Part shown: piece after piece, positions 1 through 64,000 of the stretch | How positions within the stretch are numbered: position 1 is the first letter of the stretch | Layout: the number at the start of each line of letters is the position of its first letter | Made by a program: the position numbers and the translations under genes | Notes under the pieces: model-generated | Databases searched by the model: none | Seen by the model: only the letters and a program-made list of their open reading frames with translations | What the model was told of the DNA's origin: nothing | From: Octopus sinensis | Taxonomy: Eukaryota | Assembly: GCF_006345805.1 (NCBI RefSeq) | Contig: NW_021832226.1 | Location: forward strand, 372,001-436,000 | DNA length: 64,000 bases | Reading direction: 5' to 3'

Positions 1-117
1 CTTTTTAAATTGTTAGTTTATTAAATTAATTTTCGGAGCGTCGGCAAGCGTCACTAAAAGATGCGACCTTTTCTTTTATGAGTCGAAGGATCAAAAAGGA
101 CAAAATAACTGTAAATT

Positions 118-260
118 TTGACGCTTTTAAGTTGTCTATTTGGGATTGAAACCTTAGGAATCTTCAGCAAAGCTGCGATTCAACTCCTCACTAACATTGG
201 TAGGAGAATCTACCAAAAACAAAGGACCGGGAGAAGACGAGCTGGTTTTTTTAGCGAAGA
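118..260 (+). mobile_element. 3' fragment of CRE-clade non-LTR retrotransposon (end of restriction-like endonuclease domain)
   Basis: FGIETLGIFSKAAIQLLTNIGRRI matches the C-terminal motif of the other CRE copies here (AVETSGVIGEKSLSFLKKLGRMI at about 58.2 kb). Confidence 0.55.
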
Positions 261-559
261 TTACTTAAAATATGACACCTTCTATGCATTCTTTGATCGA
301 TAAAAGATTTGTTACTAGAATTCCTCGATAACGCTTGAATGAAGGCTCATTTGAAAATAAGTGCATCGTTGTACTATAGCAGAGCTTTTCAAAAAATAAT
401 TCTCGCGGCACACTAATCTTAAAAAAATAATACACGGCACACATTAAAAATAAAAAAAATAAATTTTTAAGATATGTAAAACTAAGTACAAAAATTGGTA
501 ATTTAATGCCCAAATTTTTATTAATAATGAAAATGAAATCTTAATTATTATTGTTGTTG

Positions 560-1168
560 CATATATCATCAATATCACGTCCCTTTTCACCTCGGACAAA
601 ATATTGGGAAGGACGTCAGTCGACTTAAAGCTGAATAATATATCCGTACCCTTCTACAGGAGTCAGACGGTCCTAGGGGTAACCATCGACATGCACCTCT
701 GTTTCTCCCCACATGCGGACAACCTCCTTCGCAAATGCGAACAAAAATTGAACATACTACGAACTCTATCCGGAATATGGAAAAACGGGTCGCACTCGGT
801 TCTTGCGAATATCTACCGCCAGTACTTCGAACCTTGTATTGCTTACGCTTGCGGATCATGGGGTCCGCGGCTATCGTGGTCCAACAGGAGGCGAATCGAG
901 GAGGCCCAACAAAGGGCCCTCAGATTAACCGATCGTTGGTCACATGATAGCCAACGCCCCGGTCCAGCTTCTCTGGAAGACCTCATCAAACTGAACCTGG
1001 GTCCGTCAGCGAATGCTCGCCAAAAACGGCCTGCCGCCCAGTGCGATCTTGTGTGGGCTCGTAGAAAGATTACCGAGCGAGGATGAGGTCCCTGGTTGAG
1101 TGCATCGGGATCACGTGACGTTTGTTCGGTTTTTAGCGTGGTCTTGGTGATTTAATAAATAAATAAAT
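560..1168 (+). mobile_element. 5'-truncated Jockey/I-like LINE (RT thumb region and 3' end)
   Basis: ORF 604-1086: VLGVTIDMHLCFSPH...KLNILRTL...IYRQYFEPCIAYAC.SW...EEAQQRALR. Ends in (TAAA)n at about 1152-1168. Confidence 0.75.
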
Positions 1169-1206
1169 CAGGTCGAATGGTTGACAAAGCCACCCGAATT
1201 TCAGCA

Positions 1207-1620
1207 TCAATGTTTCTCAAACTTTCGCGTTTGTTATATTTCATATTATGCAGCTTAGAAAAACCTGCTTCGCATAAATAGGTTGTTGAAAACTATAACA
1301 TTATGGTCAGTGCATGTTTTGATAAACTGGGATATATTGTTTTGAATATATATCCAGAATTCTCCAATGTCTAACTCCGTCATCTTTAATCTTAAGGATT
1401 GATCATTAAATAGCGCAATAAGTTCTTCATTAATCATTCGGATAATATCATCCAAGACAGATTTTAAATTTATAGGTAATGTTTTTACAACCAATACTTC
1501 TCGATGCAAAAAACAATGTGATGATATTATCAATACTTCTTGCTATAGCACTATAGCAATATAATGAATATTTGAGAATCGAGACCCATTCTTTTTCATT
1601 AGGATACTTCAACCTCGATA
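1207..1620 (-). mobile_element. Decayed hAT (Buster/ZBED5-like) transposase remnant
   Basis: HCFLHREVLVVK is the hAT CxxH motif. A TIR-like catcaatgtttctcaaact lies at about 1207. Confidence 0.6.
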
Positions 1621-1929
1621 ATGATTTCGTATTCTTTTGATTAAGGCGCTCTACTATTCCCTACAAAATAATTTATTATTTAATAAAACAATCTGTGATC
1701 TAGAGTTATTAAGCCTGGCGCGGATCTGTTGAATTTTGAACTTTTCGCAGAGAAATCGGATGTCGGTATTTTTGAATTCCTCCCGCTTGCCCAATTGTAG
1801 AATTTGACAAGGACCATTAAGATAAAAAAGGAACTCGAGACTTTTTGAAACCAAGATTCCTGAATTAAGGTTTTTGTTCAGCTGAGTGTCCGGGGAATGC
1901 CAGTTTTGCAAGTTAATTAGCAAAAGAGG

Positions 1930-2170
1930 CATACTTTTTGTTGTCTACCTTCATTCCATGTCTGTGTTCAATGACCATACTTTAAAGAACTTTAAGACAA
2001 CTCCATCCCGTGTCAAGACTACCGGAATAATCTTAACTTTTGCTTCATAGAAAATCGACAGTTCGTTTTCAAGTAGGTCGTATTTTTGTAAAATTTCTCC
2101 ACTTTAGCTTGCTTTAAGCGGTCTTGTGAAATAATTCTCAGTCACATCTTGGATTATAGAGTCAATTAAA
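1930..2170 (-). mobile_element. R4/Dong-like non-LTR retrotransposon, RLE-domain fragment
   Basis: KYDLLENELSIFYEAKVKIIPVVLTRDGVV, with stops and frameshifts. Confidence 0.6.
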
Positions 2171-2367
2171 GATAGAGGAAGTTAGTTGAGCATTGGGTGA
2201 ATTCATTAAGCAAAATATTCAGTAAAACTGTATTTTTTATTATATAGATTCTTTTTTACTTAATTTCAGGGAAAAGTTTAATTGAACAAAGTGAAATTTT
2301 GTTCTCTACAAATATCATACAAGAACCCCGATTGTATATTTACGGAAAAAACAAAAAAAACTAATTT

Positions 2368-3869
2368 TCATAATTCATTAACGACTATTCCATCATTCTC
2401 AGAGATTTGACTGAGGAAGGATTTAAAAATCTGCAAACTCTCGGACAACTTTCCAAAAGATTGAAAAAGAGCCACAACTTCCTGTCGGTCTAACGAGGCC
2501 ACTGTGTCACTGCATTCCTCCCCCTTCACAACAGACCTCGGATTCCAATCAGAAAACAGTATTTTCAAGGCAGTTCCAATGCCCGTTATCTGCAACTTCC
2601 CCCACAGTCTACACTTGTCACAACCCACACAGTCCATAATTCTCGAGATATTCCTAAAACTACTCCTGAACTTCTCCTTTAAGGCACTACTCTTCCCCTT
2701 AAACAACAAGGACTCATTAAAATGATTGGTAAACATTCTATAAATCAACTCAATAGCTACAAACTTTGAATTCTCTAACATTCTAGAAAGTTCTAGAACA
2801 AGCTGGTCGTTGCCAGAAATATCCCCCATTAGACCTGAAACTTGGAATAAGAGGAATGACTTACAGTGGAAAGGTACTTGGAAGCCTTGGCTATTGCTCT
2901 GAGCTCCACGGCGTAAAGAAGGTGGAGGTTCTTGACCCACTGGACTGCCTCTTCCTTGAGGACAGTTCCCCTGATGAACCGACGACGGAATTCCTCAACG
3001 TTGGTACCCCAAGTAGGAGGATTACATCTTGGTGATTAATAGACTAACAAAAACTGTCAAAAAAGTATTTTTCACAAAGATGGAGGTTTATGCTGAAGTG
3101 AAGGCCCGAAATTAAATCTTTCAATGTCTCCATTTCCAGACATTCTATGAGTTAAGTAAACCACCAACGTGTCTCCTCTCCCCTAATAATAAATTAATGA
3201 TAGATGTTTACTGTTGGCAGTTTTCTCGATAGATTGAGTCCCAAACCTTCCAACTTGATTCCCCAGAATATCCCGTAAATCTCTCAGGGTTCTTTCGAAG
3301 ATCAAAAAATGTCCCAGACCCCACCGACTCGTCTAAAAATAAAAAAATCAAAATACCACGATCACAGAACTCGAGATCCCTGTCCTCTGACCCCCACTTG
3401 TCCAACATTTCAACGTCCTGGTCACTTTGAGGATTCACCAGTCCAAGACTACCTGAGAGAGTCGTCCAGTCGGTTATACCCCTCCAATGTTTCATATTTC
3501 TGATTAAAATCCTTTTTAAAAGCATCCGGGACTTGTTCCTAATAAATAATATGTATAATTATACCTGAGGACAAGACTGGATATGACAGCACTGCTGTGT
3601 ATGGCAGACACTGTCGGTCTCCCAGAACATGCACTCCTTGGTGACGTCGACCTAGGAGTCGTCAGTTGGCAGAACTTTGTAGAAACTAAACATATCGCTG
3701 TTGGTTATGTGTGCGATATTTGGCTGAATGAATCGGTCGTTGAAGGTGGAAAGCTCGTCGATGGAGCACTCACAGAGTTTAAGTTTATCCTGCAAATGGG
3801 GAGGGAGGCTTATACTTTGAATATTCGGTCTGAAGAGGTTGATACTAACAGAATCAAAAACAAGCACAT
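2368..3869 (-). CDS. ERO1: ER oxidoreductin 1 (ERO1), about 10 introns of 21-29 nt
   Basis: Spliced model: signal peptide MCLFLILLVSTSS (ATG at 3869), CECSIDE, FYKVDVTKECMFW, DLRKNPERFTGYSG, LISGLHFSINLHL, RNISRIMDCVGCDKCRLWGKLQ; ends VNEL*. One junction (3028-3053) does not restore the frame as assembled. Confidence 0.95.
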
Positions 3870-3999
3870 TCAGAAATGACACGTATTTATTCTACAACTT
3901 TTGTTTAAATTTATTTAATTATAAACAAATGTGTCTGTCATAATTAAATTCTGTCAAATCTGTTACCACCTACGAATTTGTGGAAATCCGAGTTGACCT

Positions 4000-4330
4000 T
4001 CCGACGGATAATAACATTTATTCACGGCAAATCGAGCAACACAATTAAACTCATCGAGGTGGAGATCACTTTACAAAATTGTCTACGCAGGTCGAAGTGG
4101 AAAAGTCCCACAATACTAACTGCTGGCATATAAACTAAGAGCGATCTAGCGGCCAAAAGTGAAGATCATCGCTGTCGTTATAACCTGGGACGGAAATGTG
4201 TCAAAATTCTTCAAAAGCCATCTTTTGGCGCTCGGAGTGGAGGACATGGTGAAGGTATATATCCAAAACGGGTGGCTACTACTTTGGGAGTCAGCCATAA
4301 AAATATGTCACCTGCTCAAAACTTGAGAGA
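4000..4330 (+). mobile_element. R4/Dong-like retrotransposon, RLE-domain fragment
   Basis: IKLIEVEITLQ...VEVEKSH...KVKIIAVVITWDGNVSKFFKSHL, frameshifted. Confidence 0.6.
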
Positions 4331-4655
4331 TTTTGAAGGCTAAACGAGTGTTGTAGGTGATTTTAGAAAGGAACAAAAGTTAACCAATTTGAAATTGTGC
4401 TGTACGGGTCTTTGATTCCCTAAAACCGACAATATAATTTATGATATTGTTAGCAACGAAAACATGAATTCTATTTCAAAAATTCTATAAATCCAGCACA
4501 CTAGTGACAATTTTTTTAAAATTTCTTATGTTTAAAAACACCAATGTTGACAGCGAGACTACAATTTACGAAAATAGAAACTAAAAATAACTTGATTAAT
4601 ATACTAAAGTAAAAGTTTAGTCCACGAAATCGGAAACAAAAATAAGCAAATTAAA

Positions 4656-7110
4656 TTATTTGTTATTTCGGGCAAGTAGACGCTCCCTCCCTGCCTGTAA
4701 CTCAGTAATGACAGAATAATCAGTGAGAGAGGATAAGTCCCCAAATTCAGTGGCACCCTTCACGATCTGGCGGAGAACACGCCGAATAATCTTGCCCGAC
4801 CTCGTCTTGGGCATCACTCGTGCAATCTGCACATATTCCGGACTGGCGAAGGCACCAATAGTCTTCCTCACCTCCACTCTGATTTCCTGTTCCATCTCGG
4901 GGGTAATATCCTCCCCCTAATCATCAAGAAAACCAACAGCACTTGATGTAGAGTGACAAAGCAGTACACACATTCCCCCTTTATGTCGTGAGGAGCTGTT
5001 ACTGCAGCTGCCTCAACCACGCTCGGATGTTGTACCAAAACTGCCTCGATTTCGGCTGTGCTGAGCAGGTGTCCTGAGACATTGAGCATGTCATCAATCC
5101 TCCCAGTGATCCAATAGTACCCATCATCGTCCCTATGCACTCCGTCACCCGTCAGGTAGTAGCCTCCGAAACGCTCAAAGTAAGTTCCCTTGAATCGCTC
5201 ATAGTCATTGTATATATTCCTCATTATTCCTGGCCAGGGCTGCTTTATTGCCTATTTTGGCTGTCAACCTGGCAATTGGACTAACCAAATATCCGTCAGC
5301 CTTTCCCGCCAGTTCATTGCCGTTTTCATCTAAAATTGCGGGGACCACTCCAAAGAACGGAAGTGTCTACGCTAAACCACAAAGAGCAAACTGCAGAGCC
5401 TGGTTTAGTGTTGAAACAAGGCAAGGGAGTGAGAATGTGGCCCCCCTACGAATGTGATAAATATGAGAATACAGTCTCCGTTTGCCAATAGGTATCAATC
5501 ACAGCACAACGTTTATTGCCCACAACAGAAAAGTACCATTCCCACACATCAGGGTTGATTGGTTCCCCCACAGTGCCTATTATTCTTAACGACTCACGTG
5601 TGCTATTCCTTCACGGTTTGAGTATTTTGAATACCAACCCGATTACGTAATCAATGTCATAGGACATGAGAGACCGAATAGCAGTGGGGGCAGTATAGAA
5701 CTGTGTGACTGCATATTTGTCACACATCCGCCAGAATCTGCTCGGGTCGGGGTATGTCATGACTCCCTCGTACTTTGAATATTTAACTGGAGGGTACCAA
5801 GACTGAGGTAGCACAGTTGAGAAGTGGCCCGTAACAAATGTAGCTGTGACCTGTGACCCACCCAAGGTCAGCAGTGCACCAATAAATGTCCTCAGGATTG
5901 TAGTCGAAGGCGTATTTGAACGTAGTGGCCGCATACAACATGTATCCACCTGTCGAATGCAATATTGCTTTGGGGACTCCAGTCGACCCACTTTTGTGAT
6001 GATCGAAGACAACCTTGTGTGGAGCATGAACAGAGGGTCCTCGGCGTCCATCCACACGGGGTCACAGGTCGGACTTGACCCCTCCATCACCTCCTCCCAA
6101 GAAACATCCCTTCCTGGGCAAATATTGTACTGAACATTAAAAGACGATTAAAACTTGCACGTTGAAAGGTCGAAGTCCAGGTGTCTCCTGTGGCTGTTGG
6201 GTGGGGGAGGGCGACAGGTGTCTTTTCACAATGACTTTGTCTATGTTGAACCCTCTGGACATGTTGGAAGGCTTACTTTTCACTGCAAATGTCGATGGCT
6301 TCGTCGCATATGTTCTTTAAATTAATTAATTTCGTTCCTCGCCAAAATGCGTCTGGAAATGTCAGTTTTGGCCAGACCTGCCACAATGACCAATTTTGGT
6401 TGGGCGCTGAGGAATCTGACAGCAAGGGAATTCGCCGAAAAGCCGGCGAACTACAATCGAGTGGACTAATCATACCACAATTGAATGAATGACCCCCAGA
6501 CGAGCACAGGCGAGCATTGCCACCAACAATTCAGGAATCATAGGCATATACATCGACACCGCATCCCCCTTCTTTAGTCCTAAAAAATTATTTAACAGAA
6601 TAATTATAATTTGTGGTTAATGACCACACCCATTGATCTAAGCACATTCGCCATTTTGCACACTTCTTGATGTAACTGCGAGTATGTGAGTTGTCTCGTG
6701 TCCGAAGAGTCGTTGCCTTCCCTGGGAGGTCAGGAAACGACTTTAGACCAGTAGAAGACAGTTTTGTCTCCATTCCCATTTTTGATGTGTCGATCCAAGC
6801 AGTTGTAGGAGACGTTGGTTCTGGCACCTTTGAACCAGTTGATGGATATTGGTCCTTTGCTGGAGTCAAAATTCCATTCGAGGCCTTGATTTGGCTCAAA
6901 CGAGTCCCAAAAAAATTGTTGGGCAATTTTAGACCAGAAAGCGACTGGATTCTGCACGGATTGGTCGTACATTTGTTTGTAGTGACTCATACTGGGCAAA
7001 TGACTCTTCTCGAGGACTCTTTTTGGAGGGTGGTACAATTCATGTTCGGCGTGTTTTATCGAGCCGTCGTGAGCGGTTCTCAAAAAGACTGAAGAAGATT
7101 TGGTAGTCAT
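4656..7110 (-). CDS. ACS: Acetyl-CoA synthetase (AMP-forming), 13 introns of 22-49 nt
   Basis: Spliced model is continuous: [98 protein letters not shown]. All introns are GT-AG. Confidence 0.96.
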
Positions 7111-7339
7111 TGGGATTGATTTGTATCGGGTAATTAGTCTTTGGAGTGTTCTAGAGTAATTAGACCGGCATTACTGGTTTGATAAAATCCGCATTTATTA
7201 ACCAATTCAAAAATTTATTTTTTTGTAGTAACCAAGTTAAAAAAACACTAATCTTATTCTACTTAAAATAAATTATAATTGATGTTTTACATCCGATAGG
7301 AATACTATAATGGTATCTTTTTATACGATATTTCAATTT

Positions 7340-7830
7340 ATAAGTTAGTTTGTTAAGAACTCTTTTGCTTGAGCCATCGTCCCCGGCATTTTTTTGAAAG
7401 AAATTTCAATATATATAAGTTAGTTAAAAAGTCTTTCGTGTCGCTTTAGAAGGGCTTTGCTTGAGTTATGCTTAGAGCCATCGTCCCGACCATCTTGGCC
7501 CACGCTCTCTCTTTTCTGGCCCTCATTCGAACATCGGCAGATTGTCAGCCTTTACCACTTCACCACCGATTGTTGCATAGTCTTCTTTTAAGGATGTTGC
7601 AAGAATGTTTCTTGATCCCCCTCGATACCCATGACTTTCGGAGTGGAAGTATTTATCCTTTATTTTGTTACATGGCGTAGTAGGGAACAGTCCAAATAGT
7701 TGCCATCTCGATAAAATAACGTTCATGCTGATTGGTCTACATTTACATAGATTGTATAATTTTTCATTTGAGATTTTCCTCAATTCCGATACAGAGTTGG
7801 CTTCTATGAAATGCAACTAGCAGTTCTAAA
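7340..7830 (-). mobile_element. Decayed RTE-like LINE C-terminal fragment
   Basis: RWQLFG motif, resembling the RWRLLGHTLR fragment at 17.5 kb. Many stops. Confidence 0.4.
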
Positions 7831-8183
7831 TCGTTTTTTTAAGAGTCCCCAAGGTTTCAGAATTATATACTAATATTGGCGTTACAAAAAATCATATAAT
7901 CTTATTTTCAACAAAACATGCTTTTTCTTATCCAGATGATGTCCATGTAATGCATTTATATATAAATATTAAAATTTTAATGATATCTTAATCAACTTGT
8001 GATGAGATCTTCCACTAAACAGAAAGACTAAGCGCATCCACGCAAAACTAGACTAGATTGGCTGAAGATGTCAAGACAGAGCACTATTGTGGACTACAAG
8101 CCACCTTTGAATGAAACCTTGACTAATATTTCCAACAAATTTAGCGACGGCTGATTTCAAAGAAGACGAGCAAAATTGTAAAA

Positions 8184-8691
8184 CAGTGGTTCTCAAACTT
8201 TTTTGTCTCCTGTACATTTTGGCACCAAAATGATTTTTTTCTTAGCACTTATTGATTTTTGAATAATTAAAAAATATTTAATTAACGAAATGAATATTGG
8301 TGTTTATAAAAAACTAATCTTTCTATTTCTGAATCCTTTGATAAAAGACACACAAATATCATCTTCAACATTTAGTCTCACACGATGGACTGATTTTAAA
8401 TTGAACAATGATTGAAATCTTTTTTCACAGAGACATTTTGTTGAAATCTTGTTTGTACCGATAAACTCAAACATTAACTCGCAAAAATGTGCGTTGAATA
8501 ATATAGCATTACACCCTAATACTTATTTGATAACACTGATAAATATGAATGATAATTTCACAAGAAAAATATGTATTTAATTTTTCAATCTGTGAACACT
8601 CGAAAGAAAATTTCCTTTGGATAACCATTAGACTATTTATTCTAAACTGAAAATCAAAATTTTTTCGCGTACCCAAGTTTAAAAACCACTG
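8184..8691. mobile_element. Non-autonomous hAT deletion derivative
   Basis: Inverted ends cagtggttctcaaact / agtttaaaaaccactg. Internal minus-strand remnant of the hAT dimerization domain (CLCEKRFSIIVQFK). No matching 8-bp TSD. Confidence 0.65.
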
Positions 8692-9135
8692 GTATCAATG
8701 TGGCAAGAATATCTCGTGACAGTCAGCATGAGAATACAAAGTGGTTACAGAGCCTGAAACAACAAATAACAACAGCCGAAACAGTTCACACCCAATTTTA
8801 ATTTATGGATCGGACAATTTATTGGACTAATATTATATAATATATGATTCTTTACAACGAATAAAAGTACAACAAATAAAAGTTGTGTTCAAAATGTTAG
8901 AGAAACCTTGGAACGCCGAAAAAAAGTTGTGTTTATGTAATTTATGAGAAAATTATCTGTTTTTCCGATTCGTGTTTGCATTTACTTGATATTTTTTTTA
9001 ATTAATATTAAAAATAGAACATATTACTTTATTATATAAAAATGAAATAAAATAATATTTATTTGATAACAATAGATATCGCATTCTCAAACTTGTGAGG
9101 TTAGTGAATTCCGATACTCTAATCAAAAAATAGTC

Positions 9136-12100
9136 ATGCAAGTGGCAACCGCTCATAATCCTGTGGACCCCAACATTTTGAATGTAGGACTCGCCTCTTT
9201 CGAAAGATACCGAACTAACAACAAAAGTAACAAACTTTATTAAACCACCAGTCGAACGTGAGAACATCCAAAAGCGTACTTTCACTCGATGGATCAACAG
9301 TCACATATCAAAAGTCAGCGACCTTTGCGTGACCGACCTCTACGTCGACTTGGCCGATGGACGAGTACTCAAAACACTCCTCGAAGTGCTTACAGGAGAA
9401 ACACTGGTATTTCCCGCTACTCAGCACTCATTAATCAATATATCTCTATCCTTACAAGTATTGACAATCAATCGTTGGGTGGCAGCAGCACTCATTAGAA
9501 AATCATTAATTAATTGTCGGGAATTCTTTGGTCATAATTCATTTCTAGTGGGTATTGAATTTAGGCATTCGCGCGTTGATTAGATTGACAATCAATCGAT
9601 TATTATTTGCTACGTTAATTAATTATACTTGCTTTGATATTAATTATGTTTAGCCTGCTCTGAGGAATGATACGATGGGGATATACTGTCTGGAGAATCT
9701 CCACAAGATTATACTCTTCCTTGAGAGTTATCGCGTCCATTTGGAGAATATCCAACCATTGGACATATACACTGGCAACCCTGACTTAATTCTTGGACTA
9801 ATTTGGATTATTATACTCAGTTTTCAGGTTTCTTTCATTTTTCTTATTGTAGGTGTCCGACATTGACCGACAGGATTCCATGCATGTGGCCAGAGAGGTG
9901 GTCTGTCGATCGTCCGCCCCCACCAATAAGTCGGTTGGGGGAAGGGACCGGTCGGAGGCTTTGCTGCGTTGGTGTCAGCTCAAGACAGCCGAGTATCTGA
10001 ACGTGGATATAATGGACTTTACTACATCGTGGAAGGACGGATTGGCATTCAATGCCCTCATCCACAGACATAGGTTAGAATTGGAGGTGAGTGATCTGAC
10101 TAGGCCAGATCTCATATCCTATGACCAACTCAGGAAATACGAGTTTTCTTTTAACCTCAACAACGCATTTTCTGTGGCTCAGCACAGTTTGGGAATTGAA
10201 AGTATCCTCGACCCTTCTGGTTTTCTGTTTTATGTATATTCCAAGATCTGGCAATGGACAGACCCGACAGTCGGTCGATCATAACTTATGTGTCCTCGTT
10301 GTATCAGTATTTTTCCAAACAGAGAGCAGACAGCGTGAGTATCCAGAGACTGTCCAATGTAGAATTGCCATTTTAGTTCTTTCTATAGATATTGAGGGAT
10401 ACGGTTGATATTGAGAAGCAGATCGACAAGTACAATTTTAATGTGGAGGATTTGATGGGGTGGATAGTCCACACGACGGAATCTCTCACTAATGCCTCGT
10501 TGCCCTCCACGGTTGACGAACTGAACGATAAATTGGCTGATTTTTCATTCTACAAATTGAATGTTCGCCCCAAAAGGTGGATTTGATAAATCAGACTCTT
10601 TTAGATTAGAGCAGAAGAATGACCTGGAAGTACTGCTGCTGAACATTCAGAGTAAAATGAGACAGAGGAACATGAGGGACGTTTTTAGTCCCCGAGAAGG
10701 CGAGACGATGGCCGATGTTGATAGGAATTGGGAAATCCTCGAAAGGGTGGAATATTCCTACGAAACCCAAATAAAGACTCAAATGCTCATGTTTTGTGTT
10801 TTATAAACTGTAGATATCGACGACTGGAAATTATGGCTGACAAGTTTGGGCGTTCTGTCAGACAATGCGAGGACTGGGTTGATCTGAAAGCGCAAGAGTT
10901 GGCCTCCTTCGATCAACAATGCGACTATTTGAGCGCCTCAATAGTCATCAAGCGCATGGAGTTACTACAAGCTGAGATTTCCCTGAGGGAACCAATCAAT
11001 CTCACTCTCAAATCCCAAGTGGAATATTTTTCTCAGCAAAACTATAATTTGGATCCTCAAGTCCTTCAAAGGTTCCGATTTGGGTCTGATTTGTGCAGAT
11101 TTGAGGACTATAACTGTAAATGGGGTGAACTGGTTGACAAATATGCTGAAATTAGTCACAAGTTTTCCACATTCAGGATAGTGGAGGCACTCTCTGCGCG
11201 AATAGACAATCTAAACCAAGAAATGGACTGCATTATGGCCAATCTATCTTCGTTTAGTTTCCGGAATGTGAAGCAGATCGACGCCCTCAACGACGACAGT
11301 GCGACATTGGCGAAGGAACTAGACTGGACCGAGTCATGTCTGGCTGTTCTTAGGGAGGACTATGAAAAAGTAGACAACAGTAATCAACTGGCATTATTCT
11401 CTAATAGCAGACGAGACGGACAAATTTGGAGAACAGTTGAATGGATTGGAGTCTCGGATGTCGACAATGAGGGAAATAATGTCGGTTAGGACAGGGAAAC
11501 TGAGGGAACTTCAAGACAACTTTGAGTTGTCACAATCTGCAAATGAGTTCTACTACTGGCTGCAACAGCAACTACTTCTGTCGACGGACAATGGTGATTC
11601 CGTGGAATCAACAATGACATTGATAAACGAGTTGAAGGTGTTGGGAGTGTTTTAATATTTAAAGGAGGTCGGGTTGGGATATGAAAAACGAGTGGAGGAT
11701 TTGAGAATGTTGGCATCTCCATTTGGTACTATCAAAGAGATGGTCGAGAAATGTGGGTTTCCCGCGTTTGATCCAACTCCACTCATGTCCGATTTCGATG
11801 TAAAATTCAACAAGCGGATGAATTTATTAACAGACAGACTGCAAGTGTTTAGAGTAAAACCACTGCTGTCATTTTTGCAGGTTTTGGATCGACTCGACGA
11901 ATTTTCCGACGTGTTGAGGACAATTTATAACATTTATTCTGACGAGGCAACGCCCAATCCAGACATGGCGACTACGGAATTGTTATTGGACCAACTCAAC
12001 GTGAATATGGACAAGTGTTTGGATTATGCCGCAGTCACGGGAATGGCACAACAACTTATATTTGTTAGTGTAGTATTAATATACCACAGGATGGACAAGA

Positions 12101-15100
12101 CGTCGATGGATTGGTTGCAAATAGTGTGGCCGATGTCAACGAATTACATGGCAATGTCGTCTTCCTTTGTGAATCAGAAAAAACACGACTTTTGCGTGTC
12201 TTATCATACAATCAGATAATCAGGAGTCTGAGCTTTATAGGCGATTGGATATCCCTTGAGGTATTATGAGTGAGGTAGTGTGTAGAGCAGGAGACTGGCC
12301 TCCCTCGAAATGGAATCACGAGAATCGGTTAAGACAGCTAAAGTAAATTTGACCGTGATGCTCGATGAGAGTACAAAAATGCAAGAAAAAGTACAACTTT
12401 GTGTGTTCAGTAGTCTAGGTTGATTCGGTTAACAGGAATGCCGAATCCTGGCTGGAAGGGGCAAAGGAGACTGATCCTGTGCAATATGTCAAGGGTCTGT
12501 CCACGCAGGTCAACGACCAGTGGAGGTCTTGGCTGTCGGAATTGGAAAGACGGTGGAGAGAGGTCGGACTGTCCTTCCTTAAGGAGACTATTTCAGTCTC
12601 TCTGAGAGAAGTGGAGGTTTTTAGACCATTGTTACTGGTTTAAAGGAGGAAGTTGATTTTTTCGAGTCTTTTGTTGAGACAGACGTTGAAGACGCGGACT
12701 TGAGTCGACTGATGTACCTGAGGAGACGCCTCCAGAATTTTGACTCAGATATGGACAAGTTAAGGACAAAGGTAGTGGACTGTTCTTATTGCAGCTTGAG
12801 AGTATTGTGAATAAGGTCGGGGATGTGAAGTCGTTGGATGAGGAGTTTTCTGGTCAAGTAATGGAAAATGTGTTTCGGATTACTAGAAGGCTTGATGATA
12901 TCACGGAAAATGTATTTTTGTTGTTTTGTGATTGGAAGGCGAGAAAGTATCAGAATCGAATGGAGGAAGCCAATGAAACCTCACTATTTATATCAAAACT
13001 GGACAAATGGGATGCTTGGCTATCACAATTCGATCTATCAGAGAACGTCCACAGTCAATCACCCATCAGCGATTGGGAAAATCTATTGAAGATATTTGAC
13101 GACTATGACGAATTAATTCAGTCAGAAAAAGACTCTTTCAAACAGACTGTCGAGTTTGGGAGAGATTTGTTGTCGGAAGGGACTGATCTCGACCGTCATA
13201 TTCTCATCTCGGTTTGTAGTCGTGGTGAAATTACATTAGCAAACGAACGCACTCAATGACCGATGGGACTTTGTGGAAGGACAGGTTGCTCAGAGCAAGA
13301 AGGACATTGAAGAATTTATTTTATACAAAGTAAATAATATATTGAGATATTTAAAGTCCTATGAGGAGAGTTTAGAGGAGGCTGGGAGAAAGTTGGAAGA
13401 AGACGAGGCAATGTTGTCCATAGTTATTCCGAAGGTGGCCAGTTAGTTATATTTTAAGGACTTTTATGATGATTTGGTGCCAGTGATTGAAGAATTGGAA
13501 GAATATGTCAACCAAAGGACAGGGGAATCATTCCAAAGTCCATTTATACGATTGGTGGAAGTATCCGAACAGCTCAACGTGCCTGAGATTGGAGACAAAG
13601 TACAGGAAGTACTTAACAGGTGATTTTTCATCCAAACTGTGTTCAGACTGGACGACAATGGTCGGAGGTTGTGTGAGCGTATACAACAACTCAAAAATTT
13701 GGCCAAATTCGTGGAATTTAAAGATTTGTGTGATATTGTATATTGATTTGAGTTATTTGTAGTTTAATTACTCGTCAGTCGCCCTGAGAGATAAGTTGAC
13801 TGGACTAAACAATGTCCCCAGTACTCAGGGGATGGTCAATCGTGAAGAACAGTATTCTCTGCCAGTAGAGAACATGCACCTCCAACACTTTGACATTGAG
13901 GAAATGGTATATTAACTGATATATTGAGAATCCTGCTCAAATGAGTATTGACATGCCTGAATATGAGAGCGAGATTGCTCGGTTGTATGGGGACGTCAAC
14001 GAATTGAAGGACGAGGTAATCACTCTGCTCAAGCCGGGGGACCCTGAAGTCACAGGAAGTGATGACATGGACCTAATCGTCGTCGATTCCAAATTAGGGT
14101 GTGATATTTTGAGTGGAAGACATGCAGCCAATCTTCTCGAGAAATGTGATGTAATATTGTAGTTATAATTGTGCTAAGGAGTTGATGAGGGAAGCTGAGT
14201 CCGAGTCTCCAAACATTTCTGAACGGTGAGTTTAAGGTTAATGAGTGTTAGAGTTTCTGTCGTTGACTCCCACCGAGAGAGGATCATTTCTGTACAGAAG
14301 GCTTTAAGAATGTCAGCCAAATTTAAATATGTTGTGTCATTGGTGGAACGGATGATGTGTGCTGTGGAGGAGACAGTTCCCACCACTTTAGGATACGTTG
14401 AACTGTCCATGGCTGATCTCGGGACACTGGGGGGTAGAGTGGACTCGATTGAGCCAATGGTTACTGAGGTGTTAGAGGAATCGGTGGACATTGTGCAGAC
14501 TGGCTCCGCTCCCGTCGAATTCTCAGAGTGGAATTATAAATTGGAATCACTGTGGAACACACTAAAGACAAGAATCCAAGACCGTTCGAGGGAGTTGAGC
14601 ACGTTGAAGGACTACTATACAGTATTGGCAGAGTGGGAGTGTTTGTAGTGTTGTGTGGAAATGGAAGGACTACTGGAATGGATAGAATTGCAGTCCTCAT
14701 TTCTAATTGGAGAAGTGAATCCGGGGGAGGATATTTATGTGAACGAGTGGGTGTCCTGGAGTCTTGAACTCCGAGAGATGATTGTCCGCAATGGAATCGA
14801 TGAGGTTAATGCGCTCGTCAGTCGAAGCACTGAGTTAGAGGAGGTGGAGTCTTTGTCGGACAGTCAGAGGTGTTCTTGGCCTTTAATTGGTGTAGGAACA
14901 AGTTGAAGGAGGAGAGGGAGGAATTGAATGGTCAGTATGGGAACCTCCTAGAACAGGCCGCAATAAGGAAGAAGGACGTCTTTGTTTTGAGGGCAATGAT
15001 GCAATTTTTCAACTCCTATGTTATGAGTGACTTTTGGTTTGAACAAAAAATATTGTTTGCTCAAAATATGGAGATTTTTGGAAACCTATCAACCATTTCT

Positions 15101-17166
15101 GTATTCTACAACTAATCATTTTTAGCGTCAGAATAAATTAATGGAGGACACGTGTGTGCGGATAAGACAGACGGGGAGAAGTCTTGTAGAGCAGTTCCAG
15201 ACCTTGTTGGATGGGCTTGGAGATAGCCAGTTCATAGTAGACTGTCGACAGAGGCAGAATATAATTTTGAACAAACTGGAAGATCTGGAGGAGATTATTT
15301 CGACAGGATTGGAGTACTGTGGAGAGAAAGTGTCCCTGAGCAGTTACTACAACAAGTCACAAGAAATATGTGACTTTATGGGGGAAATATCCCGATTTGT
15401 CCAGCTCTACCTCGAAAGGTGCAAGAACAGGGAGTCAATGAGTGCCCAGTTGATGTACAAGCGAATATACAGTTATGAAAAGTCATTCTCGACTGTGACC
15501 CAAAGTGTATAGTCCTCTGTTGGAGTTGTAGTTCCAGTCCTTCCAGTTGGAAAAGAACATGTTGGTGGACAAGTACTCGGGAGATGACCGGAATGCCATA
15601 TGCAGTGTGTTTGCAGAGACAGAGACTGCGTGGATGAACCTGAATAGTCTCCTCGAACTGAGCATGTGTCAGATTGACAGTGAAGATCTCCTCATGCAGT
15701 TTTGGAGTCTCACAACATGTTGATGAAGTGGGTGGGATACATGTGTGGCCAACTGTCCACAGAGGAATGCCAGTATTGGTGAGTGTCATCCTGTTTAGGA
15801 CAATGAGTGATATCCAGGCAGTGTGTGAAGAGAATGCCCGAATTTGTTGGGATATTTCCGCATATGACGGGTTGTTCGACAAATATGTCGAGATTGGGCG
15901 TTGTCTGGTCTCACAAAGTCATCCTCGGATGGAGAATGTGTTCGAGGCAGTCCTTCTGCTCACAACCCGGCGGGGCGAGATGATGCAATTATTGACTGAT
16001 AGAGAGTTCATCACCGAATTACGTAATATTTTTGACATATTCCCAGTTCTTGACATAAACATGTTTTGTGGGAATGCGGAAAGAGCCGAAGAATGGTACA
16101 AGTCGAAGGTGGGCTACCTCAAGGACAGTGACCTGGGAGTTGTGTGATGTGATTACATAACATAGAACTCGATGGATCAAGTGGATAGGTTGATAAGACG
16201 ACATAAGCAGATTGTGGAGTCGATGGATAAATATGACTCCATTGTGGCGATTGTGGACAAGTTGACTCAGGTTGAACGACTGGAGGTGTCGGGGGAGGAT
16301 GTGTTTTCTTCACTGAGGGTGTCTAATCTCACCAAAAGAGTCGTGGATGATTATATCGTTGATTTAAAGAGTTCTGAAAAGGATTCCATTCACGTCAGGT
16401 TGGTTTATTTGGTTATTAGTAGTGTGAGTGTCTCCGTTGAGGTTCCAGAACATTCTCAGAGTTTATTGTTGAAATATGTTTTTATAGGGAACGGCAAGTG
16501 TGAAACTGATGTCGAACAAGAAGTTCCAGTTGAAGCCTGTGTCCCCCAAAAACGTGCTTATTAGAATATAAACCTGTTTTAGAACAGGGAGGACTTGCTT
16601 TGAAATTGAAACGAATGACGTCGTTGGTTTCTACAAAGAAGTTAAGTCCCGAGAATACTCCTCCAATCTACGGGGTCTGTGATTTGCCGGCACACTTTGA
16701 GGGGACACTACAGAGGAAGACAGTGTGGGCTAATGCAGATAAGAAGGCATTAAGAAGGTTTGTGTGAATGGAGTAGTCGTAGGAATTGGATGTCACTTTA
16801 TGTGGTCCTCAATGACGGATATCTCTACTTTTACAAGAACGTGAAACTTGCCAAGGAGGTCGAGTGTGGTATAAGTTAAGTCAGAAAACCGTTTGAGACA
16901 TTTCGAGGGGAAGCACCATGGGAGATGAATGGGTCATTCTGTGCATTGGCCGATGACTATGTGAAGCATTCCTTTGTGTTTCGATTAACGAGGACTAATG
17001 GATCGGAATACTTATTCCAGGCGGAGAGTCAGGTATTATGAGGAGTCCAATTTGCAAGGACTTGGCCGAGATGTGGTGTAATAAACTCGTTCAGGCGAGT
17101 GGCCCTTCACTGTCTCATGCTTCCGCTTCTATTGCGAGGACATCTTCCAAAGCAAGAAGGCGTTAA
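9136..17166 (+). CDS. SPTB: Beta-spectrin (CH1-CH2, spectrin repeats, C-terminal PH domain), dozens of tiny introns
   Basis: [101 protein letters not shown] domain [10 protein letters not shown]...[19 protein letters not shown]. Both termini and many internal junctions were checked by hand; the middle was not fully parsed. Confidence 0.93.
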
Positions 17167-17349
17167 ATTAACATTGGCTTAGTTTTGTTTATTAACTTAA
17201 TTAAATTCGATTCTTTTCTGATGATTGTTTTAACATTTAAACTATTGTAATCAAAACCAATAAAAAACAATTTTGCTAAACGATAAACTGTGTGTACTTT
17301 CCTATTGTACTCTTTTTATACGCATCTTTGCGATACCATGACAAAGCTT

Positions 17350-19300
17350 TGCAGCATAAGAAACAATAAGAGTTATTAGTTTGGTACATTTCCTTTTATC
17401 TTGGGCGACGTCATAAAATTTTCAGTGTTACTGGGAGACAATTTCATGGGCGTCCACAGAAACGAGTTACAAAATAGTCTTCCATAGCTGTGTTTGCCGA
17501 TGCCTCTAAATTCATCCTTAGGGTGTGTCCGAGTAACCTCCACCTGCATGCTGTAATCTCGATAGATTAGTTTGCTTGATATCCTGACATAAACTGTTTT
17601 ACAGCTGAGACTCGAATGGCATTTGAAGGCTAGAGTACGCAAAAGTTTATCTCTATTGAACGAGTCTGATTGAAATTGTCCGTATCAGAAAGTCCTCATG
17701 TTCCAGCATTATAGAGGAGAATAGGTTTTACAAGTGAATTGTATGTGTTTCGTTTAGGTTGCGTAGTGCGGTGTTTTTACATGTTTTATTATGTCGCGTC
17801 CAACACGAGCTACCCATCCCATGGTGGTTACATGTCACCTGTCAATAAATAATAATGCCTGTCATGGTGACTGTCAAATTTAATAATTAAGTAATTGCAT
17901 TGATTTCTAATCAATAATCGTTTCAACAATAAAAATTTATTAAAATAAAGCGTCTACGTTTTTTAACTTGATTCATATTAACTATTTTAGACTTCCCTGA
18001 ACTTGTTTTAATCTGTTAAATAAAATAATAATAAATAGACCTCTAGTCGATTGTTTGACAAAATTTGAACAACTTCAGCAGGTTTGCCATATGGGGATTC
18101 AAATCGGTTTAGCCTTAGGGAAGGATTTGTCCCAAAATCCTTTAGAACTCTAACCTAACAATTATTCACTAAAAATACTCCGCTCCAATTGAAAAATCGT
18201 ATTCGATTGATGAACATTCATTTTTTTATTCATGCGTTTAAAATATGGTGAATTTAAATTAGGTGGAGAAAAATTCAATATAAAATCACTAGCATCAAGT
18301 TGTCTAGCATATGTTATTCAAAATTACCTGAAACATCTAAAATATTTTCTACATCCATATCCTCTGATGATACATGATAAAATCATCCGAACACTCACTT
18401 TTTTTGAAATTAAAAAATTAAAAAAACTTTTATCATCATGAATGACGGTGTTTATACCAGAAACTCCTCTTAGTTTTTTAAATGGTGTTTCATTTATAGA
18501 AGAATGAATGGAGTGCTTTATTGTAAAAAGGAGTGTAAACATTCCTGTTGCAGTTTACGAATTCCAGAATGGCTTTAACGCTAAAAATATTAAATATGCC
18601 CACACGAGTAACGAATGATTAAACCACATTAATTATGACATCTGACAGCCAATGACCTCGTAAAAATGATTTATTGACAGGTGACATGTAGCCAGCATGG
18701 GATGCGTAACCACCATGGACGCGACATATTATATAAACAGGTCTTGTTCGTATCCCAATAGAGATACAAGTTTCTTAATTCTGTTTTCTCCACATTTACA
18801 TTGAGAAATCACCCTGCAAGTTTATTTAGCATCACGTCCAATAGTTTTTTAGAACATCCTGACAGAGAAAATAAAATCCAGGTCATTTGCGTATGCACCA
18901 CGTTGATTTTTTCTTCATAATTTTAATTCTCTCAGTGTATCTTCTAGATATATATGACAACATAGGAGATAACGGATCATCTTAAGGTGTTCCCGATGTT
19001 GTTTCAAATGGCTTAGAGTACTTGTTACGTATCCTGACCGATAGATAGGTTCTGATAAGAGTTCCTGATCATCCGGGCAGAGGATTTGTTAAGGAATTCT
19101 GTTAGGAAATCCATCAATTTCTGACGATTGATCGAGTCAAAAGCTCTTGACAATTCGATTCCGAGAATGTTTGCAGCATCTGTAATGTCCTCGAGTTTAT
19201 CCGGAAAATATTTCAGAGAATGTTATCATACAATATAACCAAATGATTTTGATGTCCTGAAGAACTGCATCATTCAATGCGCATTTTGATTCATCAGAAA
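17350..19300 (-). mobile_element. Decayed RTE-like LINE, split by the Ginger-type element at 17792-18726
   Basis: RT motifs GIELSRAFDSINRQKL and YANDLDF (18.9-19.2 kb) continue across the insertion to RWRLLGHTLRMN (17.5 kb). Confidence 0.7.
17792..18726 (-). mobile_element. Non-autonomous Ginger2/Tdd-like DNA transposon
   Basis: TGT...ACA ends, imperfect TIRs of about 58 bp (tgtcgcgtcca...catgtcacctgtcaataaat), 5-bp TSD TATTA. Internal remnant VRVLKDFGTNPSLRLNRFESPYG resembles the integrase C-terminus of the 50013 element. Confidence 0.85.
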
Positions 19301-19665
19301 ATTCTTGCAAATCGGCAAAACATGAAATTTTATTTTATCAACGAAAACTCTCTAAAAATTGATTTTTCGTTTTAATTCAATTACTTTTACATTTAAAATA
19401 CAAACAGTTTAATATTTTTCCTGAAGCGATAATGTAAATTTATTAAGTTCGCGTAAATGGAAACTAATATTCAATTTTCTTCCACTAACAAAAGAAAAAT
19501 GGAAAGACTACTATTACAATTTGGAGCTATTTGCTGTAGCTTTACTCTTAAGATTATCCTAATTGTGACTGACTCAATGTATGCCTGAATATTAAAATTA
19601 AATTTCCAAAAATAAATGTTAATATTAGTGTTAATTAACCCTAAAGAAGAAATAGTTTCTGGTAA

Positions 19666-20347
19666 TTATCCTATTACGAGACATAGACCTAATTTTAATA
19701 AAGTATAGGTAGGTACCTCTGAGAATATTCATGATTTGGTTTTGCTTGAAAGTATTTTTCTTTCTTGCCATAATTACGTAAAGAATTAGAGCAATAATAC
19801 ATACGCTTAGAACTATGAGAACAGCGACAACTATGTGGGTATAATCGATTTTTAATTCATTATCTTTAACAAATTAATATTTAGGGTAAACTCTTTTTAT
19901 AAGCTATTTTGGTTTCTAAAACAATTGAATGAAATTTAGTTACCATTTGGACTTTTGCGTGTTGTTTTTTCTATATAAAAATATTAACAAATGAAAATTA
20001 ATACGATTAAGATTCTTTTTTAGAGAAATTTTTTCTAAAGTGTATTAATTGTTCAGTGTATTACTTATTACAGGCTTCCTATTAGTGGTATTATCTATAC
20101 TATATTGATTGTTAAATTACCAGAAGTGGTTATAGTTGTACTTGTATCTAGAATGTATTAATATTTTAAGTTACCTAAAGTTGCTTTAGTTGTAGTAGTA
20201 TCTAAAATGTATTGAATACTGTTTCACCTGGAGTTGTGATTGTATTTGAATTTCTGAGTAGATAAAGTTGTTTTGTAATGGGGGTTCTTAACATACAATA
20301 AAGAACTAAGTATTACTCAATGTGTAGATCTTTCATAATTTTTGGGA
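19666..20347 (-). CDS. Micro-exon gene for a Thr/Lys-rich single-pass membrane protein (5' end unresolved)
   Basis: Six consecutive 24-30 nt phase-1 exons plus a 147-nt phase-1 exon, separated by 26-34 nt GT-AG introns, splice into one frame: ...NTITTP-DTTTTKATL-DTSTTITTS-DNTTNRKPVI-KKISLKKNLN-QKTTRKSPN-ETKIAYKK-NNELKIDYTH-IVVAVLIVLSVCIIALILYVIMA-RKK. Confidence 0.75.
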
Positions 20348-21199
20348 CTAATGTATTATGATTATTAAATTACGGTAGGGTCGTGATCTGAGAATGGCAC
20401 AGTATTGTGGATGTAATTATGTCCTTCTGAGGTAAAAATTTCTATTATTAAAAAATACGAGTTGATATATACAAGTTGATATAAAAGACATATAAACTAA
20501 AACATCACTGTTCTGTCGGGAGCCCCAGATTTAAGGTGGCTAGGTCTACAATAACGAATTCATTACTGCTCCAGAGATCCGAGGGAATTTATATTCCTTA
20601 TTCAGAGAATCTCGCTGGCTGTTTTACGCGAGAATTGTCTTTCAATCCTGCAAGCCAGTTCATAATAGCTAGATTTTTTTTGACAATTTCTCATAAAATT
20701 AATTAAAAAATTAAAAAAAAATTAACACAATTATCTTTTGGTTAATATACATTTTTCATGCTAAATAATAATAGTTCCAAAAAATGAAATAGTTTCAACT
20801 TAAATAATAATTATTTCAAGCTAAATGGAAAAATGTAATAGAATAGAATTGTTTTCGGGGAGATCATTAACGGGAAGATAAAAACAAAACACCAAAGTGT
20901 CTCTTTTCATGCTAACCTCAGTTATTATTACTTAACATAACTTTTTTTAATGACCATCATGATTATGGGTATAGAGGATTCTTGCGAGTCTTCTAGCCTT
21001 CAATCAAGTTGTATTCCATAAGCCAGTTTCAATGCAAAACATCTTGTTTTTTCCAACTGTTCAATAAGGTAGTCACTTTCCTTTGCCCTAATTTCATGAT
21101 GCAAAAACTGTTCAAAATAAAAAAATTTAAGATTTTCTTTTTTTTAAGCAGTGGTACGTAAAAGCAAAGAACGAAAATTAGAATGGTCTATTAAAAATC

Positions 21200-22100
21200 A
21201 CATATTTTTGATCTTTATAAACGGATAAAGATTGGCGACGCTTAGCTATTCAGCTTAATGTTTCTCAACCTACGACCTATCGTTGAATAAAAATAGGAAA
21301 CAACCTGATAGTCGTGGAGGAGATTATTGTGCCAAAGTTATAGAAATTCATAAAATGGCAATTTGCAGTTATATGGAGAAAATCCTCTAATAACATTAAG
21401 TGGTTAGGGAACAAACTCTCCGAATTTCATCAATTGGCTAAATCAAGAGTACAGTTTTTAGACATTTTGATTTAATGACCTATTTACTCAAAAGAGTAAG
21501 GTTTGAGCCTGAGAAAGCCAATAATATTGAAAATAAAGAAAGAAAAGTTTTTTTAAAATTTATTAACTTATCAAAGTAAAAGTTTACCAATTTTTCTATG
21601 AATGAGAGTAATCTCAATATCTAGATCTCCCAATCTGAGGAGAGATCAATTAGTAGAATTAGATGCACCGTTACTGCGGCAGGTTCAAAATATGCTAATA
21701 TTTACATGATTGGGTGTATTCGTTCCCTTGGACTAATACATTATGACGCTAAACGAGGAGCATTTTGTTAAGAAAATGCAATTGAACAAATGAGATAACG
21801 TTAAAGAAATGCTTACAATATCTACAGAAGACCGGTTGTAGTTGTCTTGGACGCCCCCTGCCATTCATGTATTAAAGAAATTTTGTTAGAAGAGGAATTT
21901 AAGATTTATAAATTTTTAAGATTGGCTCCTCACAATCAAATGGTTAATTCTGTTGAACATATTTGGTCTGTAGTAAAAGCAGATGTTAAAAAACTTGCTG
22001 AAAAAAAAGCTGATTTATTAAGTGATGAACTTCGTGGAACTTTATCAATAAGAAAATGTCGTCTTCAATTTTTAACAAAATTTATTAAAAAGGCAAAAAT
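21200..22100 (+). mobile_element. Decayed IS630/Tc1-like transposase
   Basis: DDE remnants: NESNLNI, GSKYANIYMIGCI, VLDAPCHS, LAPHNQMVNSVEHIWSVVKADVKK. Confidence 0.65.
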
Positions 22101-22139
22101 TTAATTCTTCTTGATTTGCCCATTAATAAAAACAATATA

Positions 22140-23358
22140 CAGTGAAACCTCTCGAATCCGCTGCTTCTCGAATCCGCCGCTTCTCGAATCCGCTTATTTT
22201 AATCAAAAATTTGAAATTTCCTATGAATGATTCTTGAATCCGCTTGTTTCTCGAATCCGCTCCTCAAGTATTATGAAAAATAATTTTTTAATTAACATTT
22301 TAAAATTTTCATTACACGTTAAATTGTATTTTTGTGATGCGTCGTTGTGTTAGACTTTCTATCAACGAAAAAATTTCTATACTACGTTATATTTCTGACA
22401 ACCCATTTGTTTCTGCACCTCAAATTTCCAGGATTTTTTCTTCACGATAAAAAAATTTTAACGAGAACTATAAACGACCTTAAATCAATATCGGACCTTT
22501 TGAATAGGACTGATATCAAAAAATTAAACATAATGAGAATTCCAAAACTCAAATTTAATGAAATTGATGTAGCGATGATAACATGGATTGACTAATGGAA
22601 TCTAGTGAAAGCTCTTAAATTTGGAAAAATGATCCAGAATTTAAAGCAAGTCGTGGGTGGCTAGAAAAGTTTAAATTACGAAATGGTATCAAGTTAAGAA
22701 AATTTCATGGAGACAGTGGATCAGTAAATCATTATGAAAAATCTATTGCTGATTTTAATGAAACAATCAGTTTAAAAATTGAACAATATGGATTGGACAA
22801 TGTTATAATTCAGATGAAACTGGTGTTTGTTACAAGGCGATTTCTTCTAAAAGTGTGTGCACTAAATCAAGGCCTGGAATAAAGTTGTCGAAAGATCGAT
22901 TTTCTTTACTATTATGCACAAATTGTTCTGGTTCCGATAAAAAAGGCCTATAATGATAGGAAGATTCAAAAGTGCAAGATGTTTTTAAAATTTCAACATT
23001 GAAAATATTTTACCTACACCAAATCAATAAGACATCGATGAACCGTGAAATTTTAACAAGTGGCTCAGTTATTTTGATTGTGAACTTGCGAAGAAAAAAG
23101 AAAAAATCTACTTGAAATAGATAAATGATCTCGAAAATATTATGCGAATTGAAGAAATGTTATAAAATTTTTGATATTTTGAATATAAATAATTTTACGT
23201 ATTCAGTCATTTGTATATAAAAAGAAATATTTAATCTATATTGTAAGCTCATGTTTCAACTATAAAATATTATTTAATTGCCTCTCGAATCCGCCGATTT
23301 CTCGAATCCGCCGATTTTTGGTCGGTCCCAAAATCGGCGGATTAGAGAGGTTTTACTG
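22140..23358 (+). mobile_element. pogo/Tigger-like DNA transposon (defective)
   Basis: TA-flanked TIRs cagtgaaacctctcgaatccgc / gcggattagagaggttttactg, with repeated subterminal tctcgaatccgc. CENP-B HTH FKASRGWLEKFKLRNGI and NSDETG motif. Confidence 0.9.
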
Positions 23359-24230
23359 TAGTTGCATAGTAAATTTTGATATTTCGAAAAAAAGGTTTTT
23401 TTTGCACCTAGTGTAAAGGAAAAATACCGGCGGAATTAGCTTTAGAAAACATGAAATTTTAATAAAAGATTTTTTACAGTTTTACGAATTTATTAACGTG
23501 TTTCCATTTAGCTTAAAACTGCTATCATTTAACATGGAAAATTGTATAGATTATACCTACTTCACATATATTAAGACTTTTTGAATGAACGATTTACATC
23601 TTCCTAACTTCCCAACCGAATCAAATTCCAGGTACATATATCTATGAGAAAACATCAAATTAAATCAAGGCCTGTTTTGCAATCTAATGATAACGAAATA
23701 ATATCCTTGACGTAAAAAATCTTATGGTGAAATACTAAAACATAAATTTATAATAAATTTCGCGGAAACCAGGTTGCGAGCCACTGGAATAGACAATTAA
23801 AAATCCAGACCAAATATAAAACAAAAACGAGAAACTTTGAATAAAATTATTGATTGCAAAGATAACTCAAATTACCATCCTGAAAATGGATTTTTTGATC
23901 TGAATAATATTTGTCACAGTCCAGGGCTGCGAGACGCCAGAGCTGCGAGGTTTTGAAAATATTAATAATTTAAAAAAAAATTACATTCTGAAGTTCTTTT
24001 GTTGATCTCTTCAATAAATATCTGAATTATTAATTTTTTCTTAATTTTTCAGAGATTGTGATTTCATGAAAACCAACATATCACCAAAATCATTGATTTA
24101 ACGTAGCGTTTTTTGAGTCTATTAAAAAATTCACGGAAAATGGTTAACCAAACTAATTTTTGCGACGAAATTTATTAAAATATTAATTAAAATTTATAAT
24201 ATTAAACTTATAAGACTAAACTAACCGACA

Positions 24231-24285
24231 GCCCTACGGGCAGATCTTTCAGCTTGCTACTAGACCCTATGCGGCCTTCGGCCGC
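24231..24285 (-). mobile_element. Helitron-like 3' terminus, with a second weaker hairpin
   Basis: Minus strand: GCGGCC-GAA-GGCCGC hairpin, 7 nt, then CTAG|T. A second hairpin GCCC-GTA-GGGC lies about 20 nt downstream. Confidence 0.5.
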
Positions 24286-24381
24286 GGTATTTTTGATACC
24301 CTAACTTTCTAGAGAGGTATTTTTCCAAAACATTCTCTGATGAAAACCAACCAATAACTACAAGTTAATTAATTAAAAGCT

Positions 24382-25260
24382 TCAAGTGCGGGAAGCCGAC
24401 GCAATCGAGAAAGAATTAGAGCGTACTATCGCAAGGAATATCCGCTCGAAAAACCATCTCGATTCGCGGGCGTCGCCTGTGATGGCAGACATGCGGATCC
24501 GATCTCCTGACGAAGCTGATTGCCTTACTGCCCAGGAACCGGAAGTCTCAACCGCGAATGAAGGAATTGGAACTTCTCCGTAAGTGAGGAGTACTTCCGC
24601 ATCTTTTTGCATTCCGCGGTTGTGACAATAGATCCAGGAGCGGAGGCCGACATCAGCAGGTTCTGAGGCGAGAAAGAGTCCACACACGTGGCATCCCAGG
24701 TGAGAGGCTTCCCCCTGTTGAAAGGAAACAGTTATCCCGTCAGGCCTTTTTCCGTCTCCCCGATCGATCCCAGTGGGTTCAAGCAGGGAGGGGATTCCGG
24801 CGACTTCCAGGGCTCTCCTGATAAGGTCGTTAAGAGCGGCGTGACGCGGGATGCGGCCAGCACTGCGTCTGCACGATAGAGCGTGCAATCCAAAGCGACA
24901 GATTTTCGCGCCACAGCGGCAGACATGTGGCTCGCATAGGCGAAGACCGAGACGTAAACAGATTCCAGTGCGTACGGACTCGCAGTCCAGAAGGTTCCCA
25001 ATGCTCGGCAGTGGAGTGGCATTTAGCCAGCTCCGCTGTGAGGGCGACATGCCGTCTCAAAGCAGGCCAAGCGGTGTTGGTCGAAAGATGTACGTAAAGA
25101 TTGGATTCGGGATTGTAGGCGGACTTCGTCCCAAACAAATTGCTTATGCTGATCCTCTGGGATTTCCAGTCCTAGCGAGTGCCACTTTACGACCGCCGAT
25201 GATAACTCAGAGGCACGTAATGTTCAAAATCGGTTGGAAGAACCGTGAAACATTCTCTTA
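24382..25260 (-). mobile_element. 5'-truncated CRE-clade retrotransposon
   Basis: CRCGAKICRFGLHALSCRRSAGRIPRHAALND (CCHC) and EPTGIDRGDGKRPDG (RLE), frameshifted. Confidence 0.85.
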
Positions 25261-25317
25261 GACTCAAAAAAATAAAAATCAAAAAATTAAGGAAATTTAA
25301 GTTATTACAACTTTTTT

Positions 25318-25345
25318 ACCCTAACCCTAACCTAACCCTAACCCT
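25318..25345 (-). repeat. Interstitial telomere-like repeat, (TTAGGG)n on the minus strand
   Basis: accctaaccctaacctaaccctaaccct. Confidence 0.85.
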
Positions 25346-25830
25346 TAAATCAACAAGATCTACGATGTACCGGTCTCTCGGTGCATAAGCAATGATAGGC
25401 GTAATTATAGGTTTGGTAGCAAGCATTCGTTTAGACTAAACTTGTTAAAATAAATAAATAACCTGACAATAAACGCATTTAGATACCACAGTGGCAACTT
25501 CACTACGTCTTGCACCATAAATCGTCAGTGACAATAAACTATATAATTTATCTCGTCCAAAGTGGTTTAAATTGTGTTGAGCCTAATTTAAATCAGGAAA
25601 TATCAAACTTCAATGTATTTGAGCTTTAATTCAGCTTCCTCGATACAAAAGAATCGCAACTCTCGACCATTTTTAGCAATGTAGGCTGCGGAATTCTTGA
25701 AAGTGAAACTTTCGGCATATCGCTTGATTTTTGCCCTTTCCCTCCAGTCGATGCATTCATCTAGTAGTCCGGATTCACTGAAATTCTTAATTTTTTGAAT
25801 TGTTTCAAGTGTTAATTCCACTAGAACCAT
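25346..25830 (-). pseudogene. 5' half of a Ginger2-type integrase gene (2 introns), truncated
   Basis: MVLVELTL...KYIE^AQHNLNHFGRDKLY...KCVYCQ^SKRMLATKP...RDRYIVDLVDLR: HHCC finger and first catalytic Asp. Introns are 26 and 27 nt. Confidence 0.85.
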
Positions 25831-26065
25831 TTTTTTATAATTAATATTTAAATTAAAATTATATAATAAGTTTGATTTTTTTATTATTAATAATTGTCGC
25901 AGTAAATAGGGATTCCAGGAAATAGCGATCCGTAGTAAATAGAGCGCATAGTATTCAAATATAAATAAATTAAGCAATTTATATGTCTATTTAGTAATAA
26001 TCATTTTTATTTTTGAAAATGTTTTTATTTTTTGCAAAAAATAATAAATTTTTATTTGAACATAC

Positions 26066-26555
26066 GCATATAATACAAGGATACACTCTACAACGCGCTT
26101 TTCTCCTGTTCATTTGATGTATGGCCCACGGATTAGAGAACAAATGGCTCGAGGTCATACTCAGGCACTCATTGAATATATTGATTCCATCAATCACTTG
26201 ACTACAATGAAGAGCCAAGAACCGAGCAAATTCAACAAGAACTACATGGACTTGATGTGGAAACAAACGACAACGAGATGGATCGACTTGTAGTAGCTTC
26301 TGCAGCAGCCGAAGATTTACGAGATATGCGAGGAGGAATACTAATAGTGCTGCTGAATCCATGAGGAGACGATCTAATTGGAGGAATGATATCCTTGACT
26401 TTCCTCTGGGGACGAAAGTGGTCATCCACACCGACACAGATACGAATACAACAACACGCCGTCGACCATTCCACGAACATTTGGATTGTACTGAATATAT
26501 GTCGTTGGGATTTTACAGCACGACAGGGTCCAAATTAGTTCGACGAATATGTTGA
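26066..26555 (+). pseudogene. 3' half of a Ginger2-type integrase (frameshifted)
   Basis: AYNTRIHSTTRFSPVHLMYG. LGTKVVIHTDTDTNTTTRRRPF aligns with VGDNVLLRQDIDANPQNRNYPL of the 50013 element. Confidence 0.75.
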
Positions 26556-29519
26556 TCAATCATGAGGCCCCTTACGAGATCGATATTAATAGACTAGCTA
26601 TCGTTGGAAAACTATAAAAATTTTGTTTCGGAATAAACTTCTTTATATCTTAAATTTTTGTTCTTTTATGATTGCAATCGAAAATAGACAACTATTTGCT
26701 ATTTCAAAAAAAAAAGAATTTGAATTACTTTTCCATATTTTCATTTTTGTTTAAATAAAATGAAATCGAAACTAAAATACACTCCATAAGATTTAAACGC
26801 GAAATTGACTAAATTGTTAACAAAAAGCGTCATTTAAACATTTAAAAAAATTAACAATTCAAACAATAAACGAATCTATTCTTAAGCAAATATTTTCATT
26901 ATTCCTGTACGATTTTAAAGCAGATTTTGTAGTAAGCTATTTATTAATTATAAAATTATCAAATTAACGAAAAATCGTCCTGCACAGTATTTGTCTTTAT
27001 AGATTTCTCTATTTGGACAATATAAAATTTTATAATTATTTTACTTCGGATCGCTATTTCCTGGTATCTCTATTTACTGTAACAATAATTTTTTCAATGA
27101 AAAGTTTTCTAAAAAAAATATTTTTTGCATTTTAAGCATTGACCTCGCAGCCCTGGACTGTGACATTATTTTTCAGCTATTATGAAAATTAAAGTTCTGA
27201 AAATTAATTATTAGACAATTAAAAATGACTCAAGTTCAAAATTCTGTCGAATGTTTTCTAACAGTAAATAAGAAATATCATTATCCAATATGGTTAGAGT
27301 CAAATTTGATATATTCTTTTTAAAATATGTCAAGCATAGCAAATACGTATTATACTCTATCATTAAAAGTAATCGAACTGTAAAAAAATATTTTGATTAT
27401 TGTATAATGACTATAAAAATCAGCTCTCAATTAAATACAATATTTAGCTTAATTACAATAAATTTAATTTTAAGTTTGAAGAATCCTGCCGTCAAATTCA
27501 GATAGAGACACTCTATTTGAAATAACTTAAATAATCGATTATGCGCTATCCCAATGGTTTTAATGAGTATATAGCGCTGACATTGTACATTAATCATGAA
27601 CTCCTGCAATTGTTTGTCTACAGCTGAAATATTGAGGGCTTGAAAAGAGAAAATTTACATCCCACCATACGAATAACCTGGGCACCAATCAAACTGAGAC
27701 CAAGAATATGTTCTTTTTGCATAGAAAGACTTTCTGCTGACTTTTTGGACGACTTGGACAATTTGGTACGTTATTAAATATATTTTAAAGGAAGTTGACT
27801 GAAAAGTCATGTTTATAATAGTTCTAATAACTGTTTGTTCATTGGCTTTAAATAAAATATTTTGTTTTGATAAATTTTAAATTGACGATTATAGATCTCA
27901 ATATTACTTTCCTGAGTATCAAATCTTTTTCATAGTCCAAATTGAATAAGTTTTATTTAATTCTTCCATTCTTAGTTTTATTCTTGTCGTAAAAAACTCA
28001 TACTCTGTCCTTCTATCGAGTATTTGCTAAAACATTTGTTCGTTTCTGGAATTAATTAGATTCCCTCAAAATTTCAATTTAGTTCTAATTATAGTATATA
28101 TTAGGTACAAGGTGAAGATTCGAGCCATGTCTATGTCTAGTCGATCGTAATTAAAAAGAAATTAGAGAACATGCGTCTAGAACTCTTAGCTACGTCGGAA
28201 AATCACGTAACAAGTATTTTAATGAATGTTGAGGCAATCAATGAGCAACTGAATAGAGGAAGTAGCCACCACGAGACATCAATAAAGCCTGTCGAGGACA
28301 CGGACGCTGTATTCTGTCCCATAAGTCCGGCAAAATGAGACGGATTAGAGGCGAAAAGGAGGAAGCTGGAACCAATATTATCTGGATAAGATATTATTAA
28401 CGGTATTGGTAACTATAACGATCAAATTGTCAGGGCAACAAATAGTGTTATTGATAGAGAAGTTGAATATCCGAGTTTCACTACTGCAATACGAATCAGT
28501 TTCCCTACTGCAATACGAATAGGAGAGTGTTGTGACATGGCGGGTCAACGGTTCGTTTGTTCATAAAAGAACAATCTTAATTATTAGATAAACTAAATTT
28601 GGTTCGTTTGTGTAACTAAACTATAATTTAAAAATAGTTTAACAGTTATCGAACAAAGAATTAAACTAAGATTAACTTTCTTTTTCAATAATACATGGAT
28701 CCTCATTAGCCACAGGCACGTTTATTTTCATACTCTTCTTCCCGCTATTTGTTATTATTATTATTATTTGCATACGTACATAGAATCATATTAGTTATAA
28801 TTTTACTCGTGCAGCATTAAAACAATCCTTTGAACCAGCCTCCTCCAACCTCCTCTGTCGTGAGCGAGTTTCCTCAGCTCGTCAGATCCTCACCATCCTT
28901 AGCCTTTTCTTCCCGCTATTTGTTAATACATTTTAATTGGATATCCGAATAATATTAGTTTATTATTTAATACAATTTAAGTGTAATTTACTAGAAGTTA
29001 ACGAAGCCATTTATCCGAAGTGGACTTGGCCAACATTATTGACGTTGCGTTGCCTCTCACGATAGCAACGGAGATCAACTGGAGAAGCCACCGGGTCTCA
29101 CGTGTGTCGTGTTTTGTTAATGTGGCTAAGCGTCCAACCTTCTTTAGGAAGCGAAGCGATTGGTTTATTAAACTAATTAATTGCTCTGTTTAAGTTGCTT
29201 ATGTAAATATTAGCATATTTTGAACCTGCCGCAGTAACGGAGCGATCAAAAGAAGTCAAAATAAGTCCGAATATATTTCTTAGTCCCACTTTTATAAATA
29301 ATTCCCAATTCATTGCTAACAGATCATATTTATGGATTTTTCAACCTTGAAATCTTTCAAGCGGCTTTCCAAGGTTATTCGAATCTCGTTAAGCGCGATC
29401 TTATATGGAGTGTTGTTTTCCAGAGCATTGTCAGTTATAGTTGTCGTATTTACACTTATTTCGACAATAATTCCAAATTTCTTGCATAGGTTCAGATTCA
29501 AGCATTTAACTACTTTACT

Positions 29520-30340
29520 GTGCTTGTGAGTTAGAATTGTTGAAATATCAAATTAGTCAACTGACCTATTTGATGAATTGCATGATTTTCTCCATATTTG
29601 AAAAACAATAAACGCACCATTCCTCCTATTGAAAGAGAGTTATTTCCGTTTATTATGGGCTTCATATATACGCCTATAATCATTTCCTTAGTTGTTATTA
29701 AAAAATAAATCAGCTGTTTCTACGTAGCGTAATGTTCGGGGACAAAATCTAACAATTGCATCTATCATTTCGTCAAAGGAGTTGTCCAAATGGCTCAATT
29801 GCCTTGCTGAGGGAGAATCTTTCCTGTATTGTTTTTACGTTTTAGAAAACATGCTCTCACCAACTTGGACAACTTTTCCAATTCCACTTGTACAATCTAA
29901 TAATAGCAATCAGTGTGTTCAGAAAATTAATAATCAGCAAAACCTCACACTGGGAGTGAGACCAATTAAAAATCCTGTAGTTGCCCATTCCAGTTGCCGC
30001 CAACACCATAAAATTGTGTGTCTTTTGAAGCTCCATGTATACATAAAACGAATAAATAATTGTAAGAAAACTGTCGTATCTTCAAGCCACGTACCTAAAA
30101 ATTAAGTACTCTATTATTATACCGTTTCTAAGAGAAGTATAAGTTCGGGACTCGCTTTTATTGCACACTCATGTTGTATTCTCCCGCTGATAGAAAATGG
30201 TCATCAAATGTTTTCTAAGGCATTTCTTTTCTTTCGGAGAGATTCCAACATCTTGAAGAAAGGGAATTGATTCCATTTCAGAACGTGAATATTCGTAGTC
30301 CTTCAGCTTTAATATTTTGCACAACAACTGTATCACTTAT
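29520..30340 (-). mobile_element. Decayed Merlin (ISXO2-like) transposase
   Basis: KDYEYSRSEMESIPFLQDVGISPKEKKC, VVQVGESMFSK and DNSFDEMIDAIVRFCP; homologous to the copy at 32851. Confidence 0.7.
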
Positions 30341-31596
30341 CCCTACAACAACAAGGGCACCGCAAAACCAAAGCCCTGGAAGTTACTGAGGTTTCGCTTA
30401 TGCCAGCAGCACAAAAAGAACTTTCTATGAGAGAACAAATAAGTTAATTATTCTAACTAATCTGGAATATTCGAGTTGAAACTGGGTTGCTAACCACTGG
30501 AATTTAAAATGGAAGCATTTTTCATGTTTGAGGAAGTGATATTGTTTGACAAAAATTTATTCTGTTATAAAACTTATTTTAAAAATATTCTTTCTTATAT
30601 GAGGGAATCTTTCAAATATAGGTTCAAAATAAATGTTTAAATATTTATAGGTATTAGGATTTTAAAAAAGAAAGGGCAACTCTGTCGTTTTTTTATAAAT
30701 TCTCTATGTGCTAAAGTAAGGACTTTAACTTTATTTCCATTTGAAGTTAACGCAGCATTGTTCGAAATGCAACTATTGGACGTGACATGTAAGGAATTGT
30801 GAGCATTAATGTTTATTCGCCTTTCAGAATAATTATGAGTGATGTCAATGTCATATTAAAGAAACCTGAGATTGTGATTTTCAAAACTTAAATTCTTTTC
30901 CGGATTCATTTTATAACTGAAAAAAATTTGACAATATTTAGGTCACTTACAGTGCCGATAAAAAATTAGATTCGCATTATTGAATTTTTTATTTAAAAGG
31001 TTTTATAACTGGAAAAAATGTCCGAATTAAAATAATATTCGATGTCACTGCGGGTTGTTAGATAAAATTTTTTCTAACTGAAAGATCTGTAACTTTTTTC
31101 TAACTGAAAGATCTATCTTCGATCCAGATTTGGAATTGTCCTGCAGTTGTGCTTCGACGTGAAATTTATTTTTCGTAGAACGCATAGGAAATCCACACAT
31201 TTTCTCCTTTTGTATGCTTTCCAGTATCTTTCAAAGAATGTCGAGTGGATATATGCCACGGTGTTTTTTTAATTCTACGGGATCCTAGCTGGCTTTTGCA
31301 GTCCATGTGATTATGACTATATAAAATATTGTTAAAGGATATAAATATATAAGATTTGTGGCTACTTCCTCCACTCATTCGTTCATTGATTGTCCCAACA
31401 TCCATTGCAATACTTGTTACATGATTCTCCGTCGTAGCTACAAGCTTGTATTCCGGACGTATGGTGTCTAGTGTCTTTTTAATCACGATTGTGAACTGAT
31501 CTTTGATATTAAAATATTTGTATTTATTAAAAGCAAAAACAAGTATTTATTTAAAATAAATACTTAAGTTTTTATAAACATTTTTTTCTAGTTGCA

Positions 31597-32248
31597 ATGT
31601 TATTTTTCTGTGGTCCAATTCGACGCAAAATTGACAGAAAAGTGATTGTCATTTCGATAATATTGTTTTCAAATATTTTATTTCTATTTTATTTTAGTGC
31701 AGTTCTGGTATCTTGAAACTATTTTATAAATTTTAGAGGAACAAAAAATTTAATAGCAAAAAAGGAATTAAAAAAATTAAAAAAATAATAGAAGATTTTG
31801 ATTATTTAAACAACAGAAACCGGCAATGGTGTTCAAAAATATTTATTGGACCCTTCAATAGTATTGATGACAGAGGTTTCACATATAATTCCTATTTTTT
31901 TATTTGTTTTAGGTTTGGTGTGTAAAAACATTGAAATAGAAGAACATTGCTGTACTTTTAACAAGCACATTGATCAAGAATTTGAAATACAAAATGATTG
32001 CTTTAAAGTATACGAGTTCTGCGTTTCATACTGTTTACAGAACAAGGAGGTTTATGATTTATAAAATACAATTATGTTTATTTTAGAAAGTAAATACTGG
32101 TTTAACTGATGTAAAAGAAAGTGTTTTGTTGAGTCTCTCGTTGGTCCAAACATATTTTGATCTCTGTCTTGCAAAATGTCGCACTTCTTCTCAAAGCATT
32201 TCAATATTTTCTAAATATGTTAGTGATTTTAAACATTGTATTCGCTAA
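31597..32248 (+). CDS. SPRING1: SREBP-regulating protein SPRING1 (C12orf49), 3 introns (29, 37, 37 nt)
   Basis: Signal anchor RRKIDRK-VIVISIILFSNILFLFYF. Spliced WCSKIFIG...DDRGLVC...CC...YEFCVSYCLQ...FDLCLAKCRTSSQS matches the family Cys pattern. Confidence 0.9.
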
Positions 32249-32289
32249 ATACGATTTTTTTATTAAGAATTTTTAAAATAATGAAAATA

Positions 32290-34022
32290 CACTCAACCCT
32301 CTCAAATTGGCCATTTTTGGTTCCTTCAATTTTGTTGGCCAATTAGAGAATAAAATCGATAATTTTTTTAAAGAAACTACTTTAATGTGTCTCCAGTTAG
32401 CATAATTTTTTTAATTAAAGTAAATGAAAAAAATCATAATTTTTTTAAAGTAAAATTCAATTCCCATTTGTTTTTTTTAGATATTACTATATTTTCTTTG
32501 TAACGTTTTATAGATGAGATTAGTAAGACAACATGCTCGTTTTCAATGTTTTTTAATAAATCTTTTTTTGTTGCGATACTATCTTCTGATTTATTTTTCA
32601 CGCTATCATTATTTAGAATTCCGAAACAATTTGAAATGCTATGTTACGATACATCTTCCCATGCCATTTTAACAAATATCATCCTTTAATGTGAGCTTTT
32701 TATATGAACTATGAACGGATATTTCTTTATGTTCTAATAAATCCGTTAAATATGCAAATTTATGCTTATTGAAAAGCGTTTTAAAATTTTTATGATTCCC
32801 AGGTCTATTGGCTGGACAAATGCTGTACTATTTCGCGGTATAAACACGATGGTACTGTTGCATTTCATGAATCACGAAAATAGGCACTAAATTAATTAAT
32901 GAAAATTTTTATGAATATTAGATCGAAAATTTAAAAAATTGAACTATGCCGATTTTGTAAATTTTATTTTTAAAAAAATTTGAATTTTTTACCGGCTTGT
33001 GGAGATGAATGATACAGTTGTCATGCGAAAATTTGCAAAACTGAAGGACTATGAACTTCCCCGTACTGAAATGGAGTCAGTTGCCTTCCTTCAAGAGGTT
33101 GGAATCTTTCCTAAAGAAAAAAAATGTAAAAACAGACATTTTATGACCCTTCTCCAACAGCAGGAGAGTACAACATGGGTGTGCCATAAAAGTGGGTGTC
33201 GAACATATAGTTCAAGTGAGTCATTTAGACAACTCCTTCGATGAGCTAATAGATGCCATCGTCAAATTTTGTCCGCCGAATATCACGCTTCGTACTACCA
33301 GCTGACCTTTTTTATTGTAATAAAGATTTTTTCACTGAGGGAATGATGAGCATCTTTATTAACCAACAACTGTGTCTTTTTAGACAGGTGGTCGTTAATA
33401 GCTCAGATTTAATTTTGTCTGTATTGTTTTGACACCACTAAGCCGGTAAAAAATTCAAATTTTTTTAAAAATAAAATTTTCAAAATCGGCATAGTTCAAT
33501 TTTTTAAATTTTTGATCTAATATTCATAAAAATTTTCATTAATTTAGTGCCTATTTTCGTGATTCATGAAATGCAACAGTACCAACATGATGACTGGAAA
33601 AATCTCCTTCAACGAATTTTTCATCAAGTTTAGGAAACTTAAGATTTGATACTTTTTTGAGGCTAGATTGTGTATCTTGCTATCTTTGAGAAGAGAATCT
33701 TTTTTCACAAGAATGTTGTTGATTGTTTTTCGAGAAATTTTTTTATTAAACAAAAAAGAAAATCTTTCTGCCAAATGCTGACAAGAAAAATGAGGATTCT
33801 TCTAAGATACAATTTTTATTTTCCGATTAAAATTCAGACAAGTATAATTATTAGGAGAAGACATGTGGGACAAATTTTATTAACAAAATTCAAATTTATC
33901 AAAAAAATCAAAATTTGTGGCTAATTTGAGAACTGGCCATTTTGCAGAGTTTTTTCAATTTTTTAGAGGTAAATTGTTAAAAATGGCCAATTTGAGAGGA
34001 GCCAATTTGAGAGGGTTGAGTG
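32290..34022 (-). mobile_element. pogo/Tigger-like element (defective) with a nested Merlin
   Basis: TA-flanked TIR cactcaaccctctcaaattggc. HTH remnant (ISRKTINNIL) and FIPRNSTAFVQPIDLGII lie on either side of the insertion. Confidence 0.85.
32851..33583 (+). mobile_element. Merlin-like non-autonomous element
   Basis: TIRs of about 145 bp starting GGTACTGTTGC. 8-bp TSD aacacgat / aacatgat. N-terminal transposase remnant FLQEVGIFPKEKKCKNRH. Confidence 0.85.
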
Positions 34023-34089
34023 TATATAATTTTTCTGATCTGAAATACAGGTTCAAACATGCTAGAATAATTCAACCTAATTAGATGCA

Positions 34090-34820
34090 AGCAAACTTTC
34101 AATTTGTTGCTTGAGTCGTCCAATCAGCATCGCCGCGCTTGCCTTCTTTCGGCAGCATCCTCGGCTAGTGGAGCTTGGCTTTGTGAATTCCCAAATGCCC
34201 CATCTGGCACTCTCCTCGACGATGAATCGCTAAGGACCGGAATCTCTCTGCGCCTCGGCTAAGGCAATGTGTCCCGCACACGTGCCGTTGTGGCTGCACT
34301 GTTGACCCTTTCGGTCTGCATTCTTTATCGTGCAAAAGGAGTGCCGGACGTTTTCCGAGGCACTCTGCTATGAACAACATCATACGGAGGTCCCTCGACT
34401 CGGTGGGATTCCCTTCGGTCCTCGAACCACCAGGTCTTGACCCTGACGACGGGAAACGTCCTGACGGGATGACCCTTTTCCCTTTTGAAGGCGGAGAAGA
34501 CCTCGTATGGGATGCAGCCTGCTGGGACACTTTTTCTGCTTCACATTTAACTTCATGTGCTCTGAAGGCTAAATCTGCTGCTAAGAATGCTGAAGATTTA
34601 AAGCTATCCAAATATTTTGCCCTTTCGGAGGAGTTTTTCGTTTTGCTGATAACGACGGAGACGTCGGGTGCTCTCGGTCCAAAGACTAAAAAGTTCCTCC
34701 GCTAGCTCGGAGCTAAAATCTCAATGCGCACTCACGATCCTCGGGAGGTGGACTGGCTATTGTAACGGTTCTCGATCGCCATTATCCGGGGAAACAGTTT
34801 GGCAATCCGCCACGCTACAC
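34090..34820 (+). mobile_element. 5'-truncated CRE-clade retrotransposon
   Basis: EPPGLDPDDGKRPDGMTLFPFEGGEDLVWDAACWDT, with stops. Confidence 0.85.
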
Positions 34821-35679
34821 AAATAATAATGAATATTTTTATCATAAATAAAATTCAACCTAGAAACTAACTTTTCAATAAGTCTAGGAAGAAAATTTGT
34901 TTATTTCAAGATCAGACTAATATACAAGATGTATTCCTCGAGACTGTCAATGTTTTATATTCAAAGACGATTTGTATCTGCGTTTTGAACGTTCGAGGTG
35001 CTTTCTTTCCTTTGATTTTAAAATTTATTTCTCGAATCATCATTTTTTGTTCCCGTGGCATTCGAAACATCTTGGATCACAGAAAATCTCACCACGGACT
35101 TTATTTATGACATCGAGATAAAGATTTGAGATTTCTTTCCGTAGAAGTGAAGCAACAAAGTCATCATGACTCTGCCAAGAAATTTGATTGCCATTCTTAG
35201 CGAAAACAGCAAAGCAATTATTTCCTAAATTTTTTTCTTATCAATAAAAAAATTTTAACTGTTAAAATTGATAACTTTAATCACATTTCGCAAAATAACT
35301 TTTATTTTTGTATTTTGAATAAAACGCAATCATTTTTTTATATTATTTCATCATGTGGCATGAACTCACCTCACCTCTTCGCACTAGGTCTTCCAAAGTC
35401 ATTGGTGATTGTAGCTGGAGTTTTCGAGTTTGGGAAGTTTCAATATTTTGGAAGTTTCAATAAATTTTAGCAATAAAATTTATTAAAGAAACAAAATTAA
35501 CTTTTTTTAATTTAATAAATTTTTTTTTTATTGAGTATTATTTTCATATTTAAAGAATTCAACAGTATGAATTTAATAAAATTTTTGACATCTATTTTGT
35601 TTTTTAGGTTTGTTGGATTTCATATTATAAATCATTCATTTTTTAATTTATGAATAATTAATTCTTTTTTATTTTTAGA

Positions 35680-36369
35680 ATGGAAAAAAATTATTACGAC
35701 ATTTTGGAAGTTCAAAAAGATGCTACTCGCGAAACTATAATAAAAGCGTAACTAAAAAATTTCATAAATCTAATTAGATATAAAAGAAAGGCTTTCCAGT
35801 GTCATCCAGACAAAAACCCTGAAAAAAAATTTGCCGCTGAAATTGAATTTAAAGCAGTTGCCAGAGCTTATCAAATACTTTCGGATGGTTAATTTATGGT
35901 TGATGAACATTAGAGACACTTCGAGAAAAGTATGACCAAAATGGGGATGCAGGGTTAAGATCTTTTTCTGAAGATTTTGACAAATATTTTACTAACCCTT
36001 ATCATCTATACAAGTTGTTTTATGGTTCTCCCTCAGCTGATAAATCACGGATTTTTAATGAATTCTATCGTGGATCCCAGCCGAGGTTATATATGTTATT
36101 ATTTTTAGACCACAAATTATACTTGCTGATTTTAGTCAAACTGGGTATCGAACGCCATTTGGCGTCTACAATCCCTTATGTGAGACTATCCATACTATAA
36201 AAGACGGGGAGATTGTTCGGACGTAAAACATTTTTTTTATTTTTAAAGTATTATAGATCACGCTACCGGATCCAGTATTTCTGTTGAAAATGGAATTTTG
36301 ACTTCTGATACTAATCAATTGTCCGATTCTGAAGATGATAAAAAATTTATTAAGTATCTTTATTATTAA
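35680..36369 (+). CDS. DnaJ/Hsp40 subfamily B protein (DNAJB6/MRJ-like), 4 introns
   Basis: Spliced J domain NYYDILEV...KA^[14 protein letters not shown]...[13 protein letters not shown]^[12 protein letters not shown]-terminal [12 protein letters not shown]...SISVENG. The last exon is somewhat ambiguous. Confidence 0.88.
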
Positions 36370-37069
36370 TTTTTGATTAATAAGATCTTGTATTTTACTC
36401 AATAATAAATCTTAAGAAAGTTGAATTTAGTAAATTTTAAAAAGTCGAATCAACTGGAGGTAAACGGTTTAAAAAGTTCCAGTGTTGTCGTTGAAAAAAT
36501 ATTCGGGAGGAGATAAGCAGATATTTTTCGGACCTAAACGCATTGTTTTCGGTGACGTAATTCGACAACTTGCGGGAATACTTTTCTAATGCCCATAAAC
36601 TCGACAGCTTTTTGTTTGCTATCTGTTCTGGAAGGTTTCTAGCACTTTTGTGAGCATGCACTAGTGAGCGAGGTATTTTTTAATCTAAAAAATATTTTTC
36701 AGATGAGTTTAATGATATTTTTTAAGCCAAATTTTTTAATCGACATGAGTAAAGCCTCTACTTCTAACCCACATAATAATACCATAATTGAGTTAACTGC
36801 AAATTGTATCTTAGTTGATTTTTTAATAGTCTCACTAGCTCAAATGAAATCTGAGTTACATGAAACTTAAATTGGCTAAGGTTAATTTTATTTTGATTAT
36901 TGACCAATACAGTTTTTATTATTTATGATATCCAACAAAATGAAATTCTTCTAAAATGTAATTTCATATTATACTTTAATTTTCTTTAAATTGTTTGATA
37001 GCTTTGAACTAATGCATAATAAATTCAAATTAGTTTTGTATCTAATTTGACAAGAAGGCACGAGTTTCT

Positions 37070-38110
37070 TGCCGACATTTAGGTCAAAAAAAAGATGTGG
37101 AAAACTTTTGAAATGAATTAGAAGAAAGCAAACCTTTTGGAGAGGAATGCCAATCTCTCACAAATAAGAATTCGGACCAGTGGCAATAATTCTACAGAAT
37201 TTCCCAACTTGGATCGGAATTGAGGGACTCGAAGACTTCGTAAAAAGCAAAATGAAAGGAAAAATGACTCTCAGACGTTTTAAGAGAAGAGGAGTGAGAC
37301 TGCCTATCATTTAAATGGTGACTTCTGATCACTGAGAAGCTCAATAGCTTATACGGTTGGAGCTAAAGATCAGCTTTTCGAACGTAAAGGCCGAGTGATA
37401 CAAAAACCCTCGATGTCAAGGGTTTGGCTACATAACACGCTTCTACAGTCCCGTGCAATGAAAAGAGGCCACCTAAAGAGTATTTCTAAAAATAAAAATA
37501 CTCGAAAATTAAATTATGAAATTTTCTAAAAAATTCAGCAAACTCTTTTTCTTCGTATTAATTATCCATAAAAAACTAAATATAAAAGTTATTTTTCATT
37601 ATAATGCCAATTTTATTTAATTTATTAAATTTGATCATTTCTAGGTCATGCAATGAAAAGAGGCCACTTTATTTATTTACTAACTTTAAATCAAAAAAAC
37701 AAAGATTAGTATTTCGTCAAACTTCCTTTACAATTATAGACAGAATATATTCTTCTGGGCATCGAATTATATAATTCCCTAATAAAACTGTCATCAATTG
37801 CCTCCCATTCCTCTTTCGTAATTTTCCATAAGTCCTGTACTGTTTCAGGGACTTTTAATCGTATTTTTGACTTTAGCAAACACCAAACATGCTCAATTAT
37901 ATTGAGATCCGGTGATTGACTTGGCCAATTCTCTGTATAAAAATCAGGAGAAATGTCTATTTTTCCGTCACACATGTGGAACAGATTGCAAGGCTTCCAA
38001 CATGAAAAAATGTGTCAACTACGGTTCTCCGAGCCACTTGACAAATTATCGGGGCTGTGAGAAAGCTAAAGAAGTTTCAAAGCTGAAAAATGAGAAAATA
38101 CAGAAACTGT
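37070..38110 (+). mobile_element. Jockey-like LINE ORF1 (gag) remnant, interrupted by a Tc1 fragment
   Basis: Knuckle remnant HTCGTDCKASNMKKCVNYGSPSHLTNYRGC at about 37970-38060. Confidence 0.5.
37446..37930 (-). mobile_element. Tc1-like element, 3' part
   Basis: WPSQSPDLNIIEHVW...SMPRRIYSVYNCKGSLTKY. TA-flanked end cagtcccgtgcaatgaaaagaggccac, with an inner direct repeat at about 37650. Confidence 0.85.
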
Positions 38111-38429
38111 ATTGATGCAGAAACTGTTAAAAGAAGCTTGGTGAATTCCAAAATCAACCGAACAGATATAAAAATGCACCCTTGAAGAATGGCCAGGACG
38201 GAACGATCCAAGAGTTTGAAAACAGCTAGAGTTGGAATACAGACAGAGGAAACGACTATACCATTTTCCATGCTGAATGCTAATAGTTTCAAGCTAAATG
38301 TAACAGTTTCAAACTAAATTGGAAAACGTTAATAAATTTATAAAACTGTGAAAAAATCATTTATCAAAATTTAATGTCTTTTAATGCTAATGCCGCCGTA
38401 AACTTAGCAGCAAAGTGGTGATCGATTAG

Positions 38430-39060
38430 GATTGTTTATTGTCTTAAGTGGTTTTTGTGATTTCAAATCAATTTTAAACTAGAGGTAATAAATTAATTCT
38501 ATCATTAGGCTATTAAAAGTGGATTTCTAATAATATTCTATAAGTTTCTTGTCTCAAATTTTTTCAAGAATACCCAATTTCCATCTACTTAAAAAATATT
38601 GGTTATGTTCTCTCATGAAGTTCAACTTACAATTAATTTTAATCCGAAGACAAATGTATTTTTTGAGCATTAGTGACCAAGCTTTGATATTTACATTCCA
38701 TGGATTTTAAGAATGGTTCAGAAGCTGTGAAAGAAAGAAACACGCTGAACTTTTGATGAAAACTCTGAGATATGCCATTAAATTGGAGCATGGCTTGGAT
38801 TTAAAATCCAAACTAACCCCAAAATTGGAGAGATCTCTACGATTCATTGAAAAATTGTTGCACCACAAAAAATAGTGGTAAAAGGGATCATTATTTTGTC
38901 GAAATGACATCTATAGTGTTCTATGTCCTTAAGCTTGGTAACTTCATCTGGACCAAATAAAATTCAAGTGGGTTTACAGACTCTTTGTGGCGCCTAAGTT
39001 GAGAAAGTGTCAGTGGATTGCTTTCCAAAATTCTATGGCGAATCATGCATATTGCCTTTA
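38430..39060 (-). mobile_element. Decayed Tc1-like transposase
   Basis: Frameshifted remnants (FIWSR/DE, SFRQNND, VWC). Weak. Confidence 0.4.
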
Positions 39061-39568
39061 TTTCATTTTTTGAAACAGTGAATCCTAATTCAACTTAAGA
39101 ACCATAACTAGAATGAAAAACCACGCTAATCAAATCAGACTAATTTTAATGTTTTTGTTTATACTTGATTACCGACCAAGGGAGACGAGCTGGCTCTTTC
39201 AGCGAATCTCGGCCGACGTGCTCCGCGAAAAATGCCATTCAATACGCAGTGCGGCATCGTTTTACTGACGCTTAGGCTTTAAAATACCCTTTCAGCCACT
39301 TATCCTAGTTAGCATCCAAGTTTGTCCTTTAATATTTATTCCCATTACACAATTAGTTTTAACTTTAACATATTTTGATTTTTTAAAATTCCTGGGCTGA
39401 GAACCGCTGATCTAAATAATTTTAACTTAAATACTGAGGATATCTTTATTTAAAATATTATAAGTTTTTAAAAGAATTACATTTGTGTGACTTTGCAGCC
39501 TAAATACTCAAAAATATCAAAAAACGAGTAAAAATTTTTGAAAAAGAGAGTTTTAATAAAAAAATAAT

Positions 39569-40803
39569 TTACAAATATGCCATTTTTGCCCATCTTCGAA
39601 AATTACTCAAATTTTCATCGACCTGAAAAAGACCTTGGAGAAAACTGCGCACACGTCTTCCATTCCCTGGGATCACAGAATTCGATAAATAGTAAAATCC
39701 ATTTCCAAAATTTTCAAAAACACTCAAAATCCGAAAAGATCCCTTCGTAATATCATTAGCTAAAATAAGATATTAATCAAACTAGAATCAATTGGATCCA
39801 GAACACAGATTCTAGGATGACTATTATATGGCTTTTTGAAATAACCATATTTAAGGGAAATTCCAACTTCATCAAAATTGAAAATGCATCCAAAGTAATG
39901 CAAAAACTCCATCAACTGAACTCCCAAGTTATTTGGTTTAAAAGTACATAAACTTGGCTTATAATTCTACGATTTTGTAAAAATCACGGCAAATCTACTT
40001 GGAGGAAGTTAACAAGAAGTAATATGAGCCCATAAGAAGAGAGTCCCCCAGTATAGACCTCATTCAAACCCAGATTTAGCAAATAATATTTAAGAACAAA
40101 AACGAGATATTTCAAGTCTCCATACTGATCCATGTACAATTTAATTTGTCCATCGTTCATTAACCCGTTTTTACGATTAAAGCAAATGTCAACTTTTATG
40201 TTAGTTGCAAAATCTGTAACTTTTAATATCGGAACCTAAAATAAATTAGCTATAACATATACAGCTGCTCTATCTATAATTTGTACAGTTTTGGCAATTT
40301 TTGAATTTAAAAATAAATCCCGAAGTTCGTAAAATGGAGTTTCAAGCCAGTTACAAAAAAAGACAACATCAATGTCACTAAAATGAGTAAAATAGCCTAC
40401 GTCCTACCTCAAAGGAAGAGCCAAATTTGTGTTCACACTACCAAAAACTTGAACCTAAAAACGTAGTAGCTAAATGTTTAAACTCGTATCTCAGGCCACT
40501 TTTTCTTAACCAAACATGTTATTTTAGAAACGATTTCTTGTCGCATTTTTATCTCTTGTTCGGTAGGTCGCATATAGTCGTAAAAAAGTCGAATTTCCTT
40601 ATCGAGTCTTAATTTATAATTTTAACGCGGTCAAACCCTACAATTCCAGTTAGAATATCAGAATCTGCAACCCATGGGCAGGCATCAATCTGAGATCCTT
40701 GTAGTTTTAAATCGTTTAAAAACGGAGCATTTGATGAAGTGCATTTCTTTTTAAATGTGTTGTTGCCATTTCTTATTTCCAAAACATTCTTTTTATTCTT
40801 CAT
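39569..40803 (-). CDS. TENT4: Terminal nucleotidyltransferase TENT4 (PAPD5/7, Trf4/5-like), 6 introns of 23-32 nt
   Basis: Spliced LDKEIRLFYDYMRPTEQE...WPEIR^VQVFGSVNTNLALPLS^DIDVV...AA^VPILK...KVDICFN...NEVYTGGLSSYGL...DPIDS^TNDITKGSF. GS and D-D-D catalytic residues are intact. Ends AYL*; an extra exon is possible. Confidence 0.93.
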
Positions 40804-41049
40804 TAATCAAAGTTAAAGAGCAACAAGCGATAAAGCACAAGGCAATATTAAATATTTTTATATATTAAAATTTTGTTTGTCAAAAATGCATAATATTATA
40901 ATATTTTAAAAATAAATTTATCCATATAGTTTGGTTTTAAATTTCAGGTTTTTTTAAAAAGTGCAAGTGAAATTTTAGAAATCGTTTAGGACTTAATTTC
41001 CAAGTTTAACAATTAAAATCAATTCCAAAAACTCTCCCAATTTCATTTC

Positions 41050-41700
41050 AAAAATTTAACCATGTATGTGCAGGCCGACATTCTGACTGGGTTAAATTCT
41101 GCGATTATCATACTACAAGGTTAATCTCTCCCAAGATATCAATGATATTTTTGATATCTTATATAGTCTTCAATGTGCTTATTCGTCTTAAATACAAAAT
41201 TGAGATGACCATTTCATTTATACTCTTGCGCGCATATTTCTACCACCAAAGTCCAATCTTACTGATTATTTCCTGCGTGTATTTGGATGATGTTTAAAAC
41301 TGTATTTAATGTTCGGATATCTCCTTTTCTGATTCCAATGCACGTTTCAAAAATCACCAACTATCAAGTCGGATTTTGTCAATAATTGTATTTTTGCATC
41401 GATTCGTCACTTAATCCTCTACTTTCACGGCGCGATTGTTTGGTAACCCTATTCCTATTTCAAAATTCGTGCGGCTCTTAATTTCGATAGATATTCTTAT
41501 CTTCTTTATGAACAAACCACGTAAAAAGTAGTTAAAGTCATCTACAAACGTAGAGTCCTGACTTTCCCAAGATGATTCACTGAATTTGAATGATTTTTTC
41601 GTTCTACGTACGAATGAAGTCACTAATTTTATAACTATCACCATCCCACTAAACATTACACAGTCGAACAGAGCATCAAAAACTCTCAGGTTGCCCAAAC
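41050..41700 (-). mobile_element. Decayed LINE (L1/Tx1-like) endonuclease/linker remnant
   Basis: LIVGDF(N) motif among many stops. Confidence 0.35.
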
Positions 41701-42755
41701 CAAATCATTCACTCTATTGGAAATGATCTGTTTCTAAATTTGTGTTAATTCTACGACCAACTCCATAAATATTTTAAAAAGAAAACATCCGGAAAGGTCT
41801 TTATACAAAAATCCAGAAAACTTGAAACACTGAGATCGCGTTTTTCAGAGCAAGTCCCATTGAATAAAAAAACTAAAAAGCCCCGAATGATTAATTTTTA
41901 AAGTTCACAAAAACTGACTTTTGTATTTCCTTCTAGAAATAATAAATTGGCCACTTAGTTGATGGCTACTACCATCAAAGGTGCTCTATTTTTTCATTAT
42001 TTTAAAAGGAATTTGAATTTCCAGTAAATCATCATAGGTCATGTATTTCATTGCAATCTGTAAACTGACTCCCCTATTTGTTTCTGTGGAAGAAGTTTGA
42101 CTTTGAATGGAGCAAAAGTTTGGAGTAACCTATTTCCTAAAACCGAATTTGAGTGAATTTGGTAGACTTGAGATAAAGTAAACAAAACTCTCCCTTTATT
42201 TTAATTTATCTTTGATTTCGATTGATAGTCAGATTTAATATTGAATTTCAGGGAGTTTGTCATGATTTATTTTCTCTTGTTTATTGTGATTTCCTTCCCT
42301 ATTGATTGCCCGGAGACTCTGTATTCAAAGTTATGGAGGCAGTTGAGGGCTCCTAATATTAGGGTTTGCAAATACCCCGTTTTCATAAAGTATATCAAGG
42401 GATACTTATATCTTTGGTACTCCTCCAAAATTCAGACCAGATCACACACAGGAGTGTTAGTCACCGACTTGTATTTGAGATTCAGTCTCAACGGCCTTCA
42501 TTAAGCCTTTCAAAGTTTTGACCATCGAGTGGAGGACCTCTGAAAACCGAACGGACAGTTTAATGTTGTCTATGAATATGAGAAGGTCGATGCAAAATAT
42601 TTTTGATTATGCTCGATCGAAATTTGTTCGTATCGGACAGTGAAGACTCTACTCGGCAGTTTTAGGCAGAAGACGAACAGCAATGGAGACATACTGTCGC
42701 CCTATCCTGCGCCTCTTTCTAACTTAATTCCGCCTATACTGCATTTGGTATAGTA

Positions 42756-45700
42756 TGTCACCGGTTTTATAGCCCACTGGGTTGGATAACCCACCTACTG
42801 CCATATTTTATAATAATATTTTTCATATATTTAATTTCATTGAAAAAAATAATTTTCTTAATTATTTTAATAATTTATTGTTCTTTTTTAAATATTTTAG
42901 CGTGAAAACTAACTTTTTATTAATAAAGTTTAAAAACTGTGAAAATAAGTAGGGTTGTTCAATTCTTTTGAAATTAACGACAAACCAACTTAATGAAATA
43001 AAAAATTTTAACCAACTACTATATACCAGGGGTCACCAAACTTTTTGCACTCGCGGGCCGGATTGACCCCAACACAATGAACGCGGGCCGGAGCACGTGC
43101 ATAGGATTATAATTTTACTAGAAATTCATAAGTGTGTTTTTTACAATAAAAACTAATTTAAACAAAAATAAAGTAAACAAAATTTTAATGAGAGCTATGG
43201 AACTGTGATCTTTTTTTGATAAGTTCATCAATATTTGGTTTTAAATTGCTGCATCCTATCATGAGAATTGATTTTAAGTGTCCGTCAGTCAATCTTGCAC
43301 GATGGGCAGACTTAACATATTTCATCCTCGAAAACGTTTGCTCACATTGGTAAGTTGTGCCAAATATAGCAATCATCTTTATCGCAAAATTCTTTAGTCT
43401 CGGAAACTCATCATCCTTGAGATATTCGTAGAACTCAGCGAGTTTGGTCCGTCTGTGACAATCTTTGAGCTGTTCATTTGATTGTAAGTCAATAACTTCT
43501 AATTGTAATTCATGTTGAACATTTTCAACATTACAAGAAAATGGATTTTCGAACAAAATTATATCGCTTTCAATTTTGTCAAGTTCAGAAAACTTATGTA
43601 AAAATGATGTTTTAATTCTTTGATAATTCCAATTTGGAAAGTAATGTCGATCTCATTACAGTTTGCCTCACAAAAACTTTTAAAACAAGAAAAGTGTGAA
43701 AACTGACGTACTCCAAGTTGTGACTCGAATAACATCAATTTTTGTCGAAATGCTTTAATTATCCTGTAGAAATCACAAATTAAGTTTTCCTTTCCTTGTA
43801 ATTTCAGATTTAGCTCATTCATGTGAGTTGTAACATCAACCAAAAATGATAATTTTGATAGCCAAGCAAGATCTGATAATTCGGGATAATAGTTATTTTT
43901 ACTGGTTAGAAAAATATCAATCTCACTTCGGAGTTTATAAAATCTATTTAATACATTACCACAGCTAAGCCATCTAACTGCAGTGTAATATGGTAAGTCA
44001 AAATATTCAGATCCAAAATCGTCAAGTAAAACTTTAAACTGACGGTGATTAAGTGAGCTCCCTCGAACAAAGTTTATTATGCGAATAACTGGATTCAACA
44101 CACATGAAATATTAAGAGCCTTCGCACATAGTGCGTGCTGATGAAGGATGCAATGAATGAACAAAGTGTTTGAAATATGTAATTCCTCCAATTTATTAGT
44201 TATTTGCCCAACTAGACCCTTTTTAGAACCAGCCATATTCTTTGCCCCGTCAATCGTAACACAACTCAGTTTCTCCCATTCAAGGTTATAGTCACTTATA
44301 GTTTGTTCCAATTCATCAAAAATATCTTTTCCAGTGGTTGTTCCATGAATAGAACAAACAGATGCCAGTTCTTCAGTTATGGAAATATTCTCATCAACTC
44401 CACGAATAAAAATAAGAAGTTGCGATGTTCCCGAAATGTCAACTGACTCATCCAATGCAAGAGAATACCACAACATATTACTTGTCTTTTCACAAATTTG
44501 TAAATATATTTTTTTTCCAAGCTCTTCAGTTCTCCGTGATACAGAACTCGCCGACAAACTTATTCCATCAAATAAGGAAGAATTTAGTGGGCACAAACAA
44601 TTAACTGCTTCAATAATGCAATTTTTGATATACATCCCATCACTAAAGGGTTTCCCGTGTTGTGAAATAATTTTCGTTATCTCGTATCCAGCTCTTGTTA
44701 CATTTTCATTATTTTCAAAATTTTTTTTTATAAGGCCTTGTTGAATTTGTAAAGTGCGTTTCAGTGATTCAACTTTATCCTCACGTAGCTTTCCAGTGTA
44801 CTTGGAATATATCGGAGCATGATTCGTTTCATAATGACGTCGAATGTTATACTCCTTCATAACAGAGAGATGTTCGTGGCATATTAAACAATAAGCTTTC
44901 TGCTTTAATTCATCTTTCGCAAAAAAATACTTCAATTCCCATAATTTATTGAATACACGGCATTCGCGGTCAACCTTTCTTTTCATATTAGACATAGCAA
45001 CAAAGAAAAATTTAACGTTAATGCTGATAAGTTTTTTTTCGAATTAAATCTTGCAAAATAGTTTTATTTAAGTTAATTATTAAGGTATTAATTGAATATC
45101 TCGAAATAGTGCGCGGGCCGGATAAAATGTTGTCGCGGGCCGGATCCGGCCCGCGGGCCGTAGTTTGGTGACGTCTGCTATATACGATAAAGAGAAAAGG
45201 AGAAAGCTCAGGACGCTTAAAAATCGTTTTTGCTTCAAAGTTAAAAAAGATTTTCTTCTCAATCCGACCTCCGTTTATTTTGCAAACAGACAATGGGAAA
45301 GAGTTCAAGAATAAATGCATGGAATTAATGTGCTCCGAATTAAACATCACTCATATATGTGGACGACCTAGAGCACCCTGGGTTCAGGGGCAAGTGGAGA
45401 GGTTTCTTATAGTCAATTTATTTGTAGGTTTAATCAATCAATTAAAAGATGGATTAGCTCTACAAGTGCATACAACGGAATGCTAGGGAAATTCAAGGAT
45501 TTTTATCAAGAAATTGTATACAAATATAACATTACACAACATGAAACTACCAAATGGGCGCCCTTCAAAATTTTTATGGGGGATAAAAGAGATTCGGAAA
45601 GAACAGAAGATCAAATAAATGCATTGTTAATGTTCGACGGAACAAATGCAGAACTAAGTAATGAGTCAAATTCGAATTATTTCGAAAATGAAAGATAATG

Positions 45701-46178
45701 GAAAAACAGTATTTATTTATTTATTTATTAACTCCAAGATCACCGAGAAAGATAGGAAAAACAGTATCAAACGTGCATTTAAGTAGATTTAAAAAATTTG
45801 ATTAAAATTTTGAATTTTTTTAAATGAATTAATTCTTATTTTTTATTGACTCGCATTAAATAAATAAAATTTTATTTATTTAATATTTTAAAAATGTAAA
45901 GCACAAATGAATGAATCTCGCGAGGCTGGCCGGGTGTCTCGTGAGGCCTTTAATTAGCTTGGCTATCTTTTTACTTTTAGATATCGTTATTAAAAAGTTA
46001 TGGAAAAAAAATGAATGATATGTGATTTATGCAACAGGCAGAAATATAAAAACTGATAAAAAAGAAGAAAATCAAAGTTAATTATATTTTCAGATGATTT
46101 TTAAATTATATTTATATTTTTTTGATAGTTTTTTCGATGGTGGGTTATCCAACCCGGTGGGCTATAAAACCGGTGACA
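42756..46178 (+). mobile_element. Internally deleted Ginger2/Tdd-like element hosting a hAT
   Basis: 40-bp TIR tgtcaccggttttatagcccac...ataacccacc, perfect TSD TAGTA. Integrase remnant QTDNGKEF...GRPRAPWVQGQVER^FNQSIKRW with a 26-nt intron (45402-45427). Confidence 0.92.
43027..45177 (-). mobile_element. Near-intact SPIN/GTF2IRD2-like hAT transposon
   Basis: 16-bp TIRs caggggtcaccaaact / cagacgtcaccaaact, perfect 8-bp TSD CTATATAC. Transposase 44995-43185 with BED finger, ALDESVD, TIDGA, HCILHQ, RWLS and TTYQCEQTFS. One 1-nt frameshift near 43600. Confidence 0.95.
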
Positions 46179-46849
46179 TAGTATATGAAGATTTCACCGG
46201 TATCACGGTTGAGACAAATTTGATAAACCACAAAGACAACTTAAATCTTTGCAGCTATTCAAGGAGGTAGACGTAATCAACCGAATCATAAGCCCTTTTC
46301 GCATCCACCCACACCAGACGAGTGAGTTTCTGTAAGTTATCGCCAGTCATTTGTTAGCTAAAACTGGCACCTTAGCTTTGTGGCAATTCTATCAAGTATC
46401 TAGCTAGTTTTTGGCCAGGATCTTATTCAGCTCCACAAAACTTCTGACCTCAAAAGACACCATCTTAGTCATGAATTTGCATAAGATAAAAAAATTAATT
46501 TGTTAAAAACGACGTGCACTGATTTTCTTGAACATAGAGATTTTTGGAAACTTTAGAAATAATAAGCGGTAAATGAGTTTAATACAAGGACAAATAAAGT
46601 ATCTTTTTGAAAGATCTCTCGTGCAATTTGTGCATTTTAATTTACTTGTTATACAGCCTTAGTTTGACTTTCACTCAATTAACCACCGATTTGATGGAAA
46701 CAACCTACTATAAGTCAATAAATAGGAAATTGAATTTCCACATCATTCTTTTAGGTTATTAAGAAATGTAACCAGTTTCCCATACGTGTTCATCCACCTA
46801 TGTCACATTCAAAATTGAGTTATGATTTGAGTAAATTAAGCATTTTTGC

Positions 46850-47330
46850 TAGCTTAGGGTGACACTAAGCACACAACCATGCCAAGATTTCTTTTTTCCT
46901 CGCCATTCTCTTGGTTATTTAGACATTTTTCGTCGTCCCATTTTGTATTCAAAACCAAATTTGTATTTTTATTATATTTGCACTAACGGAAAATCATTAG
47001 CTAATTAAGATTCCCTTGTGCCACGGTTAGTATCTTTCCACACATACGTTTCCAGGCCCCCTGTTATCGGCGCGTACGCATTAATAATTGTAATCCAAAA
47101 GCAGGGTCTGGTTCCTCATTTGATTTGAAGCACCGCAATCCTGTCCACAACCGGAATACATTCCTGTCTAATTTTCGGGTTGATTACAAACCCCAGTCCG
47201 TAGTAACGAAAAATCGTTTGGAGGATTCCACCTTTTAGATAGCTAATGCCAGTCCCCGTCCATGTGTATTTTTTGCCAAATATAATCGGACTTTGTTTTA
47301 ATTCGTCTGTTTCCTTGAAAAAGGGTGGTT
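46850..47330 (-). mobile_element. RTE-like LINE apurinic endonuclease remnant
   Basis: GLGFVINPKI...DRIAVLQI...IINAYAP. Confidence 0.55.
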
Positions 47331-47610
47331 CCAGATCGAAAAGAGCGATATAATAGTTAAAACGTGATAAACATGCAAATTAATTATTCTAAATCGGGAG
47401 TTCTCAACCTTTCTAACTGAAGGGGCAAATCAATAATTAAGAGTTTCTTTGCAGGTCCTATAAAAAAATGTTTTAGTTAATTAAAATTTAATGAAAAAAA
47501 TTATTTAATATTAGGAAGTGATTATTTAAGAAAAAATAAAATTACCAAATTTGGAATTATATTGAACCATCAATTTCCTTAAATATAAGATGCACGGTTA
47601 ATTTTCAAAA

Positions 47611-48803
47611 ATGGATTTGGTTACTGCTCTAAAAAATCGAATAAAATCGAACAAAAATGATGATTTCTATGGAAAATTAAACCATTATTATGCAGTTACT
47701 GTTCTTGTACTTATTTCCGTCATAATTTCAACTAAGAGTTTAGTTGGAAATCCTATCAACTGCTGGTGTCCAGCCCATTTTACTGGTTTAATTCGAGAGA
47801 ATGCTAATTTTTAGGAGACATGGTTAAATATGCTGAAGAAACATGTTATTCTGGAGAAAAATTTTTTGCTTTGTCGAATAATGGAAATAACCAAAAAATG
47901 GTACATATTCCAACTGCTGGAATATTTCACTGGATTCCTCTAGCTTCTTTGTTTCTTGCATTAATATACAGACTACCATATATATTATGGTCAACAATTT
48001 GCAGAATGAGTGATCTTAATATTGAACAGTTAATCGGCATGACTAGAAAATGTGAAGATATTGATACTGAACAAAACAAAAACAAAAACCTAGACAATAT
48101 ATCGTTGTATTTCAATAAATACAGATCCATGAAAAAACTATTAACAATCGAAAATAGTTCTTCCAATTCATTTATACAATTTTTTTCAAATTTCATACAA
48201 AAATTACAATCTCTGTCGACCATGTATATCTTGATAAAATTTCTCTACGTTGCAATTTCGATATCACAAATCACTTTAATGGAAACTTTTATTATCAGTA
48301 AAACCAATTTGAGCTTCAGTCAAGGAATGTTTAATGATATTCTTGGGGTTATTAAAAGCATGGAATCTGTATATTTTCCAAGAAATGTACTCTGTCAATT
48401 CAAAATAAGAGAAATCGGACATTGGAATGAACCATATCTTCAATCAGTAGAATGTATTCTCCCAATAAACAAATATGCACACGCACTATTTGGGTTTTAT
48501 TGGTTCTTTTTGTTAACAGTGGGAATTTTTAATGTCATGGGACTTTTAAAATGGATCTGGTATATATACTTTCGATTTGTAAATGAAGGATACATACTTT
48601 TTATGATAACATCGAAAGATTCTACAGCAAAGAAAAAATACTTTGTTAGACATTATTTGGGAAACGAAGGAGTTTTTGCAATTCGTTTAATGGTCGATAA
48701 CTCAAGCGATTTTGTGGTCAAAAAAGTTGTAAATAAACTTTATGCACAATTCAAATTGCAAAATCCTAGCACTGACGATCTTTCGGACGTTGCCCTCTTA
48801 TAA
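47611..48803 (+). CDS. inx: Innexin, single 29-nt intron (47786-47814)
   Basis: DDFYGKLNHYY...VGNPINCWCPAHFTG^DMVKYAEETC, FPRNVLCQFKIR, ECILPIN; four hydrophobic segments. Confidence 0.93.
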
Positions 48804-48977
48804 TTCTAAATTTGACTTATTTTATAAAAATTCATTTCATTTTATTCGAACGTTTTCCTAGTAGAAATAAATTTAAAAAGATCCAGATACCAACGACTTA
48901 ATCATTTTAGACACTTTTGGAAGTCTTATCTTTAACTGAATAATTTCAAAATTGTTTTTAAAATTGTTACTTTAATA

Positions 48978-49017
48978 TGTCACGAGCCTAGGTTGTTACC
49001 GAGCCTAGGTCGTTACA
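48978..49017. mobile_element. 40-bp TGT...ACA mini-element with TSD
   Basis: tgtcacgagcctagg...cctaggtcgttaca, flanked by TAATA on both sides. Confidence 0.7.
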
Positions 49018-49249
49018 TAATATTTTTTCCAATAAAAAAATGTGAATACTCTAGGATTTGATGTTAAGACAAAACAATTAAGCAAAACATGGTATTTTAA
49101 AGGTTTTTTCGTAAAATTTTTATGATGCGCGCATGTATGTATTTTTAATAAAATGAACCATTACCATTGGACTCATCTACGAATTCTCTTAATAGACAAA
49201 CTATTAATAATGTAGATCGAGTAATCTCTGGGTTATGCGAAGCGCAAGA

Positions 49250-49700
49250 AAGGGTCACAGCACGTTCTAATCTACTACTTGATTATCTACTACTACTTGA
49301 TTAAATGTCTTAAATGTCTAGCCAATCTCATATCTCTACAAGCACTAATCGATCAAAGAGGCAGGACGACAAAGTCTAATAAGCATCATTGCAGATTGGT
49401 CTGGATTTACATAGCGAATATAAATTTTTATTTAAAATTTTTCTTGGCCAGTGGATTCCAGTCAGTTTCTGGGTTGCATAGTTTGACACAAAGTTTTAGT
49501 GATGCATGTTTTTTCTTATCCAAATTTGGTGCATTTTTAGAGTATGTGGCACCCAGAATTTTCCTTCGACAAATGTCCTCCGGGTCATCTAGCAGTGATC
49601 CAAGTTTTGAATATTTATCCAGAATTCGTCATTTCTTGATTTTGCTCATTGGATTCATGTAAAGTCAGTTTTTAATGTCTATGCGCAAATCCCAATCATC
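49250..49700 (-). mobile_element. RTE-like RT C-terminal remnant
   Basis: KYSKLGSLLDDPEDICRRKILG. Confidence 0.55.
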
Positions 49701-50368
49701 TTATCTGTGACTATCGTTTTTACTAAATTTTTCCCCTGGGCCATGTTAGTTTTTTAAGAAAAAAGATGTTCTATATTCACTTGTGTCGAAATAATCAAAC
49801 TTTTTTAGGGTTGGAAATTCGTCTTCACTCTATGAATATTTGTGGTACAAAAAGACCATACCTGCGAACGAGTTTATTTTTAGTTAAAAGGACATGGCAT
49901 TTCTTTTAAATTTTATAATTTGTCTATCAATCACAGCTAAATCATTTTAAAAACTATGAGGTCTTTTTAAAACCTTTCTGATTCTATTTTTTGCTAAAAA
50001 TTGTATATTTTATGTCACCGGTTTTTGCTGGGACCCGGCATCTCCTTGGACCGCCCTAAAAATCGACTAAATCGCTTTATTTATATCTAAAATTATTAAA
50101 TAGTTAAAGTTTAACCCTAAAATGCTGATAGATTCCAATTTACTGAAATTTCTTTTTTGTACAAAACCAACATACTCCAACATTCGTTATTAACGCCGTT
50201 GAACTTTAAATATTTAATTAATATTTGGATTACCAGTCAAAAAAAATTAAAACTATTTATATTTTTTTTAAATAAAAACTAAATAAAAAAACACAAAAAG
50301 TATTAATCCGTGATAAAAATACATTTTTATCTTTGGCGCGTGATAAAATCTCAATTTTATCCCAAAAA

Positions 50369-50508
50369 CTAACCTAACTTCGACCTTATCCCTAACCCCA
50401 ACATTATCCCTAACCCTAACCTTATCTCTAACCCTATCCTTATTCCTATCCCTAACCCCAACCTTATCCCTAACCTTATCCCCAACCCCAACCTATCCTT
50501 AACCCTTA
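50369..50508 (-). repeat. Degenerate telomere-like array inside the Ginger element
   Basis: Repeated ccctaa / ccccaa / ccttat units, e.g. accttatccctaacccca. Confidence 0.85.
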
Positions 50509-50544
50509 TTTTAACACAGGCCTTATTTTTTATAAACAAAAACA

Positions 50545-51757
50545 TTAATCAATTTTATAAAGTCTCACAATATTTGTTCCTTTTACGACAAATCCTTCTT
50601 CATCTTCAATATCAAAATTCATATTTTCTCTCGCAATAACTTTATATTTTTTCGTATCAATTTGATCATATAATGGATAATTTCTATTCTGTGGATTAGC
50701 ATCAATATCCTGCCGTAATAGAACATTATCCCCCACCTAAATCCGCATTATAACACGTGATAAACAAACTTAATGTCGTTTTCGTCGAATTTCCATTTCC
50801 GTTTGTTTTTCATTTTTTCTCCTGCTTTCGTTAGATTCTCGTATGTTGATAACAAATTTTTTGCAATATTTTCCTCATGAGTTACTTCATTTTCAACAAA
50901 TTGAATTTCAGCATCAGCATCTTCTCCATTAAACGCGCAGAGAGCTTCCATTTCTTCACCACTTGGTGCATAATTGCCTCTTACTCCCATAAAGATATTG
51001 AAAGGAATATGCTTTGTTGTGGCATGTCGTGAACGATTATAGTCGTAAACAATTCCTTTAATAATATCTTTATAGACGCCAAAAATTCTATTAGAACTAC
51101 TTGTAGATGAAATCCACCTTTTGATAGATTGATTAAATCTAAAAAGTTTGATAATTTATTTGCTGTAGGTTACCTTTCAACCTGGCCTTGAATCCAAGGT
51201 GCTCTGGGTCTTCCACAAATATGTTTTATTTTCATTTTTTCGCAAATTGCATTTACATAGGAATTCATAAATTCCCTCCCGTTATCGGTTTGTAGAATGA
51301 CTGGGGGGCCAATTATGTAAAAAATATTTTGTAATAACGAAGAAATCTCAGCACCAGGTTTATTTTTGGCTAGCTCCACAACTCCAAATTTAGAAAAAGA
51401 ATCAATAAGTACAAGTACCTATAAATTACAATTCTGAAAGTATACCCAAGAATTTGAATCATTCACTTCCGCATATCGGCGCAGATCAACAAGATTAGAA
51501 TTATGCTCGGACTATTTTTAGATGACAACCAATACTTCAATCATTAGTAATTTTAGTTCTGCGTCTTCAATACAAAAAAATCGTAGATTTAGGCCATTTC
51601 TTCGTATATAAGCTTTTCCATCAGCAAAAGAAAAGGTTTCTGCATGTTGTTTGACTTTATATCTCTCCTTCTTATCAAAAACTTCATCCAAATTCTGGGA
51701 TTCTTTGTATTCTTTGATTTTTGACAAAGTATCTCTAGTCAAAACCAGTAGACCCAT
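50545..51757 (-). CDS. Ginger2-type integrase, 4 introns (24, 27, 35, 29 nt), with an in-frame deletion of the HHCC finger
   Basis: Spliced frame is open: MGLLVLTR...MIE^SEHNSNLVDLRRY...SW^VLVLIDSFSKF...LQTDNGREF...QGQVER^FNQSIK...DIKF^VGDNVLL...YKID*. Confidence 0.8.
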
Positions 51758-52299
51758 TTTTCACGTGACAGTTTAATTTTATAAAAGTAATATTCTTTTT
51801 TAAAAATAATTAATAAATATGTGTTTATTACTGTTAATAAACTATTTTCAATATTTTTTATTTGAAAATACGCTTGCGGTCCCAGCAGATGCCGGGTCCC
51901 AGCAAAAACCGGTGACATTTTATATGCCAATCAAATTTTTTAGTGAACTCTTCCCATATTTTTGTGCCATATAAATTAGTTAAATTTGTTCGTTTTTTAC
52001 CAAAATTGATTTGAATTTTGAAAAATACACAAATATATATCACGCAAATAATAATTATTATTAATAAGCACACCGCAAAATAACGTTGGTAAAGTTATCT
52101 CGCTTGTGCCACCCTCTCCTGGATGCGAGGAACAGAGGGACTTGGAAGCGATTAACAAAACGCAAATAATCACCAAAATAATTAACTTCATTAAGAATCG
52201 AATTGAACAATTATATCATGAATTTATATTTTATCATTTTCAAACTATCCTATCACTAAATGCACGTTTAAAAATATAAAATACACTTCTAAAAGAGTT

Positions 52300-52760
52300 A
52301 TAAACAGTCTGACCTCACTTTGGTCCAGACCCTGTAAACACCTTCGTTTCTTGACCAATTTTCTAAAATGAACGTTTTTCAATGGTAAAACAGATATTTT
52401 ACAACTCTGACAGAATCATTTTAAAAATCTGTCCTTTCCAATCCGGGGTCTGACCTTATTGAAATTTATATTGATTTTCAATTTGACAGTGAGTTTCTTG
52501 ATAAACATTACCATTCAACATGAGAGGCCAAAGTTTTGCAGGGTTTGGATTAAGAATTCGTGGTGTACTGAGCCAAATGCTTTCCTCACATCAATCCACA
52601 TACAAGATAGCTTACTCGCATTTTGCTGGTTTTTGCTATACTCATCTTTTATTATTTTCCGTATCTCCTTGCATAGGGGTCCATGGACAGCAGTGAAGCT
52701 CTTTATAAAAAAAAGTTGTAAACTCCATCGCAGCCGCTTGCTTTCCAATTTAAGCAAAAC
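52300..52760 (-). mobile_element. R4/Dong-like RT fragment
   Basis: MWIDVRKAFGSVHHEFL. Confidence 0.65.
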
Positions 52761-52809
52761 TTTTCAAAAATGCCTTCCGAGTGGGCTACAGGTGGTACCG
52801 CCCAGAAAA

Positions 52810-53660
52810 ACCTGACGGAAAGGCGTCCTTCACATGTGGAAATGCTATCGCACTCCCCCCTTGGCAAGCGTGTACTCTGGACAGCGTTAGTCCTGCGGTT
52901 GAGTTATATGTGCGCCTACTAAAACTCTGTAGGGAGACAAAGTGCAGTGTAAAGGATATGTCACTCTGCAACATGGCTGAGGCCAAGAAGATCCTTAGCT
53001 AGGAGCTGACATGATCTCAACATCATATCGGTGAACGCGCGCTCCTTGCCCGGTAAAAGAGACGCAGTTCCGAAAATGTTGGCCATCACGAGTGTGGACA
53101 TTCTGTTGATCAACGAAACGAAAGTAAAGGCGGGTCTATAGGTAGTTGATGACTACAACTGCTGTCACATACCGTGGAAACCTGGGCAATATGTGGCACG
53201 GGAACTAAACTCTTTTATAAGCCGTACCTCCCTCTGCAAAGTTTAGGTTTATGTTTTTGTAGCCTATGTGAATTCCTTCAAGTGAGGATTCGCATATGTA
53301 ACTTTACATTTTACCTAGGGGCAATGTATTCGAAAAACTTTACGGCGCGTTTCTGGCACGTACGGGAGTTCTTTGGAAAGCATCCGAAGGCGATGGTTGT
53401 TGGAGACCTGAATGCCAAGTACATAGAGCTTGATTTCAGAGTAACCAACGCGCATGGTTTGGCTCTGAAGACGCTGGTTGAAGACCTCGAGCTGGAAGTC
53501 AGATCTTCAAGTAAACCAAACCACATCGACTCGTAAGGAGGACGAGACGGGCTACGGCTTGCTCTCGTCAGCCCTGGAATGCTAAATTGGGTTAGTAAAA
53601 CAATTTTATTGCCCGATATTGGGAGCGACCATCTGATATAATTCTTTATAAAGAAGTTAA
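52810..53660 (+). mobile_element. Jockey/I-like LINE remnant (end of ORF1 plus APE endonuclease)
   Basis: LNIISVNARSL, LLINETK, VVGDLNAK, IGSDHL. Confidence 0.75.
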
Positions 53661-53759
53661 AGAAGTTTGACACTTTTTGTACCTCATCTGTAGAGAAATT
53701 TGTAACATTACACGGTAAAGGAAAAAATTTAGGTGATGAGTGAAAATATCTCTTTTCAA

Positions 53760-54850
53760 CAAAGTAAAGATATCCAGATTAGTCTTCTGATTTCATTTCT
53801 TTTTGCGTTAACGAAAGTACTGGCATATCTGGATTGTCAAGCCTAGCAATTTTTGTCAGATATTGCGCCGTGAATACTATTATGGAAGAATTATTGTGTT
53901 TGCCAGCATTAGCAACAACTAATAAAGGAGTCGATATTTTTAACACAGTTGTAAATTCGATCAGAGAGAAAGAGATAGATATTTCAAAAATAGTATCAAT
54001 AACCACAAATGGTGCACCCAGTATGATTGGAAAGAATAATGGTTTTGTCAGCTTACTTACACAGCACGTCGGGCATCCAGTTCTTGGTCTTCATTGCATC
54101 ATTCATCAACAGGTTATTCGTTTTTTTACAACCTTCAGGTTTTATGTGGAAAATCTGGATTCGAGTCATTCGGGTTTTTTGTAATATAACAACGTAGATG
54201 GTTGAGCCGTGGAAAAGTTCTTGAACTATTTTTCCAGTGTTTAGATGAAGAGCAAATATTTCTACAGAGTGAAAAAGTAATTGATAAGTATCCACAATTA
54301 ATGGACCCTGGATGGATCCCTAAACTAGCATTTTTTGCAGATTTTACGTGCCATTTAAATGAATTGAACTTGAATTTGCAAGGTAGTAATAAATTATTAT
54401 ATGAAACGATTAATTCAATTCAGGCATTTGATGCCAAATTGGTTATTTTTAACCTTGACATACTTTCCAACAAATTTAAATATTTTAGAAATACTAAAAA
54501 ATTCCGAAAATTAGATTTACTTGTTCATAAAAAATAGATTTACTTAAATAAGTTCTAGAATTTGTATCGTTAATTCAGTCAGTAATTCATGAATTTTCTT
54601 CGAGATTTGTTGAATTAAAACTATTTTCCTAAACATCCAAATTTATAATATATTCAGATTTAATTACATTCGATAAACTTAATTTGAAGATTCTAGAATG
54701 ATAAATTTTAAAGATCTGGAAAAGCAGCTAATAGATCTACATTACAGTTCTATTTGGAAACAAAAATTTGTTAATCTAAGAAATACTTTAGAAATAATTG
54801 AAATGTTGATCACAGCAATAGTTGAACAAAAAATAAAGTAAAAGCAAGAG
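53760..54850 (+). mobile_element. Decayed hAT (GTF2IRD2/EPM2AIP1-like) transposase
   Basis: ESTGISGLSSLAIFVRY, SITTNGAPSMIG, LHCIIHQQ, LNELNLNLQG. Confidence 0.8.
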
Positions 54851-54948
54851 GAAAGTTTATCGAGCGTCGACCTTATTCAGAAAATTCACTACTTAATTAG
54901 CAAAGTTTATTTATTTAATAAAGGGTTAAAATGTCAATTAGTACTATT

Positions 54949-55748
54949 TCATTGTGTTTCAACAATATTTTTATCTTTAAATTTCCACATGTAACATGTG
55001 AAAAAAATTGCCAACAACTATTAGTAAAAATTAAAGCACTTACAATTAGAAAACCCATTGTTCCAGTTCCTATATAAATGTAGAGGGAAAGCTCATTTAT
55101 ATAATTTAATAAAACTGACGGACAAGTCTAAAATAAAATAAATACTAAAACCTTTGATATATCGGAATTATGGCTAGGACAACAAGTCTCTGGCAAAATT
55201 CGTATATCTTGTGAAGTCCCGTTATTATAACCACAACAGTTAAGCTAACGAATAAATATAAGATTTAATCACTTTTTTATGAAGATTGTCAATAAATTTA
55301 ACGTTTTTATCGTAATCATCAATTAAAGCCTTGAAGAATAAACGAATTCCAATTTTTATTACAGGCTGAAAGCTCAACAACCCCGAAATAATTGCTAAGC
55401 AAAGAATCAGGACGGTTAAAAGACCGACAATAAACTAAAATTAGATAAAATCTATTAGAATACTAATATTTTAATGCATTTATTTTTTCTGGATATAGAT
55501 ATGAATCCACAAATTGAAATTAAAAAGATGAAAATTCCAGATAAGCAACCTATCCAAATAGGAAATGAATATAGAATGAGATTATTTTCAAAAGTGTTTA
55601 AAATTTTAAACTCTATTCCATATAGAGATGAAATTGCAATAAATCCAAATGAAAGTAACTATGAATAAAATAAGTTAGAAACATTTAAAACCAGCAATAA
55701 TATAGATAAAAAAATTATAACTCCCTTCTTGAATGTCGCTGTTTCCAT
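54949..55748 (-). CDS. Tetraspanin, 5 introns (33, 29, 28, 24, 26 nt)
   Basis: Spliced model has four TM segments and a large extracellular loop with LNCCGY, PETCC and a further Cys. Confidence 0.9.
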
Positions 55749-56169
55749 TATTTAATTGGTTATTTAAAATGAAAATCAGTATTATATTATTGTTTTCAAA
55801 TAAAAATAAGATAGTTAATATAATTTAAAAATAAATAAAAATTATTTTTAATTGAAACTGCTCAGAAATGTGAAAAATTTGTAATTTTAAATTGTAATTG
55901 AAATAACTCGTTCAACAATAAGCCTTTTTCAAAACAAATTATGCATTTTTCAGATCAATGATAAAACTAATACGAGATATGAAAAACTCCAAGGTTAAAC
56001 GTATAAATTGGCCAAAACAATCAAATATACGTTTTAATTCGTGGCCCATGGAAATTATCAATTCCGAGAGGGAGTTTCAAATCAAGCTTCACAGACTAGT
56101 TTTTTTTTAAGTTTTTTAATTAAAATAGCTGGAATTTAACCTGATTTAATTTTTGTTACTTAAATTAGG

Positions 56170-56400
56170 TTACTGCGAAATAAATCTTGTTGGTTGTACC
56201 TAAAAGAAGTGGGAGTATGTTCATTGAGCACAGACACAGAGTGAAGAATTACAACGAAACGACGCAGATTTAAATATGGACATCTGTAATTTCAACAAGT
56301 CATATTTGTGAAACTTTTCGACTTTTTTGAGGCAATCTTGCAAAGTGATCCTAACTTCCATACGACTAAATGTATTTCTCGATTTATCTTTAATAAAAAT
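56170..56400 (-). mobile_element. R4/Dong-like RLE fragment
   Basis: EIFIKDKSRNT...EVRITLQDCLKKVEKFHKYDLL. Confidence 0.6.
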
Positions 56401-56945
56401 TTCAGAGTTGTTACAGGATTAGTTTTTTAATACAAAACAATGAATTTTCACTATAAAAATCAAAGAATATTAAAAACAGATATTTCGAGTTAATGATTTA
56501 AATCAAAAAATACACATTTCTATGATAAATTCAATCAAGATTCAATCAATCATTCTTGCCTTGAGTTAAGATTTGAGTTAACTTAGTCTTGTGTCAAGAT
56601 TTGATTAAATCTTGACACAAATTTTCAAATATAGCAAATAAAGATTTAAGGCAAATTGGTTTAAACCCAAAATTTTGTTATCGTTTAGTTTCATGCTCAA
56701 ATAATTACAAAAAATTGCAAGAATTGTTGTCAATTATCCAAATTTTTGACAATAATGTATTTTGAAACTGACAATCCTCATCCGTAGAGGAATTTGTAAC
56801 TTTATACAGAAAATTGTGATAAACACAAAGCTGAGGTTGCGGAAGTTTTATTTCAAAAATCTATTCTATATGTCTTGGTGTTGTAAATATATAAAACTTT
56901 TATATACAAACATTCTCCTGGGTTACTGAAAATGTCTATTTATAA

Positions 56946-57580
56946 CAGGGGTCGGCAAATCCTATTCTAACAAATTTTTCCAATTAAAAATTAAATAAAT
57001 TTCTAAACGTATTAATAATTTTGTGTTGTAAATTTGAATGCCGAATTTTCCGAAAAGAATTAAACGTCTTCAAACCCGTAGGTTTAATCGAAATTGGATT
57101 CATTAATATTTCTTTATTAAAGATAATAGAAAATTTATATGCTTAATATGCTTCGAAAAAGTTGCTGTCCAAATACTTTATAACGTCAAGCGACATAATG
57201 AAACATGTCATTACAAAAAATTCTACAAGTTTACAAGAGAATCTACCTTTAAGAAAATTAAAAGTATGGAGCAAAAAAGATGACATCAAACCACAAATTA
57301 CGAAATTTCAAAGATAATTGCAAAAAAATGAATTCATTTTCTGACGGAGAATTTATAAAAAAATGTTTAATGGGAGTGGCAGAAAATCTCTTCTCTACAT
57401 AAAAACATTTTTGAATTTATCTGTTTATTTCAAAAACGGTGACAAAAGAAGTCGAAGAAATTTCATTCGATTCAAATCTTTTTTAAAAAACTTTTTTGGG
57501 AATTTCAAATATTTTTATATCGCATTGGATGCTAGTACTGACAGGGAATTCAAGGAATAATTAAAACATTCCAAATTTTT
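56946..57580 (+). mobile_element. Decayed hAT 5' portion
   Basis: TIR-like caggggtcggcaaa and IALDASTD motif. Confidence 0.55.
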
Positions 57581-57599
57581 GAATAATTTGTCAAAGTAA

Positions 57600-57860
57600 T
57601 TCCAATAACAGGTACTTAGAATGCATGTTTTACTCAAGATTGATTTTATTCTTCGCAAATGTACTTATTCCAATTCACTGTGGCAAACTGTTGACCATCT
57701 GGATACAAAATGTAGGCAAATGTAAAATTTGATTAACAAAAAATTGGTTACGTAAAACTTTGTTATAGGATCATACTAGGTGATTCATTATCTCCCTAAA
57801 TGTTTGTTATGGTTATGGATTATCTAAGTCGAATCTTAAATGCAAAATTCTCCATACTGT
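57600..57860 (+). mobile_element. R4/Dong-like RT fragment
   Basis: ILGDSLSP*MFVMVMDYLSRILN. Confidence 0.55.
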
Positions 57861-58063
57861 TAATTAACAAAAGTGGCCCTTATTAACCAAAGAGCACTTA
57901 CTCGACCAAAGTGGCCCTTAATAATTTGTTTTTTTGTAGATGATCGTAAACTCCTTACACATTTAGTGCTTAAGCAGATGTAATATGTCTATTTTATATA
58001 TTAAAATATATTTAAAAATGATAAAATGTGAGTAGTCTACAAATACATGAGCATGAAATAAAG

Positions 58064-60190
58064 TTTTTTTTTTTTTTTGGTCAAAAAGTTAAATGTAATT
58101 AACAAATAGTTATTAACTAACTAAATTTCCGGCCTCGTAAATGGAAACACAGTTTCCACGTACTATGGCCAAGGAAATCCTTTCGAAAAGCCACTTGGAC
58201 TCGCGTGGGTCTCCCCGTTTATGGGAGATCATGCGGCCAAGCTTTTTTAGAAAGGAAAGAGACTTTTCGCCGATGACGCCGGAAGTCTCGACGGCGATGG
58301 GAGTGAACAGATACCGTTCAGAGAGCTCCTTGTACTTTCCAATCTTCATCTTCTCGGTTTTGCGAGAGACTGAGCCAGGCTCGACAGCTGAAGAAGGAAG
58401 GTTGAGCTCCGAGAAAGTGTCTGAACACGTCGCATCCCATAACAGAGACTTGCCGAACTCAAACGGGAAAGTCGATAGGCCGTCGGGTCTTTTTCCGTCT
58501 CCCCTCGCAAGCCCGACGGGTTCGAGGATTGATGGAATCCCAGCGGCCGTGAGCCCCCTCTGAATAACGTCGTTAAGTGCTGCATGGCGTGGTGCGCGCC
58601 CTGCACTGCGACGACAGGAAAGGGGATGTAGACCAAAACGGTCAATGACAGCACCACAACGACATTTGTGTATTTCGCAGATTTCCAATCCAAGACGCAA
58701 TGATAAACCAATTCGTAGGCAATCTTTGTCTAGTAAGTTACCGGTGGAAGGGACAGGGAGAGCATCCAGCCAGGCCCCACTCCCTGTGCAGCAGCCTGCG
58801 CGGAGACATGCAAGTCTGTGCTGATCGAAATTTTTGCGTAGATGTACGTCAAGAGCTTCACAAGAAATGGCATCCCATTGAGCTTGGATACACGGCGGGT
58901 CACTGGGTCTTTTGTTGTACAATGAATCCCACAGGTCCAAAGCGGCCACGTGATCAACTGACATTTTTCGTTCGGGTAGGTTTCTGAGAACAATGTCAGT
59001 GAGGACACGGGATGATGCCGTTGACGAAAGGAAAGCAGGAAGAGCGATAGACACGGGAGAACGGAGTCCAATCCCACCGCGGCTTACAGGCAGGGTGGAT
59101 TGAATCCAACCCAGAGGGTCGAAACGTACGTTGCATAGCGACTCTGCTCCGGACTTCAGAATATTTTCAATAACGGAAAGGAGATTTTGTTCGTGAAAAC
59201 ACGGAGAGCTTCTTAATGTATATAGGAGCTTCGGAGTTGAAAAGTAATTACGGAGAAGAAAGAACCCGACATGAGCGTCGATGAGAGAGAGTCTTTGAAT
59301 ATGCATGACAGAACAGCTGCCTTGTCAATAAGAGTTTGAGACAAAGCCTCGCGACCAATTGGGGAGCCAAGGATGAGGAGGTTTTTTTTATCGGTGATCC
59401 GCACGCCTTTTAAAATATCTTCCAGAACGGCCATAGTTTCGACAAAAATTCCGTGTGGGATATTGAGATTTATAACTTCGGATTTGGCAGAGTTTATCTC
59501 AAGACCAATAGATGAAAGGGCAGGGATAATTACGCGAAGGTCCTCTAGGACAGAGCATGGTGGTCCACATATTGTGGCGTCATCAAGATACCAGATGTTT
59601 ATAGGGAAAGGACAGAGTGGGCAATGGAGTTGACGCAGATTGCAAACAACAGAGGACCAAGAGGATCTCCCTGTTGTACACCGGTCGAAGATACGATAAC
59701 GGAATCACCGAACAAGAGGAGACTTGGTTGAGAGTAAGATAGATGGACCAGACGATAAGCCGAGGGGGCAAGAGCATAGCAGGACTCCAACAGAAAATCT
59801 CTTCTGACTGAATTAAATGCGTTGGAGATGTCCAGTTTAACCAAAATAAATTCTTCTGGAGTCTCCATTAGTTCCCTTACAGCATGGGCGGCCGACTCAC
59901 AACCTCCGCTGATTCCAACTCCCAATTGCGCGGGCAGGAATTTTTGGGCCAGCTCGGGGACTACTGCGTGGCAGACAAGCTTTCCGGCCAATCTGCGAAA
60001 AATATTGCCGACGGCGATCGGTCTAACACCATTATCTTTCTTCCCCAGGGCGGTGAGATTAGCAGAAAAGAAAATCGTCCGTGCAAAGTCAGGTAAATCA
60101 CCCCCGATAAGGCGGTTGCATAGATCCGTAATAGAAGACAATAGTTGGCGACCAGCCTCAGCAGTTAGACTCTCCCTTTCTTGCGGTTGT
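58064..60190 (-). mobile_element. 5'-truncated CRE-clade retrotransposon (RT + CCHC + RLE) with poly(A) tail
   Basis: GVRPIAVGNIFRRL, LDISNAFNSV, GVQQGDPLGPLLF, CRCG...GLHPLSC, DGKRPDG, WDATC. A15 at 58064-58078. Two frameshifts. Confidence 0.92.
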
Positions 60191-60344
60191 TACTAACTTC
60201 GCAAGTAGAGCATTGAACAGAAGTGGGTTGGAAACAGAAAGACATAGAAAGAGAGCAAGATAGAAACAATTAAAAAATGGATGACAAAGAGAAATGGAAA
60301 AAGAGAGAGATTATTAGATAGATGACAATTACAAAAATGGATTA

Positions 60345-60420
60345 TAGAATAAGAAATGAACAAATGAAAAGAAAGAAATGAACAAATGAAAAGAAAGAAA
60401 TGAACAACAACAACAGCAAC
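60345..60420. repeat. Purine-rich low-complexity/tandem repeat
   Basis: aagaaatgaacaaatgaaaagaa repeated, followed by (aac)n. Confidence 0.7.
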
Positions 60421-60666
60421 GTGCAACAATTTTAAATTATGAAATAAAGTAAGATTGAACATGATGTATGTCTGATTTTTCTGCAATACTAAAACACTTA
60501 AGAGACAGAATTTCTGTTTTGATCTATTAAAAAGATATTTCAAGAAACTGGTTTTCGAAGTTTACCTTAGTGTATTTTGCCTTAACTTTCTTACAATTTT
60601 CATTTATTTGAGATATTTTTTATATAAAAATAAAATATTTATTTCATAATAAATTTTGATTTTAGT

Positions 60667-62211
60667 ATGGGCACTTCGCATTCTACACAGTGCAAAAATG
60701 CTGATTTGGCTGTTAATTCTTTTATCAATGAACTAAATGAATTAAATAATATCAGTAGACATCGACAATTATCGGTAAAGTATACAATTATATTTAAATG
60801 AATAGTTCAGACTCCGCCATAACGGAAAAGTTGATTCTGTGTTGGTTAAAGACAAGCTTGATCATTTGCTGCAGTTAGAAGAAAGTTATAAAAATATTTG
60901 CCATCGAAGATGTCCATTTATTCGGATCAAGACTTTATCTATGGAGGTTCCCCAACACAAATATTAAATTAAATTCATTTTTAATAACCAAAACTAGAAA
61001 ATAAGAACTGAATATTCTGAATTTGTTCAAATCACAAAAAATTTTTTTAGTTCCTTAAAGCCAGAAATATTTGGTGATATGAAATTTTTTGTTGAATGCT
61101 TAGAGAAATGCTTACTTTGTAGAATAACAATTATCGAATGGTAATATTAATATCTGCATTGAAATAGCCTTCAAAAATTATCAAAATTTGAATTCATTAA
61201 AACCGATCCACTCAGTCAAATTTGTTCTATTTTGGAGAACAACATCAATGAAGAAGTATCCTACAAAATGCCTTTTCTACAAATTTTACACAAATCTGTC
61301 ACGTTGTTCTAACAGTTATATTAAATTAGAGTTGATATGATCATTTTAAAGGACCTTATATATGGGCTGATTTACACGATGACTTTCAAACCTCTTGATG
61401 CCATTTTTTCCATCAATAGTGCTAGTGTTTTCCTTGAATATAATGAACAGTTGAATGGTTAAATTGTTTTTATATTTTCTAGAAAGTAAAATGTCATCTT
61501 TTTCACTTCGCTTGCATTCTATTAATAATTCTGATGCTTCTCCAAATCAACTAAAAGTCTTCTTTTTGGAATTCAGGGATTTAACACTTTCTAAAGTTTG
61601 TGAATTTATTAGCTTTAAGTTTGGGTTGTATTTTGAAGATATGGCTCATAATTTTGACATTGAATTCAAACATGTCGGCACATTTATCCCCCGGTTAAAT
61701 GCTAATATCTTAAATTATTTTATTATTTAGAATATTAAATTTGGTCAAAAAACTAAAAATTGAGGCCCTCTATCTGGTGGCTGATACCAAAATGATTGGT
61801 GGATTCATCAACTCTGCATTTTATATTCCACAAGTTAATAATTCACATCTGTATATTTTATTTTCTTTCTTAAATGTTAGTTTTTATATTCCAATAATAT
61901 TATAGAACAAATTTGCTCAAATTGATATAAACCTGGAGATTATAAGGGAAGCTTTAAATAATGATACTTCTTTAAATAATGAGGGAGTTCACAAAATTTT
62001 AGAAATTTGTTCTGAAAATGTTAAGTTTGTTTTTTTAGCTTAGAGCTATCTTATAATTTATGAAATTGAAGAAAACATTTATTTCGTGTGCAGAATTAAA
62101 AAAAATAAATCTTACCAAATCGATGGAAAACGTGATTTTTTTCATAAATATGTTATGGAAGTTGTAAAAACTGTTAATTTTACCAATTTTTTTATTGGAA
62201 TTGCAGATTAA
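60667..62211 (+). CDS. KICS2: KICSTOR subunit 2 (C12orf66/DUF2003-like), about 9 introns
   Basis: Spliced open frame. LDHLLQLEESY, IRTEYSEF, FRDLTLSK^FGLYFED, FIPR^ILNLVKKLKIEALYLVAD and SYLIIYEIEENIYFV follow the order of remembered C12orf66 motifs. Confidence 0.75.
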
Positions 62212-62373
62212 TATTTATTTTTGTGTTGTTAAATGAATAAAGATTAAACGAACTTAAATTATTTCTGATGACAACTATTTTGAAACTATTGCATTGAAAT
62301 AAATCTGAATGATTCACACATATACTTTAAACATACTTAATTTAAAAACTTTCATATTAATCCTAACCTTAGC

Positions 62374-63814
62374 GTGTATGAAATTTTTTATTGTGTACGG
62401 ATGGTTAGTTTACAAAATGGAATAACCATATCTATGGACGCATCTACTCAAAATAATAGTGAAAATTGTAATGGAAGAGTGGATTTAAATGTTCATGGTC
62501 GTCCTTATTCCTCCGGAAATTCACTCACTGGACCTCCCCAGCAGATATCGACAAGTCTGCTACCTCTGAAAGCTTTGTGTGACTCTGTCAACTCTTCGAA
62601 TCCTGGAGAATGGATGACTCAGCTCTTCGGGCTCGTCAAAGATCGGTTTAAGCGGATGCCTAGAGGAGGATGGCCTTTGACTGTGGATTACTTCAATCTG
62701 AAGTTTGGGAAGAAGAAATCAATATCTGAACTAAAGAGGCTTATTGCTTTATTTAGAAATAATGCTTCAGTAAGAGATAACGCTAGGAATGATGCCTCCA
62801 GCAACGATAAAGGTGGTACAAATTTAACCTTATATACTAAATGCTATGAAGAATTGTTGAGTCAGATAGAAGAAAATAGTTCACTACCTTTTGAAGAAAG
62901 AATGCCTACTCCGAAAGTCCCTGCTCAATATATTAATCATCTGGTTATCGATTTGATTAACAGGGCTTTGATCCAATATACATCAGATAATCCTCCAAAA
63001 TCGATTAATGACATTTCTACTTTGATATATTCCTCACAATGTACTTATCATCGAATTACAATGAAAGAATTTTCACCATCAAACTGGGTGGACAATGTGA
63101 AAAGGAAGATTGAGTCTTTAACTGAAAATGAGTCTATCATTACAAAGTTTTTTACCTCAGCAGTAAGTGATGAGGAGAAGAAGAAAGCAACGGATATTCT
63201 TTGCTCTTTTAATTATAAAAAATTGAAAAGTGGTGAATTTGAAAGAATTTCGACAGCCATAAATGATAAAATTAAAAATCTCAATAAGAAAGTGAATATT
63301 TCTGATTCAAGAAGACAGTTCAGGAAGGATAACAGAAATTTTGAGTTGTATAGAAAATCCTTTTATAGAAGACTCAATTCTACCATCCAACATAATGTCT
63401 TGACACTGACCGTTGCTTGAAGTTTTGGACTAATGTATGGAAAAAAAGAGATATAAGTGAGTATCAATTGGGTGTGAATAGAAGAGTCACTGGTGCCGAA
63501 TATCTCGAACCTGATGTTAATGACACCTCAATTTTAAAGATCATCGAATTTCTCTCCAACTGGAAAGCTCCTGGCTGCGATGGAGTTTACAACTTCTTCA
63601 TCAAAAAATTGGACTCCCTGCATAAGTTTCTATTTGATGAGATCAGAAATATCATTATTGGAAGCAGTCAACCCCAGAGTTGGTTTTATACCGGAATAAC
63701 TTATCTTATTCCGAAAAAGGATAATTCCACTGAAGCCAGTGATTTCAGACCAATTACCTGTATGCCGTGCCTTTATAAACTCGTCACAAAGTGTGTAAAT
63801 GAGAAATTGCTGTA
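62374..63814 (+). mobile_element. R4/Dong-like retrotransposon, 5' part (N-terminal region and start of RT), truncated by an insertion
   Basis: NWKAPGCDGVYNFFIKK, TGITYLIPK, DFRPITCMPCLYKLVT. Frameshift near 63400. Confidence 0.85.
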
Positions 63815-64000
63815 CAGTCCGACCCCAAAATGGGCAGACCCCAGGGGTGGGGCACCCTCGGATTTTGGGGCACCCCCGCAATTTGGGGCACTTTATTCAA
63901 AAGTACATTTTGGCAGAAAAAAAATAAAAATCGATAAAAAATTATGGAATTTTTGGGGCACCATAAAATCATTTATAAGGAATTAAATAAAATTATAATA
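63815..64000. mobile_element. Left end of a TA-inserted DNA transposon (Tc1/pogo-like)
   Basis: TA|cagtccgaccccaaaatggg interrupts the RT frame; four tggggcac subterminal repeats. Confidence 0.6.

Follow-up and report, generated by a model that had tools for sequence, protein, structure and literature searches.

The DNA analysed here is a stretch of 64,000 nucleotides from the Octopus sinensis assembly GCF_006345805.1 (contig NW_021832226.1, positions 372,001 to 436,000), referred to as the window, and all positions are counted from its first letter. Close to 20 kb, the minus strand of the window contains a chain of very short exons and introns which leads into an exon encoding a predicted membrane helix. 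The chain is located in an AT-rich gap of 1.2 kb between transposon fragments, with the following elements in its surroundings:

18918-19334: RT fragment, bordering the gap
20566-20720: 155-nt LINE 3' piece, upstream of the candidate; absent from the second haplotype
20793-23539: 2.7-kb pogo-like element with 44-nt inverted ends, upstream of the candidate

The NCBI annotation contains only one gene within window positions 833-21655 and none at the candidate. Rfam and tRNA scans found nothing, and no paralogues of the candidate were identified within the window by tblastn or blastn. It was considered whether the candidate is itself part of a transposon, and this was rejected: the window contains no further copies, the candidate is syntenic in both haplotypes, and the RT and LINE pieces stop outside it. 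A C-rich region at 50-52 kb was considered as a second mucin gene and was also rejected, being a PNPNL-type repeat that adjoins an LTR element.

Origin of the Contig

The window is 100% identical to part of contig VCDQ01004506.1 (674,425 bp) of assembly GCA_006345805.1, the products of which are labelled Octopus sinensis and the accession of which is cited in papers on octopus genomes. Pfam searches of the window identified an innexin (47820-48803), ERO1, and hAT/ZBED-type and RT fragments, which shows that the DNA originates from an animal. In addition, exons of an acetyl-CoA synthetase (ACS) were identified on the minus strand at 6147-4659. Removal of six GT-AG introns of 25, 30, 27, 25, 34 and 26 nt results in an ACS protein of 412 residues, and this spliced protein aligned over its whole length with PDB entry 8sf3_A (E=4e-153), with no breaks at the junctions. 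Since the alignment runs across the junctions, ultra-short introns are a proven property of the genome to which the contig belongs.

Among animals, introns shorter than 30 nt have been reported only in Dicyema japonicum and in myxobolid myxozoans (PMC13644364). D. japonicum was collected from the renal sacs of O. sinensis, and its genome has a GC content of 36.7% and consists of repeats to 49% (PMC6736024). The homology-proven introns of 25-34 nt, the literature on short animal introns and the presence of D. japonicum in O. sinensis together indicate that the window is most likely part of a dicyemid parasite contig that was co-assembled with the octopus host. A mesozoan-like parasite had already been guessed in the preliminary description of this DNA, and the guess fits both the ultra-short proven introns on a contig of the O. 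sinensis assembly and the dicyemid known from this host.

Exon-Intron Architecture

The modelled chain is read on the minus strand and consists of the following features:

20228..20292, minus strand: possible first coding exon, present in the window haplotype only; the ATG at 20292-20290 leads to MLRTPITKQLYLLRNSNTITTP, with a phase-1 end at a GT donor
20202..20227, minus strand: intron 0, 26 nt, GT..TAG, 3' end aatacattttag
20175..20201, minus strand: micro-exon 1, 27 nt, phase 1-1, (D)TTTTKATL
20148..20174, minus strand: intron 1, 27 nt, GTAA..TAG; 26 nt in the second haplotype
20121..20147, minus strand: micro-exon 2, 27 nt, (D)TSTTITTS; tandem duplicate of exon 1 and intron 1
20095..20120, minus strand: intron 2, 26 nt, GTAA..TAG
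20065..20094, minus strand: micro-exon 3, 30 nt, (D)NTTNRKPVI, with an N-x-T sequon
20035..20064, minus strand: intron 3, 30 nt, GTAA..TAG
20005..20034, minus strand: micro-exon 4, 30 nt, (K)KISLKKNLN
19971..20004, minus strand: intron 4, 34 nt, GTAT..TAG
19944..19970, minus strand: micro-exon 5, 27 nt, (Q)KTTRKSPN
19916..19943, minus strand: intron 5, 28 nt, GTAA..TAG
19892..19915, minus strand: micro-exon 6, 24 nt, (E)TKIAYKK
19864..19891, minus strand: intron 6, 28 nt, GTTT..AAG
19717..19863, minus strand: membrane-helix exon, 147 nt, phase 1-1; NNELKIDYTH, the helix IVVAVLIVLSVCIIALILYVIMA, then RKKNTFKQNQIMNILR
19689..19716, minus strand: intron 7, 28 nt, GTAC..TAG; read-through also open
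19666..19688, minus strand: last exon, 23 nt, (G)LCLVIG; stop TAA at 19668-19666
20112..20218, no strand assigned: 54-nt tandem repeat (TRF: 2.0 copies, 81% match), the duplicated exon+intron cassette

When the minus strand was re-read, AG was found to precede every exon and GT to follow all except the last one, and the exon and intron coordinates of the preliminary description proved exact throughout. All eight introns are in phase 1, and their lengths in chain order from intron 1 are 27, 26, 30, 34, 28, 28 and 28 nt, with a further upstream intron of 26 nt. Coordinates and phases thus bear out the proposed arrangement of symmetric phase-1 micro-exons joined by GT-AG introns of 26-34 nt. Six of the eight modelled exons are micro-exons of 24-30 nt, all six with a length divisible by three (3n), and they provide 165 of the 335 coding nt. 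The spliced 335 nt have a single frame that is open for 111 codons, and the other two frames contain 9-11 stops. The ORF track had been described as empty at this position; an ORF listing of the region gave only four ATG ORFs of 30-46 aa.

The suggestion that exon+intron units were duplicated in tandem was upheld by the TRF period of 54 nt and by an alignment of seven such units. Units 0-3 were recognised in this alignment as diverged copies, a common intron core was seen in units 4-5, and the mean column identity across the seven units was 50%. The possible first coding exon at 20228..20292 is at the same time a degenerate copy of the cassette (unit 0), and it does not encode a signal peptide. 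The diverged copies, units 0-3, have all kept AG, GT and the 3n exon length, and the intron lengths among the cassettes, unlike those of the exons, differ by non-multiples of three. The intron 3' end aataca(t/c)t(t/c)tag, noted previously as shared, was found in three introns, and the D-T-x-T-T repeats attributed to the first exons are present as DTTTT in exon 1 and DTSTT in exon 2.

In the ORF of the membrane helix, a stop is located 3 codons upstream of the acceptor, and the helix is not preceded by any ATG in this frame. If the ORF is coding, splicing to upstream exons is therefore required, and the only donor located upstream of this exon at a normal intron distance is the GT of intron 6. 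The use of intron 7 is uncertain, since the read-through frame is open as well.

Predicted Protein

The predicted product is (D)TTTTKATL-DTSTTITTS-DNTTNRKPVI-KKISLKKNLN-QKTTRKSPN-ETKIAYKK-NNELKIDYTH-IVVAVLIVLSVCIIALILYVIMA-RKKNTFKQNQIMNILR-GLCLVIG*. That a Thr/Lys-rich stretch is followed by a membrane helix and then by RKK, as described before, was confirmed by translation and by hydropathy analysis. The helix IVVAVLIVLSVCIIALILYVIMA comprises 23 residues (19834-19766) and is directly followed by RKK; the hydropathy peak of its ORF is 3.30, which ranks second among the 1149 ORFs in the window. In a Pfam search, the same ORF gave only sub-threshold membrane-anchor families, for example DUF3377 (E=2e-4, below the cutoff). 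The predicted protein has a mucin-like layout with a low-complexity Ser/Thr-rich ectodomain, one helix and a basic cytoplasmic flank, and the predicted ectodomain is unusually rich in Lys, with only about 27% Thr/Ser. With a GC content of 0.29, a GC3 of 0.22 and A/T-ending codons, the modelled coding region has a composition like that of the bona fide innexin gene of the window (0.30 and 0.27), so that its AT-richness is no argument against coding.

A search of the 1.7 kb upstream gave no convincing signal peptide, no hydrophobic exon that starts with Met and fits the frame was identified, and the only in-frame ATGs in the window haplotype are located at 20292 and 20335. Proteins with a short unfolded N-terminal ectodomain can be inserted into the membrane without a signal peptide (type III topology). 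As type III insertion is possible, the absence of a signal peptide is not decisive. A shorter model, in which the ATG at 19946 and read-through of intron 5 give a membrane protein of 74 aa, was set aside, since this ATG is missing in the second haplotype.

Neither homologues of the candidate nor proteins derived from its transcripts were identified. The spliced 133-aa model had no match at E<=1 among 5.8e9 protein clusters, and the 80-aa ORF of the membrane helix had no match among 1.84e9 representatives searched with HMMER. These negative results carry little weight, because the innexin of the window also matches nothing, and the protein collections thus appear to be without the transcriptome of this organism. 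As a proxy for transcripts, JGI metagenome contigs were scanned for exact matches to the junction between exon 6 and the membrane-helix exon and to that exon itself, and the 0 hits obtained are likewise weak negative evidence.

Comparison with Chance and with Proven Introns

For a comparison with chance, both strands were scanned for chains of symmetric exons of 21-36 nt, with 3n length and no stop, that are joined by GT-AG introns of 24-36 nt. The candidate chain of six exons is the only run longer than four in either strand of the window, in phase 1 only, and the scan gave no alternative chain at the locus in another phase or on the other strand. As a null model, 1576 sequences of 64 kb were simulated with a second-order Markov model trained on 18-24 kb. 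At least six exons were obtained in 5 of the 1576 sequences (about 0.3%) and at least five in 4.6%; the longest chain was 5 in 4.3%, 6 in 0.25% and 7 in 0.06% of the sequences. When exons of 21-150 nt were permitted, the real chain had a length of 8, for which P(>=8) = 1.1%. The chain also joins, in the correct phase, the second most hydrophobic of the 1149 ORFs. The shared ancestry of four units weakens their independence, but these copies have diverged and yet keep AG, GT and 3n. The pattern of the chain is real and is unlikely to be due to chance.

The ends of the candidate introns were compared with 22 introns of 23-34 nt, which comprise the six homology-proven ACS introns and others picked by eye since they join long ORFs, and with random GT..AG pairs (pseudo-introns) drawn from AT-rich DNA. 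TAG is the 3' end of 7/8 candidate introns, compared to 73% of the 22 real or probable introns and 27% of the random pairs; when duplicated units are counted once, TAG is present in 4/5 candidate introns (P about 0.02). The start GTA was identified in 6/8 candidate introns, compared to 36% of the 22 introns and 24% of the random pairs. With 26-34 nt, the candidate introns fall into the class of the proven introns (25-34 nt). A T[TC]AA motif is present in 8/8 candidate introns and in only 23% of the real introns and 23% of the pseudo-introns. It was considered as a branch-point-like splicing rule and rejected, since it is not enriched in real introns; shared ancestry accounts for it.

These results also bear on a non-coding explanation of the locus, namely a degenerate AT-rich minisatellite between transposon remnants, in which AG and GT at 3n spacing are located by chance beside a chance hydrophobic ORF and nothing is spliced or translated. 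The null frequencies for six exons, for five exons and for the relaxed chain are low but not vanishing, with four units being non-independent, and the surroundings are rich in transposons and the candidate has neither homologues nor an annotation. The splice signals in the dicyemid genome are weak (PMC13644364), so that GT..AG pairs carry little information. On the other hand, the coincidence of the chain, its phase into the hydrophobic ORF, RKK and the TAG ends is much rarer than any single feature, and the lack of a rival chain at the locus and the retention of AG, GT and 3n exons in diverged copies whose intron lengths vary by non-multiples of three also speak against a minisatellite. When the haplotype data given below are included, this non-coding explanation is rather unlikely.

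The Second Haplotype

Contig VCDQ01006870.1 (35,631 bp, L003) represents a second haplotype that covers the locus and is syntenic with the window. The two haplotypes are 99.5% identical over the neighbouring genes and 95.5% identical over 18727-20565, which is about tenfold more divergence. The second haplotype retains every one of the sixteen splice dinucleotides, and the frame from exon 1 to a stop is open in both haplotypes. The six micro-exons differ by 8 substitutions, 7 of which are nonsynonymous and 1 synonymous, with no indel and no stop. Micro-exon 1 has 2 nonsynonymous differences and no indel, micro-exons 3 and 4 are identical, and micro-exon 5 is the most variable one, with 5 substitutions in 27 nt; in total, 6/64 residues of the ectodomain differ. 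The introns contain 5 substitutions and two 1-nt indels.

In the micro-exons the substitution rate is 4.8% compared to 3.8% in the flanks, with no sign of purifying selection. In the membrane-helix exon 2 substitutions were found, both synonymous, compared to 6.5 expected, and the helix is identical, although these numbers are small. Using 3.5 kb of aligned flanks as the reference, the depletion in the gene body was significant neither for substitutions nor for indels (indels P about 0.1). The indels of the second contig are mostly +1 homopolymer extensions, which are also present inside long ORFs of a spectrin-like gene (15709, 15788 and 16403), so that the indel evidence is unreliable, for or against a gene. 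Indel depletion was consequently dropped as a test for coding constraint, both for its P of about 0.1 and for the prevalence of homopolymer +1 extensions. The substitutions are compatible with an absence of constraint and also with a conserved anchor that carries a rapidly evolving ectodomain, and they are too few to separate the two. The apparently neutral rate of substitution and ratio of nonsynonymous to synonymous changes favour the non-coding explanation, and the deficit of substitutions in the membrane-helix exon, with both being synonymous, speaks against it.

In the second haplotype, the frame of the ATG at 20292 is disrupted by indels upstream of 20228 that add up to +4 nt, the ATG at 20335 is lost from the frame as well, and no ATG path is present. 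A +1 insertion directly after the helix leads to a different, still open, basic tail; this tail shift may be an assembly error. The absence of a conserved start or signal peptide and the shifted tail are in agreement with non-coding DNA.

The same observations raise the question of a dying or dead gene, of which only a 3' remnant would be left after transposon insertions eliminated or split off the 5' exons with signal peptide and start. Splice sites and frame would then still be present only because the decay is recent. The architecture is gene-like, but neither haplotype has the 5' end, and the polymorphic LINE piece and the pogo-like element are located directly upstream. Further, the substitution pattern is neutral, one haplotype contains a frameshift, and divergence between the haplotypes is about tenfold that of the neighbouring genes. 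However, at a haplotype divergence of roughly 3-4%, no stop or indel is present in any micro-exon of either copy. The frameshifts may be assembly errors, as homopolymer +1 extensions also occur in the long ORFs of the neighbouring gene, and the possibility of type III insertion makes the missing signal peptide indecisive. A decayed gene is on balance improbable.

Proposed Exon Skipping

Removal of any subset of the six micro-exons in frame had been proposed for this locus, and at the level of the reading frame this was verified, with 64/64 skipping isoforms remaining open. No exon ends in T, so that no skipping junction can create a stop. Very short introns are recognised by intron definition, for which skipping is rare and the usual error is intron retention. 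Retention of intron 1 meets a stop (G GTA ACT TAA). If a single exon were skipped, about 80 nt would have to be removed as one intron, a length outside the narrow class of the genome. Given intron definition at introns of 26-34 nt and the atypical intron of about 80 nt that would be needed, exon skipping like that in the micro-exon genes (MEGs) of schistosomes is unlikely at the candidate locus.

The more far-reaching reading is that of an expressed dicyemid micro-exon gene, independent of those of schistosomes, in which the exon subsets would vary between transcripts and give rise to a variable glycosylated coat protein. This is highly improbable. If it were true, sixteen splice sites would be located in about 500 nt, and a variable coat would exist at the interface between parasite and octopus.

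Proposed Gene and Protein

There is about an even chance that a small membrane protein with a single pass is encoded at the locus by a lineage-specific dicyemid gene, which would be either intact or inactivated only recently. Directly established are the architecture, the agreement of the candidate introns with proven ones in size and ends, the low frequency of such chains in the null model and the open frame in two haplotypes. Counted for a gene, and making it plausible, are the single open frame, the proven intron class, the TAG ends, the rarity of the chain, the phase of the junction to the helix ORF, the innexin-like composition and the kept splice sites. Counted against it are the lack of a signal peptide, the start lost and the tail shifted in the second haplotype, and the neutral changes in the micro-exons. 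The lack of homologues or annotation, the location in a transposon-flanked AT-rich gap and the sterically demanding splicing were also counted against it. Six exons shorter than 31 nt that are flanked by introns shorter than 35 nt would be sterically demanding for spliceosomes, and we know of no precedent for such an arrangement.

For such a gene we infer transcription, splicing, membrane topology, glycosylation and a surface location of the product. The predicted protein would have about 110-135 residues, with a hydrophilic, Thr/Lys/Asn-rich ectodomain of 64-86 residues, the helix and a short basic cytoplasmic tail, and the ectodomain could carry O- and N-glycans. The N-terminus would be outside, as the C-terminal flank of the helix is the more positive one, and this would need an undiscovered signal peptide or type III insertion. 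The cassettes of about 54 nt, each consisting of an exon of 24-30 nt and an intron of 26-34 nt, were probably multiplied by tandem duplication. Being phase 1-1 and 3n, they can be gained, lost or diverged at the DNA level with the frame kept. Splicing would be constitutive and by intron definition, like that of the other ultra-short introns of the genome. Variation would then consist in fast substitution between haplotypes, not in combinatorial exon skipping.

Comparison with Known Systems

The MEGs of schistosomes contain introns of 0.1-5 kb and 10-20 exons of 6-81 bp, they encode a conserved N-terminal signal peptide and secreted products, and they are restricted to Schistosomatidae (bioRxiv 10.1101/2023.06.21.545858). 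In common with these genes, the candidate has very short 3n internal exons with same-phase flanking introns, any of which exons can be removed in frame. The exons were derived by duplication, and the product is small, fast-evolving, parasite-specific and directed to the outside of the cell, the latter being a prediction for the candidate. It differs by its introns of 26-34 nt, the lack of an identified signal peptide, the predicted C-terminal membrane helix and the absence of sequence similarity; it is located in dicyemid and not in flatworm DNA, and skipping would probably not be favoured mechanistically. The candidate is therefore MEG-like in its architecture, with micro-exons and symmetry, and is outside the MEG family, to which long introns, the signal peptide and homology belong.

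Mucin-like single-pass membrane glycoproteins are known from the type of glycophorin, CD43, endomucin and podoplanin, and some of them, such as glycophorin C, are type III proteins without a cleaved signal peptide. The short low-complexity Ser/Thr-rich ectodomain, the single helix, the basic stop-transfer cluster and the short tail are found both in these proteins and in the predicted product of the candidate. In contrast to them, the candidate shows no homology, is Lys-rich and has only putative glycosylation, whereas the exon structure of the known genes is conventional.

A further parallel is given by the phase 1-1 symmetric exon modules of metazoan extracellular proteins, which have been shuffled and duplicated and encode folded domains of 100-300 nt. 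Here, too, tandem-duplicated symmetric exons would lengthen an extracellular region with the frame remaining intact. In the candidate, however, one exon corresponds to 8-10 disordered residues, and exon and intron were duplicated together in units of about 54 nt.

With ordinary dicyemid genes the candidate shares introns of about 25-34 nt, GT..(T)AG ends, a weak splice consensus and AT-richness, as in the innexin of the window (PMC6736024, PMC13644364). The mean exon size in D. japonicum is 198 nt (PMC6736024, PMC13644364), a value from which six consecutive exons of 24-30 nt depart widely.

Should transcription and splicing of the candidate follow the model, no denser array of spliceosomal introns and exons would be known from any animal. 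Splicing of this kind would provide a test of how closely two spliceosomes can assemble and of how micro-exons are recognised under intron definition. A real gene would mean that surface proteins of parasites have acquired a micro-exon architecture twice, independently of each other. It would also be the first candidate molecule for the interface between dicyemids and cephalopods, of which, to our knowledge, almost nothing is known. If the candidate is not expressed, it calls for caution, as weak splice signals and introns of about 27 nt would then result in in-frame chains in non-coding DNA, at roughly 0.3-1% per 64 kb. Whatever the status of the gene, the presence of a dicyemid contig of 674 kb within the O. 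sinensis reference, with its products labelled as octopus, matters to users of the assembly.

Origin of the Contig and Its Genes

The window is identical (100%) to about 372,001-436,000 of contig VCDQ01004506.1, which is 674 kb long and belongs to the reference assembly of Octopus sinensis (GCA_006345805.1). Despite this origin in an octopus assembly, the window contains introns of 25-34 nt and encodes highly divergent proteins. The contig most likely represents DNA of a dicyemid parasite. Its products carry an octopus label in the database, for example, XP_029655023.1. Genes or candidate genes outside the micro-exon locus include the following.

4659-6147, minus strand: acetyl-CoA synthetase gene with six introns of 25-34 nt, the introns being proven by homology
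47820-48803, plus strand: innexin ORF of 327 aa, single exon, AT-rich (GC 0.30), Pfam E=2.5e-34
54918-55658, minus strand: three exons, each AT-rich and about 200 nt long, with hydrophobic helices

The innexin is so divergent that a word-based protein search found no relative. The three exons at 54918-55658, one of which gave a weak tetraspanin match (E=0.007), probably belong to an unannotated gene for a multi-pass membrane protein.

The Second Haplotype

The contig VCDQ01006870.1 (L003; 35.6 kb) is an alternative haplotype or strain of window 2513-33496. Its identity to the window is highly uneven: the gene region at 2.5-17.4 kb matches at 99.5%, the stretch at 17.4-23.9 kb at 93-97%. The acetyl-CoA synthetase exons show zero differences between the two haplotypes. 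Window 8827-15985 is repeated at the end of L003 (L003 28476-35631), and this terminal repeat looks like a misassembly. The NCBI model LOC115232212 extends over 23 kb across this part of L003. Relative to the window, L003 carries homopolymer insertions of one base at 15709, 15788, and 16403, and since these lie inside long ORFs of the spectrin-like gene, they suggest that long-read errors were left uncorrected in parasite contigs of low coverage.

Transposons and Repeats

The following mobile elements and repeats were identified in the window.

17811-17853 and 18666-18708: pair of inverted repeats of 43 nt with 91% complementarity, 812 nt apart
20566-20720: polymorphic, 5'-truncated LINE insertion, 155 nt
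20793-23539: pogo/Tigger-like DNA transposon, 44-nt inverted repeats at both ends, 75% complementary
22146-22265 and 23279-23350: 16-17-nt motif (TCTCGAATCCGC...) in clusters, with direct and inverted copies within the pogo-like element
43559-44995, minus strand: intact 478-aa ORF of a hAT-type transposase, Spin-doc/ZBED zinc finger and DUF4371
50383-50509 and 50750-52763: 18/30-nt tandem repeat coding for PNPNL-like peptides, C-rich, GC skew -0.27, with an adjoining LTR-retrotransposon remnant

The segment at 20566-20720 is present in the window and missing from L003, codes for the C-terminus of a LINE-type ORF, and resembles 58125-58211 and 39176-39259; being haplotype-specific and coding for this end, it was therefore assigned to a polymorphic, 5'-truncated LINE insertion. 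On the plus strand, the pogo/Tigger-like element contains pieces of HTH_Tnp_Tc5 and DDE in a decayed state, and its part at 22118-23414 is missing from L003. Its motif clusters may be subterminal repeats bound by the transposase. The inverted-repeat pair at 17811-17853 and 18666-18708 looks like a MITE-type element. The PNPNL repeat is adjoined by the remnant of an LTR retrotransposon (rve integrase, 51173-51418; RT, 52518-52763). The hAT-type transposase at 43559-44995 is possibly still active.
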